Assembly (NCBI GenBank): GCA_048013815.1
Contig: CM106585.1
Location: 20,336,001-20,400,000, forward strand
Source of the DNA: Setoptus koraiensis
Lineage: Eukaryota > Animalia > Arthropoda
Reading direction: 5' to 3'
Length of the DNA: 64,000 nucleotides
The stretch's first letter is position 1. The number at the start of each line of letters is the position of its first letter. The notes under the pieces are model-generated. The model saw only the letters and a program-made list of their open reading frames with translations, was not told where the DNA came from and searched no databases. Positions 1 through 64,000 of this stretch are shown here, one piece after another. Position numbers and translations under genes: made by a program.

Positions 1-3000
1 GGTGGTGGGCAGGGTGAGTCGCTCAATTGAGAACGACGACAACCTGTGGAATAGCTCGTTGTTTGAATTGTTGGTGGCAAACAGATATTGGGTGGCCGCT
101 TCGTATTGGTGGCGAGTGTCCAACAGTTGCTTGTTTTGCTTGTCGTGCACAATTTTAATTTGGTCCTCAATGATGCCAGTGGCATTGAACAATTGCTGGG
201 CCCGGATAAAATTCAATTTCCAATCGGTGCGCGGCTGGCCCGACCGGTGCAACAGAGTCGTCTCTATGCCAATCCTGTCCTCGTCCAATTGTTGCAAATC
301 TCTGTCTAGCTGACGCTTGAGCAATTCAACTTGCTCGATCTGCTCCGACAATTCGCGCGACTCCAATTCGAGCTGGCGTCGTCGTTGGTGCCCCTCTTGG
401 TGTGGCTCGATTGGCGGCCCCATTTGGCGGTCCCAATTTGCGGAGGTGCCCGCGAATTGGGCCCCATTGGCGAGAAACGGATAAAGAAAGTTGCGCACAT
501 CGGACAACAAATCAAACATTGTCTCGTTGTAGGTGTGCGTCGCGCCCAAGAACCTGTCACTGTATATTTTCTCCTGATTGATGGTCCTCACGATGAAGTG
601 CAGCTTTTTCTCTATGTATTCCTCTTGCTCTGGAGTGAGCGAGCCAACCGAAACCGGCGAGGCCCATCGCTTGGCCCTGTCACGCCACCTGTCCAAGCCG
701 TTCAAACTGTCAAAATGTCCCCCGCGAGCGTCCAAACTGTCGGAATGTCCCCCAGAAGCGTCCACACTGTCGAAATGTCCCTCAAAAGCGTCCAAACCGC
801 CGGAATGCGGATGAGCCGATTGTTGGCGCGATTGGCCCGCTCTGAAACTGGCCGACCGGCGATAGCTCACGCTCAACCGGTCAGCGTCGTGCCACAGAGC
901 GGCCACTTTGGCCAGCCACTGGTCGTAGCATTCGCCGCAGCGCAAGCAGCTCTTCGGCGACGGGATATCCTTTAGCAAATTCATGTTGTACGTGTCCATT
1001 GTGAGGCTGTCGTTAGCGTCGGCGCCCTCGTGATGGGGCCCCGATGACCCGCTCGCCGCGCTTGTTGGGCTGGCGAGCGTGGCGGTGGCGTTGAAGTAGT
1101 AGCCCGTGGCGCACTTTTCGCACTTGCTGCCCGTCATTTCGGCCAAACAGTCGCACTGGCCGGTGCTCTTGTCGCAATCCGTGGACCGGGACCCGAACAT
1201 GTTGCAATTGCACATTTTGCACTTGCGCTCGGACTTGGGATCGCCCCAGAATCCGAAGCCGCACTGGTTGCACTTGCGGCCCCCGTAGCCCGGCTTGCAT
1301 TCGCACTGGCCCGTCAGCGGATTGCACGCCCTCAACTGGGTGCCCGCTTGAGAGTTGGCTCCTGCAAACTGGCCATGCCCAGCGCCGGCAGTGGTACCGT
1401 TGGACTGGGCGGTATTTGCGGCGGTTGTGAGCGTGCCCTCGGGGTCGCAATTGCACCGCTCACAACCCACGCCCGCGGTCATATTCCAATAGTTGAGCTG
1501 ACATTGGTCGCACTTGTCGCCCTGTACATTGTCGGCGCACTGACACTGTCCGGTGTGCCTGTCGCAGGGCAAATAACTGTAATTGTTGCTGCCGCTCGGG
1601 TCGTAGCGGGTCCCGTTGGGGTGACACTGGCACGCGCTGCACGATTGTGTCGTGGCATCACCATGATAACCCGGCCGGCACAATTCGCAATGGTCGCCCT
1701 CTGTGTCGTTGGTGCACTTGAGGCATTTGCCCGTATTCTGGTCGCAATTGTGGTGCGCGCTAACGTTCCAATTGTTGTTACATTGGCACATTCTGCAATC
1801 TTTGCCCAACTGTCCGCTCGGGCCCCAATAGTTTGGGGCGCACATTTCGCACATGGCGCCCACAAATCCGGGCTTGCACACGCACTCGAACGCTTGCTGC
1901 TGCTGTTGCTGGTATCTGGTGGTCATGGCACCCAAATCCGCCGGGCCGCCCGCTTCTCTGGGCCCAGCGCCGAGGGCGCCCCCCGCGGCCGGAGCGGACA
2001 GGTTGGTGCGGGTGGCGGGCAACTGAACAAAGTGTTGCAAGTGCGCCAATTGTTGATTGTTGTTTGCGGCTGCCTGCGCGGGCTGCCTGAACGCCCAGCT
2101 CGACCGACACTCGCTGGCGTGATATTCGGGCGATTCGGGCCCGTAACCGGGGCACGAGCAAGCGCTGCAAGCCACGTACACAAGCTGCTCGTTGCTGTTG
2201 GGCGGCGGGATTACAGAGGCCGGGATCATAGACTTGCCCACCGACGATTGAGCGTTGGGCAGCGGCAATATCGGCTGGCCGTAGTAGCCCGGCAGGCACT
2301 CGTCGCAATAGGGGCCCGCGGTGTAATTGGTGCACTGGCGACACTCGCCCGTCGACTGGTCACAACTGGCCGCGTGCCCGTTGCACGTGCACGGCTTGCA
2401 TTCCGGATACGACCAGAAGCCGTCTTGGCACTGGTCGCAGCGACGCCCAAAGGTGTTTTGTTTACATTTGCACTGGCCGCTGACCGGATGACAGCTGGTG
2501 TCTGAGCTGTTGGCCAGATTGAGGTCGCACTGGCACGCGCGACACTCGCCAAATTGCTCAAGTCCGTAGAAGCCCTCCATACAGGTGTCGCATTTGGGGC
2601 CCGTCACGTTGTCCTTGCAGCGGCACAGGCCGCTCACCGGGTCGCATAGGGTCACCGGGGGCTCGCGGCGATCGTCTTGCAGCGAGTGCCCGTCCTCCAT
2701 GGGCGCCAACTGGGTTCCGTCCGGGTGACAGGGGCACTTTTGGCAGCCGTACAGCGGGTCTGCGCTGTAGTTGAAATGACCCGGCAGGCACTGGTCGCAC
2801 GAGAGGCCGCCCACGTTTGCCTTGCACAAACACTGCGACAATTTGAGCGGCGATTTGTCATGCGAGAAGCGCTGTTTCAGTCTGGCCAGAAACGTTTTCA
2901 TTTCTGTCGCATTGGCCAGTCCGTTGTCGTCCGCAAATTGGGGCCCCAATGCACCGTCGCCGCCGCCACCGTCGCCCTGATAACAAAGTGCGCTCCCGTT

Positions 3001-4884
3001 CTGGGTGCCGTGCTCCGTCTGACACTGACACAACTGACAGGCGTCCGGTTCCCCAATCGACTTGTCAGGCGCCCTGAAGAAGCCCATTTGGCACAGGTGA
3101 CACTTGGCGCCCCTCGTGTTGTGCGAACACATCTCGCAAATGCCGCCGCTCGTCTTGTTTGACAGCTCGAACAATTTTGCATCGAATCGGCACTGTTGCG
3201 AGTGATCGTTGCACTGGCATTGTTTGCACTCGAACTGGGGCCGCCAGGGCCAATCATTATAAAATGGCTTGCATTCCTGGCAATTGGCGCCCTGGGTATT
3301 GTGCTGGCATTCGCAGTGCCCGTACACCATGTCCGTCTCTACATGATCTGGCTCGGCGTCGGCAATGGCGTTGTCACTGTCATTTTGTTGCTTGTACAGC
3401 GACGACGCCTCTGCCAGTGAGGCCACTAGTGGCTGTTTTACGCAACGGCTAGAGTGTTCGTTGCAGAAGCACGAGCCGTAAACAAATAGATCGTTGAGAC
3501 CGAAATGATATATTGTCTTGATTCGTTCGTCTTTCATTCTGTCGTGATACCGGCCACGAATACCATTGTCATCGTCGTCGCGCTCATCGTCGTCGTCGTC
3601 GTCATCGGTATTTTCCCGATTCACAAAGGTGGTTTGCTCATCATAATGCTGCAGACGCTTATTGTGGCCATTGTCATCACGATTATTGTGACTATTATGC
3701 TGCAATTCATCGCCCAACGTTTGCAATTTTATCAGATTGATGCGCAAATTTGTTACGCGCATTATCTTTTTCAATTCATGATACTCTTGTATAAGATCCT
3801 CGTTATACATGCCTATGTCGTCTAGCGAGTCCACCAGGGTTCTCTCGCGCTTGGCCACATAGCCCGGAGTGGGCGCCAGCACCTTCATCACGAGCTCGCC
3901 ATCGTCGGACGGATCGAGCGAGGGCAGATCCTCGCAAACGGTCTCGTTGATGCGCCTCTTAGGAGCCTTGCTCACGTTCGGGTAGGTGGCATGACAAGCG
4001 GTTGCATAGTACTGGTAGACGTGCCAAGTGTGGCCAAAATCGAACGATCTCTCGATGGAGGCTTGGGCCGGATAAAAAGAATTGAAGTGCATGATTAAAT
4101 GCGTGAACAAGAACTCGTTCTCCAGATCCAATTGAATAGTGACGTTCTCGGCTCCATTTTCCGCCTGCCACCAGGTGTGTTGCTCAGAGGTGTTGGCCGT
4201 TTGTTGTTGTTGTTCCAGTTGTTGTTGTTGTTGTTGCTGTTGTTGTTGCTGTTCCATTGTTGTTGACCCGTTGTTGGTGGCCGTCAGCAACTCATCCACC
4301 AAGCCCCTGGCATATGTAACATTGTGTTGGCGGTCGTAGCGGCGCCGTTTAATCACTTGACCAATACTGTGATCCTTGGCTGGAAATAACGGTTTGCCCG
4401 TGATGTTTGATTTGCGTGAATCGCACCAATAACAAGTGCGATCCTTGTTACAATAAGTCTGTGGCCTTAATAGACCGCATGTGGACGAGGCACGAATCTG
4501 AGATTCACGGCCAATCAGCAAATTGCCCGTTCTCAGTCCAGTACATAACAGTTCATTTGATGATTGTGCACCGCTTGCACTTGCTGTAGTTGGGCACCTG
4601 TAGTTATTGACAGCATTGTAGCCGGTGGTCAAAGTGGTCTCGCTCAGCTTGTTGGCTGCCAATTGATCAGGAATATCAGGTAAAAATGAATGATATTATG
4701 CAATGTGTTATGTAACGCATACAATTGAGTTGTAATCAACATGTTGCCAGCTCGTAAAGTGCATCATGCGATTCGCAACAAACAGATAGATTCTTCGAGC
4801 TCACTCACCTGAGGCGACAATCACAAACAACAACAGGTGATGAGATAATTGTTGCGCTGATAGTGCTGCCAGCCTGCTGCACAT
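1..4884 (-). CDS. LanB1: Laminin beta chain-like protein (LN + 11 LE repeats + start of coiled coil), 3' end outside the window
   Basis: Exons 4809..4884 (MCSRLAALS...LLLFVIVAS, signal-like) and <1..4655; intron 4656..4808 is GT-AG, phase 1. The frame stays open to the window edge, so it is missing from the ORF track. LN motifs: TGNLLIGR, STCGL, WWQAENG, VTIQLDLENEFLFTHLIMHF, TNLRINLIKLQTLGD. Eleven 8-Cys LE repeats follow, then CGECYDQW and heptad-rich sequence. Confidence 0.9.
703..810. repeat. 30-bp coding tandem repeat (about 3.6 copies) giving a 10-aa repeat GHxDSxDAxG in laminin
   Basis: Units of caaactgtcggaatgtcccccagaagcgtc type start at 703, 733, 763 and 793. Confidence 0.85.
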
Positions 4885-4910
4885 ATTTGCGTTTTAATGA
4901 GCCAATTAAT

Positions 4911-5000
4911 CTTGCCACGTCTTGCCAATTCTTGCCAAATCCTGCCAAATCTCGCCAAATGTTGCCAAATGTTGCCAAATGTTGCCAAATCTCGCCAAAC
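4911..5000. repeat. 10-bp tandem array, 9 copies of (c/g)ttgccaaat, just upstream of the laminin ATG
   Basis: cttgccacgt cttgccaatt cttgccaaat cctgccaaat ctcgccaaat gttgccaaat x3 ctcgccaaac. Confidence 0.9.
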
Positions 5001-5437
5001 GAATATGATTTGTTTGCCGCCCTAATTTCACCATGCCCTATCAAGGGTGAGAATATGTGTGTATTATACGTGCTTTGGTAAGCGTTGGGGTCGAGCGATT
5101 GTCGTGGATTCGAAGAGTCAATCCTTTATTGTTGCTTTCAATATCATCCCTTACTGTTGATTGAATCGCGCAAACAAACAGTTTCATTGTGCAATGCCTA
5201 TCTATTGATAGCCAACAATCATCGAGAAATCAACACAAAATTAACAGTAGTCGATAGGAAACGAGAGAAAGCCAACTAGTCTAGCCAGACCATGGCAATG
5301 TGCTCGCTCTGCTACAGACTGTGAGAAATTAACAAGATTAATGGCAAACACATGCGAACATCATTGTGACGACTCATGCGACCATTATCCTCACTGTTAG
5401 TCGTGAGAAAGAAAATAGCTGACACAACTTGTTGCTG

Positions 5438-5543
5438 CGATCGGCGGCGTTTGCCACATTGAGCTATTGGATCGATCGCCGATCGTCGCCGGCGCGCTGT
5501 TGCAGCCGATCGTCGTCGGCGCTCCGTTGCAGCCGATCGGCGG
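5438..5543. repeat. 27-bp CGATCG-rich tandem repeat (about 2.5 copies) plus extra CGATCG palindromes
   Basis: gccgatcgtcgccggcgcgctgttgca / gccgatcgtcgtcggcgctccgttgca / gccgatcggcgg at 5478, 5505 and 5532; further CGATCG at 5438 and 5473. Confidence 0.75.
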
Positions 5544-6436
5544 GCTGAAAACCAGATGCCTAAAGGCTCTATTCCTCCGATTATCCGATAATTCTCACTA
5601 TACAACTTGTTGGTTAGTTATACTAACTACAAGCGACATAAGCCACGAAATATCGCCGATTGGACGTCGCTGCCGCTCTCAACGGCGCCAGTATGCATGG
5701 TGCAAACAATTGAAAGTGCATTACTCAAACTGTCTGGCTAATCGTAGTTGGCGCCTCATCAATTTCAAGGCTGATTACGTAGTGCCTCCTCGGCCCACCA
5801 GGGCACGCCTTGGCTCGGCGAACGTGCAGCCGGGCTTTTACATTTGTACAATCGATTTAATGCGAATTGTATTAGTGCAAGTGCCAGTGTTGTCGCTCTT
5901 CCTCTCACCAAAATAATCTCGCCGCAAAAACAATTAGTGCGCAGCCTCGCGCCAGATTGCCGGTGTGCTAAGCGCACTGTTTAGTGCAACATGGGTGGAT
6001 TGGGTGAGAAAATTGCAATAATCGTGCCATCAACACAGTGCCGACATCACACTGAGATGCGAACGTTTTTTGCAAATTTACTCACTCAACTTCCGGGAAA
6101 GTGTTTGCGCATATTGAACAACAGATAAAATCAGAACAAAGGATAATAAAAAAAAAGCGCGACAGTATTGAAACGGGCGTTAGCGGGTGCTAACATTTCT
6201 CTGCATAAAAACGTTTGTAACTTGAGCGCTAGAAACAAGTTGCAAACAAAACAATTTTATTGCAGATTTTATTAATAGGCGGGGGAAGGAGTCGAATGTC
6301 TGGCCCCTGTTCAAAACAACCACATGTTTCTCATTAGCCAGCATCGTTTCGTCAGATCTGGTGCACCAATCGTCACTTACTATTTCTGTTGTTATCATTG
6401 CCACATCAGATCGGACATATTCAGAGTAAGACAAAA

Positions 6437-7000
6437 ATGAGGAACAACAACAATAACCGAATGGATCAAGATGGCACAAATGGCGGCAGTGGCGATGGCT
6501 ATTCCTCTGCCGACTCATTGGCTCGCCGAAGAGCTACACGATCGGCGAGAAGAGAGCCTCAAACGGCTAGAAAATCAACCTGCCAAGGACCGCCATTACC
6601 TAGACCCAGACGATCGGCCTTGGTGGGCCGAGCGGCAGTCGAGCCACCACTGGCTGCCGTTGCCAGACCAGCCGGAAGACAAACAGTCAGAAAGTCCACC
6701 TCGCAAGGATCAGCGCCCATTCTACCTAGATGTACCGCTAGAAAGAGGGCCTCGCAAGTAACCATGTCCAGGGAGCAGTTTTTACAGCTTTACCCAGCGG
6801 GAAGCCTGGTCAGAGCCAGAGCCATGTCATCGAACTGGCTGCGACCATATAGAACACCCCAAACAGCAAGAAAGTCTACGTGCCAACCCGGATTTAGGTC
6901 TGACCACATGCCAAGAGGTGGCCCAAGAGGAGGTCCGAAGGGAGGTCCGAAAGGTGGCTCGAAAGGTGGCCCGAAAGGAGGTCCCAAAGGTGGGTCCTGA
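6437..7000 (+). CDS. Small basic protein with three histone H3-tail-like QT(A/V)RKST motifs and a GGPK-repeat tail; no histone fold
   Basis: 187 aa from ATG 6437 (second ATG at 6461). Motifs at 6560-6580, 6680-6700 and 6860-6880 keep the amino acids but use different synonymous codons, which supports coding status. Confidence 0.7.
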   Translation: MRNNNNNRMDQDGTNGGSGDGYSSADSLARRRATRSARREPQTARKSTCQGPPLPRPRRSALVGRAAVEPPLAAVARPAGRQTVRKSTSQGSAPILPRCTARKRASQVTMSREQFLQLYPAGSLVRARAMSSNWLRPYRTPQTARKSTCQPGFRSDHMPRGGPRGGPKGGPKGGSKGGPKGGPKGGS

Positions 7001-9549
7001 GCAAAGCCCAGAATATACTCCGCGATGACGTGAGTTGCTGACGACTGTGGCCAGTATACGGAATGAGAAAAAAAACGCCAAAAAGTAGCCTGAAACAAAA
7101 AAAAACAATCAAAATCAATTCTGATCAATTGCGTGGGCACGTTAATAGATCCGTCCAATTATACTAACCTAACTAATAGCAACGATAAATAAATCTGCAC
7201 GCTTTAATTGACAAGATATAGCGAGTAGTGACTAACGTTGAAAGTCTTGACAACTGACAAGTCATAACTCATTGTAATCATAAGCGTGATTGCGAATGAT
7301 ACATATTTGAACGGCCATTCAAGTAGTCATATGATGATGTTGCATCATGAGGCTATGATGTATATGTAGTGTCACCATCCTTTTTTCTTGAGTGGAAAAA
7401 TACCATATTGTTTACTATAACAAGATTAGTCGCCTGATCGAAATTGAGTTAGTTTTGTATTGTGTTCATAGAGTGAAAGAGGTGGTAATTGTACTGGGAG
7501 GGGGAGAGAGACGCGTAGAGGTAGTTGCTCTCATAGAATAGATCATCATACTATAGATTGAGGATAGTAATAGATTGCAAGCTATAATTGTCTGAAAAAA
7601 TATCACAGATATATCTCGTTGCTTGCGTATCTTGTGAAAGAGTGCGTCTGTGTACGCCGTTTTTAGACCAGAGACAACCTATTAAGTGGGTGTAGAGACC
7701 TTGAGTCTTATCAAGGTCTCTAGCAACCGATGTAATAAATTAATGTTGTTGTTTTCAATAGATTTTCAACTGGGAGGCTGAGCTATTCTCCATGTTAAGT
7801 TCTGGGCACAACTCACACATGCAGGACTTAAGTATTAGCGAGACATTATGACTAGTTGCACCAATCAGTAGAAAATGTTGTAGTTGTTTACACGCCGTGT
7901 TGTGTATCAAAATACCTATGGGGATATCTATCAAAATCAGATCAAATGTCTAACTGAGCAACTGGCGCGTCTTGTGAAGTCGTGTCATGTGTAGTCCTTA
8001 CTTTCGCCTTGTTTTGTCTTGATTCATTTTATATCTTTTTGTTTTAATTTGCTTTGCTATAGTATATTCGGTTCCAGGCCAATGTGTGAATCGTCACATT
8101 CGCGAGTTAGCTATGACAGCAGCTTATGCAAAGGCCCTGCATAATAAAGAGCAAATCAACTTCTTTTTGATTGACTCTCGTTGTGCTCATGGTCTATCTC
8201 CGTGCCAAATAATCTTTGGTCTAACATTGATTGCGTTGCTGTAAAACTATATAGCTTTACATATACTCCTCGTTTGAAGTAGTATTAGGGGTAGTAGTAG
8301 TTTTAGTTTTAGTATAATAGTAGAATAAGCAGAAGTAGATGTTTACCTGCCATCTGGCCTTGATGAACTACTACAATATCTATCTAATATTAAAACTTTA
8401 CTCTTCCATGGTTCAGCTTTTTTTACAATAGTTGCAACTCCTGTGAGAAGTGTCCTCATCGACAGACCAAAATCTTCTACTGTTGTTTCATGAGGACCAT
8501 TATAAATACAGATCCAGATCCAGGCCTAGGCCAACGCCTTTTGCTTTCCGTCATTGGTGTGGCTAAACTTTAGTAGACATCACATGGTATGAATAGTAGC
8601 AGATGAAACATCATATCCTTGAGTAGTTACTCTGAAAGAAGTGATAACAACATAATTAAAAAGTTATTATGACAGGGAATAGAGGATAATGTCATATCCT
8701 TAATGTGATAATAATAGTAATGATAATAGATATTCAACAAAAATACAAACAAACAGACAAAAGCTGCATTTTTTAATGAATACTACTTATTTCGAATGAA
8801 TAATTGTGGCGCACGCAAACTGCACGTACAGCGCGCACTAGTCCTACAACAGACTAAATATTCGCAAGATAAACAACTGGAAATAATGATTCGTGTTGGA
8901 TCATCTTAAACAACATAAAGTCACCAAGATTGAAAACATTTATTTGCAACAATTTTTATAATTTTTTAGAAAAAAAAACTAGCACATCAATAGCAGAATT
9001 CAGCATAGCACTGGGTAGATTTGTCATTGTGAAGCACTATTTGCACTAATTGCACCCGTACGCATCAGCTGACTTGTGTCGACATTAATTGGATGGTCAT
9101 CAGTAGTTGCATCATGAATGTAATATTTTAACAACTCTACTTCATTCTTTATTGCCTATGATCGTTACAGAATCCAACCAAAATTTCACTCATTATCAAG
9201 TCGTCTCAACTCAATGTTTAGCAAGCTCTAGAGAATAAATTAGCCAACAAGCTAGGGCAAGTGAGAGATCTATATTTACATAGCGACGCACTGAATTATA
9301 TTGCAGTAGAATTGTTTGCAAAATACGTCGAACCTCGATACGTCGACTTGTGGGAGGAAGTGAGCAACAACAAAACAAGAAACAAAAGAAAAATTTCGCG
9401 GGCAGCATGAAACTTCGCGCATTCATTATCGTGTGACTTGCCTAATATTGTCAAACTGTATTGCTGCTGCTGCTGTTCTCACACACATAGAAGGTGAATC
9501 CGGCTTGTAACTAAGGCCTCAACAAACACTTAAACACACACACACACAC

Positions 9550-9581
<32 letters not shown>

Positions 9582-10697
9582 TCACTCACATATAGCTGAT
9601 ATTGGCTAGGCGCAACTCGCTAGTCTCTCCGCCAGTAGTCGTTGTTATTATTATTGTTGTTGTTGTTGTTGTTGTTGTTTACAGCTACTCTCCTAAGCTC
9701 ACACAAGCATCTCCATCGCTCATATATCACCGCCAAACAGCCCACTCTTTACTGTGTGCTTTAGTTTTTTTTATCCACATCAGGTTCAAGTTTATCTCAA
9801 ATAACCGAGGCCTATCATAGGAAACTGTATGTGAGAGAGGCTGCTTAATGTACGCTCAAAGTGCTCAATCTGCACACTCTTGACAACAGAAGCAATATCA
9901 GAGGCAACTACAGCACCTAGACATTGATATTTATTTGAGATTCTCTATTTTGAATATTATAACTCGTACGCTTGGAGAGCAGCGCTTATTGGTGTTGGCC
10001 CGCATATAGCTACTGCAGCTACTACTATTGCTACCTTTAGTATAAATACTGTATTTATTATATCAAGTATAAAATAATAATAATATATAAACGTCATCAC
10101 ATAGTCTGCACATTATCAAGGAAACTACGTTAGCACAATATAAACACTAGCACTACTAGCTTTAGCATTATTGTTATTATTATTATATCATAGTTACTCA
10201 ACAGTGACTTAATCTCGAGATCGACCCAGCTCAATATCTAAAGAGACAATACGCTAGATAAATATGAACATTTTCTAAAGACGCGCATACATTTGAGAAA
10301 GGTCACAGAAATATTACTCACATATGAGCGAAAACAAGGAACAATTGTTAAATACTACGTGCATACTCTGTTGTTTGATATTGTTGTTATATCACATCGT
10401 CAACCACAATTGGAGTTCAATATTCCCATTGTTTGTATCAGATACATGTAATGCAGCTAACATTATATAAAGATTACATAGAAGCTACGAGGGCAAAAAT
10501 TGAAAAAATACAATTGTTATATTTTGCTGTATGCCCCCTTTAGAGACCGTTACATCCAACACTGATCATAGTATCATAATATCATTATCATTGTTGTTGC
10601 TGTTGTTGTTGTTATTGCATTAGTATTATGTGATCATCACCAGTTATTCTCAAAACATCAGCTTCTGTTACTCACATTGTTAGTCATTTAATTATTT

Positions 10698-12404
10698 ATG
10701 GACGAAGTGGACTTGAATGATTTACCAAGGGGCCAAAGTTCTGCCTTTGAGGGATCACAAGATAATGATGATTATTTCATAGAGAATAAGAATACAACTT
10801 TACATCCATTTGCTCATCAGGTAAGTGCCATACATATGCCAACTACGACTTTTTATGCACTATATACATAACGCAACAACGTGCTATCCGTATTTACTAT
10901 CCGTCGCTCACTATCTAATCTTCAAACTCATCCAATCATGATCATAATAATCCCAGGTTGGTGGCCATACACAATTATTAACATTAGATAAAAGCACTCT
11001 ATGCAAACCTCTCATTCCAAGAGAGCATCTATTTTATTTGAATGTCCCAAAAGAACTGGTCAAATTTGTGCCATCATACAAAGGAGTTATACAAATACGT
11101 GACACTGGTAGAGGTTACCCACCCCTTGTCTATCAGCCAATTAGGAGTCCAAAATCACCTTTCGGGAAGTGTCTGCCTGGCACAGCATTGTTATCTAGCA
11201 CATTACCAGCCAATTACGGGGCGGAGTTCAATATTTATGAAAATGATGGCAGGTTCCCCAATCTAACAAATTCTCAGTGTACATTGAAAGAAAAAACACG
11301 GACAAACAGCGAGGGCGAAGAGAGTATAAAGGTGGACATATCCACTGACGAGGATAGTTCACATTCATTGAACAATTTCAATACTTACTCGCCCTATGAA
11401 TTAAAGTAAGTATTTCATGCAATAGAGAACAAGGAACAAATTTATCACCAGTTTATGTAAGGTATTAAGCGCAACTTTTATTTCTCAAAAACATCACCAT
11501 CATAGGATCCAGTTTCGACCATGTTCCGATGAGACAATCCTGAAGACAAACCTCTCCAAAAAAGACCCCTCGGAGCCTGATCTAAGTAGTCGTCCAAGTC
11601 AGACGCGTATGTATTCACAATATTAGCGTTATTTTTCAACAAGACGATCAGATATCCGGAAGTTCGTAGTATTAACACATTTTATACCTTTTTTAATTAT
11701 CTTTTTCGTGGCCATCAGATCTCCTACTTCTTGAAAACATCACTTCGAAATATCACCTACCATGCATCTTGGACATGAAAATGGGAACAAGGCAGCATGG
11801 CGATGATGCTTCTGAGGAGAAGAGACTTAGACAAATAGCAAAATGTGAGGCAAGCACTTCGGCCAATCTTGGGGTCCGTCTATGCGGTATGCAAGTGTAT
11901 CAGGTTGATTATGGCGGCTTCATGTGGTTCGATAAATACTATGGAAGAAAATTAGATAGAGAGGGTTTGAAGAAGGCGCTGAGACAATACTTCCATAACG
12001 GCTTACACTTTAATAAAGAAGTAATTGATGATGTAATTGACAGGCTCAAACTATTGAGCGAAGCTATAGAGAAATCTGCCTCGTTTAGGTTTTATAGCAC
12101 TTCATTATTGATTGTTCATGAAGGATGTCCAGGAAAAGTTAGCCAGACCCCAGTCGATGTTCGATTGATCGATTTTGCACATGCAATATGTGCATTTAAA
12201 TTAGAGACGGCAGATGGCAAGACACAACCAAGCAACCATAACAGCAACAGTACCAACAACAATAATATACCTGTTGGACCGGACAAAGGTCTGTTGCTAG
12301 GTTTGAATAATCTGATCGAACTATTGAACGAGCTGAAAGACGAATGCTGTTCCGAAGAATTGGTCACCGATATTATAATAGATGATTGCTCCGATGGACC
12401 TTAA
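10698..12404 (+). CDS. IP6K: Inositol hexakisphosphate kinase
   Basis: Exons 10698..10820, 10957..11405, 11506..11606, 11719..12404 (GT-AG, phases consistent). Motifs PFAHQ|[33 protein letters not shown]. Confidence 0.93.
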
Positions 12405-13290
12405 AGAAGATCAAGAAAGACAAGCAGCTGACAGTTCGAGCTACGAGGCGACATTTCTCTATCAAGAGTTGTTGGTCCACTCTTCTCATTTTAAGATTAC
12501 AGAAATAAGTTAAAGTAATCGTCTTTCCATTAGTATTTATATATACACATGTATAGAATGTTATATCGAAAATTTGTATCGAAAACTATCAAACTATCAG
12601 GCTGTGATCTCTAGCGATAGTCGGGTTAATGATACACACACGCAAATGTAATCTCTTACCCTTCCATAAGGTGATCTTTGGTAAATCTTCGAAAAAATAA
12701 ATAAAAACGAATCTATACACTAAAAGATATTTTAATTTGCTGTGCAGTCAAGCTACAGTATTTATTGTATCTTTGTTATTCTTTCACGAGATCACGATAG
12801 ATTTTTAAATGAAAAATCATTACAATAACTTCAAGTATCTTTTCTTATTTTTCATTAAAACGATATAAACGACACAGTTCTAGATTTATATACAGTAATA
12901 ATAAGTAATTTTCTCACATTTTGAGTTTTAACTTTGAAGGGGCTATCAGAGGTAGGCTTTGAACGATGCGAAATTGAGTTTTCTCCTCGTCATTATCAGG
13001 CAATGCGCGAATCTAAATGATGAGCCATAAGTAGTAATTAACTTTCGTTTTCTTTTTTTATTGGCCAATTATATATTAGCTGAAGGACAACTGACTGTTG
13101 AGCCATGTTAGGTGGTAGAAAACTTTTAAAATTACAAATCTACTTAAACAATAGGTGGCGATATAGAGAGATCTAGTTTTGACATTTTGGCTTACAATTT
13201 ATAAATGGGCAAGAGTTCAATCAAACATTATGACAATATATCCGGGGCGTCACGCATCTCTCGCACAATCGAAATGTAGAGAGATCATAA

Positions 13291-16200
13291 TTAATATAAC
13301 ATTATGACGCCTTCGCACATTGTCCTCGGTGCTCTTTTCTTGTTCGCCGACCACCCGTCAAATTGAACTAATGAAACTATAAAAATGTTAACTAGAAATA
13401 AAACAAACGCAACAACCACTAGATAATAACTATAACCAAACTGAGACCTGCTTTCTGATGTCCAGCCATTCTCCACCTCTTCCTTCGTCAGAACGTTCTT
13501 TTGTAGTTTGTTAAAATACTCCACCATCCAGCATATTAGCGCGACAAGCGAGAAGAAACCTACATCATGGCGATTGATCCGGAAGTGATAGATAATGATT
13601 AATCGCTGGTTTTTCACTTGCTTTCGGAAGATATGGAATACTACAGCCTATCATACACTGTACAAGGACTTACCCGAGAGTGCATTCCATATGATCAGGC
13701 CTAATGGTCCGGATAAAGTTCCGCTGGGTGACATCACAAAATTTATTATGGCGTAGATTGAACCGATCAAACCGAATAGTATGGCTAAGGATACACAAGC
13801 GAGAGTTGCAACCCATAAACGATAAGTGATTAGATCTGAGCCTTTAGATAGTTCATTTTGGACTGTATCATGGAGGTAAAATAAGAAGAAAGTTAGTTGT
13901 CATGATTGTTGTGATGCATTATTTGTGGGCTATTATTTTGATTTGGCCACTGGAAATTTCTTTGCGATTTGTTACTCTTATAATGCTTGTATCATTGATA
14001 GTGATAGCTCTATCTAGTGTTACAACAGTGTAGTATTATTCAAATTGAAATTACACAAATTCTTCAGATACATTCGCTATCACTAAAACAATACAAGCTC
14101 TTATATAGATTGCGGTTGGTTGCTACAGGCAAGCAACTCAAAAAAAGAAATCATGCCGTCAGAATGAACTCATAGGATAACCATTAACACTTGAGCTATG
14201 GTAGTACTTCTTGTAAGAAGATATTGAGACTTGCAGGGAAAACTGATCGAGTAGCGAGTAAATTCTCACGAAGAACCAGCTACTTTATATTGAAACTTTG
14301 TATTCTATTTTGGGAGACACACACAGCCTGAATACAACGATCGAGTTCATAAAACTCTCTTAATTCACTGCCATTTACAGTTACACTCAGAACATACAAA
14401 ACCGTCTATTCAAAAGTCTCTTACGATAACAAATTCAGTTGACCAGCGATACTGAAAATTCGCTTCGAAATCGTCAACTCTTGTATCTCTGTTACATCCC
14501 GATAGTGACTGAATATTGCTGTAATTCAAGGTAGATTCGAACCGCACGTGATTCTATTGTTTTCTGTTCAATCAAATGATCAGCAGATCTAAAGTAGAGT
14601 ATCCATTTACAAATATTCTTTCACAATTTGTCAATAATAACAATGTGCAAAAGCTCTGACATATATTTCTAGGATTCTATGATCTCGTTCGAGTCCGCAG
14701 AAGCATTCCGTCTCGCTAAAGAATCGAGTGACAAGATGAATCTAGAAGTTTTTACGTCAGCGTCATTTCTGTTGGAGGATTCAATAAATTATTAGCGAAG
14801 AAGAAAGGAGACATTTATCGCGACATCTTATGCCAGCGTATTTTGCAGCGCCTCAAACATCTTCAAGCGTCAGTGAGCTGAACTAGGGGAGGGCCAGGTG
14901 GAATCTTTCTCCGTCTACGATTTCCATAGTAAGATGCTCAGAGTTCTATCTGAACCATGTCATCATGAGCACCAAGAGTCGATGATGGATGTCTCATTAT
15001 TGACGGTTTTCATCGTATCTGAAATGGTTTTTGTGTGTAAGGTCCATTCCATTATCAATTACTAGTAACACCACTGACATACTTCAATGTTCTCTCTCAA
15101 TTGAATTAAAACAAAAAGAGGAGAGTTTGATTTAACATAGACAAGAATGAAGAAAAAAAAAACGAAACTAGCTAACCACAATCAAAAGCTGTTGTGACTG
15201 AACAACATTGGGTGTTAGCAATAAAACAAGTTTTTTCTATATACTGCTTCTACTGGCGAGCATAGGTTTTAGTATGCATCATTGATATGCTATCTGGAAT
15301 CTAACTGTCGAACGATGTTTGTGCAAATCAAACGATACTATAGCCAGATAATTATATGTGAATATACATAGCGTCTAATCTTGACCATAACTGCCCTAGC
15401 CTCACTAAGAGACACACACGACATGTGACTGAAGATCAGTATGCTCAGAGTAAATCCCTCCAATTGCTCCAAGACTTCTAATCACTGTCTTTTTCGTGTG
15501 GGCAGAAAACCTTTGATCGACAGAAAATCCGCGAAAACCAACGGATTGCTGACTACCACGTCAAGCCAGTTGTCTGAATCGACAACTAAGACTTTCGCTC
15601 GACCATTGCACAAACTTTTCTTTTGCTCAAATTTATTAATATTATTTTTTGATTAATGCTTCATGTTCCAAATATCAAACATCACTGAGTCTAATCCGCA
15701 CCTGCCTTCTATTTATACGAATTGGGCTAACATTGAAAGCTAGTAGAGATAATCCAGCTAGAGATTTTCTCTTGCCCACAGAAATATAGTCGATATCAGG
15801 TAGGTTCATTGTGTTGGTCAAGCACCTCCTTTGATTGAAGGGTATGTAGGTTTCCAATACGAAAGACCATTCAAAGAGATTTATTATCTGTATAAGAAAG
15901 TGAGTCTAGTTACTACCATGCAAATAATAATGACTATCAGCCTGCCAGAAAACACACAATCAATCACGATGAACAATAACAGTAATAGTTAAATGACAGT
16001 CAGAATTAAATGTTCGAGAGGCGAGGTTCGTCGCCATTGAACATTGCTTGGATGACATCCTCTTTCGTTACATTTCCATCATCTATCTGGTCATATCAAG
16101 CATAGCTTTTAAGATAACTGTTCTGTACAAGTTGTGGAAACTTTTCATCATTTTCCATCTGAGCAAGACAAGAAAACTCTGAGATTCAGCTCTCCTGTGC

Positions 16201-16422
16201 TGTTTGGAGATGCTGACTATAATATATGGCACCAACAAAAACTACAATTATGCCTCAAGATCACTTCATGATGCTTGTTTTGGATATGAAGAATCAGACA
16301 GTTATATTGTGCATATCGAGAGGCTAAAAGCTTTCGTCGGCCAATCAAAGATATTTCGTATGTTAGAAATTGATTCTTTTTGACTAAACTTTTATTCTCC
16401 TTGTGGTACTTACACTGGTAGC

Positions 16423-16475
<53 letters not shown>

Positions 16476-18378
16476 GAAGTGCAAATCGGATTGCAATAGT
16501 TATGTGCAGTATTGTAGTCTGTGTCTAACTGTTTAACTGCAATGATGGATTTGTAAGCTCAGATAGAACACGGTAGAACGGGGATAGATTAATTTCATGA
16601 TACTCTCTCCATTGTGATAGACGATTAAGCCCATAATCATGGAGCAACCTGAGAAGTCAGATCGACTCGCCCTGCTCATTCAACTTTTGACGCTTAATTC
16701 AAGAAATCATCGTCACAGAAAATGATTGATAGTGGAACGAAGTAAAACTCTTTCTCGGGTTAAAAATAATGAAATAAAGGCCAACAAACACGAAGTCGGA
16801 TTTGTGCCAGATTTGACCACTCAATCTAATCTTCAATCATTACATCATGATAGACTGTAGAATATGAGTTGGCAATCTCTAGTTTGAATATATCAAGCTG
16901 CTAGCGCTAGTCGTTGTGATGCTATTAAAGGGGGATCGTTATGATCGCAAATCATATCCTCGTCTTAAGAGTAGGCTCAGAGGAGCTCCTAATAGTGAGT
17001 CACTATTTAAACGTTTATATGATTGAATAACTTGCCTTAGGATTGGCTAACCTACAGTAGTAAATAGACAATAAAAGAAATATAATAATTTGTTCTATCT
17101 GATCCAAGATATCCATCATAACTATTGCACGATACGATGGAATGCTCAATGGAAAAATAGTTGGACTGATTTTTCAGAGTGCCTTCTATGAACTATAATA
17201 ATCTGTTGCGTGAGCTTTGGAGCTTCATCATGAGCCATGTAAGAGAAGAGATAATAAAATCTAAACTATACCTGAGTGCAAAATCTAATTGAAACCGCCA
17301 AAATCTGATGGTTGGAGGTGCACAAGCCAGAAATCTTTATTACATCTTCTTCGAGTCAAGTGCAAGACAACAAGACATCGGTGCTACGCTGAACAAACAT
17401 TCCTATTTCAGAGTACAACTGATAATGATAAAAATTATTATCAGTAGCAGAGACATCAAAAAGCATTACATAATGTTTGGATGTAATCTGATGTTATATT
17501 TTTGTGACGTTATGTCATGTTAGGCTTGATTTCGTGTTGGCTAGTTGCAATGTCTTGAAACATAAACACATGAGAAGTGAATCTAGAAAGAGATTGAGAG
17601 GGAACGATTTATTTATGGCGTGATTCATCAAATCAAAATCTCTTCATGACTTGTTCCATTTTGTGTGCCAGAACTTGTTGGTCACCAGTGCATTAGTATC
17701 TAGTTAGAGGGTGGTAGTAATGGCAACATGATCAAATTGTGGACTGTCTGAGGCAGCTAGATTGTGTGTAAGAGCAAAAAAGAGCTTATCTGAAAGGGCA
17801 GTTACGTCAAGAGTACATCAAGTAGATTAGAACTACATGTGTGAGTAGGAAGTGTAGAATTCATCGCCACTATGGTCAACTAGCCCTGGCAGTATTTGCG
17901 TCGGCAACAATGGCAAGAAAAAAAGCCAAAAAATAAATAGTATCTCGCTAAATTCATTTGGACTGGTTTAAAAACAAGATCGAGGGGTAGTAGTAGTTTA
18001 TGAATATCGCCTCAAAGTAGATCAAGGAAAGTAGCTCATTACTTCAATCAGATCTTCTCGGAAATGTTCACATGTTGATGGTTCTCATTTCGTAAGCTAA
18101 TGCGGTTTTGCGTTAAGGCAAAATTCTGAACCATGAGAGCCAGTCTTGATTATGTTAACAGTGCAAGTGCTCTTGTTAGAAGCTCGAGGACTAACAAATT
18201 GCGGAACAATAATCAAGACAGATCGAGGAATTTCAGGCAATATTGCAACTGTCAGTTGGGCGTTTGCAGTGGTCGTTGTTTTGAGACTCACAAAAGGCAT
18301 TACACCCATTAGGTAACAATGCCTACAACGGAATGGACAATTCCACCAGTTGATAAATGCCTCGAGGCATTAGAATAT

Positions 18379-18411
<33 letters not shown>

Positions 18412-18916
18412 AACCGAAGTATCTCAAACATTCTGGATCTCCTTGCAATACTACTTTGAGCTAATACAAGAATAATAATATACTTGCAGCGTCAAGAAAC
18501 AGACGGAAATGCATCAGGAATTTAGCTTTGCATCGTTTCACAGAGAGGGTGTATCTATGTAGAGAGTGTCTGTTGTACTCACCAGATATGGAGCTCGTTC
18601 TTGGCCCGAATCCATAATTAAGCACCTTGATGCCTTTGAATAGACCAAAATAGATGTCGCCATGAAATTTGGCGTTGCCGTCTTGTGTTTTTCCATTGCT
18701 AAATTGTGCTTCGTCTATAATGGTGAAATTGTCGCCTTTATTGAGCACTTTTAAACTTCTGATTGGCTTCGACACAATCCATTTGTGAGTTGCCAGCGAG
18801 GCTGTGAGTAGAGCGAGGCATGTGGTGCAGACGAAGAATGTGAGAAAATATTTGAAACGGAGGCATCTCTTCATGCCGCCCTCTATGGCACTAAGGGGTG
18901 AGCTGGGCGAATACAT
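13291..18916 (-). CDS. Clarin-family tetraspan membrane protein
   Basis: Exons 18583..18916, 13674..13862, 13291..13559 (both introns phase 1; first intron 4.7 kb). Four hydrophobic segments, YFGLFKG, W..EY...L..NVLT.EE...GWTS...S.FGYSYY, C-terminal MLY. Confidence 0.85.
16426..16470. repeat. (GA)n microsatellite in clarin intron 1
   Basis: About 22 uninterrupted GA units. Confidence 0.95.
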
Positions 18917-19501
18917 AATCGTGTGTGTGTTGATCACAACCACTGGCTACAATGTAACACTATAATGATTAATAGATTGAGTTGTTGTGTGTGTGATGCA
19001 ATTTCAAATCCTTGGCTCTCGGATCTGCTAGAATATATTTCTATTCTATACTTCGCCTGGGGCACTTTGGCTGCTGTTGCTCTCTGGCTGGGCTTCGATT
19101 CATATATTGATATTGACAATAATAGCACTGTTGACCGCAACAGATCTGTGTGTCGATGCTTGTTAATTGCAACTAGTTTAATTTCGATAGCGATAATATA
19201 GTCCAACGGAAATAATGAAATTTAATAATGAAAACAATAATAGTGGTAGCAGGCATGCTTGTTGGTGCCATTGTTCCGTGTGGGGTTGTTGCTCGTGTGT
19301 AATGGTGATGAGGCTCGACAATGATGGCGAATTGTTCTATGCTTGCTGCGCCTTTTGGCTGCCACCTTTGTCGTTCGTTCGATCATTGTGAATCATGGAT
19401 CACGGAGCAGCACTGGCAGCCACACTAAGAACAACAGGCGGCGGCAGCTATGGCGGTAACCTTCGTTCGCTCGTTCCTTGCAAGCGCTTTTGTTCGATAG
19501 T

Positions 19502-19504
<3 letters not shown>

Positions 19505-19555
<51 letters not shown>
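19505..19555. repeat. (CA)n microsatellite upstream of clarin
   Basis: About 25 CA units; source of several spurious ORFs. Confidence 0.95.
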
Positions 19556-19557
<2 letters not shown>

Positions 19558-20141
19558 AACATGAACTGAAAGTGGTAAGTGCCACTGCTGCTGCTGCATA
19601 CACACACAACTGGTGTTGCACCAGTTGAGCTGCCACTGCGGCAGCCACACAACAGGAGACACCCTCCCATGCACAATCACACAAACGACCAACATTCTAT
19701 TTGACGAACACATTCTGTCCGAGTGAATAATGGTCAGCGCTGATTGTTCTCTATGGCTTAACCATTCTATTCTGTCCCCCTCGCTTTGCGCCTCCCCGAT
19801 ACAGCACAGTATACTATACTGACTATAGTATTGTATGCAGCGAGCCGCCACTCACAGAGTGGCCAACTCGCACACCAACTCACAACTGTACACAATTCGC
19901 TGTTTGCAACTCACAGTAAACACACTTGCCTCCATGGGAATTCGCATGGGGAGAGCAATCGCTTCGTTCGCCTATACACTGCAGCCGAATCCCGCTGTCC
20001 ATTAAACCAACTATTGTCCAATCCGGCAAACACATCATTTATTTCCCCCCGTCCCAAGCTTGCAAGATTTCCCATGCAAAAGTTTTGGTTCTATAGAACT
20101 AACAAGTTGTTGGGCGCGAAGGTCAAAAAATATGTCTCGAA

Positions 20142-20642
20142 TAGTGATCGGGGGAGCAACTCTGTGCAGGCTCACTTATATTGCTCCCGCAAGTGCTCCC
20201 CGAATCTGCTCCCCGCTCCCGGCCGGGAGCGGGGAGCCTCCCCAGCTCCCGCTCCCCGTCGGGGAGCGGGAGCAAATTCGGGGAGCAAGGGGGAGCAACG
20301 GGGAGCAACGGGGAGCAGCAGGGAGCTATGGAAAACAAGCAGGGAGCTATGGAAAACAAACTTGTGCATGATTTTTGAAAAGAGCGCACATAAAATATTG
20401 GCACATGATTCACTGTTCAAAAATCATGCACAAGTTTGCTTCCCATAGCTCCCTGCTTGTTTTCCATAGCTCCCTGCTGCTCCCCGTTGCTCCCCGTTGC
20501 TCCCCGTTGCTCCCCGAATTTGCTCCCGCTCCCCGACGGGGAGCGGGAGCTGGGGAGGCTCCCCGACGGGGAGCGGGAGCAATGCTCCCCGATGACCGTT
20601 GGGGGAGCGGGAGCGGGGAGCGGGAGGCTCCCCCGATCACTA
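20142..20642. mobile_element. Non-autonomous hAT-type MITE / foldback element (501 bp)
   Basis: Perfect 16-bp TIRs TAGTGATCGGGGGAGC (20142-20157) and GCTCCCCCGATCACTA (20627-20642), starting with the hAT YARNG consensus. Flanking 8-mers GTCTCGAA (20134-20141) and GTCTCGAT (20643-20650) match 7/8, consistent with a TSD. Internal 149-bp inverted arms at 20231-20379 and 20416-20564; many GGGGAGC units. No transposase. Confidence 0.8.
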
Positions 20643-20680
20643 GTCTCGATATGCGACAGTGCACGATACGCACTTGTAAC

Positions 20681-21100
20681 GCGTGCCTAGTGAGCGCGAT
20701 TCGTAAAACATATGATCGATGCAACAGTTGCGGTATTAAAATGATGAAAACAAACAAGCAACTCTCGTCGAGAGAATTAATATCGTTATCCGGCTCTCGA
20801 CCATTAGTAGCTCGTAGGAGGCAAAGATTACGGCACATTGGCAACTCTTCAGCCGATCATGGGCTATGGCGGAGAAATGAGATTGTTAAAACTAAGCAGA
20901 GAAATCAATCCAAAGATCAGAACGCTGGACTCAAGCTGAAATCACCTACTGTGGCTTGCCCATTAGGTCGCTTATACAATAAGAATGCCATTATTGACCA
21001 TCTATTGAGTTCTAGGGATTAGAGGCAAATTAATCAGGCTAAGCGTGTGCAACTGGTTCCAAAACCAGTTCAGCCGAGATTCAAACAATTGTCAGATAAT
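20681..21100 (+). pseudogene. RTF2: Degenerate partial duplicate of the RTF2 promoter and 5' CDS
   Basis: Aligns by eye with about 22422..22902. ATG at 20859 (atgggctat vs atgggctgt), a short deletion at the GGTIPR codons, a deletion at ELSAKWQFCALS, and CAG>TAG at 21020. Confidence 0.85.
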
Positions 21101-21229
21101 ATGTTTCCATTCAACGCGCACCTAAGTCAATTTTTGTTTCGTTTATCTATCATCATCCTATGCGATAATATTGATGGTTATTATGTATTCACAATAGAGC
21201 ACAATATGGATGGAAGCATTAGTCTCTGA

Positions 21230-22411
21230 TCAGATGGTGACCAGTTTTGTCTTTACTGATTTAATAAGCATTAACAATAGCAATGAGATATTCATAATAT
21301 ATAGCAGATAGATAATTTTCTCATCGGGATGTCCACATTCCTTGATAGAATGTTGCGATCGCGTGGATGATAACAGAAGAAAATATGGCATATTCTCAGC
21401 GTATTTATGGTTGTATGAAGACACAGTTATTTCCGGGATTAGTACAAGTGGTTGATGTCCTTTTTGGTGCGTGGTTTGACAATTCATATGAGTATGGCCA
21501 GACAACACCAATCGAGGGTCAAGTTTTTCAAGGATGTACTGAGTTATCGTTTTTGGCAGAACATCCTCCGCTGGTCGATTTGGTTTTCTGACGGTTCTTG
21601 CCATTGAATGAGGGTAGTCGCAGTTTGTGTCGTCATGCCTATGGAGAGGAAAATGAGTTAAGAGAATAGGTCTGGAGTAAGATGCACGCGTTTGTTTGAC
21701 ATCATCTAAATGTCTAGACAGGTAATTTAATTCTATCAACGACTGTGTACAGAGTTCACAAGAATCGTTACCAAACGACATAGAATTAAGAACTATAAAA
21801 TGTACAGATGGTTTCTTTCTAGATGTGACGTGCATTATTGAGTAAGTAGAATTGAATCTATTAATATATCTATAAAGGAGGTTCGGAAAATTCTTAATTG
21901 TATCATGGGATCCGATGTCATGATTGCCGGGAACAAATATAACCTCACGTTTCGTCGTATCTATAGGGAATATTTCCTTGAAATCATCAACATACTGATC
22001 AAAATCACCATCTTTTGAATAAGATCCCTCATCAATTATGTCTCCCAAAAAGACAATAATATCTGGTTCAAAGAGCCGAGTAGTGATTGAGAAAGATTGT
22101 TTCATTTGATGTTCTCTAATTTGCTTGTCAAACCAGACAGAATTTCTTTTACCCATTATATGAACATCTGTTATCACCATAATTTTCACCACTCCGTCGA
22201 ATGATCGACTGCTGAGGTTACCAACTGCGGGCCAACCGCAAAAGGCTAGATACTTATAGTAGTAGTAGCCATATTCACACCAAACCAGATTTAATAACGT
22301 TATGAGGAGCACTATCAAACGTTTATTCCTTGGTGGTATCTCTATTTTGCTTCTGATCATCGCTGTAATGTGCAATCTTTCCAGTAGTGGAAGGAGGTTT
22401 GTCCATATCAT
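21230..22411 (-). CDS. MPPE1: Metallophosphoesterase 1 (PGAP5/Cdc1 family), single exon
   Basis: 393 aa. DVH, GDIIDEG, GNHDIG, THFP and SGHTH calcineurin-like motifs; N- and C-terminal TM segments. Confidence 0.9.
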   Translation of the reverse strand: MIWTNLLPLLERLHITAMIRSKIEIPPRNKRLIVLLITLLNLVWCEYGYYYYKYLAFCGWPAVGNLSSRSFDGVVKIMVITDVHIMGKRNSVWFDKQIREHQMKQSFSITTRLFEPDIIVFLGDIIDEGSYSKDGDFDQYVDDFKEIFPIDTTKREVIFVPGNHDIGSHDTIKNFPNLLYRYINRFNSTYSIMHVTSRKKPSVHFIVLNSMSFGNDSCELCTQSLIELNYLSRHLDDVKQTRASYSRPILLTHFPLHRHDDTNCDYPHSMARTVRKPNRPAEDVLPKTITQYILEKLDPRLVLSGHTHMNCQTTHQKGHQPLVLIPEITVSSYNHKYAENMPYFLLLSSTRSQHSIKECGHPDEKIIYLLYIMNISLLLLMLIKSVKTKLVTI

Positions 22412-22611
22412 ATGTGTGGTTGCGTTCCAATGAGCGCATTTTGGAAATCATATGATCGGTGCAATAATGATTTTACAAAAAATGATGTGCCACACAAGCG
22501 ACCCTCGAGCATTTGTGTTGTTATCCAGATCACAATTATCGGTTGATTAACTATTAACTCACAAGAGTCAATTACGTAGATTGCGACAGAATAACAATTC
22601 TTCTGCCAACC

Positions 22612-23331
22612 ATGGGCTGTGACGGAGGCACAATACCAAGAAGGAATGAGATTGTCAAAACCAAACAGAAGGATCAATCCAAAGATAAGAATGCCGAATT
22701 GTCTGCTAAGTGGCAGTTTTGCGCCTTGTCTGGACTCAAACTGAAAGCACCCATTGTGGCTTGTCCATTAGGTCGCTTATACAATAAGGATGCCATTATT
22801 GAACATCTATTGAGTTCAAGAGATCAGAGGCAAACTAATCAGGATAAAGGTCCAACTAGTTCCAAGACCAGCTCAGCCGAGAGTCAAACAATTGTCAGTC
22901 ATATCAGAACATTGAGGGATGTCAAAGAGTTAAACTTGACCCGTAAATTAGACTACAATGACAAGACTGCCGAAAGTGGCAATGAGGCATTCGAAGCTGA
23001 ATATATTTGCCCAGTGACAAGTCTAGAAATGAATGGAAATCACAAATTTATTTACCTATACTCATGCGGATGTGTGATCTCAGCAAGAGCTTTAAAACAA
23101 GTACCAAACAAATTGTGTCTTGTTTGCTCAAAGCCATTCTCCCAAGAGCTGGACGTTGTATTACTTAATGGTGATCCTGATGAGTTGAATGAAATGAAAG
23201 TGAAAATGATCAAAAGAAGGCAACAGATGAAGCGTTCAAAATCTAACGGAGAATCGTCTGGATGCAATACTAAGAAACTCAAAAGTTCCCCAGATGCTAT
23301 TGCAAAACCATCAACTAGCCCATGCCATTGA
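22612..23331 (+). CDS. RTF2: Replication termination factor 2, single exon
   Basis: MGCDGGTIPRR N-terminus, CPLGRLYNKDAIIE, YICPVT.LEMNG..KF, CGCV..ARAL RING-like motifs. Confidence 0.95.
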   Translation: MGCDGGTIPRRNEIVKTKQKDQSKDKNAELSAKWQFCALSGLKLKAPIVACPLGRLYNKDAIIEHLLSSRDQRQTNQDKGPTSSKTSSAESQTIVSHIRTLRDVKELNLTRKLDYNDKTAESGNEAFEAEYICPVTSLEMNGNHKFIYLYSCGCVISARALKQVPNKLCLVCSKPFSQELDVVLLNGDPDELNEMKVKMIKRRQQMKRSKSNGESSGCNTKKLKSSPDAIAKPSTSPCH

Positions 23332-23921
23332 TATCTCTCTACACACTCAGCTCGGTTCCAATCACATCGGACCTTAAATGTTGATTCTCAAGGCGAGATA
23401 AGTGTAAAAAACTAGACCCATCAATATGATGATTGATATGATTTTCAATGTTACATGCCATGTCTTGTATGACGACTTACACTCACCGTGCTTTAGTTTT
23501 ATTACAATTTTAAACTACAGGCCACTACATTTGTTGTGAAAACGGTTTATCAGGTATGGCGAAAGTTCATCTACGCCCCTTGCCATTATCCGGTTCCGTC
23601 TCGTGAGCTATCCCACCTCCAACTGTCACTAAACGGAGAATATAAATAAATAGAATATAAATCTTGGAGAAAACAAAATAAAGCCGGACTCGTGTTTTGA
23701 TCATCACATGCTGATGTAAACATAACAACTTTAATTGACAAGCAAAACAATGACAAATCTACTTCTCAAATCATCCTTTTATACTGTTATGCTATCTGAT
23801 TCTAATCCGAATAGCTTCACTATATTGAGATGTCTGGAACAGATTGTAAATATATACATAAATAATACTATATATTAAATAATTAACTGAAATACCAAAG
23901 ATATTACTTTCCGAAGATCAA

Positions 23922-26900
23922 CTATCTAGCCTTCTCTTGAGGCAACAACACCACCACTATAGGATTGTCTTGATTACCGCGTGAAGAGGAACCACTCCTA
24001 CGATTTCCATTACTTGTTAATCTCAAAGCTGTATCGATAGCTCTAATACTTTTGCTCGATCGACTACTTCTGCTATTGCTACCGGCCTCAGAATTGGAAT
24101 CATCGCTGGGCTGGACCCTCTGACCAAAACTGTTTGATCTGGACCTGTGATGATCAGATGAGAATCTGGTAGACTTGATTTTGTCGTTTGCTTTACCAAC
24201 CGAAACTGGACTTGATGCGCCCGATTTTTCTAGAGCTTCTTTGTAGGAACTGGACACCGTCTTGACGGCCAATCTCACATTGTTGGAACTGAAATCGACC
24301 TTCTTTAGCATCATCTGATTGAACACCAATCTGACTAGGTTCATCTTTTCATCATTGTCGACTTTTTCTCCACTGGTATTCATCACTTTCATCAATTGAT
24401 TTGACATTAGATTTACAAGAGTCTTGTTTCTCATTAGTTTATCTATCAGTTCATCATTCAGCAACATGGGTTGCTGTGCACCGGATGACACTATAGCCGA
24501 TGCGTCCGGCACAAGACTAACTGCAGTGGTCGTTGAGTCCAGCGAGTCATTTATTTCGCCCGATGATGTCGTCGGAGTTGTTGTGCTGGTGAAAGCGGAA
24601 GTAGACTTGATGTCGCTCATACTGGCACCAGGATCTGCATTGGCTACTGCTGGCTGTTCGTTGGAATTAGAGTTTGGCAACTGTGATAAAATTGTCTCGG
24701 GCGTTGATATTGAATTCATGCTACCAGCATCGGGCCAGTCGTTCAATTGAGTGAACGACATACCATCGTTGCCCATCCCTGTAGTGGACATAGCTTGGCC
24801 ATCTTCACTCGTCAATATTCCCGACAATAATGTTGTCGTTGGTTCTGGTGCCGATGTTGTGGTGGTGGTGACAGGCTGCTCTGTAGTGGTGGTGGTGACA
24901 GGCTGCTCAGTAGTGGTAGTGGTGCTGGTGGTGCTAGTAGTGGTGGTTGTTGTGCTTGTTGGTCGCGATTTCCTTGTCATCTCTTGCGCTTGCTTGGCCT
25001 GTTTCTGTGAAGCTTGTTGTTGCACATTGTTGTTGCTAGCCTGTGATGTGGCCTGCGACAAAATAACTTTGGCCGAAGTTTTCTGCGTTTGTTGTCGCTG
25101 AGACAGAGCCGGTGGCGGGGGCGGTTTGCTGGTCATTGCTCGTCTGGTCATGGTTGGCGGTTTCATAGAGGTCGTAGATGAGCTGCTCAAGCTGGCCTCC
25201 TCCTCGGATGGGTTCGCATCGAATTCTGGCACGGGCGATGATGTGGACGATGACGTCGATCCACTGGTGCTCGATTGCGCAACGGGCAAAGGTGAGCTTG
25301 TGCTGGCAAAAATGTCCACCGACGATTGATCGTTGCTGGATTGAGTGGTGGTGCTGGTGGTAGTAGAGGCAGCCGTTGTTAAATCGTCGTCCAGTGGCTC
25401 CAGCGGCTCAAGTGGCAATTCCGTGGTAGTGGTGGTAGAGGTTGTTGTTGTGCTTCCTTGTTTTGTCTTTTTCTTTTTCGGCGGCACTGAACTGGCCGTA
25501 GTGGTAGTTGTGGTTGTTGAGGTGGTTGTGCTAGGCTCCTCCTCTTCTTCTTCGGCCTCTGTAGTGCTGGTGCTGGTAGAAGTGGAAGTTGTCGATGATG
25601 GCTCCTCTTTTTCCGTTGTCGAGCTACCGCTAGTTTCTGTTGTCGAGCTACCGCTTGTTTCTGTGCTAGAGCTAGGCTCGCCCTCGACCTCTAGAGTTGT
25701 GCCGCTAGACGACGAGGAGCCCTCAGTTGTGGAACTAGATGGGGTGTCGCCATCGCCGCTGCCGGTTGTTGTGGTTGTTGGCTCTGTAGTGGACGAGCTG
25801 GATGAGTCACTAGTTGAGTCGGTTGTTGTAGTGCCCTCGCTTGTTGACGACGATTCTGTTGTGGTGGTAGATGAATCGCCGTCAGGCGACACCGTTGTTG
25901 TCGTGCTAGTAGTAGTGGTGGTTGTCTTTGGCTTCTTGGTTGTTGTAGAGTTAGATTTTGAATAATCTCTTCCGTAGCCGTTGCCGTAGCCGTGACCATA
26001 GCCATAACCGTAGCCGCTTGTGTCCTTGAGATCTGGATCCATCCATTCGTCGTCGTGTGTATAGTTGCCCGTGTTATTCAAGAATATGGGCTTGTTGATG
26101 ACATGCAACAATCTCTGGCGATTCTTGGGCCTCTTGGTCGTGGTAGACGAGTTTGCTTGATGAATGGATATTCTTGGTTTCAAGAACAGTATCACCTTTG
26201 AGCGTTCGCGTTTATCGTGTGCGCCAGGCTCGTATTTTTCCACCTTGGTTGCGTAATCGTTCTTATTGTAGCCGTCGCCGTAGCCGTTACTGTAGCCATT
26301 GCCGGCACCATTACCGTATGCATTGCCGCCGTAAGACGAACTTGAGGCCGCCGAGTTTGAGCCGTATCCGGAGCTGGACGGCGCATATCCGTTGGCGGCG
26401 TATTTGGCCTGCAAATCTGGTTGCGACGAATATCCGGCACTTTTGCCAGCGACACTATGATAACTTTTGGCCGCATTATTGGAGCTGTAAGCCGGGCCGG
26501 ACGATTGATTGTCCGCGTCATATTGTGCTTGCTGCACGGGCGCATAATCTTGGTGGGTATTATGCGCCGATGGAGCGCCCACATAGTTACTTTGCTGATA
26601 TCTGCCGCTACCTGGCTGCTGATACAGGTCGTGTGCCGGTACCTGTTGCTGTTGCTGTTCATGATAATGCTTGCTAGTGAGCGGATAGTGTTGGCTTTCC
26701 GAAGGCTTAAGTGCGTACGACTTGACATTGTCCGACGACGAATAGTCAGCGTCGAATATTGGCTGCCCGTTGCCTATCTGATACCTGGTGTTGGCCAGGT
26801 GAACATTGTGCTGCCTAGCCGAGCTGTTGTCGAGCGAATTGTTGGGCAACTCCACTATGGGTCCCCAAATGGGCTGCTTGGGGCCCGGCGGGGAGGCCGG

Positions 26901-29878
26901 ATGCACGGGCAAATGCGGCCCGTTTTCCATTAACGCAGGCCTGGCGGGATCGTAGGGATGATCGTCGAAACTGGGCGCGCCCGCTTGCATTGAGTTGGGC
27001 GTCACCGAGTTACCTGTGGGCACCGGCTTAGGCTGATCCGAGTGCGAATAGAATCTGTCGTGATCCGCGTCTAGGGCACTGTCGTGATGATTTGGTCTGG
27101 GCAAATTGTTTTTGGCCTCTTTTGAGAATTGTCGCCATTGAGCCAGTGCCGGGGGTCGTCGGTCGTCAACGGGTGTCGGCGGCTGGTTTAGATGTTGCTG
27201 AGCGTGTTGTTCGTTTGCATGTATCGGCGGCATAACATCTTGGCCAACATGGTGATTATGATTTAAATTATCCACCTGATCTTGCCAGTGTTGATGGTAG
27301 TTGGGTTGATCGTGCGCATGTTGTTGTGGTTGTTGGTGTTGGTGTTGCTGTTGAACATGATTAAACGGTGGCAAATGTCCGGAAGGTGTGTGGTAAGGAT
27401 TGAATGGTGGCGCCGGCGATCCAGATTGAAATTGGTTGTTTGCGTGCGTATTATGGTGATGGTTGTAGTGCTGTTGTTGTTGTTGTTGCTGCTGGTGAGC
27501 ATCATAACTGAATTGCTGATTACTGACTTGCTGATAGCCGTTAACCGTTAGCGGGCCATAATGTTGTTGCTTTCGGTTGTTGCCATAATAGTAGTCGTCA
27601 ACAAATTGACCGTTGTCAAACAAATGCGTTGTTCCGTTGAGCGGATGCGTTGCATTGGCGCCGTTCGTGGTTGAATTGTCGAAAGCGCTTGTGGAATTGG
27701 CCAGACTTGTATCGTTTGCGCCACTAGTGCTGTTTGCTTTCGGAAAAGGCTCAGGTGGCTCAAAGATGTCCTCCTCGGGCTCTTGTTCCTCGTCGCTGGG
27801 CCTCTCCAGTGGATCACGCGATCCAGTAGTTATCTTGACTCTCGGACTGGAGTGCAGCTTAACCTTGATAGGCGCCATGTCCAGGTCGGCTGCGGAATAG
27901 GTAATTAATTAGAGATACGTAACATGTTAGAAACAACATGTGTATTTATAAATGTACAGTTTGTTTTCAGATCTGTGGCACAAACTGGCTACTGGTCGGG
28001 CGACCATTCATAGTTGCCTGGCAACTATGACTGTCAAAGCAACTGTGTAGACCAGTGGTGTGTAGTTATGTAAGAGAAATGTAACAAAGAGAACAGATTG
28101 CATCCCGCTGTCGATGCGGCTATTAATAGCGCGCTAATCGCCACTCTTTGGCAAGAAAAATGCAAATTACACACACCACCCAAGTTGATGCCTATCACGG
28201 TGCCCGGCCTTGGTGTTGCTGTTACGCAACACCAACACCCACACAAGCCACGATGACTAATGGCGCCAATCAGCACACGCAACATGATGTCTACATGCAA
28301 AATATATCCATCTTATTCGATGTGCATTATGAATCATACCACACTTGTGACTGTACTTTACTTACCGTGTATCACCGTCTTGCCTTTCTTCGGCATCTCA
28401 ATCGACATGGTGGGCTTGTAGTTCTTCTTGTAATACTTGTTGTTGCCATAACCACTGCTGCTGTTATCACCGTACGAGCCACTACCGCCGGATGTTGCGT
28501 AATCGCCACCGGAGTCGCTTGTGTCGTAATTTGAGCCACCACCGATTGTGATGCCGCGCCCGCCACCAATTGATATGGTGCGCCCGCCGCCGCTCGAATA
28601 GCCGTCACTGTGGGAACCTTGCGAGGCCAAAGTTTCGCCGGAGCCGCCCTCGGAGCCGCCACCTTTGCCTCCGATTGAGATGGCGCCCGCTTTGGTGCCA
28701 ATCGTCAAGCCCTGTCCGCCACCGAACGATATGCTGCGTCCGTTGCCGAACTGCAAACTCACGCCGCCGAATCCGCCGCCATAGCCATCGCCAGCTGCAC
28801 CGCCAGCACCCGCCGAATCGGCGCCCTTGGTTGCGTCACCGGCCTGGGGCCCGGCACCGCGAGGTCTGCCTCTGGCGCCGCCAGCCGGATGTGGCACGGC
28901 TCGGCCGTTGTTCAATGGAGCAGCGAACTGATTCTTGTTGCCGGTGTACTGTTGCTGAATGATCTGGTCAGATGATGAAAATTGCATGACATCGTTAGTG
29001 GGCGCCAGCGGATACGGTCTGACATTGGGGGCAACATTGACAGGTTGCGCGGCCAGCGGAAGAGCCACGGCTGGATATTTGACAGAATGCAAATTGGACA
29101 ACTGTTGCACGGGCGACACGGGCGCGGGTTGCAGGAAAAAGGCGCCCGGCTGAACGGGCTTGATCGGTTGAACCTGGCTGGGCGGTGTCAATTTGACCCA
29201 AGTGCTGGGATTTGGGTCTAGCACGTCATACTGTTGATTTGAGTACTGGCCGTACAATTGCTCTTGCTGTTGATGATGCAAATTGACGTGCGCATATTTT
29301 GACTTTTTCTTCTTGTTGAACGGATATTGATTTCTCAGCCAAGTGATAGGAAACTTCTTTTTGGCCTGGCCACCCCCGTACCCATACTGACCGTCGGCCG
29401 ACTGTTTTTCAGGCACCTTCTCGAGTGCTATGTCCACTGAGGCACCCGCACCGCCGAAGCCAAACCTTCTGTCGGCCTTGTGCAATCTGCTGGTGACAAC
29501 TTTTGGTAATATTAGGTGGGCTGAAACTGAACTGAAACTATTATATGCTGTTAGCCAATGTACATTGCTTATTACATTGGCTATAATTAAAATTTGGCAT
29601 GTTACCTGTAAGAATATTAAAAATAGCTTAAATGGTCTCACTATATGATTGTTGCATGATGATGATGCCTTGCTCTTCTTTTCTGCCACTTGTCTGTTGT
29701 TGTCTTGGTGTCTCGTGCAGTCTTGTAACAGTTGATATTTGTTGTTATTGTTGTTACTACAATTGTCGTAATTGACGTGTTGTTGCTTGAGGTCTTTGTG
29801 GTTGTGCTGGTGCGATGACACTTTGCGAGGCTTCATTTTTTTATTGTCGTCAAGTGACATTGTTGCCGCTGTTGTCAT
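23922..29878 (-). CDS. Large (1826 aa) low-complexity mucin/cuticle-like protein with an N-terminal hydrophobic segment
   Basis: Exons 28366..29878 and 23922..27889 join through a phase-1 GT-AG intron (CAC G|CC GAC), merging two track ORFs. Hydrophobic segment LFLIFLQVTCQILIIANVI, then Gly-rich, His/Gln-rich, Gly-Tyr-rich and Ser/Thr-rich blocks. Confidence 0.75.
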
Positions 29879-32800
29879 TGTGGCTATCTCTCTATATCAC
29901 TGTGTCTCGTGTTAATTAAACTACCGTTGTTGTTGCTAATGAATGCAAATCTAGATTTTAATCAGCTTATGATTGCCGTGTAATGTAACAACAAACATTG
30001 TCGCTGTATAGCACATGTTGGTCCGACGTCTTGCCGTGTCTCGGTCGAGGCGACGATGCAACTACAAACACTCCGTGCCCGAACAGACACATAAACTCTC
30101 TAGGCCAAAAAGTTTCACAAATGAGCAATGAGACGGCCGCGCATCGTCATCGTCATCACAATCATCATGGTCAAAATGTTAAACAGCGATGTTTCTCTAT
30201 CGAACTGTGAGACTCGCGAGAGGGGGCTCAGCTCGGCTGGCCTATTGAGCTGATATTATTTTCACTTTCTCGCCGATTTCCTCTCTCACTTGCTCTCTCT
30301 AGCTTCTCTATCCGCTTATCCTTGTGTCTTGGCAGTAGCCAGTTCCTTCTTTTCGCTAATGAACGCCACCAGTGGCGTCTCTCTATCTGGCGTTGGCAGT
30401 TGTTGCAACTTTCACTTGTTGGCGTCGTCGTGGTGATGGTTGTTGTCGTTGTCGTTGTTTCTTTTCCCGACTTAGACAAACACGACACACACACACACAC
30501 ACACGAAAGCCAGCCCACCTTCATCTTCGTAAGCGTCGTCGCATTTGCATTAGGCAAAAGAACTAGCCATGTAAAATAGCAGTGGTGGTGCTGGTATTTC
30601 TATGGATGCAATCCGGCAGCAAATGAAAGGAAAGGCCCAAAAAAGTGGCTTGAGTCCGTTTGCTGTCTCTCGACAAGTTTAAGTGAGATTAAACAACCAA
30701 AACGCTCACTGCTTGACGTAATGCTGCACCGACGCACCGACTCACCAGCCATTAGGCCGTTCGAGGCATTTTTCTCTGCTGACGCCAAGCTAGCTGGTCA
30801 GGCTGAATTATCTCATCACAGTCAGTGGAGCCAAATGAAGCAAGTGCATCTATTATTACTGCTAGTACTATTATTGAAACAACAAAACAACAACGACAGC
30901 AACAACAACAACTTGAGCCGATTGCGATATGCATCATCAGGCTAACCGGGCCCGGCCGATGGTTCAATGCAACACTCACCTGTTGGCTCACTTGTTTGCC
31001 TGTCCATCTGCTGAACAAGCCAGACACTATTTGGAGCTTTGCAAGCTGGCTGCTTACTGCTCGGCGTCGACTGCCGAAGCAATGCCAGCAACAGCGACTT
31101 GTTTATAGCAGCAGCGGCGTCGTAGCAGCGTAATTGTTGGACTTTGAGTGGTAGTTGCTCTAGGCAGAGGAGAATTTCTAACGAGACGACTAAGTTTCTA
31201 ACGAGACCACTAAGAGACGACCAAACGGAACGGAATGGAGCGGAATTGAACGAAACGGAACGAAATGAAAATGAAATGAGACAAGAAAGAGAGAGAGAGA
31301 GAGAGCGAGAGAAAGTTGTTCATCCTCATCTGCATCATCTTTTCTACAATTCAATCCATTTTATTTCAATCCAATTTGATCTGTTTGTTCGTATGTTTAT
31401 ATGCGTGCCTCTACATTTAAACTGTGTGTTGTGTATGTGTCCAGTTGCTAATATTTGATCTGTCTCAGCTTGGCTCGCCTCTTTTTGGCTTGATATGGTC
31501 AGATTTTTTCCTTTTCTCAAAAGTTCAATGAACGGTGGCAATGGCTCAATTCAATTGAATTTGGCGTATCCCACCATCGGCAGTATCCTCTATTTAGAGG
31601 AGCGATGAGAGCGTGTGTTTGTTATACTAACAACGACGAAACAACAACCGGTGACTGTAAGCAACTCGCTCTCTTTCTCTAGCTTGTGAGTGTCCATTGT
31701 TCTTGTTGGCAGTTTGAGCGGCATCAACATAATTGCATCATCATCACCCTCTCTCTTTTCTCATCATTAGTGGACTCAATCCATTATAAACATCCATATA
31801 AATATGCGGACATGGCGCAATACTGTAATATGCCAACGAAAGTAAGTCGCTCTCTCACTGCAAGTCCCTCTCATATATCAAATTTGAGAGTCGCCGGATT
31901 GACGTCATTACTCACTATTGACGCCAAGCGGACGCAATCACCGGAAAATTGCGCAATCGGGTCCCAGCTCGCCATCGGACTGTGCTCCAGTGCGTCGACG
32001 ACGCCGTTTAGTTGCAAGTGACCGGGGGCCATCCAGGCAACAAACATTCAGGGGAAGTGGCCCAAGCAAGTATCGAGCTGGCTGCTAGAGGTCCAATGAG
32101 TACGAGATGGACGAGCTTGAAAATGATTTAAGAATGATTGGTGATGCTCGATTGACAGTTGGTCATTTGTCATCATTGAGTTTATGAGCAAATATTGTGT
32201 ATTACACGTATGTACAAATGAATTCTTTAGTAGTTGTTGGAGTTTGTTGTGCTATTGGCACTTTAATAAGTTGTCGGACTAACAAGCGCAATCTATTATT
32301 TCATTAAAGTGAATTATATTCACCACTTGAAAGCTGTTGTATATGTACGCCGGGCTACAAGACAATGGCTGCTGTTTGTTTATAGTTTATAGTCAGACAC
32401 ACCATTGTTTTTAAACCTCAACGCTGAAAACCCGATGGCCGAAAACCTGATAAGGCTGATCGCGGGTGTCTGAGGCGCTAATCGACAATCAGTTAGTTAA
32501 TGGGGCGAGAAGGTAACAACACCAACAACAGCGAGCGACATTAAGCAACAACATTAAACATCTGAGATACGACATGACAATATAAACATACGGCAACAAC
32601 GGGCCGTCCACATATTAGGGACTGATCGTGTACGATTGTAATTGTGTGTCTATTTGTGTCTTCATCAGATAAACAATAAACAAGAAACAGGTGATTAGTT
32701 TGATTATAAATGGCACTTTTGCTTTTATCAATCAACATGTCCAGTGTGTTGCACGTTTATTTGATGACCCATTCATGACGCAACACACATATCCAAATAG

Positions 32801-35800
32801 CTGGTATAGAGGTATTGCTCAGTTATAGCGATGCCTCTCTCTCTCTCTCTCTCTCTCTCCCTCTGTGTCTGTGGGCTTCAATCAAATGGATGGCAGATAA
32901 ATCTAAAAGCTAGGAAGTTGTCGTGTACACTTAGGAGGACGATTGGCGCCGTAAGAGGTCTTGTATAACTTATTATATAACTTATATAAATACAGGTAAA
33001 CAAGTTGCTTGTTTCTATTCTTGTGTTTATGTATGAATGTTAAGAGTGATGGTAATGTCGACGGCAGTGCTAGTGCCAACTATGACAAGTTTTACGACAA
33101 CAAAATGTGTGTGTGTGTGTGTGTGTGTGTGTCTAACTAACTGGCACACACACACACACACACACCATTTACACAAGCAAATTGTCGGCGTGATCGAGTC
33201 GAGCGTCGTCTCTATATTTCCAAGAAACGGAACAAAAACAAAGTTAGCTAATATTTGTGAAGACACACACAGTCCGTTTATCAGCCAGGTAGTAAAGGTA
33301 GAATAAGTGAGAAAGATCATCATCATCAGCAGCAACGGCAGCAGCAGCAATGGTCTCTGTTTTGATCTAACTTCTTTCTTTCTCTTCATCGCCATGGTCA
33401 TCAGCACTGTGTATTACTATTCAGACAATGTCTAGTCCTTCCTTGTTGCACTTGTTGTTGTTGTTGCTGTTGCCGCTGCGGCTACGGCTGTAGCTGCACT
33501 GGCCATGCCATGGTAATACCGCTATTTAAATTTATCTTGCGAGCTAGTGAGCTTTTCGTGAGCTCAACATTCATACTCGTTTCTATAATCAATATAAATA
33601 GTTTGCTTCAGCAGAAGCGGCGACTGCGACGGCACCGGCAGCAGCAACAACCAAAACTTCCACCACTTTTATTAAGCTAACTAGCTAATCCAAACACCAC
33701 CGCCATACTACCTGTGATATGATGCCAATGATCGGGACAGAATATAGTGGTTAAAGATCAAGTAATAATTACAATTTGAGCTTACATGCACACAACTACA
33801 ACAACAAAGAACGTATAAAAGAGGCATCACAGAGCCTGTGTGTTGGTTCCTTTGAACATACTGGGAGCTTCAAAGTCCGAACTTCGAAGCCCAAAGTGTC
33901 CGAACACTACCTGTTCCTTGTTTCATGTTAAACACTGCCTATTGCCCATTGCCCATTGCCCACTGCGAACCTTGTCGGAGCTCTTGGTGGCGTGTCTTGG
34001 TGATCGTCATACTGCCGCCACTGTCTCCGTTAATGTTGATGGTTAAAATTTATTGCCCTGTGTACATATCTATCACTCTCGCTTTTTCTCCATGTCTGCA
34101 CTTATAACGTATACAAGAATATATAAATATATATTTTCTCATGTCTTTCTATGTGTCTTTGTGACAGCATAAAATATACGCAGCTATACGACGGCTAACC
34201 GATGCTCTCAACCAATATAACATACCATTGTGTTAGGTATAGATTTGGGCGATCATTATACTAGTTTTGGCCAACTACTTACAATAATTACTTTTGTGAT
34301 CAATGAAAGAGAAACTCAATTTTCTCGCTCTTTCGCCCTCTATTTAAGCTGCAATTTGTGAAGAAGGGCGATTGTTGTGAGCACAAATTAGAGATCGGAA
34401 GGAACCGTTTTAGTGCGGCGTCACCCATTACGCATCTACAATATAGTACGGTGGTACTGCTGGTTCATTCTCATTAAAATCATATTATCATTCGGATGAA
34501 TTTGGGGAGAAAAAAAAAATTAAAGACGCTGAGGAGGATGGAGCGACAGAGAGAAGGAAAGAGAGACCTTTTAAAGCAGTAATAATCCTTTTACCATCAT
34601 AATGATTGCCTCATTTGGTAACACAATCGGCTGCATAATACCAGACTAGGAACTTAAATAAAGTGAACAGTGCTATTTCTCCAAAAATTGTCAGCTTTCA
34701 CTGTTGGTTCGACTCTCAATGAATTCATGATAGTCATGATAGTTTAAGGCATGACTAAATTGCTCACGGCTTGGTCGGGTCTTTCATGAATTGACGTGAA
34801 AGTTTTTCCTTCATTTTTAACGCTAGAGCGCCAGTTTCCAGCAATTCGTCTATGGTGCTTTTGGCCGAACCTCATCGGCACCTGTATCCCCGTATCTTGG
34901 ACCCTGGTTATTGATCAGTACTACTTTCAACTAAACTGTTTAATATATGACACTATCTTGATATGTGTTCATGAAGGATTATCATAACAATCCGAGCACG
35001 TAACAGGACTCATAACAGTTGAAAGTTATGCAAACTTCCCCCAAAATAGCGCAGGTATTACCGCAACGTTATGTAGAAACTGGCCAGGATTTGGCACTAG
35101 AAAACCAATTCAACTCCAGATGCTCGATCTTGGTGCCTTGACATAGAAAGGCCTGAGACAAAGTGGTCGATTGTTCTGTTTCCCTTGAGTGGTCCATGTA
35201 CCATTGTCACTGAACGAAGGTCGCTCCTCACAAATAGCATATAACTTTATTTAATCTGCTGCACAAAATATTTATCAAGGCCGTCTGATTACATACTGCA
35301 CTTACATACATATCAAACTTGCTCTACGTTTTCCGGTAAAGCACGAGTCATGAGTTAGTTTAGTTGAAAGAGAATTTATATTTATGGAAAAGCAAGTACT
35401 CAGATATGCAGTTATCTGGCTGTTTATTTGTCTCCGTGCAAAGGCTTGCCTATAATTCGGCAGTGCCAGCTTGGTGACACTTCATATCTGGCACTTCGCT
35501 TGTTGTCAGATATTCAGGCATGAATGAGCAAAGTCCAAGTCTATTCGCCAACTTTACCCCCAGACAACAAAATGGTATTTCTGTTACCGTCAGCAAACTT
35601 TGCCAAAAGTAGTTTTCATGCTATGTGTTACAAGGTAGATTTTTGAGGAATTCTTCACTAATACTAGGTAGTGTGGGATGTAAGAATAGTATTAATATTT
35701 TCATTATTGTCGTGTGGTTGTCACAACTGCGGACCCAAGCATTTTCGTGAAACACTCCCATGCACTTTACTTAAACGATTTTTTGCTTTTTGTTTTGGCC

Positions 35801-36262
35801 AGACCTTACTAATTGACTTTTTGCTCACCTTGAATAATATGCACTGAGAAAGGACCTTTCTACTGGCTATTTCCTGCTGTTTTGAGCCTAGGATTCGTTG
35901 CTTATTGAAAGTGAGTTGATGCTGGACCTGCCTCACAATACTGACTCGAAACAGTTTATGTAGCATCACTGAGTGGCAAAATGGTAACAATTTTTCTTTA
36001 TTAGTGTGACCTCCCAAGTAGAGAAAGTAACTTAGTTAGAGTTAGTTGGGGAGAGAAAGAATCAGGATATAAAAGCTATTTTCGCAGTTTTATGACAATT
36101 TTCATTGAGTCAAAGATTTCCAACAAACGGTTCGATCATATCTATAATTCAGACTTCAGAAAATAGCGCTTCAATTGTGCTATAAAATGAACATCAACAC
36201 TAGCAGTGTGTCCAATTAATCATCTAATCAAGAACAAAGAACTTTTATCAGAACATTTTATA

Positions 36263-37757
36263 ATGAAGTATCAAAATAAAAAAGAACAGCAAACAGTGAG
36301 TCAACAGGTAAGTGGACTAATTTGTAATAAGTTATGCGAAAGCCTGCAAAGATAAAACTTTCAGAACATGATACAGCAGCTTGAACTTTCTGTGTCCAAT
36401 CAGACTTTCACCATCATAGTCATAACGGCACTTGTCGTGGTGCTCACTTCAAGTCAAAATGTGAAAGCCCAAGGAAATAACAACGACGGTCTGGGCGATC
36501 TTGGTAATCTCGGCAATCTTGGCAATCTAGGAGATTTAGGCAACTTTGGTGGACAAGGGTGAGTGATATTTATTCGAAATACATGATAATTCAAATTATG
36601 AATCTGCTATTGTGATCTAACTATCAACTTCTAATCGACCCTTTCTGATTGACAACCACACAAACCGAAAACAATAGTAAATATATTCTCTACACAAAAT
36701 ACTTACTTTGAAGGATTTTTTCAATGGCGATAGAAGATGTTTGAAATTAGTTTAATCAACATTCATATATAAAAACTACCTTATACGCTTATGACCACGC
36801 CAATAATTTGTCAAACTCCAAACCCAACTGATTGATTCATAAGATGATTTTTCCAATTTAGGTGGCCTGGGTGGTAACCAAGATCTAAGTCAATTTGGAG
36901 GGCCAGGAGGCCAAAGTGGAGGCCAGCAAGATCTTAGCCAATTCGGTGGCAACGGCGGCAGCAATCAGGGTGGAGGACAAGATTTCAACCAGTTTGACGG
37001 AGCTGCCAACGGCCTAGGCAATCAAGGTGGAGGGCAGCAAGATCTCAGTCAATTCGGCGGTCAAGGTGGTCAGCAAAACGATGGACAAGATTTTGGACAA
37101 GGTCAGTTTGGTGGTCAGGATGGATCTGCAGGAGGTGGACAAGACTTTGGACAAGGTGGCTTCGGTGGAGATAATCCCCTAGCTCAGCTTGGCGGTGGAA
37201 ATGGTGCCGGCGGACAGCAGAATCCACTCTCTCAATTCAATCAACAAAATGGTCGCGGCAGAGGCAACCAGTTAGGTCAGTTTGGTGGCGGAGGCGCCAA
37301 CCAGTTAGGTCAGTTAGGCCAAGGCGGTTTTGGTGGGGCAAATCCGCTTGGTCAGTTTAATGGAGGGCAAGGCGCCGGAAATCCTCTCTTGGGTCAGTTT
37401 GGCGGAGCTAGACCGAATACAGGTTTTGGACAACCCAATCAAGGCTTAAATCCATTGGGTCAATTCGGTGGTCAAGGTGGCCAAAACGGTGGCTTAAATC
37501 CTCTAGGCCTACAATTTCAATTTCCTGGTTTAGGTGGTGGCCAACAACAGAACGGAGGTGCTGGTCAGGGTGTGAATCCATTGGCACAATTGGGGGGTGG
37601 CCTTAATCCATTAGGTCAGTTGGGTGGTGGTGGCCAAGGTGGCAACCCTCTTGGTCTACAATTTCAATTCCCTGGTTTAGGTGGTGGCCAACAACAGAAT
37701 GGAGCTGGTGGGCCAGGGCTGGGTGGGCTTGGTGGTTTACCCAATCTGTTTGGTTAG
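36263..37757 (+). CDS. Secreted Gly/Gln/Asn/Phe-rich repeat protein (structural or glue-like)
   Basis: Probable exons 36263..36307, 36365..36558 and about 36862/36890..37757. Signal-like TFTIIVITALVVVLTSSQNVKA; repeats QD(L/F)xQFGG and NPL(G/A)Q(F/L)GG. The exon 2-3 phase is unresolved (see findings). Confidence 0.7.
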
Positions 37758-37873
37758 GAAGTTCCTTTTGAACAATCAGTAAATAGAGAGGCTTGTTCTC
37801 ATTCATACAATAGACACAAATGTTTAATTTATACCTATTCTTTATTACTTCACACACACACACACATGGATCG

Positions 37874-38167
37874 CTACAAAAGATAAAACCAGACCAGGAG
37901 CATGAATAAAGTAAACAATGCCATTCCTCCAAATAGTATCAGTTTGTCAGTATTGGATCGGCTTTCGATCAATTTCATAATAGTCCTAGACATCCCTAGA
38001 TTGCTCTTGACATGGTCAAGCCTTTCGTAGATTGACTTAAAGGTGGTTCCTTGGTTTTTTAGTTGTCCTAATACACTTGAGCCTGTTTCCAACAATTCGT
38101 CCACTTGGCTACTAAAAACGTCAAGCCGGACGTCATCTCGGGGAATGTATCTTTGTCTCTCCGTCAT
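37874..38167 (-). CDS. GOSR2: Membrin/GOSR2-like Qb-SNARE, SNARE helix + TM only (97 aa)
   Basis: VDELLETGSSVLGQLKNQ...LGMSRTIMKLIESR...DKLILFGGM plus a C-terminal TM matches the membrin pattern LGLSNTVMRLIEKR...DK...GGM. Confidence 0.75.
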   Translation of the reverse strand: MTERQRYIPRDDVRLDVFSSQVDELLETGSSVLGQLKNQGTTFKSIYERLDHVKSNLGMSRTIMKLIESRSNTDKLILFGGMALFTLFMLLVWFYLL

Positions 38168-38286
38168 GATCTTCGTTAATTGTGATGATAAATAGTAGGT
38201 AGTGATTCTATTGCAGTTAGATCACCTGTATTGCGAAGGTTTTTATCCAAAAGAAAATGGCGCATATTTTAAAATCTGATTGATTA

Positions 38287-39930
38287 TCAATCAGATTCTA
38301 GAGTCATTGCTCTTTCTCTTTCGATGAAGGACCTCTCTCTTAGCTCCAGTGCTTGCTCTCTTTGTTGCAATTCTTTCTCTCTTTGGCCCAACTGGAGAAA
38401 ACAAGCACAAAGCTCCATGTATATATTGTTGACTTGTTCACGTTTTTGCTCGTACATATGTTGTGCATTTTCGAGCTCTCGTAGTCTCTTCTCTAGAAGC
38501 TCATTATAATCATTAGACGTGTCAATAGTCTTCGTTTCGTTAGATGACATGTAGTTGTATTTGAGTTTGGCCATACAAGAACTTATTTCTCTTTTCCACC
38601 CGGCTTGCAATTGATAGTATCTCTCGCTTCTTAATCGATTGATCTCTTGAGCAGCCCCGCTTAAGTACTGACAAATTTGTGGGAAAGTCAATCTCTCACT
38701 TGGCTTTGACTTCCAACAACCATTTAGTATCATCTTAAAACCATCTGGACATGTTGATGGGATAGGTAAGCTTAATGAATAGTTGCCCACACCCCACAAG
38801 ATTGCTGAGCTATCTAGATCCTTGTAAGGCGCTTCACATGTCAATAGTTCCCATAATACAACACCAAATGACCAGATGTCTACCTTGAATGAGTATGGTT
38901 CACTTCTTATTATCTCTGGTGCCATGTAAGCGTCAGTTCCCGCGAATGTCATCTTGGTTGATTTTTCTAAATTGGTCGTTTTATGAGTGCCAAAATCTGA
39001 TATTTTGAGTACGTCATTGTAGGTCAATAGAACATTTGGTGATTTCAAATCACGATGTATTATTTTATGTGCATGTAAATATTTCATTCCACTGGCAATT
39101 TGTTGACTCCAGTCAGTCAATTTGCATGGTGGTACCTGTCTACCGGACTTGAGCAGATCATGTAACGTTCCAAATGGGCAATATTCCATGATTATGTAAT
39201 AACATGATGGGTCTTTCGTGCAAACTCCCTTGAACGCGACTATATTTTTGTGATTGATGTTTTTCAGGTGGCGAATATTGGTCTGAGATTTATCTTTTAC
39301 ACGTTTGACAGCCACCGAGGTATTGTTTATCTTGCCTAAGAATACTGCCCCCTGGGAGCCGCTTCTGAGATAATTTAAATTTTTTATGCTCTCATATGGA
39401 ATTTCCCAGCCGTCATTTTTTTGTTGATTGAAAGAGTTTTGCTTATTTGCATGATTGACTATTTTAGAACAAAATGCCATGAGATTGGTGACTAGACTTG
39501 ATTGTTGTTGCAGCGGTTGCTGTTGCTGCTGCTCATTAACCTTGTCATCATTGTCCTGAGAAGGATTGTTAATTGGATTGAATGAATTGTGTTCGTCGCT
39601 ACTATTATTATCATTCAATCTGTCCTTTTCTTTCATAATACTATCTTCGTTGCTTGGAGCGTCGGATCCAAGTTTGCATACGATCTCTAGGGTTACATTA
39701 GAATGGCTTCGCTGCATCGTCACTATTGCTGTGTTGTTACTATTATCCTCATTATTACCAATACAATAAATATAAAATTATCTCTACATGTTCCAGTTAA
39801 AAAATATAATTGTTAATGATATCGATATAAATGGTTCCTCACCGCACACAGTATCTCTGTCTTTAATTTTCTCTGTATACATCTGATGGATACGACTGAG
39901 AGCATCAGTCTTGAAACCCGTTGACTCCAT
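38287..39930 (-). CDS. MAP3K13: Dual leucine zipper kinase (MAP3K12/13, Wallenda-like), 509 aa
   Basis: Exons 39843..39930 and 38287..39728 (phase 1). WEIPYE, SGSQGAVF, VAVK, HRDLKSPN, DFG, APE, DIWSFGVVLWELLT, then zipper YEQKREQVNNIYMEL...QREQAL. Confidence 0.9.
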
Positions 39931-40160
39931 TTTAATGCGCACAGCAAACAAGCTCAACTACTAGTAGAAAGCACAGAGTGCAATCGGCTACTCAGAAGGC
40001 TAGTCGAATGGTAACTTTTGCAAGTTCCAGTATATCAACACAATGTGTGGGTGAGCGTTTGTGCTAACCATTTTATGCGTGGCAAATGACTAATCATCAA
40101 ATCTCTAATCGTACTCTGGATAGTATCGTGTCGAGTAGTAGAGAGTGAATAACTGGATAC

Positions 40161-41069
40161 ATGCCTTCTGCATCATTATTCAACATGGCACCGATACAAT
40201 ATATCCAATTAAATGACTTTACGCCAGAAAATCCGTCAGAATCGCCGCCAGTATTTCGAGTACCCATACACAATCCTCCTGGCAAAGTCATAAAAGGTCT
40301 TAAATTTTGCAAACCCAATCTCACGCTATGGGAGCTAAACAGCATCTTTGGATCAGATTTTGCAATCACTGTCGAAAATACAAAAACGGGACTTATGCAA
40401 GCCGAGACGCTCGACTCACTGCTCCAAGATTGGGCCCGTGATCCCTGTGATAGAAAAGGCCATCTATTTTGGAAGATGAATATTCTCGATACCCCCATGG
40501 AACCCTGTTTTGAGCCACCAGAAATCATTGACAAAATAGCCGGCGGTCTTCATGCCGATATCGATGATGAGAGGTTGTTTTATTGTGTTCAAAAAGACGT
40601 TCGTTTTGAACTTAGGTCAGATCTCAATTGCACATGGATGTTTATATTATCGGGAGAATTCAAAGTGACGATGTATGCCCCAACCGAACATAACAAAATG
40701 TTGCACTTACTAACATCCACCGGTGAACTTAACAGAAAGGACATCACCGATGATAGAGACCTGAATTTTCATCCGGAGCCGGGCACGGAATTGATTGTTC
40801 CCTTAAAGGCTCACGCCTTCATAGCGATACCAACTGGATGGATGTACACTTTCGAAGCTCTCGATGACGGTTATATATTTGGTGGACAGTTCCTAGACAA
40901 AAACAATATAGATTGGCAATTTAATTGGTTAGCAAGAAAGTTAGCTATAGATACCATAAATGGTGACGAAGAAAATACTGATCACATAAAAATGCTTCTC
41001 ACACGACTCGTTTCCAGACAAGTGAGAGCCGAGAGAGAGAAACTATTAAAAGATGAAAATTCTTTATAA
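40161..41069 (+). CDS. JmjC-only protein of KDM2/KDM7 type with degenerate active site
   Basis: 302 aa. GLK...P.LT, F.PP.I...I, W.FI..G, IPTGW and FGGQFL align with the KDM2/PHF8 JmjC scaffold. Confidence 0.7.
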   Translation: MPSASLFNMAPIQYIQLNDFTPENPSESPPVFRVPIHNPPGKVIKGLKFCKPNLTLWELNSIFGSDFAITVENTKTGLMQAETLDSLLQDWARDPCDRKGHLFWKMNILDTPMEPCFEPPEIIDKIAGGLHADIDDERLFYCVQKDVRFELRSDLNCTWMFILSGEFKVTMYAPTEHNKMLHLLTSTGELNRKDITDDRDLNFHPEPGTELIVPLKAHAFIAIPTGWMYTFEALDDGYIFGGQFLDKNNIDWQFNWLARKLAIDTINGDEENTDHIKMLLTRLVSRQVRAEREKLLKDENSL

Positions 41070-41136
41070 AAACCAACACACTCTCTTTAATAGGCTCTTC
41101 TTTTATACACTCTTTGTTATGGTTTAAAGCGGTGGT

Positions 41137-42227
41137 TTAGGCGTATGCATTCCTGGCAGACATGTCAGATATACAACAAAATTCACCGTTCATGCTTTCC
41201 TTCCAAAGTGTAACTTTATTATCGCCGCAAGATACCGCTAGTATGTTACCCATGACAGACCAAGAAACATGCCAAACCACGTCGTCAAATTCTGGTAAGA
41301 CTTTAGATTCCCATTCGTGACGATTTGGTCCCTCGTTGTTTGTCCAAATGATTACTTTTCTGTCCTGAGAGGCGCTAGCAATGTACCATTTCGGTAGGCC
41401 AATAGATGGTGCCCAAGCTACATCACGAACCCAATCGCTATGAGAATCCAATTGACGTTCCTCTATCCATCTATCACTTTCCTCTTCATATTTCCATATT
41501 TTTACTAGATTGTCGCAACCCCCTGACACAAACCTCTTCACCGGATTTATTCTTTGTGCAGAAGGATCAGTCATTGATTGGCTGGCCGCAGGATTGTTTG
41601 TTGTCGTCGGTCGAAATATTGTTGAAACAGATGATATGGGTGGCGCCCAACTCACTGAATTAACTCCGATGGGGTGGGCATTTATTTTTCTTGCCTCCCA
41701 ATCTCCATCGGCAGTGTGTTTTAGTATAGAAATGGTTCCATCCGAACTGGCGCAAGCCAACATTGAGCCGAATTCTCTTGGTGCCCATTGTATAGAATTG
41801 ACAGACGACTCGTGTTCTTTGAATTCTTTCAATTTTTCCCAATTAGAGGGCGAGGTCTCTTTCCAGATTATTACTTTTTTGTCATAACTAAAATCAATAA
41901 TAGTTTGGGGATTATATAGGAGGGTTAGATTAGATGAGGACTAGATTATACAATGGAATAATTGAAATCACTACAGTAGACCACTTGTACTCACGAGCAT
42001 GATGCCAATAGATTGTTGTGCTCTGGATGAGCCCAATCCAGTTGCCAGACTGGCCCTTCGTGACCAATGAGTTCCTTCAACAGTTTGGACTGATTTCCAT
42101 TTAATTCAAATATCTTTATCTTGCAATCACTACTGCAGGTGGCCAATCGAGTTCCGTAGAAGTTGGCTTGTGCATCATGGATGAGCTCCTCGTGATTGGT
42201 ATCAATCTGGTGTAATATTGACACCAT
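41137..42227 (-). CDS. SEC13: Protein transport protein SEC13
   Basis: Exons 41995..42227 and 41137..41887 (phase 2, CS|YDKKV). [39 protein letters not shown]40 motifs; 327 aa. Confidence 0.97.
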
Positions 42228-42737
42228 TTTTGTAGTGAGAAAGGCAATTAATTGGGATACAGTTTTTTTTTTTGACAGATAAATATTAAAATTGTTAATA
42301 AATAAACCGATGATCTCAATTGCACCAGTACCGACGACAGCCTGGATTAAAATACCATGTGGGCAATGATTGCTGACTATACAGTCAGTTCAACAAATGG
42401 TCCGCCAGAGGCGCCGGCTGCGCACTGAAATACACCGCCAAGCGCCGAGTGTAACGAGAAACGTTTCAATTCTTTCTTCCTTTCAGAATTCAATGACTTT
42501 CCCGTGAATAAACGCTGGTCACTAAATTCCCACTGTAATGCGACTAGGTCCCGATGTTTGAATTTGCTGAATTCATTGGTAAATAGAACACCCTTATGCG
42601 TGCAGACACGAGGAAACATATGGTGCTGAAATTATCTCCGCATCGATGCTGTGCAAAGTCAAAAAATATCTGATTCTACACGACTTGGTTTATCTTACCA
42701 CATTTACAAGCAATTCATTCGCGAAATATTCTCAATC

Positions 42738-44138
42738 ATGTCTCGTCCATCGAATAGTCAGAGTAAGAGTTCATCTCGACCAGTTCAGGTTCCAGACAGT
42801 TTGATTTGTCGAGTCAGATTTAATAACACATTGCCAGACATTCCATTCGACCCTAAATTTTTAGTGAATCCCCTTGATATCCAAAGATATGTACCATACA
42901 AGACCACTTCATTAGAGCAAAATGCTAAACATGAATTATTAACAAGCTTCGATTTAGGAGTGGATATAAATCTCATTTTACCGGAACGTTACGCGGTGCA
43001 TCCAGACCATGATTTACATGATCCAGATGACTTCAAATTAATAACTGATGACGATGCCGGCACTCCTGGATCTGGTAGTAAGAGAAACCCACGTGAAAAT
43101 CCACACTCTGCCCTACACAACAAAATAGTGCCTTGGTTGAAGAAAACTGAGTACATATCAACTGAATTCAATAGATATGGAGCAAGCAGCGAAAAAACTG
43201 AGACCAAAGTGGGTTACAACGTTAGAAAAAAGATGAAGGAGGATACAGTCTTTATGGATAAAGAGAGCCAGATACAGGCCATCGATAAAACATTTGAAGC
43301 AGCCCGCAGGCCCATAGAGAAACATCACTCCAAGCCAAATGTGGTGCCTGTTAAAGTTACCCCGTTGTTGCCCGACTTTGAGATGTGGAAGTACCCATTT
43401 GCTCAAGTAGTATTTGATAACGAACCTAGCGATTTCGCAAAGGGAGACCAAATGGCTCAAGCTATCATCAGAGGTATGGCAGATGAAGATAATAACGACC
43501 AATTTGTGGCTTATTTCTTGCCAACCGAAATCACCATGGCTGAGAGACTTATAGATCAGTCTAACAATCGCGATTATACCGAAGACAAGGAATACGAATA
43601 TAAACTTACACGCGAGTACAATTGGAATTTCAAAAATACTCAAGGTCACGAAGAGAACTACTTCTTTGTTTTTCGCGACGATGCAGTCTATTATAACAGC
43701 CTAGAGACGAGGGTGAAGTTAAATAAGAGAAGGGTTAAGAGTCAACGTAACTTGGCTGAGTCGACGCTTATTGTTAAACATAGGCCTCTCAATGAGCAAG
43801 AGATTAGAACACAAGAAATAAGAATTGCTCAGCTTGATCCTCCTCAAATAGATGAGGATATGAATACAAGTATGGTACTTGAAAGCGCAAACGAATCATC
43901 CCAGGATCAACAACAAAAGAGCACAGAAGCCGAACAATCTTCTATGGCAATCAGCAATCAGAGGCCAAGCACGGAAGAGGATCGATCATCGGATGACGAT
44001 TCATCGTCATCGTCATCTTCTAGTTCGTCCTCATCATCATCTGGCTCGGACTCTTCTAGCGATGATGACGATGATGACAACGAGGATGAAAAAGGCAAAT
44101 TGAGCAAAGCCATCTTTGGGTCAGATGATAGCGAGTGA
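42738..44138 (+). CDS. PAF1: RNA polymerase II-associated factor 1, single exon
   Basis: ATG 42738. CRVRFNNTLPDIPFDPKF, VPWLKKTEYISTEFNRYG, EENYFF, ETRVKLNKRR; acidic C-terminal tail. Confidence 0.96.
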   Translation: MSRPSNSQSKSSSRPVQVPDSLICRVRFNNTLPDIPFDPKFLVNPLDIQRYVPYKTTSLEQNAKHELLTSFDLGVDINLILPERYAVHPDHDLHDPDDFKLITDDDAGTPGSGSKRNPRENPHSALHNKIVPWLKKTEYISTEFNRYGASSEKTETKVGYNVRKKMKEDTVFMDKESQIQAIDKTFEAARRPIEKHHSKPNVVPVKVTPLLPDFEMWKYPFAQVVFDNEPSDFAKGDQMAQAIIRGMADEDNNDQFVAYFLPTEITMAERLIDQSNNRDYTEDKEYEYKLTREYNWNFKNTQGHEENYFFVFRDDAVYYNSLETRVKLNKRRVKSQRNLAESTLIVKHRPLNEQEIRTQEIRIAQLDPPQIDEDMNTSMVLESANESSQDQQQKSTEAEQSSMAISNQRPSTEEDRSSDDDSSSSSSSSSSSSSSGSDSSSDDDDDDNEDEKGKLSKAIFGSDDSE

Positions 44139-44175
44139 TGATATGTATAACTATATGTAGTAATATTAAAACATT

Positions 44176-45742
44176 TTAAACATTCTGCATTGATGGACAT
44201 TCCTGATTGCATTGCGGCCATGTACAAGAATCCACAAGCCACATATTTTGTTTGTTGTTGTTGTTACCTGGATGGGTGATTTCATCATTTGATAAATTAG
44301 TCCTCCTGTCAGGTGATGAAGATTTTCTCCTTTTGTATGATCTTATATCTGGGTTTTGCTGCTGGGTTGCTGTTCTAGTATGCCTCAGATTATGTTGATT
44401 CATTTCATTTCTGTTCATTAGATGATCTAGTGACAAGTCTGGCTGGGTAGATTTTACATTGTTATTCAATAACACTGCATTGAGATTAGCTGCATTATTG
44501 TTAGTATAATTGGCATTGTTATTATTACTATTATTTATATTATTGTGATGCAGTTTATTTCTAGAGTTCTTGGGCTTTCTCTTTTTCCCTTTATTTCCAC
44601 GTTTTCTGTTATGTTGCGACTGGGCCATCGCTTGATTGTAGGGGTGGAGTCTAGCTTGGCCAGATTCTGATTGCATCGTTGTGGTTAACCTGTTGTTGTT
44701 AGTGATAAGGAAGGAGTTCGCGGAGTTACTAGAGTCGGATTGTTGGTACTGATTTCCAGATATTCCGCCTGGAACAATAGAAGTGGTAGCTGGTGTTTGG
44801 TTGTGATTTAATGTGGAATGATACAATTGATTTTGATTGTGATTTATAGGTAATGATAGTCGATATGCTGATGGTCTGAGATCTGAAAGATTGATTAATT
44901 GATTGTTTGTTGTTGATGTTGCTGATGTTTGATGATCACGTTCATTGGAGTTGACGAATGTTCTTGGTTTAATCCTTTGTGACTCCCAGTAGTCAAGGGC
45001 CTGAGAGAGGGACACCTCGTTGACCTTAATGCGAAACCAATCGCTTTTGGTCAGTATGGTGTGAGAAAAGCACGATGGCGCGAATACCGCTCTATGGGAT
45101 GAAAAGCGGGCGAAAACAGGGGAACGAAGAAAGAGTTTATTAGCAATTAGTGTTTGGTGTCACATCTGACCAGATCGCTAAACCATTTAGGTGGGTAGTA
45201 TTCGGTGACATAATACAATAATGTGTTACAAGAAGCAAAAAACTTACGGTACGTTCTCCAATGTTGCCCTCAATTGGGCTGACATTTTGTGTACATAGTT
45301 CCATTGCGAGGCTGTTTCTGGTCTACCCACATTGTCTACCATTAATTGGGCCTGATCGAACAGCCATTGTACAACAAATAGGGGAGTTTTTAGAGTTTCA
45401 AAGGCCCTGTAGCCGAAATAACATCTCCACGATTCATTTGAGTATTGTTCTTTGCATGCTTTTGGTACACGACCATTCCACATTCTATGAGCAATAAGCA
45501 TGCGATAGAGGAACGATGGAACCGGTAGAATCGAACAGGGGACGACATATGAAATGTATAGCAGTATATTTGATAATAACCAATATCGGCAGCAACAAGA
45601 CAAATAGAGAGATAAGAGGAAGTAGATATGTTTGATTATCAGTATATATTGTCACTATTGTTTACTGTGTTTAAATTTAGGCTTAGTAGTGTTTATCTGT
45701 TTGTTTATCTCTCTATGTGTGTCTCTAGGTGTCTAAGTGTGC

Positions 45743-45776
<34 letters not shown>

Positions 45777-48700
45777 GTGCACACATGACACCGGTGCACC
45801 GATATAGGCATAGCTAGATAAATAGAAGCATGCACAACTTGTGGATCCCTCTGGCTATCTCGCTGGAGCTAGTTTATTCTCGGTGGTGTTGATCGGACAC
45901 AACAGAGAAGAGAATACTGCCATCATAGGTAGATAGGTGAGTGTGCGTACGTATATATATATACGGCATATATGTATATATGAGACTCATGAAACTAATT
46001 CTGTTTCTCTCCAATTCTCTGGTTGTATATACTTGTTGGCCGTATAGGACGCTGGCGTGTGTGTGTGTGTGTGTGTAGGTGAATAATCATCATCGTTGCT
46101 AGGTGACGATGAGATAAAACGACTCGGAGAGCGGCATCTTCTTTGTTGAGGTCAATCAGCAGCAGCAGCAGCGTCATCATAATAGCCGACAATCAAATAG
46201 CACCAACAAACAAACTATTAAGAATCACTATTAGTAGTTAGTAGCAGTAGTTGCTGCTTCGGCAGTCGTGGCTGCGTCCAACTAGTAAAACGCCCAGAGT
46301 TTCGTCAAAGTGGAGGGCGCCAACACTACATACATCACTTGTTTTCTGCATCACATCCAATTGACTACTACTTGCAACTTCTCTTTTTCCCTCCGTCCCT
46401 CGCTCCCTCTCTCGCGCTCTCTCGCTCCATGTCAGATCCTATAAATATATTAGCTTTATTTAGATGAGCTCTTTTACTACGTCTCGGGCTGGGCTCTCGC
46501 TCTGTCGCCATTGGCCGGCGTTGACGTTACTCTCTCGCTCAGCTGCTCTCATTTTACCTTGTCCGCATGTCTACTGCTAGACACTGCTAGACACTGCGAG
46601 ATGCTGCTAGATACCGCGAGACGCTAGCGGGCTCGTATAGTGTCGGTAGTATAGAGAAGGATCCTCGCGTTCTCTTCGCGCCGCAACCGTCGAACGTCGA
46701 ACGCCGAACGTTCGCAGCGGCCGACAACGAACCTCGGCTAAGCCATGCTCAAACGTGCGCTTGTGTGTGTTTGTTGTTGAAAATATATCAGGGTAGTTTT
46801 ATCCCTACTCTAATTTACCATAACTAATATTTACTACAACACTACTGGCCTGTTGATGATGTCGGCATCTCTTTTTGGTTGCGCACCAAACAGACGTTCC
46901 GTCACCACCAGCGTGATTCGTCGCGCGCGGCTTCATCGAATTAGTTGTTGATGTTGTTCGGCGGCTCAACATCAAAGGAGTTGTCATTATTAGAGGACTA
47001 TTACTAATGTAATTGTTGTTGTTGTTGTTGTTGCCGCTGTCGTTGTTGTTGTTGTTGTTCCTCATTTATTTGTTGGTGCTGGTGCCGCTACCGCCGCAAC
47101 AGCACCACCGACGGTCCGGCGGCGGCGACCAGCAGTAGTGATAATTGTTATTCTATAGTTTGTTATAACAATATCTCAATCGTCCCTCGGAGATTGGGAG
47201 AGAGAGAGTCCGGGGGTCGCTCTGGTTGCCCGCGATACAGGCCACATAGACATAGAGATATAGAGATGTATGTTGGGTGCATATAGAGACACTGACAAGC
47301 GGCGCCCCGCCGTCCAGCTAGGTCTTACTGAATCACAAATGGCCGGATTATCTGTCGTTGGAATCTCTTTCGCTTCGAAACCAACGCTCGGCCGCCGTAA
47401 ACAACCGATTGGGCCACTGTGCGGGGCTGCCCAACCAGTGAGCTCGGCAGACAGCCAGAGATGCCGACAGACTGCTAATGAATAATCGCTCAATCACTCA
47501 ACTGACTGATCATCGGCGGCTAATGTCTTATGTGTGTGTGTGCATGATTCGTACGCGAACTCAATGGCCGCCAACTAGAGGCGGCCGCCTGAATCGAAAC
47601 GTTTATCGTTTGCTGCCGCTTGATATGCCGATGTTGCCATAAATTTGCTCAGCCGCGATGGCGCTCTCAACGATGCTAAATGATGATCGAGATAAGCTAA
47701 CTATGATTATTGGAATTATGTATTACTCACCTCATGGCCAGTTTTATAGACTGGACTGGAGCGCAAGCGTGCGGCTCATCACACGCTTGCTCGTCGTCGT
47801 TGTTGTTGTTGTTGTAGTTGTTGTTGCTGTTGTTGTTGCTGGTGTTGCTGTTGTTGTTGCTGTTGTTGCTGGTGTTGCTGGTGTTGTTGTTGTCTTGATG
47901 ACTATTGCCGCCATAACCGGCGTTGCCGGCGACTTCTAAGGGGGTGTTGCTGTTGTGCTGCTGTTGCTGCTCTAACAAATCAAAAGGCTCGTTATCGAGG
48001 AACCAGCCAGAATCGGCCAAGCCCCGCACTTCTGGCAGCAGCATTGCCGATTTGTTGTTGTTTGTTGCCTCATCAGTGCCGCCGCCGTGGTTGTTGCCGC
48101 CACGGCCACGGCCGCCGCCGCCGCCGCCACTATTATCTGTTGTTGTGCCATTATCGTTGGCCATTATTTGCTGTGTGCTGTTGTCATTATTACCTGGTTG
48201 TTGCAGTTGCAGTTGCAGTTGCAGTTGTTGTTGTTGTTGTTGTTGCCGCTGCAGCTTGTTGTGGTGCTCCAAGACGGAAGCGTGTATCATGTCGGCTATT
48301 CTGTCTAGATTCACTATGACTCCGGCCGCTCCGGCCGAGCTGCCCGCCAGCAGCACGAAGCGGGCTTGCTTGAGGCCGTTGTCTCTCATTAGCAGGCTAT
48401 TAATGACTTCGTCTAGGATGCGCGATCCCATGAATGACAATTGAGCCGGCGATGAGGCAACAGAGTCACCGCTCCAGGAATCGCTGGAACAGTAGGGCAC
48501 AAATACGTGGTTTGCGTCCCACCAGTGCGGATTGTCGGCCGGATTGGAGGACAGAATGCCCTCGCCTGAGTGTTGTCAGTGGGATGGATGGTTGGTTGGT
48601 TGGACAAATCGTTTGTGAGTGGGTTCGGGCCGCGATTGAATTGTTGCCGTAAACATACAGTTGACACATGATTCAAAGATGGATTAGTGATCGGATCGGG

Positions 48701-49215
48701 GCACGCGGGCGGCGCCGAGAGAAAGGCTCTATCAGCCCGATAGTATCAGCACGATAGTATCAGCCCGATAGTATCAGCCTGATGGTATCAGGGCCATATC
48801 AGTGTGTTTGTTTTTGTGTTGTTGTGTCTGTGTACTCACCGTTCTTCAGTTCTGGCCAATGCTTCGAGGTCATGAAGTGCTTCATTCTGAGCCAGCGCTG
48901 CTGGCAACTCTTCTCGTTGAAACAATGCCAGCCGCCCTCCAGGAATATGAGCCACCGCTGAGAGTTGTAATTCTGTCTAATGTAATAACCGGCATTGGTT
49001 CCGTCGTTGCAGGTGACATTGGGCACGTTGTCCAACATGTGACGTCGCATGTACGAGGCTGTTGCTCGAGTGGTCAGCTCGGAGGCAAAGTGTTCGTTGC
49101 TGCTGTTGCTTGCTGTGGGCGCATAACTGTCCGTGGCCGTTGTTGAGCTTGCGAACCATATACATACCATAAGCACGTACATTATGGCTAATGTACACAG
49201 TAAAACACACTTCAT
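44176..49215 (-). CDS. NOTUM: Notum palmitoleoyl-protein carboxylesterase (Wnt deacylase), 787 aa
   Basis: Exons 48840..49215, 47731..48565, 45248..45484, 44176..45091 with consistent phases. Signal peptide, CNDGT, EGGW oxyanion motif, GSSAG nucleophile, QWLFDQAQL, FAPSCFSH, C-terminal LVDSCTWPQCNQECP. Confidence 0.93.
46571..46630. repeat. Imperfect 10-bp tandem repeat (acactgctag-like, about 6 copies) in a Notum intron
   Basis: ctactgctag acactgctag acactgcgag atgctgctag ataccgcgag acgctagcgg. Confidence 0.7.
48730..48796. repeat. 14-bp tandem repeat (tatcagcccgatag, about 5 copies) in Notum intron 1
   Basis: tatcagcccgatag tatcagcacgatag tatcagcccgatag tatcagcctgatgg tatcagggcca. Confidence 0.85.
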
Positions 49216-50928
49216 CTTGTGTGGGGCCAGTTGATTAGTGATTGGCGTTGTCGAGGATGCTGGCGTTGTAATTTTCCAACCGCTTCAACTGATGACAATG
49301 ACGATATTGTTGCTGTTGCCGCTGTTTGCATATGTTGGTGGCATCAATTGAAACGCTGACGGTGATGCAAATGTGTGTGTGATGTATATGTTATGTTGTT
49401 CTCGAAGAAACGAATTGCTGACCTGTTCTCGACATACACAATGTCACTAATAATGTGTGATTTACACTTGACAATTTTTATCTGTCTCAGTGCTGATGAT
49501 ATTGCTGTTTATTCGCTATTATTCGCACAAACTTACTTGTGTTAACTCTTGCCAACGGACGAATAACAAATAGTCGTATCATGACCGTCGTACAACATTG
49601 ATCGCGTCGAATATCGAACACCAACTGGCCGACACCATCGGTTCGAATTGAATTGAATTGAATCGAATAACGACGCACCGAAACGCCGCGAAACATTTAA
49701 TTCCATTCCACTACTACAATAATCGAGCTTCGCCTTGTGCGCGCGCACTTCTTTATTAATTTAGATCGTTCAGTGCGCACTGCGCATACGTGCACAACTT
49801 TCAGGGTTGTTGCTGCGAGTGTGCCAAGTTCTTTCATTGCCCCGGCACCTGGGAACCGGTACGGGTAACGTGTGCGTGTGCGTGTGTGTGTATTTGTACA
49901 TGTCGGTGCGCATTTGTTTGTTTGTTTGCGCCTCTTCGACCAATCTTCATGATATGCACATATACATTATATCCCGTTGCAAGTTTCCCATTACAAACGT
50001 TCCAAATATCCTATGAAATAATACAAAATTCACGCAATCAACTTGGCTTTTGTGGTCGATCTTCTCTCCTCTGTCCACTATCGATCCAGAAGCCAGGAAA
50101 TGACACTTTACATTGTATATTTTGTGAATGCTGTGCTCGAGTCCGGTAATCAAATTGACGATCGCTCTTGGACATTGTGCTGAGGCTACAATCGATGCTA
50201 TACAGCCTCATTGGTGCATGACACAAATGGAACCATTAAGTAGACGAAAATAAACTTGAACTGAATCGTTGATGGTAAGTGGTCATAGTGCAACCATAAA
50301 TTCAACAACTTGAAACATATGTGCCATAGCGTACCAATAATGTGACATGCTAATGGGCCACACATGTCTGAAACTTGTTAAACATATTCCTCAACTCCCA
50401 CTATTTTGCCACTACAACTAGCTGCAAAAACGTCACCTTCTGAAATGTCAGTCAGACAACTAAGCTTAGGTTGATAATGATAAAAATGATAATTCATTAT
50501 CACAGATTATTCTTGTTGAACTATACCACTGACACTTGTCAATGTAGCAGGCTAACTGTTCAACTCGATCGACATGCTAGATTGAAGTTGTTGTTAACTA
50601 TTTTTGCAACATTCAGACTCACAAATATTTAGTTGTAAGACTGTAAACTAGTTTACATGATTCAATGATTAGATGATGACAAGTGTTTGGATGATGTAAA
50701 AAGCCAAGGAAAAAGGTTAACAAGTTCTCACTCCAATGATTAACAATGTTCAACTGTCAGTCTTGCCGACAGATAGCTCTGAACAGCCGTCATGATGTGG
50801 CATTCAAAATAACAGTACCTGCATGATGTAAGATCTTCAAGATATACATTTGTGATATAACAATCAAATATTAAAGATTCTATCTCTTGGGGTTATTTAA
50901 ATTGTGGGAAGAAGCCAATTTAAACATG

Positions 50929-53462
50929 CATTTATGCGAATATTAGCATCTTGGTCAACAATAATCTGTGTTTGTGAGTGGAAAAATTCTAAAATCTCGC
51001 CTTGGAATGGTAATAAATTATTTAATCTGATTTGTTGTGAGTCTCGTGTCTCGTATCAACAAAAATCAAATCATCACCTGCCATTCAGAATAGATTGGCC
51101 GTTAAGAATGCTTCAAAATCATCGACAATTTGTGTCGACAACAACTCATCCATCTAGTCAAACTGTGAGTGTTCGCGATATAAATTATGACGATTGTCTG
51201 GAACTAAAGCAAACAGAAGAACTATCAAATAATCCAGTTACCCAGGTCATACTGACTTTGATTAATAATAGCAAACTCTTTGATGTGAGTATCATCGGTG
51301 TGTCGTCCCAGGTGGGAATGTGTTCACGAAGATCCGGAAGATCTGTGAAAAAACTGCGTTGCAAAACTACAAGTTACAAAAACATTCAGAAGAAAAATTC
51401 ATCAACGCCAATCATCCATTCAAGTGCATCTGTTTCTAGCAGAAATTCAGTGGAACTAAGAAGAGATACAGTGGTCAACAATGTTATTATTGAATCTGTC
51501 GATTTTATGTGTAAATCAGACTTGTTGCATCTAAAACTGGATATAGAAACTAACAAGCAATATAGTCATCTAGCTAGACAACAGTACCTTGTTGTAAATA
51601 CTATTTGCACCGCTGAAGATCCATACGATCAACAATATTCTGAACTCGAGCATAAAGCATGTTTCATAATAAGTGTCGATCCTTATCGTTATAGCGCTAA
51701 ATCGTCACTTGTTCCGATTGCACTCGATCGAATATCAACTATCGGTACCATTTCAAAGATTGCTCAGGATAACGTTACGTCATATATCTCGGAGGCCGGA
51801 GGTAGTGTAGCTGATAAATCAGGATCTAAATCAACTATTCACTCCAAGAGAATCAAATCAATCAATATAGGATTTATAAAACACCAAAAAGCAGGCGCAA
51901 TTGATTCTGCTGATTTGACCAGCAGTGAGACAAAAAGTATACCAGTAACTTTCAAGCTAACAAATGAAGGCAGCTCAATGATGGCAAACGATAATTTCCA
52001 AGATAATTTGCACAATTTGAGAATGAGATCATTGCATCCTCACCAATTAGCAGAGGATCTCTACACAAATACTATCAGATCGAACAGTCTGGCAATCATA
52101 GCGGCCTCGTGTTCGTTTGTCGTCATAATCTACATCTTATGTTTGGTGGTTCTGATAAAATCTCGCAACTACAATGCTCAAGCAAGACGATCTCAACTTT
52201 TTTCTGCAAATAGACCAATTGGAGGAAATAGAATAATTTCTGAACCTTTTGATCTAATAATGCCAACTAGCACTGAGGATAGACTGAATCGCCTGCTGGA
52301 AAAGAATTCACCACAAACGCATCCGGCAACAAGCTACAGTTTATCTACATTGGCTGTACAGAACCAAAGTGATGTGAATAAAAAATTGACGCCGAAGAGA
52401 TATGACGAAGATCTATCGTCATATTGTGATAGCTCAATGAAATCTATAGGATCGAAGATTGATAGTAAAACAGCTTTTAACGAAGGGGGACATTCAGAAA
52501 AGTTTAGCGAGGCCATGATATGCCAATCGAGTTTCAAGTTGGGAACTAAAGTTTTGAACAAAGTTGTTATACCGAGGGAATTTTTCGAATTTGATGCCCT
52601 TGTTGACCCACCGAAAGTGGCGACAGACACATTGGTCAGCATTAGAGAAGCCATGGGAGGTGCTCATGAAAAATTGAAAATACCTCGATTCAAGCCTGTA
52701 CTTTCGCCGATTAAAGAACACGAGAACGAGGAGAACTTTGATTATAAAAGTATACACTATTCTGGACAATCAAACCAAGCCACAATAAGTGGTCAAGCTG
52801 CTAGAATAAAATTGAAAAATTTGACATGGCTTGGCAGACATCAGCGGCAAAATGGAATAAGGACTTTGGACATACGGAATCCAGCACAGCGATTACAAAC
52901 TTCCAGAGGAAACCTTCAGAACAATTCGTGCGGTATTGACATCAAGAGACGGACAGAAAGATCTCCTAGCTTATACGATCGTACGCATAGTTCGGGTGGC
53001 ACTTACGTCAAATCTTCGGATGCTCCACACTCTCCACAATGTAAATTTAGGAAAAGGGACTATTTCAAATCACAACAGGTATATAACATAGTTGAGAAAC
53101 CAGCTTATGATTACTTTAATATGTATCACGAGCATAAGGTATATTCCATGTCGCATCACAGTCTTCCATATAATTTAAGCAATAGCAGCGTATATGAGTC
53201 CGTCAATTCAGATATTCAAATCAGAGAACATGGCCCTTGCGCATATTACAAAAATGATGGATTGGCACATAGTTTAAATAACAATTCTATGGTCTTGCTA
53301 GGGGAGATGGACGGAAGTACATCAAAGGATAATACAACTCTGAGCGAGTCACAATCTTCAACTCCATCTATTTACTCGTCAGATGACAACTTTCAAGCCG
53401 TAAGACGACTGAATATTTATGATGGTAATTTTGCTGCTTTAGTTCGATTGTTTGAATCATGA
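50929..53462 (+). CDS. Orphan single-pass membrane protein (about 844 aa); start uncertain
   Basis: 2.5-kb stop-free ORF in AT-rich DNA with one clear TM (LAIIAASCSFVVIIYILCLVVLI) followed by basic residues; no family recognised. Confidence 0.7.
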
Positions 53463-53662
53463 GGTTAGACATGAGATACAAAATTAACGTTGAATGAGAG
53501 ATCAGTTTTCTTCTTTTAATTCTTCAAATGTTTGAACAATTCAATCGCCTGGTTCCTTTTTTTCAAATATTACGACGAGTCATAAAATTGATCATTAGTG
53601 TGTTCTTGTTTAAATATTGGGGCTAATCCGAAACTTGTTACTAGTTCAAAGTTATTATTTGA

Positions 53663-55807
53663 TTAAGGCTGTTTGTCCTGAAACAAAAACAGATTGTTTG
53701 TGGCAGCTATAGCGATGATATTCTCTTTCGGATGCCATGCAGAATAGAGGATCTTTCTATTGAAGTCCAGACTGTCAACGCTTATCTCATCTCTTTTTTT
53801 CTTGTTTGAGGGGCACACCTAGGATTGATGAAGATAGATGAAAAGAGTCAGAATGATTTGCGAGGAAATGAATAGTGCCTCTAGCAAATATAATGGGTGC
53901 AGAAAGACTTACTTTTCTAGGTTTAAGAATTTTAGATCTAGCAACATCTTTTGATGCTTCCAGCATCACTTCCCTTCTATTGTGGCGATCACATATCTTG
54001 AAAAAATTGTTGTACGAGCCCGTCAGAATATAACTATCATAAAGAAAGATGTATTTGGTTAATATAATTGTTATTAATTAATTCCAGTTAAATTTTTGGA
54101 GTTGGCAGCATTATGAAAAAAGCTGATGCAAACATCTTGAAGACTTACCGATCAGAGCCGTCGAAACAACACTCGAATTTGTCGAAAATATATTCATTCT
54201 CGTATAAGCTACAAAGTTTAGATCGCAGGAATTCGTGTACTTGATAACATTCAACAGGCCTGGCACTCATATTGATATCCCAGACTTTAACAGAAACATA
54301 GTCTCTGGAGATTAGATAACGTCCATTGTTGCTGAATTTAATTCCGGAAATACTGGATATAATTTCGCTAAAAAAACTTCTAATAAATGGATCTTCTGGC
54401 TCTTCAAAAACTGCTTGTGTTAGGTTTGGGGGAGATGGGTAAATTATTAGGAAAATGTATTGAGTGCAAACTAGAGAGCAACCTTGAGAGAGCCTTGTTA
54501 ACCTTAAGAAAACTTACTCTCAGCATGCCTGTCGCACAAAGCCGCCGCCCTCATGTCACACAACCTTATGATACCCCGGCTGCTACTGTAAACAAAGACA
54601 TTACAATGGTGTGGATGAAATTCGGCTGCCGTTATCACTTCAACTAATTCTTCCATATTGACAGGTTTTATATCCACAATGTCTGTGATTAAATGGATTT
54701 TAGTAGCATGATAGTAAGGTAGAAAATTGGTATTAGTATTGACATATATGGGTGCCTTTTTCAGAGCGTAGAAGTGAGCTGTCAAGGCCATGTTGCCAAG
54801 CGTAATGCATTTTATTTCTATAATTTTCACTAGACTATAGAGAATAACTATAGTGTGCGAAACGCATCTGTGCCTAGCTCTAAATTAATCATTGTGCCCA
54901 GGTCTAAATTAATGATTGTTCTCAGCTCGGCTAAATTAATGATTGCGCCAAGTGGATGGTACTTTCGTCGACCTCGACACAATCCATCTGATTTGTTGTG
55001 CTAGATTTCATTTGATCACCAATTCATGAAAAATATGTGCCAGCGAGCAGCACAGCGTGCTTGACATAGCTATACGCTCTTCACGAAACACCCTATGAAT
55101 ATACACTAACAACCCTTTATGATAGAATTCAAAGGGATAGAACCTATGAGAGGTCGTTAATTGAAATAGAAAAAGTACTTACTAAAACTTTCATCAGTCA
55201 CTTCTTGATGCCATAGGTTGATTCTCAAATCATCGGCGGATAAATAGGTTTCTTGATCACTATTGACTGAGATTGAGTTGATGTGATAGGTGTGAGCATT
55301 AGCAAATATTCGTCTAGGACTAGCTTCTACCGTTAAATCAGTCGGTACAACTGTGGGTACTTTCAATTCAGTGATGGGGCTTTTAACAAATTGACCATAA
55401 TCGTCTTTGAGATTAAAACCATCAATTCTTTTATCACGTTCTGAAACTTTCCAAAGTTTGATCGTTTTATCATTTGTTGTTAATAGAAAATGGGCTGGAT
55501 TTTTCCTTTTTAACCACCTAATCTTATTTATTTTCTCCTCTATTTCAAGACTTTTTAAATAGTCAAATTCTGGTTCATGACTTTGAAATGTTGAATACAC
55601 ATTGTATTCGCATCTGGGACCAGATGTAGCAGTAGGCTGTTTAGAATCTTGATCACGTTGGAAAATAACAACTCTCCCACCTTTGTCTCCTGTAGCTAAT
55701 AAGTCTCCATCGTGGTTAAATTCAACACATGATATAATATCAGAATCAGTGGCGTCGTCGTCTAAGCTACCTTTAACTTGTGAGAAACTAATCTGAAGGG
55801 ATTCCAT
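53663..55807 (-). CDS. PPP2R2: PP2A regulatory subunit B55 (twins), 442 aa
   Basis: Exons 55183..55807, 54518..54682, 54149..54410, 53913..54033, 53663..53818. [65 protein letters not shown]. Confidence 0.97.
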
Positions 55808-56896
55808 ATTAACTTTTAATAATAATAATAATAACAGTAATTTTATATATAAATATATGTATCATATATTTATATATTTAAACGCATCTATATATAGATA
55901 TATAATAATGTGTTTATAAATTAATTGTAATAGAGCAGTGTAACGTTCATTTATATATATATGTATACACACATATATATAAGTATGTATATAGATATAA
56001 TTGGTGCCACTATTTATTAGCTACATTCAAGGATTTATTCTGTGCGTTAACTCTTCGTGTAACTGACTTGCTGCTGCTTCAAGTGTTTTAGACAATGCCT
56101 GTACTCTTGCGCTCTGCTGTTCTATCCCGTGTTCCCGTGTCTGTCTATCTCTACTTGGCTGTCTGATTGTGTGTGTCTGTGTGCTCGTTCTTTTTTTCTT
56201 TCCCTCTTTTTCCGACTCTCGCGCACTCTGTTTATTTCATCTCGTTAGCTGTTGCTTGCTGCGGCGGCCGCTGTATTGCTGCAAACACACACACACACAC
56301 ACTCACTCTCATATCGCCAAAACGCACACACACACGTACTCGCTTACTGGGCCGCTTATAAGCTTTATAGGCTTTAAAGCGCGCTCATGGAACATGTACA
56401 ATCTAATAAATGAGAAATACATGTATTAAACCAGCTACTATACTGGGGAAAGAACTACTGTAAACTTCCTCATGCGAATGCGCACAAAAATAGCGCCAAG
56501 TATGAAAATGCAAACTTTTTTTTCCACATGGTCCATGTCACGGAATCACCATGAACAAAACAAAATGTGACAGCATGCGTTTGCCAAATGGCAAACACGA
56601 CTTATGGTACAGGGGGTGTACGTGCGATACGAGCGCCTCTGGCAGATCTTTTGTGAAACGTTGTCAGTACATTGGAAAAAGCGCCCTCAGTTTTGGCGTA
56701 ATATGTTGCATGCTACAAATAGTACAAAGGACATGCGGTGCATTTTCATCATTATCTCTGCCCTGTAGTAACACGTTCCCTACGTTCAGACCTTCGTTAC
56801 AATTCACATCCATTTGATCTTCAATCGATCGTAATTATCGAATCGAAACCATCCAACCTTATTATTATTCTTTCTATATACGATCCCCCAGTCACA

Positions 56897-57781
56897 ATGA
56901 TCCTATCGGCAAATATTGGCATGGTCGCCCCCATGTTGAGGAACCTCGTATTAAATGGAACTAGGACCTTCACCAAGCTTGCCACAACAGCCTGCTACAA
57001 CACGGCCGGTTTGAAGCATGTCGGCTTCCAAGCGCCAAATAGACTTATGGTTTCCTTTGCAGACCCACTACTATGCAATTCAACCAGCATTCTGTCAAAC
57101 AAAATTCTCACCAACTCTATTCACAACTCATCGGAACATCCAAGTGGTACCGGCGAGACGCTGGCTACTGTTCTCGAGCGCGAGATTCAAGACGAAACTG
57201 CCGAGTTGGAAAATCAACAGACCGTTAATTTGGTGCCAGGATTTGATATTGAAACCGATGGTGCTGAGGTAAAATTAACTAAGAAGCACGGCTCAGAGAC
57301 TATCAATGTCACATTTAATGTGTCCTCATCACTACACGAGTGGATTTCTTCTGCCGAGACATCTGAAAATAAATCATCATCCTCAAAACAGGAAGACCAG
57401 GAGTCGCTGGAGGAGGATGTACAAACAGATTTGGTTAGCATGCCGGAGTTCCAAGTTCAAGTTGTCAAAGGCAACAGGACTCTAGAGTTCAGCTGCTTTT
57501 TTGTTGATCCGGAGCAAGATGAAGAGTCTGGCGAGGTCTACAACAGCTCTGCAGAATTCGATGTGCATGAGATAGTCTTATATGAGGGTACACCAAAAAG
57601 CTCCGAGTTTGCAGTCAGTACAGAATACTTCAACGAAGAACTACAAGAATCGTTACTATCTTACCTAGCCGAGAGGGGTATTAATGAAGAATTTGCAAGG
57701 AATCTAATTCACTTCGCAACCGGCTACGAGAAGAAGCAGTATATAAATATGATGGAAAAGATGAAAACCTTTGTTAGATAA
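56897..57781 (+). CDS. C1QBP: C1QBP/p32 (MAM33 family) mitochondrial acidic protein
   Basis: Presequence-like N-terminus, L..EIQ.E, E.I.VTFNV, S.PEF.V...KG, L..YLAERGI.EEFA, YE...YI..M..MK.F. Confidence 0.9.
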   Translation: MILSANIGMVAPMLRNLVLNGTRTFTKLATTACYNTAGLKHVGFQAPNRLMVSFADPLLCNSTSILSNKILTNSIHNSSEHPSGTGETLATVLEREIQDETAELENQQTVNLVPGFDIETDGAEVKLTKKHGSETINVTFNVSSSLHEWISSAETSENKSSSSKQEDQESLEEDVQTDLVSMPEFQVQVVKGNRTLEFSCFFVDPEQDEESGEVYNSSAEFDVHEIVLYEGTPKSSEFAVSTEYFNEELQESLLSYLAERGINEEFARNLIHFATGYEKKQYINMMEKMKTFVR

Positions 57782-57823
57782 ATAGACATACTTAAATAAC
57801 TCTAATCAGATAAGTTTTGTTGT

Positions 57824-58147
57824 TTATTTAGGTGTTTTTCTCGCTTCGATCGCCAAATATTTCTTAATTTTGGCCCTTAATTGTCCAGCGGAATCTTGAT
57901 AAATGTTTCTTTTGTCGCGGGCCATTGCATCATAGTCATCATTATATTTTTCGATGTAGTAGGTTATTTCCTTGACCATTTCTTTTCCGAACTTGAATTT
58001 CTGTTTCCTTTGTCTGTTTGCTTCCTTTTCAAGTTTTTGAACCATTTTTGACCCACTAGCAGGCTTAAAGAGCTTCTTGTTGGGATCCGCGGCTAAGCCG
58101 ACTTCCTTGTACAATTCTCTTGTTTTTATCGACCGCTTTTTGGCCAT
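57824..58147 (-). CDS. NOP16: Nucleolar protein 16 (short, 107 aa)
   Basis: GLAADPNK, V.KLE.EA, YYIEKY.DDY.AMARD.RN.YQD...QLR.KI..Y. Confidence 0.88.
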   Translation of the reverse strand: MAKKRSIKTRELYKEVGLAADPNKKLFKPASGSKMVQKLEKEANRQRKQKFKFGKEMVKEITYYIEKYNDDYDAMARDKRNIYQDSAGQLRAKIKKYLAIEARKTPK

Positions 58148-58522
58148 TTTTGTTTTTTTGTTTTTGTTAATTGTTAGCGAAATTAGATTATTCGTCAATA
58201 AAATGAAATAAACACAATCACATCCATTTATACTGGGATGTGATCATTGGAAGTTCAATAATATTACTTGTGGTATAACAATGATAATGTAGAATACTAT
58301 AAACACAAGAGCTATCATGTGATTGACGAGCATGTCAAACAGCGAACGCTGGAAGCACGTGGTTGGGCAGCCAAACAATTTTCTCGGCATGGAATGCCCT
58401 TCATCTCACCTATTCATAAAATAACATCACAACAAAATTATCAATATAAGATGTCAAATTATTATTAAAATATATTATACTCTATCCGAGTCGACTTGTT
58501 TATAATTGTCCTAAATCACGAT

Positions 58523-61500
58523 ATGGATCCTACAGAGAACACCGTCATCGAGAGTCTCCGGCCAACCACCGTTCCAGTTGGATTATTGGCTCTGGGAATT
58601 GTCGATCAGATTGCAGACTTTTACATAAGGTTGCAAATATCTGGCGGTGTTTATTGCATCGTGCCCATAGCTAATATATCTGAGAGCTATACCGAACATC
58701 TTAAGTCATTCGCCATGAGAACATTGCTGAAACAAGCGCCTGCCAAGCCTCAGTCGCTATTCAAAATTGGCCAGCAGTTTGTTTGTAAAATCTTGGAAGC
58801 TAGAGCCAAGGCATCCGGAACATTTAATTCTATCGATCTTATTGCTACTCTTGATCCAGGTCACATATATGAGGATGTAATACCCAGCAATCTCATTTCG
58901 ATTCCGTACGCTCCGATCCAATGTGCCATACGATCAATTGAGGATCATGGTTATCAAGTAGACATAGGATTTGGTAGTATCTTTGGCTTTCTGAGTTTCG
59001 AGGATTCAAAGAATTTTATCGAGAAATTCAATGACAATCGTCAACTTGCCATAGGGCAGATTGTCAGATGTTGCATCAAATCTACCCCAAAAGAGCCAGA
59101 TGCCGAATCGCGTATCGTTCATCTGACCATCAAACCAAAGGATATGACAAAGTCTGTTTTTGATCTTGAAAAAGTCACAAATCACGTTATACCGGCACGC
59201 TGTCTGTTACCAGGTAGCAGAACCTTCGGTACTGTGATGAAGGTTTTGGAAAACGGACTCATTATAAATCTTATGAATGAATTCGGATCTTTCGCTCAAC
59301 GATATCACCTCAAAGATACATGGCACACACCGAAAGATGACTACAACATAGCTGACGAGATTCAATGCACTATTTTATTTTACCATCCCATCACTAAAAC
59401 ATTCTGCGTGACCCTGAAAGACCCTAAGGATACAGCTAATGATATCGAAGAATTGACATCCTACAAGGTCGGTCATTTCTTTGAGAAAGCACGGGTCAAA
59501 TACATGGAATCGAATAAATCTGTAGTTTTCAAGGTAGACAAAAAATTCAAAGCAATTGCAAGAGGACGTGATGCATTAGATGAATCGGTCACCAAGGCTG
59601 ACGGTGATGACGAAAGCCTGGCTATTGAATCTACGTATGTGAAAGGCTCAAAGCACAAATGTAGAATCAAATCTATCAATTTAGCCGATCTATTCATCCG
59701 AGTGAGTCTGAGAAAGGAATACATGGAGTGTCCACAGGTGTCCGTTGATACGTTAGTAGCAGGAGTATCCGTCAAAGCGACTATAAAGAAGTTCACATCT
59801 CGTGGAATATTGGTTAAATTTGGTTTAAATCTCAGCGCTATGCTTCCCAACGAGCATTTAACAGATACGGTTTTGAACTGCAAAAATTCAAAATTATATA
59901 CTTTGGGCCAGCAAATCAAATGCAGGGTTCTCAAGATAGATAGCAGCAAACAACCTTCGAAAGTGTATTTGACCCATAAACCTGAACTTTTGAAAAAGAA
60001 TTTGAATATAGTTGATTCCTACAATTGCACTGCCGGAACAGAGACCCACGGAGTTATTTTCAAAATTCGAGATGACGGTTTGATTGTTGAACTATTCAAC
60101 AATGTCAAGGGACATATTCCACTGACCTATTTGAGTTTGTCTCCAATAACCAGCAAACTTACTGACTTATTCAACGTGGGAGATACCATATCATGCGTTG
60201 TGGTGAGATCAAGGGAAGAATCGAGATCCTTGCAATTGGCAGCTATCAGCATGAGCGATGTTGAAAAAATCAAAACTAAGGCAAAATCGAGTAAATCTAC
60301 AAATGTGGCACGTGCTAAGTTGAAGAAACTACAGAAAATAGTCAAGGTGGCTGTTAACAGTTCTAAAACAATCCCGGCGAAACAAGTTTTGAAAAGTTTA
60401 GAAACCAATCAGAAACAGCAAGAAAAACGTTTGTTAACTGTCCCAAATTCTCTCAAAAGAAAGTTGGATGTCACAGCTCTCGATAATGCGGGAGAAAATT
60501 CAGATTTTTCCGAAGAGGAAGGATTTATTAGAATAGCCCCTAAGGTTGATGTGGATCCAAAAAAAGGCAAGACTAAGAAAGCCAAGTTTCTTGATGTCGG
60601 GTCAGGCATAAACTGGGATGCTAATATATGCGATCAATCTGAAGTTATACAAGAAGATTCCGAAAGTGATGAAGACGAAGACGATGATGATGAGGCTGCT
60701 AAAATTAAAAAGCCTAAATCCAGACGTCAGAGGAGTGAAGAATCTAGATTGCGGGAGGAGAAGCTCCGACAACTCGAAAATGAATTACTCGATGTTGACA
60801 AGCCTCCTCAGAGTGCTCAAGACTTTGAGAAATTGGTATTTCAGAGTCCTGATTCTAGCGATGTTTGGATGCGTTACATAAAATTTTATTTGCATAATGT
60901 TGAGACGGATAAAGCACGCTCAATTTGTCGTCGAGCACTCAAGACGATCAAGTTTCGTCTTGAGAAAGAGAAGATAAAGATATGGTTACAACTTATTGAG
61001 ATTGAGGCGAGATTTGGAGGACGAGACAAAATGAAAAGTGTCATAGAGGAGGCACTAGAAACTAATGACCGTCTCAAAATCTACCAAGGTGCAGTGAGGA
61101 TTCTAATCAGTATCAACGATTTTGACGAGGCTGATAAAATATACCAGGTGATGATAAAGAATTTCTCTAAAGATGTCAATGTTTGGTGCGATTATCTTAC
61201 TTTTGTTATGGAGCACAAGAAAGATCAAGAGCTAGCGAGATCTCTAATCGCCAAAGCCATGAAAAAGCTGTTGAAGTCAGATCAAGTTTTTCTCAAGTCA
61301 AAGTTTGCGCAATTGGAATTCCGATTCGGTGAGGTGGAGCGCGGGAAGACATTGTTCGAAAATCTGTTAAGTGACAATCCAAAAAGAGTGGACTTGTGGC
61401 GCGTCTACGGTGACATGGTCAGAAAGTACGGAATAAGACAAGATGACTCGATTGAAATTCGTCAAATGAATGCAGAAACTATAGAAAGAATTCAAGAATG

Positions 61501-61546
61501 TATTCAAACTGTATCTAAGAAAGGTAAAACCAATCGGCCCCTGTAG
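58523..61546 (+). CDS. RRP5: rRNA biogenesis protein RRP5 (S1 repeats + HAT/TPR), single exon, 1007 aa
   Basis: S1 repeats (SIEDHGY.VDIG, G.LVKFG), then PQSAQDFEKLVFQSPDSSDVWMRYI, KARSICRRALKTI.FR, AQLEFRFGEVERGKTLFENLL, PKRVDLW. Confidence 0.95.
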   Translation: MDPTENTVIESLRPTTVPVGLLALGIVDQIADFYIRLQISGGVYCIVPIANISESYTEHLKSFAMRTLLKQAPAKPQSLFKIGQQFVCKILEARAKASGTFNSIDLIATLDPGHIYEDVIPSNLISIPYAPIQCAIRSIEDHGYQVDIGFGSIFGFLSFEDSKNFIEKFNDNRQLAIGQIVRCCIKSTPKEPDAESRIVHLTIKPKDMTKSVFDLEKVTNHVIPARCLLPGSRTFGTVMKVLENGLIINLMNEFGSFAQRYHLKDTWHTPKDDYNIADEIQCTILFYHPITKTFCVTLKDPKDTANDIEELTSYKVGHFFEKARVKYMESNKSVVFKVDKKFKAIARGRDALDESVTKADGDDESLAIESTYVKGSKHKCRIKSINLADLFIRVSLRKEYMECPQVSVDTLVAGVSVKATIKKFTSRGILVKFGLNLSAMLPNEHLTDTVLNCKNSKLYTLGQQIKCRVLKIDSSKQPSKVYLTHKPELLKKNLNIVDSYNCTAGTETHGVIFKIRDDGLIVELFNNVKGHIPLTYLSLSPITSKLTDLFNVGDTISCVVVRSREESRSLQLAAISMSDVEKIKTKAKSSKSTNVARAKLKKLQKIVKVAVNSSKTIPAKQVLKSLETNQKQQEKRLLTVPNSLKRKLDVTALDNAGENSDFSEEEGFIRIAPKVDVDPKKGKTKKAKFLDVGSGINWDANICDQSEVIQEDSESDEDEDDDDEAAKIKKPKSRRQRSEESRLREEKLRQLENELLDVDKPPQSAQDFEKLVFQSPDSSDVWMRYIKFYLHNVETDKARSICRRALKTIKFRLEKEKIKIWLQLIEIEARFGGRDKMKSVIEEALETNDRLKIYQGAVRILISINDFDEADKIYQVMIKNFSKDVNVWCDYLTFVMEHKKDQELARSLIAKAMKKLLKSDQVFLKSKFAQLEFRFGEVERGKTLFENLLSDNPKRVDLWRVYGDMVRKYGIRQDDSIEIRQMNAETIERIQECIQTVSKKGKTNRPL

Positions 61547-62018
61547 TTGAATATTTGCACCAAGTTGCAGGTGCAAAAAAGATAAAATAAAATTAATAAA
61601 AATTTGCACATTTAGCATATCGGCACAGGAAGTTTTTGCATGTGCAAATTACAAATTTGGCCCATCTCTAGCGCTAGTGACTAGTGACTAGTGTTTCTTT
61701 AGTTGGGCAGCTCTGCCTATGGTGGCACCATATGTGCGTGGCTCGCAAGAGCGACAGAGAATGTGTTTAGTTTTCGGACTTGTTAGGCCAAGAATGTTTG
61801 TTTTGATTCCGTGAATCATTCACGGTGAATGTGTACTACGGCACTGCGGTATGTCTGTCTATGAGTGTGTGTGATAGTGTGAGTGTGTGTGTTGGCCTGT
61901 GTGTCAGCGAGCTGAAAGCATGAGCGAATATTGTGTGCGCGGATATCCGAAGAAAAGTCCGACTCGAATTAGGTACAAGCAGGCTTACACGTGCATTGCC
62001 TGTGCATCAGTTAGTGTG

Positions 62019-62061
<43 letters not shown>

Positions 62062-62151
62062 TGTTGAATGTGAACTCCCTGCAAGTCTCCCATGCACTTT
62101 AGTAGCCTGGATGCTGAACAAGGATCGAATTGGCGACCAACAGCAACAGAC

Positions 62152-62185
62152 ACACTGGCTCACAACAAGTTGTGTGACTCACAAG

Positions 62186-62233
<48 letters not shown>

Positions 62234-62570
62234 GAACACCACAGCCACAGGAGCGCTATTGCGAACCATATTGCAGTACACACAGGCAGACAGGCACACA
62301 GAAAGACACACTGATGAAAATGGACAGACGCACAGACACACACACAATCAGCATGTGCAGTGCCGAAGCTGAAGAACAGCGCGCACACACACACACTCAC
62401 ATTGGCTCACAACAAGCTGTGTTAGTCACAAGGGTTTGTGTGTGTGTGTGTGTGTGCTGTAAACAGCACAGCCACAGAAGCACTGTTGCGAACTACAGTG
62501 CACACACACACACACACACACACAATCAGAATGTGCAATGCTGAGGAACAGCACACACACACATACAGAC
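62152..62570. repeat. Diverged tandem duplication containing (TG)n and (CA)n tracts upstream of the ETS gene
   Basis: Blocks ggctcacaacaag...tcacaag.gtttg(tg)n.ctgt.aaca.cacagccacag.agc.ct.ttgcgaac and cacaatcag.atgtgca.tgc each occur twice. Confidence 0.7.
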
Positions 62571-63008
62571 ACACACACACACTAACAAATCTACTTACAG
62601 TCTGATGAGAGGAGGGAAAGAGACATGCACACACACACACACACTCACACACAAGGGCTAGCTATGGGGAAGCGAGCGAGAGAAAGAGCGAGCGATCCCT
62701 CTCAGATTTCATCGATTTCCAAGCTAGAGGGCAGACACACAAACATTAGATCAGGTTGAGCCGATGAATAGCATGATTAACTCCAGCCTAATTTAATTAT
62801 TATATCTATTATTATTATTACTACGGCTACTATTATTAATATTTGACTTGTAACACAAATCAGCTTCCATTATCACTATTATTATCATTATTGCCTATTG
62901 ACTATTACCATTAATTAATTGATCTATTATTATCTATATAAATTCATTAGTGCTACTCATTACACTACCGACAGCAACACCACCACCACCACTATTATTA
63001 TTACTATT

Positions 63009-63971
63009 ATGGATGACCTGCATCCAGAGGAACAGCATGTGGAGGACGAGGACGAAGAGGAGGACGAAGATGAAAATGTGATTACCATTGAACAAGTACA
63101 CATAACTGTTACATGCGCTCAATTATGCCACAAACTTGAAGAACTCAATATTATTGGCATAAAGGACTTTGATTTTTATTTACAAGATAAACTATTAGTT
63201 CCAAATAAATCTATTATTACGCAATGCAATCTTGTTGAGGGAGCAACTAAGCAAACTAAATTGATAAATGTTAAATTGTATATCGATCCGGAAGCTAGAA
63301 GAGTTAATATCATAGACATACTTAAGCCACCCGATAATTATAATAATAACAACAATAATTTCAATAATAATCATCATCATCAAGACACTACAACAGCGTC
63401 CAATTCTGGTTCAGGTACATCATCTACAACTAATAATAATAATAATACTAATCATCCTGCTCTAACTAATACAAATATCCAAAACACAACAGCATCGTCA
63501 GCACACAAAGATCAGATCCATAAGCGCCTAATGGGTATCAAAGCATCAGCGCAATCAAACCAGAGCTCCGCAGGTGGTGGATCTACAATAACCGTGCCTA
63601 CATCTGGAAATAGAACAGGCAATAATGGTCAAATCCAATTGTGGCAATTTTTGCTAGAACTACTCACAGATGCTGATTGCAGAGAATTCATACAGTGGAT
63701 TGGCACCGATGGAGAATTTAAATTAAACAATCCAGAAGGTGTTGCGCAGCTTTGGGGTCTACGCAAGAATAAGCCCACCATGAACTATGAAAAACTTAGC
63801 CGAGCTTTAAGATATTATTATGATGGTGACATGATTGCCAAGGTTCATGGCAAGAGATTTGTTTATAAGTTCGTTTGCGATCTTAAAGGTCTGATAGGCT
63901 ATGATGCTAAAGAGCTTGATAGGTTGGTTAGCCAGACAAAAAACAAACGAAATAACACTAATGTAATGTAA
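63009..63971 (+). CDS. GABPA: GABP-alpha/Ets97D-like ETS transcription factor (320 aa)
   Basis: [15 protein letters not shown]...[46 protein letters not shown]; N-terminal OST-like segment (F.LQD.LL.P.KS...Q). Confidence 0.9.
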
Positions 63972-64000
63972 TCCTAGGCTTGTAATATTATATTAAACTA

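Follow-up and report, generated by a model that had tools for sequence, protein, structure and literature searches.

A putative orphan gene with three copies of a histone H3 K9/S10-like peptide: a candidate H3-tail mimic

Does an open reading frame (ORF) that repeats the K9/S10 patch of histone H3 outside any histone encode a real protein, and if so, could that protein act as a mimic of the H3 tail? The question is raised by a forward-strand ORF at 6437-7000 of the 64-kb stretch of DNA analysed here (64,000 nucleotides in full, referred to as the window). The features discussed below are collected in Table 1.

Table 1. Coordinates of the ORF, its internal repeats and the flanking genes (positions in the window)
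Feature	Position	Strand	Description
Laminin-EGF-like gene	895-2625	-	Upstream of the ORF
Single-exon ORF	6437-7000	+	187 aa + stop; ATG 6437 to TGA 7000
Repeat copy 1	6557-6586	+	PQTARKSTCQ; H3 5-11 (QTARKST) at 6560-6580; DNA repeat search
Repeat copy 2	6677-6706	+	RQTVRKSTSQ, A7 to V; QTVRKST at 6680-6700
Degenerate fourth copy	6734-6757	+	TARKRASQ (CTARKRAS at 6731-6754); 79% nt identity to copy 2 over 19 nt
Repeat copy 3 and upstream residues	6848-6886	+	YRTPQTARKSTCQ; H3 2-11 except K4 to P; QTARKST at 6860-6880
C-terminal tandem array	6911-6994	+	7 x 12 nt, P(R/K)GG with one SKGG unit; repeat search
Candidate splice donor	6990-6995	+	GTGGGT after AAG, phase 1, 3 codons before the stop; read from the sequence
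Candidate polyadenylation signal	7188-7193	+	AATAAA, ~190 nt past the stop; read from the sequence
IP6K (inositol hexakisphosphate kinase) gene	10698-12404	+	3.7 kb downstream of the ORF
IP6K ATG exon	~10698-10868	+	
IP6K N-terminal coding part	~10954-11406	+	
IP6K main IPK-domain exon	~11700-12404	+	

Repeat copies and predicted structure of the product

The ORF begins with an ATG in the context caaaaATG and encodes a 19.9 kDa product that is rich in R, G, P, S and A. The product has a pI of 11.95, with 37 K+R against 8 D+E; at a K+R share of 20% it is basic but far under the protamines. The AF2 model has a mean pLDDT of 51 and a pTM of 0.15 and contains two short helices only, and the product is accordingly modelled as an intrinsically disordered chain without a predicted fold. 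Pfam gave no match at E<=10, and no histone-fold signature was observed on either strand, in any frame, across 3-19 kb of the window. An earlier note on this DNA, made from the letters alone, had said that no histone fold is recognisable in the ORF or downstream of it, which agrees with the low pLDDT, the lack of a Pfam family and the lack of a fold exon nearby. In view of the missing fold signature across 3-19 kb, we reject the possibility that the ORF is an exon of an H3 variant. Neither a histone fold nor tail homology to H3 1-40 beyond the short motif was found, so the product does not belong to the H3 family (PF00125).

The H3-like copies named in the earlier note, QTARKST twice, QTVRKST once and a weaker CTARKRAS, are all located at the positions listed in Table 1. 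The H3 peptide used for comparison was taken from PMC2175347, and the H3 1-40 string was confirmed in the literature. A degenerate DNA pattern for QT[AV]RKST matches the 64-kb window three times, each time inside the ORF, compared with an expectation of 0.00 from 100 dinucleotide-preserving shuffles of the window. A six-frame scan of the window found no further H3-tail-like site outside the copies in the ORF.

The heptamer is indeed present three times, as had been noted, but the true repeat unit is longer. From DNA identity alone, it consists of 10 residues, [P/R]QT[A/V]RKST[C/S]Q, defined by a 30-nt family at 6557, 6677 and 6857 with spacings of 120 and 180 nt. RKRASQ at 6740 belongs to a further family, of 19 nt, and the fourth copy thus has the [S]Q extension too. 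The selected motif is therefore wider than the H3 identity on both sides: the P before the motif and the [C/S]Q after it are not features of H3. The H3 likeness itself spans residues 5-11 in the motif and residues 2-11 in copy 3, where YRTPQTARKST is part of a segment with 10/18 residues identical to H3 1-18. The earlier note had confined each copy to the region of K9, S10 and T11. This is correct downstream of the heptamer, where anchored alignments of the flanks with H3 12-40 are no better than shuffles (P 0.36-0.95), but not upstream, since copy 3 matches H3 2-11 apart from the change of K4 to P. An extended H3-tail homology of copy 2, with K9-like and K27-like spacing, looked attractive by eye and was rejected because it scores no better than shuffles.

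Two of the four copies have the core ARKS, one has VRKS and one ARKR. The EHMT core motif [GCSAKLN]RK[TGQSVMALNKER] is matched by three of the four sites; copy 2, with V at -2 of its VRKS, lies outside it. In all copies the target lysine is kept, with no replacement by Met or Ile as in EZHIP-like K-to-M inhibitors.

Close to the stop codon, the tandem array comprises two PRGG units and five KGG units. We take the KGG-rich part to be loosely like the GKGG lysines of the histone H4 tail, with Pro, not Gly, preceding each lysine; this likeness probably reflects no more than low complexity.

Selection on the peptide in the sense frame

Copies 1 and 3 encode the same decapeptide from DNA that differs at 6 of 30 bases, and every difference is synonymous. 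When all three copies are aligned, 0, 2 and 6 of 9 columns vary at codon positions 1, 2 and 3, respectively (Fisher p=0.006), and the chance that five random substitutions in the 21-nt core would leave the peptide intact is 4e-4. A similar bias is observed in the P(R/K)GG array, where 4/4 third codon positions vary versus 2/8 of the others. The antisense frame that shares the wobble positions reads WQVDFLAV*, CEVDFLTVC and WHVDFLAVW at the three copies, less conserved than the sense reading, and the antisense reading of the array is also less conserved than the sense. Four stops interrupt the antisense frame over the region, and only the sense frame is open throughout. Thus, the synonymous differences to which the earlier note had drawn attention are real, and its claim of selection on the peptide holds up.

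The DNA around the motifs gives a complementary picture. The motif blocks are 70-77% identical, and motif-less 60-nt units in the same register match at 0.15-0.40, where the background averages 0.27. The halves that follow the motif have diverged to 0.27 between copies 1 and 3 and 0.23 between copies 2 and 3, and those of copies 1 and 2 still match at 0.43. Taken together, the silent differences and the divergence of the flanks to background suggest that the peptide has long been under selection in the + frame. An ancestral 20-aa tandem array, prompted by motif distances of 40 and 60 aa, was considered as well and discarded because the motif-less units have no residual similarity.

The limits of the ORF coincide with a change in composition: GC climbs from ~0.38 to 0.50-0.585 over ~6400-7100 (200-nt windows), and within the ORF the GC content by codon position 1/2/3 is 0.54/0.67/0.47. 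Shuffling the local 1 kb produced an ORF of this length in 0.35% of cases. Several overlapping ORFs occupy other frames of the locus. Considered jointly, the silent-site, frame, flank, GC and ORF-length evidence argues that the sequence has been translated and selected in the sense frame. Judged from the sequence, we consider it quite likely that the ORF is a real gene, and it is probably a lineage-specific orphan.

Genomic neighbourhood and searches for relatives

The window is an ordinary gene-dense region made up mostly of long single ORFs, and a single-exon ORF at 6437-7000 fits this local pattern because its neighbours are largely of the same kind. Besides the laminin-EGF-like gene and IP6K, the neighbours include an MPPE1-like phosphoesterase, RTF2, a kinase, Paf1, RRP5, a GABP-alpha/Ets factor and others. 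The closest named relatives of the IP6K are from ticks and a pseudoscorpion, consistent with a chelicerate. In a more distant relative (L002/L003), the laminin-EGF-like homolog comes immediately after IP6K, on the same strand. The order of this gene thus differs between the two, placing the QTARKST ORF in a rearranged junction.

A congener contig (L001) aligns to window positions 9834-18372 with 77% nucleotide identity over 8.9 kb, and ends 2.8 kb short of the ORF. The ATG exon of IP6K at ~10698 is matched by an exon called in the congener. The ORF is independent of IP6K: we rejected it as a 5' exon of that gene because IP6K has its own ATG exon and because neither the IP6K N-termini of relatives nor their upstream DNA contains a similar sequence. 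Four relatives' contigs (L002-L005, IP6K identity 76%) have no ortholog in the DNA upstream of IP6K; one weak tblastn match there was not real.

Protein searches gave no homolog. In a word-indexed search of 5.8 billion proteins, two entries (P0001 and P0004) match only the low-complexity GGPK tail, and phmmer against 1.84 billion representative proteins yielded no homolog of the product. The PDB sequences contain no relative of the whole product or of two sub-stretches, the ESM Atlas contains none either (best score 0.61), and an exact-product look-up showed that the ORF is not recorded as a called gene. Among metagenome contigs, none was recovered by the peptide patterns or by the QTARKSTCQ DNA pattern. 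The protein collection that includes the congener's IP6K, whose DNA next door is 77% identical, has no match to the product. This absence is mild evidence against a conserved intact ortholog, and a gap in assembly or gene calling gives the same result; the congener may lack the ortholog or have it in broken form, or the ortholog may have gone unassembled or uncalled.

In sequencing runs that contain DNA of the locus, 100% of the sampled words for the ORF are present and 76-95% of those for the ORF with its flanks, a pattern that transcript-bounded contigs would produce, as would conserved coding DNA between polymorphic flanks. In four RNA runs there are no reads on the ORF, nor on the exons of IP6K, and the source organism is absent from them; the species label that these runs carry probably belongs to a host or to a species sampled alongside.

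Several other features of the window were observed. Around the laminin-EGF-like gene, a GC-rich block (1-4000, 57-58% GC) has open frames in all six frames. Three simple repeats are present: a 10-nt TTGCCAAAT-like tandem repeat of ~11 units at 4898-5007, a GC-rich 27-nt tandem repeat of 2.3 units at 5478-5539, and an AC microsatellite at 9522-9593 with an adjoining TTG run at ~9650-9679, just upstream of the start of L001. Further downstream, the MPPE1-like metallophosphoesterase is a single ORF (21230-22411, -) between IP6K and RTF2. The interval 20141-22580 is almost wholly missing from the syntenic stretch of L001, and the closest MPPE1-like homolog (P0125, 79%) sits on another contig than L001, indicating that a segment the size of a gene was inserted, lost or moved between close relatives. 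Two minus-strand ORFs, 23922-27878 (1318 aa) and 28358-29878 (506 aa), have no Pfam match and a strongly skewed composition (AT skew ~-0.3); in the congener, a counterpart of 1370 aa lies at the edge of L001. For the 302-aa ORF at 40161-41066 (+), Pfam gave no family at E<=0.001. Around the ORF at 6437-7000 there were neither terminal repeats nor transposon domains, and it is not obviously transposon cargo.

Candidate mechanism, rival readings and known histone mimics

If the ORF is translated, what would its product do? Mimicry of the H3K9/S10 tail is the best-supported mechanism, although we hold it tentatively and at somewhat less than even confidence: the product may be a multivalent mimic that competes with H3K9 factors or scaffolds them. 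This proposal draws on the identity to H3 5-11 and on published data for G9a and chromodomain recognition. Substrate recognition by G9a involves TARKSTG, and the methylated ARKT of G9a binds HP1 (PMC2175347). The hexapeptide H3 5-10 is sufficient to form a crystal complex with an HP1-type chromodomain (PMC8861120). By these published data, QTARKST covers six of the seven residues of the G9a heptapeptide (G12 is C or S here) and the whole of the chromodomain hexapeptide, which suggests that the conserved block covers the stretch recognised by G9a and by HP1-type chromodomains.

In the mechanism we propose, a lineage-specific single-exon gene would be transcribed to give a ~20 kDa, strongly basic and disordered protein, probably nuclear. 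Its functional elements would be the three to four copies of the short linear motif [P/R]QT[A/V]RKST[C/S]Q, whose core is identical to H3 5-11, and the machinery that acts on the K9/S10 patch of H3 would engage them. H3K9 methyltransferases might use the motifs as substrates or be competed by them, chromodomain readers might bind once the lysine is methylated, and phosphorylation of the motif serine by Aurora-type basophilic kinases might switch reader binding off. As a flexible chain bearing several copies, the protein could either titrate H3K9 factors or bridge them. Taken further, an endogenous, domain-less protein that presents three to four copies of H3 5-11 could be a tunable sponge or scaffold, the counterpart of EZHIP in the H3K9 pathway, with H3K9 methyltransferases, HP1-type chromodomains and the S10 kinase as its joint targets; we regard this as unlikely, if a long way from negligible.

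The features of the motif that are not shared with H3 complicate this interpretation. Because the conserved P and [C/S]Q are absent from H3, the partner of the motif may be something other than an H3 reader or writer. The lack of H3 likeness past the heptamer, the position of copy 2 outside the EHMT core and the lack of any homolog also count against mimicry. The gene could be real, and the repeat a different short linear motif, such as a basophilic-kinase site (R-K-S-T), with no role in the H3K9 pathway. The protein would then be a basic nucleic-acid-binding protein, for example a basic protein of sperm or of the nucleus, or an RNA binder resembling RGG proteins, and its identity to H3 5-11 would be historical, from a captured tail fragment, or coincidental. 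The pI, the composition rich in R, G, P, S and A, and the terminal array of seven P(R/K)GG units are all in line with such a protein, as are the non-H3 residues of the conserved unit, the RKRASQ of the fourth copy and the restriction of H3 likeness to seven residues; moreover, the minimal RK core is present in >17,000 human proteins (PMC10611923). What weighs against it is that a selected 7-mer is very unlikely to match one of ~34 H3-tail heptamers by chance, that a kinase site would not require Q5, T6 and A7 to be retained, and, for a sperm basic protein in particular, that the share of K+R is far below that of protamines. On balance we find this reading somewhat unlikely, though it is a rival to be taken seriously.

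The remaining alternatives would take the function, or the independence, of the ORF away. It might be an untranslated relic, for example of a mobile or duplicated sequence bearing an H3 tail, or a chance ORF in the GC-rich patch between the laminin-EGF-like gene and IP6K. Such a sequence would be expected to have no homolog, no record as a called gene and no match in the congener's protein set, as observed, and to lack transcript evidence; overlapping ORFs in other frames also fit, and at the shuffle frequency given above an equally long ORF is not vanishingly rare genome-wide. Yet two independent internal repeat families have a silent-site pattern that favours the sense frame, the motif was kept while its flanks decayed to background, which needs selection, and the GC island and the 3-periodicity match the limits of the ORF, with no transposon domains or terminal repeats. 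A non-functional origin is therefore, in our view, quite unlikely. Still less probable, and improbable by any measure, is that the ORF belongs to a larger gene, to which it would be spliced from the candidate donor at 6990, whether as an exon for the tail of an H3 variant or as an alternative 5' exon for IP6K. The sequence AAG/GTGGGT at 6989/6990 and an IP6K on the same strand 3.7 kb away would permit this, but there is no histone-fold signature within 3-19 kb in any frame, IP6K begins with its own ATG exon, and the IP6K N-termini of relatives show nothing similar.

If H3K9/S10-tail mimicry is the correct reading, no cleaner natural mimic of K9/S10 would yet be known than this product, which would be nothing but repeated exact H3 5-11 peptides. 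It could reveal by what means an arthropod-like lineage of compact genome buffers the readers and writers of its heterochromatin. Antibodies against H3K9me or H3S10ph should then also detect a non-histone band of ~20 kDa in this organism. If the ORF is untranscribed, it is merely a curious relic.

How would such a mimic compare with those already described? Histone H3 itself is identical to the motif over residues 5-11, and to copy 3 over residues 2-11 except K4, but the product has neither a histone fold nor the ARTK N-terminus, and its motifs are internal and repeated. Known histone mimicry consists of single, loose ARK(S/T) cores in large proteins and of one disordered inhibitor, EZHIP, in the K27 pathway. 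G9a/GLP (EHMT2/EHMT1), WIZ, CDYL, LIG1 and ATF7IP also carry an A-R-K-S/T core in a disordered non-histone stretch (PMC2175347, PMC10611923). These substrates share the 4-residue core only, with one motif each, and are large folded proteins with other functions, whereas the product described here has a 7-residue identity to H3 (10 in copy 3), three copies with a weaker fourth, and no domain. For SETDB1, which is automethylated on H3K9-like motifs, and ADNP, with its ARKS motif, more than one H3K9-like motif is reported to govern the interaction with chromodomain proteins (bioRxiv 10.1101/2025.10.22.683908; PMC3022755); those motifs sit inside large enzymes or transcription factors, and they differ from exact H3 heptamers.

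In architecture the closest parallel is EZHIP (CXorf67), which is likewise lineage-restricted and disordered, with a histone-tail-like peptide as its sole conserved element. EZHIP is an H3K27M-like inhibitor of PRC2, expressed in germ cells, whose peptide acts on a histone methyltransferase (PMC6513997, PMC12842176). The two proteins have no sequence relation. EZHIP has one copy that corresponds to the K27 region, with lysine replaced by methionine, while the present ORF represents the K9 region, keeps the lysine and is multivalent. Since the K9-region lysine is retained, unlike in EZHIP, the product would be a substrate or decoy rather than an inhibitor. By analogy, then, the putative protein may be likened in its action to the H3K9 mimics of G9a/GLP, WIZ and LIG1 and in its architecture to EZHIP; what appears new, as read from its sequence, is the combination of exact 7-10 residue identity to H3, three to four copies and a retained lysine.
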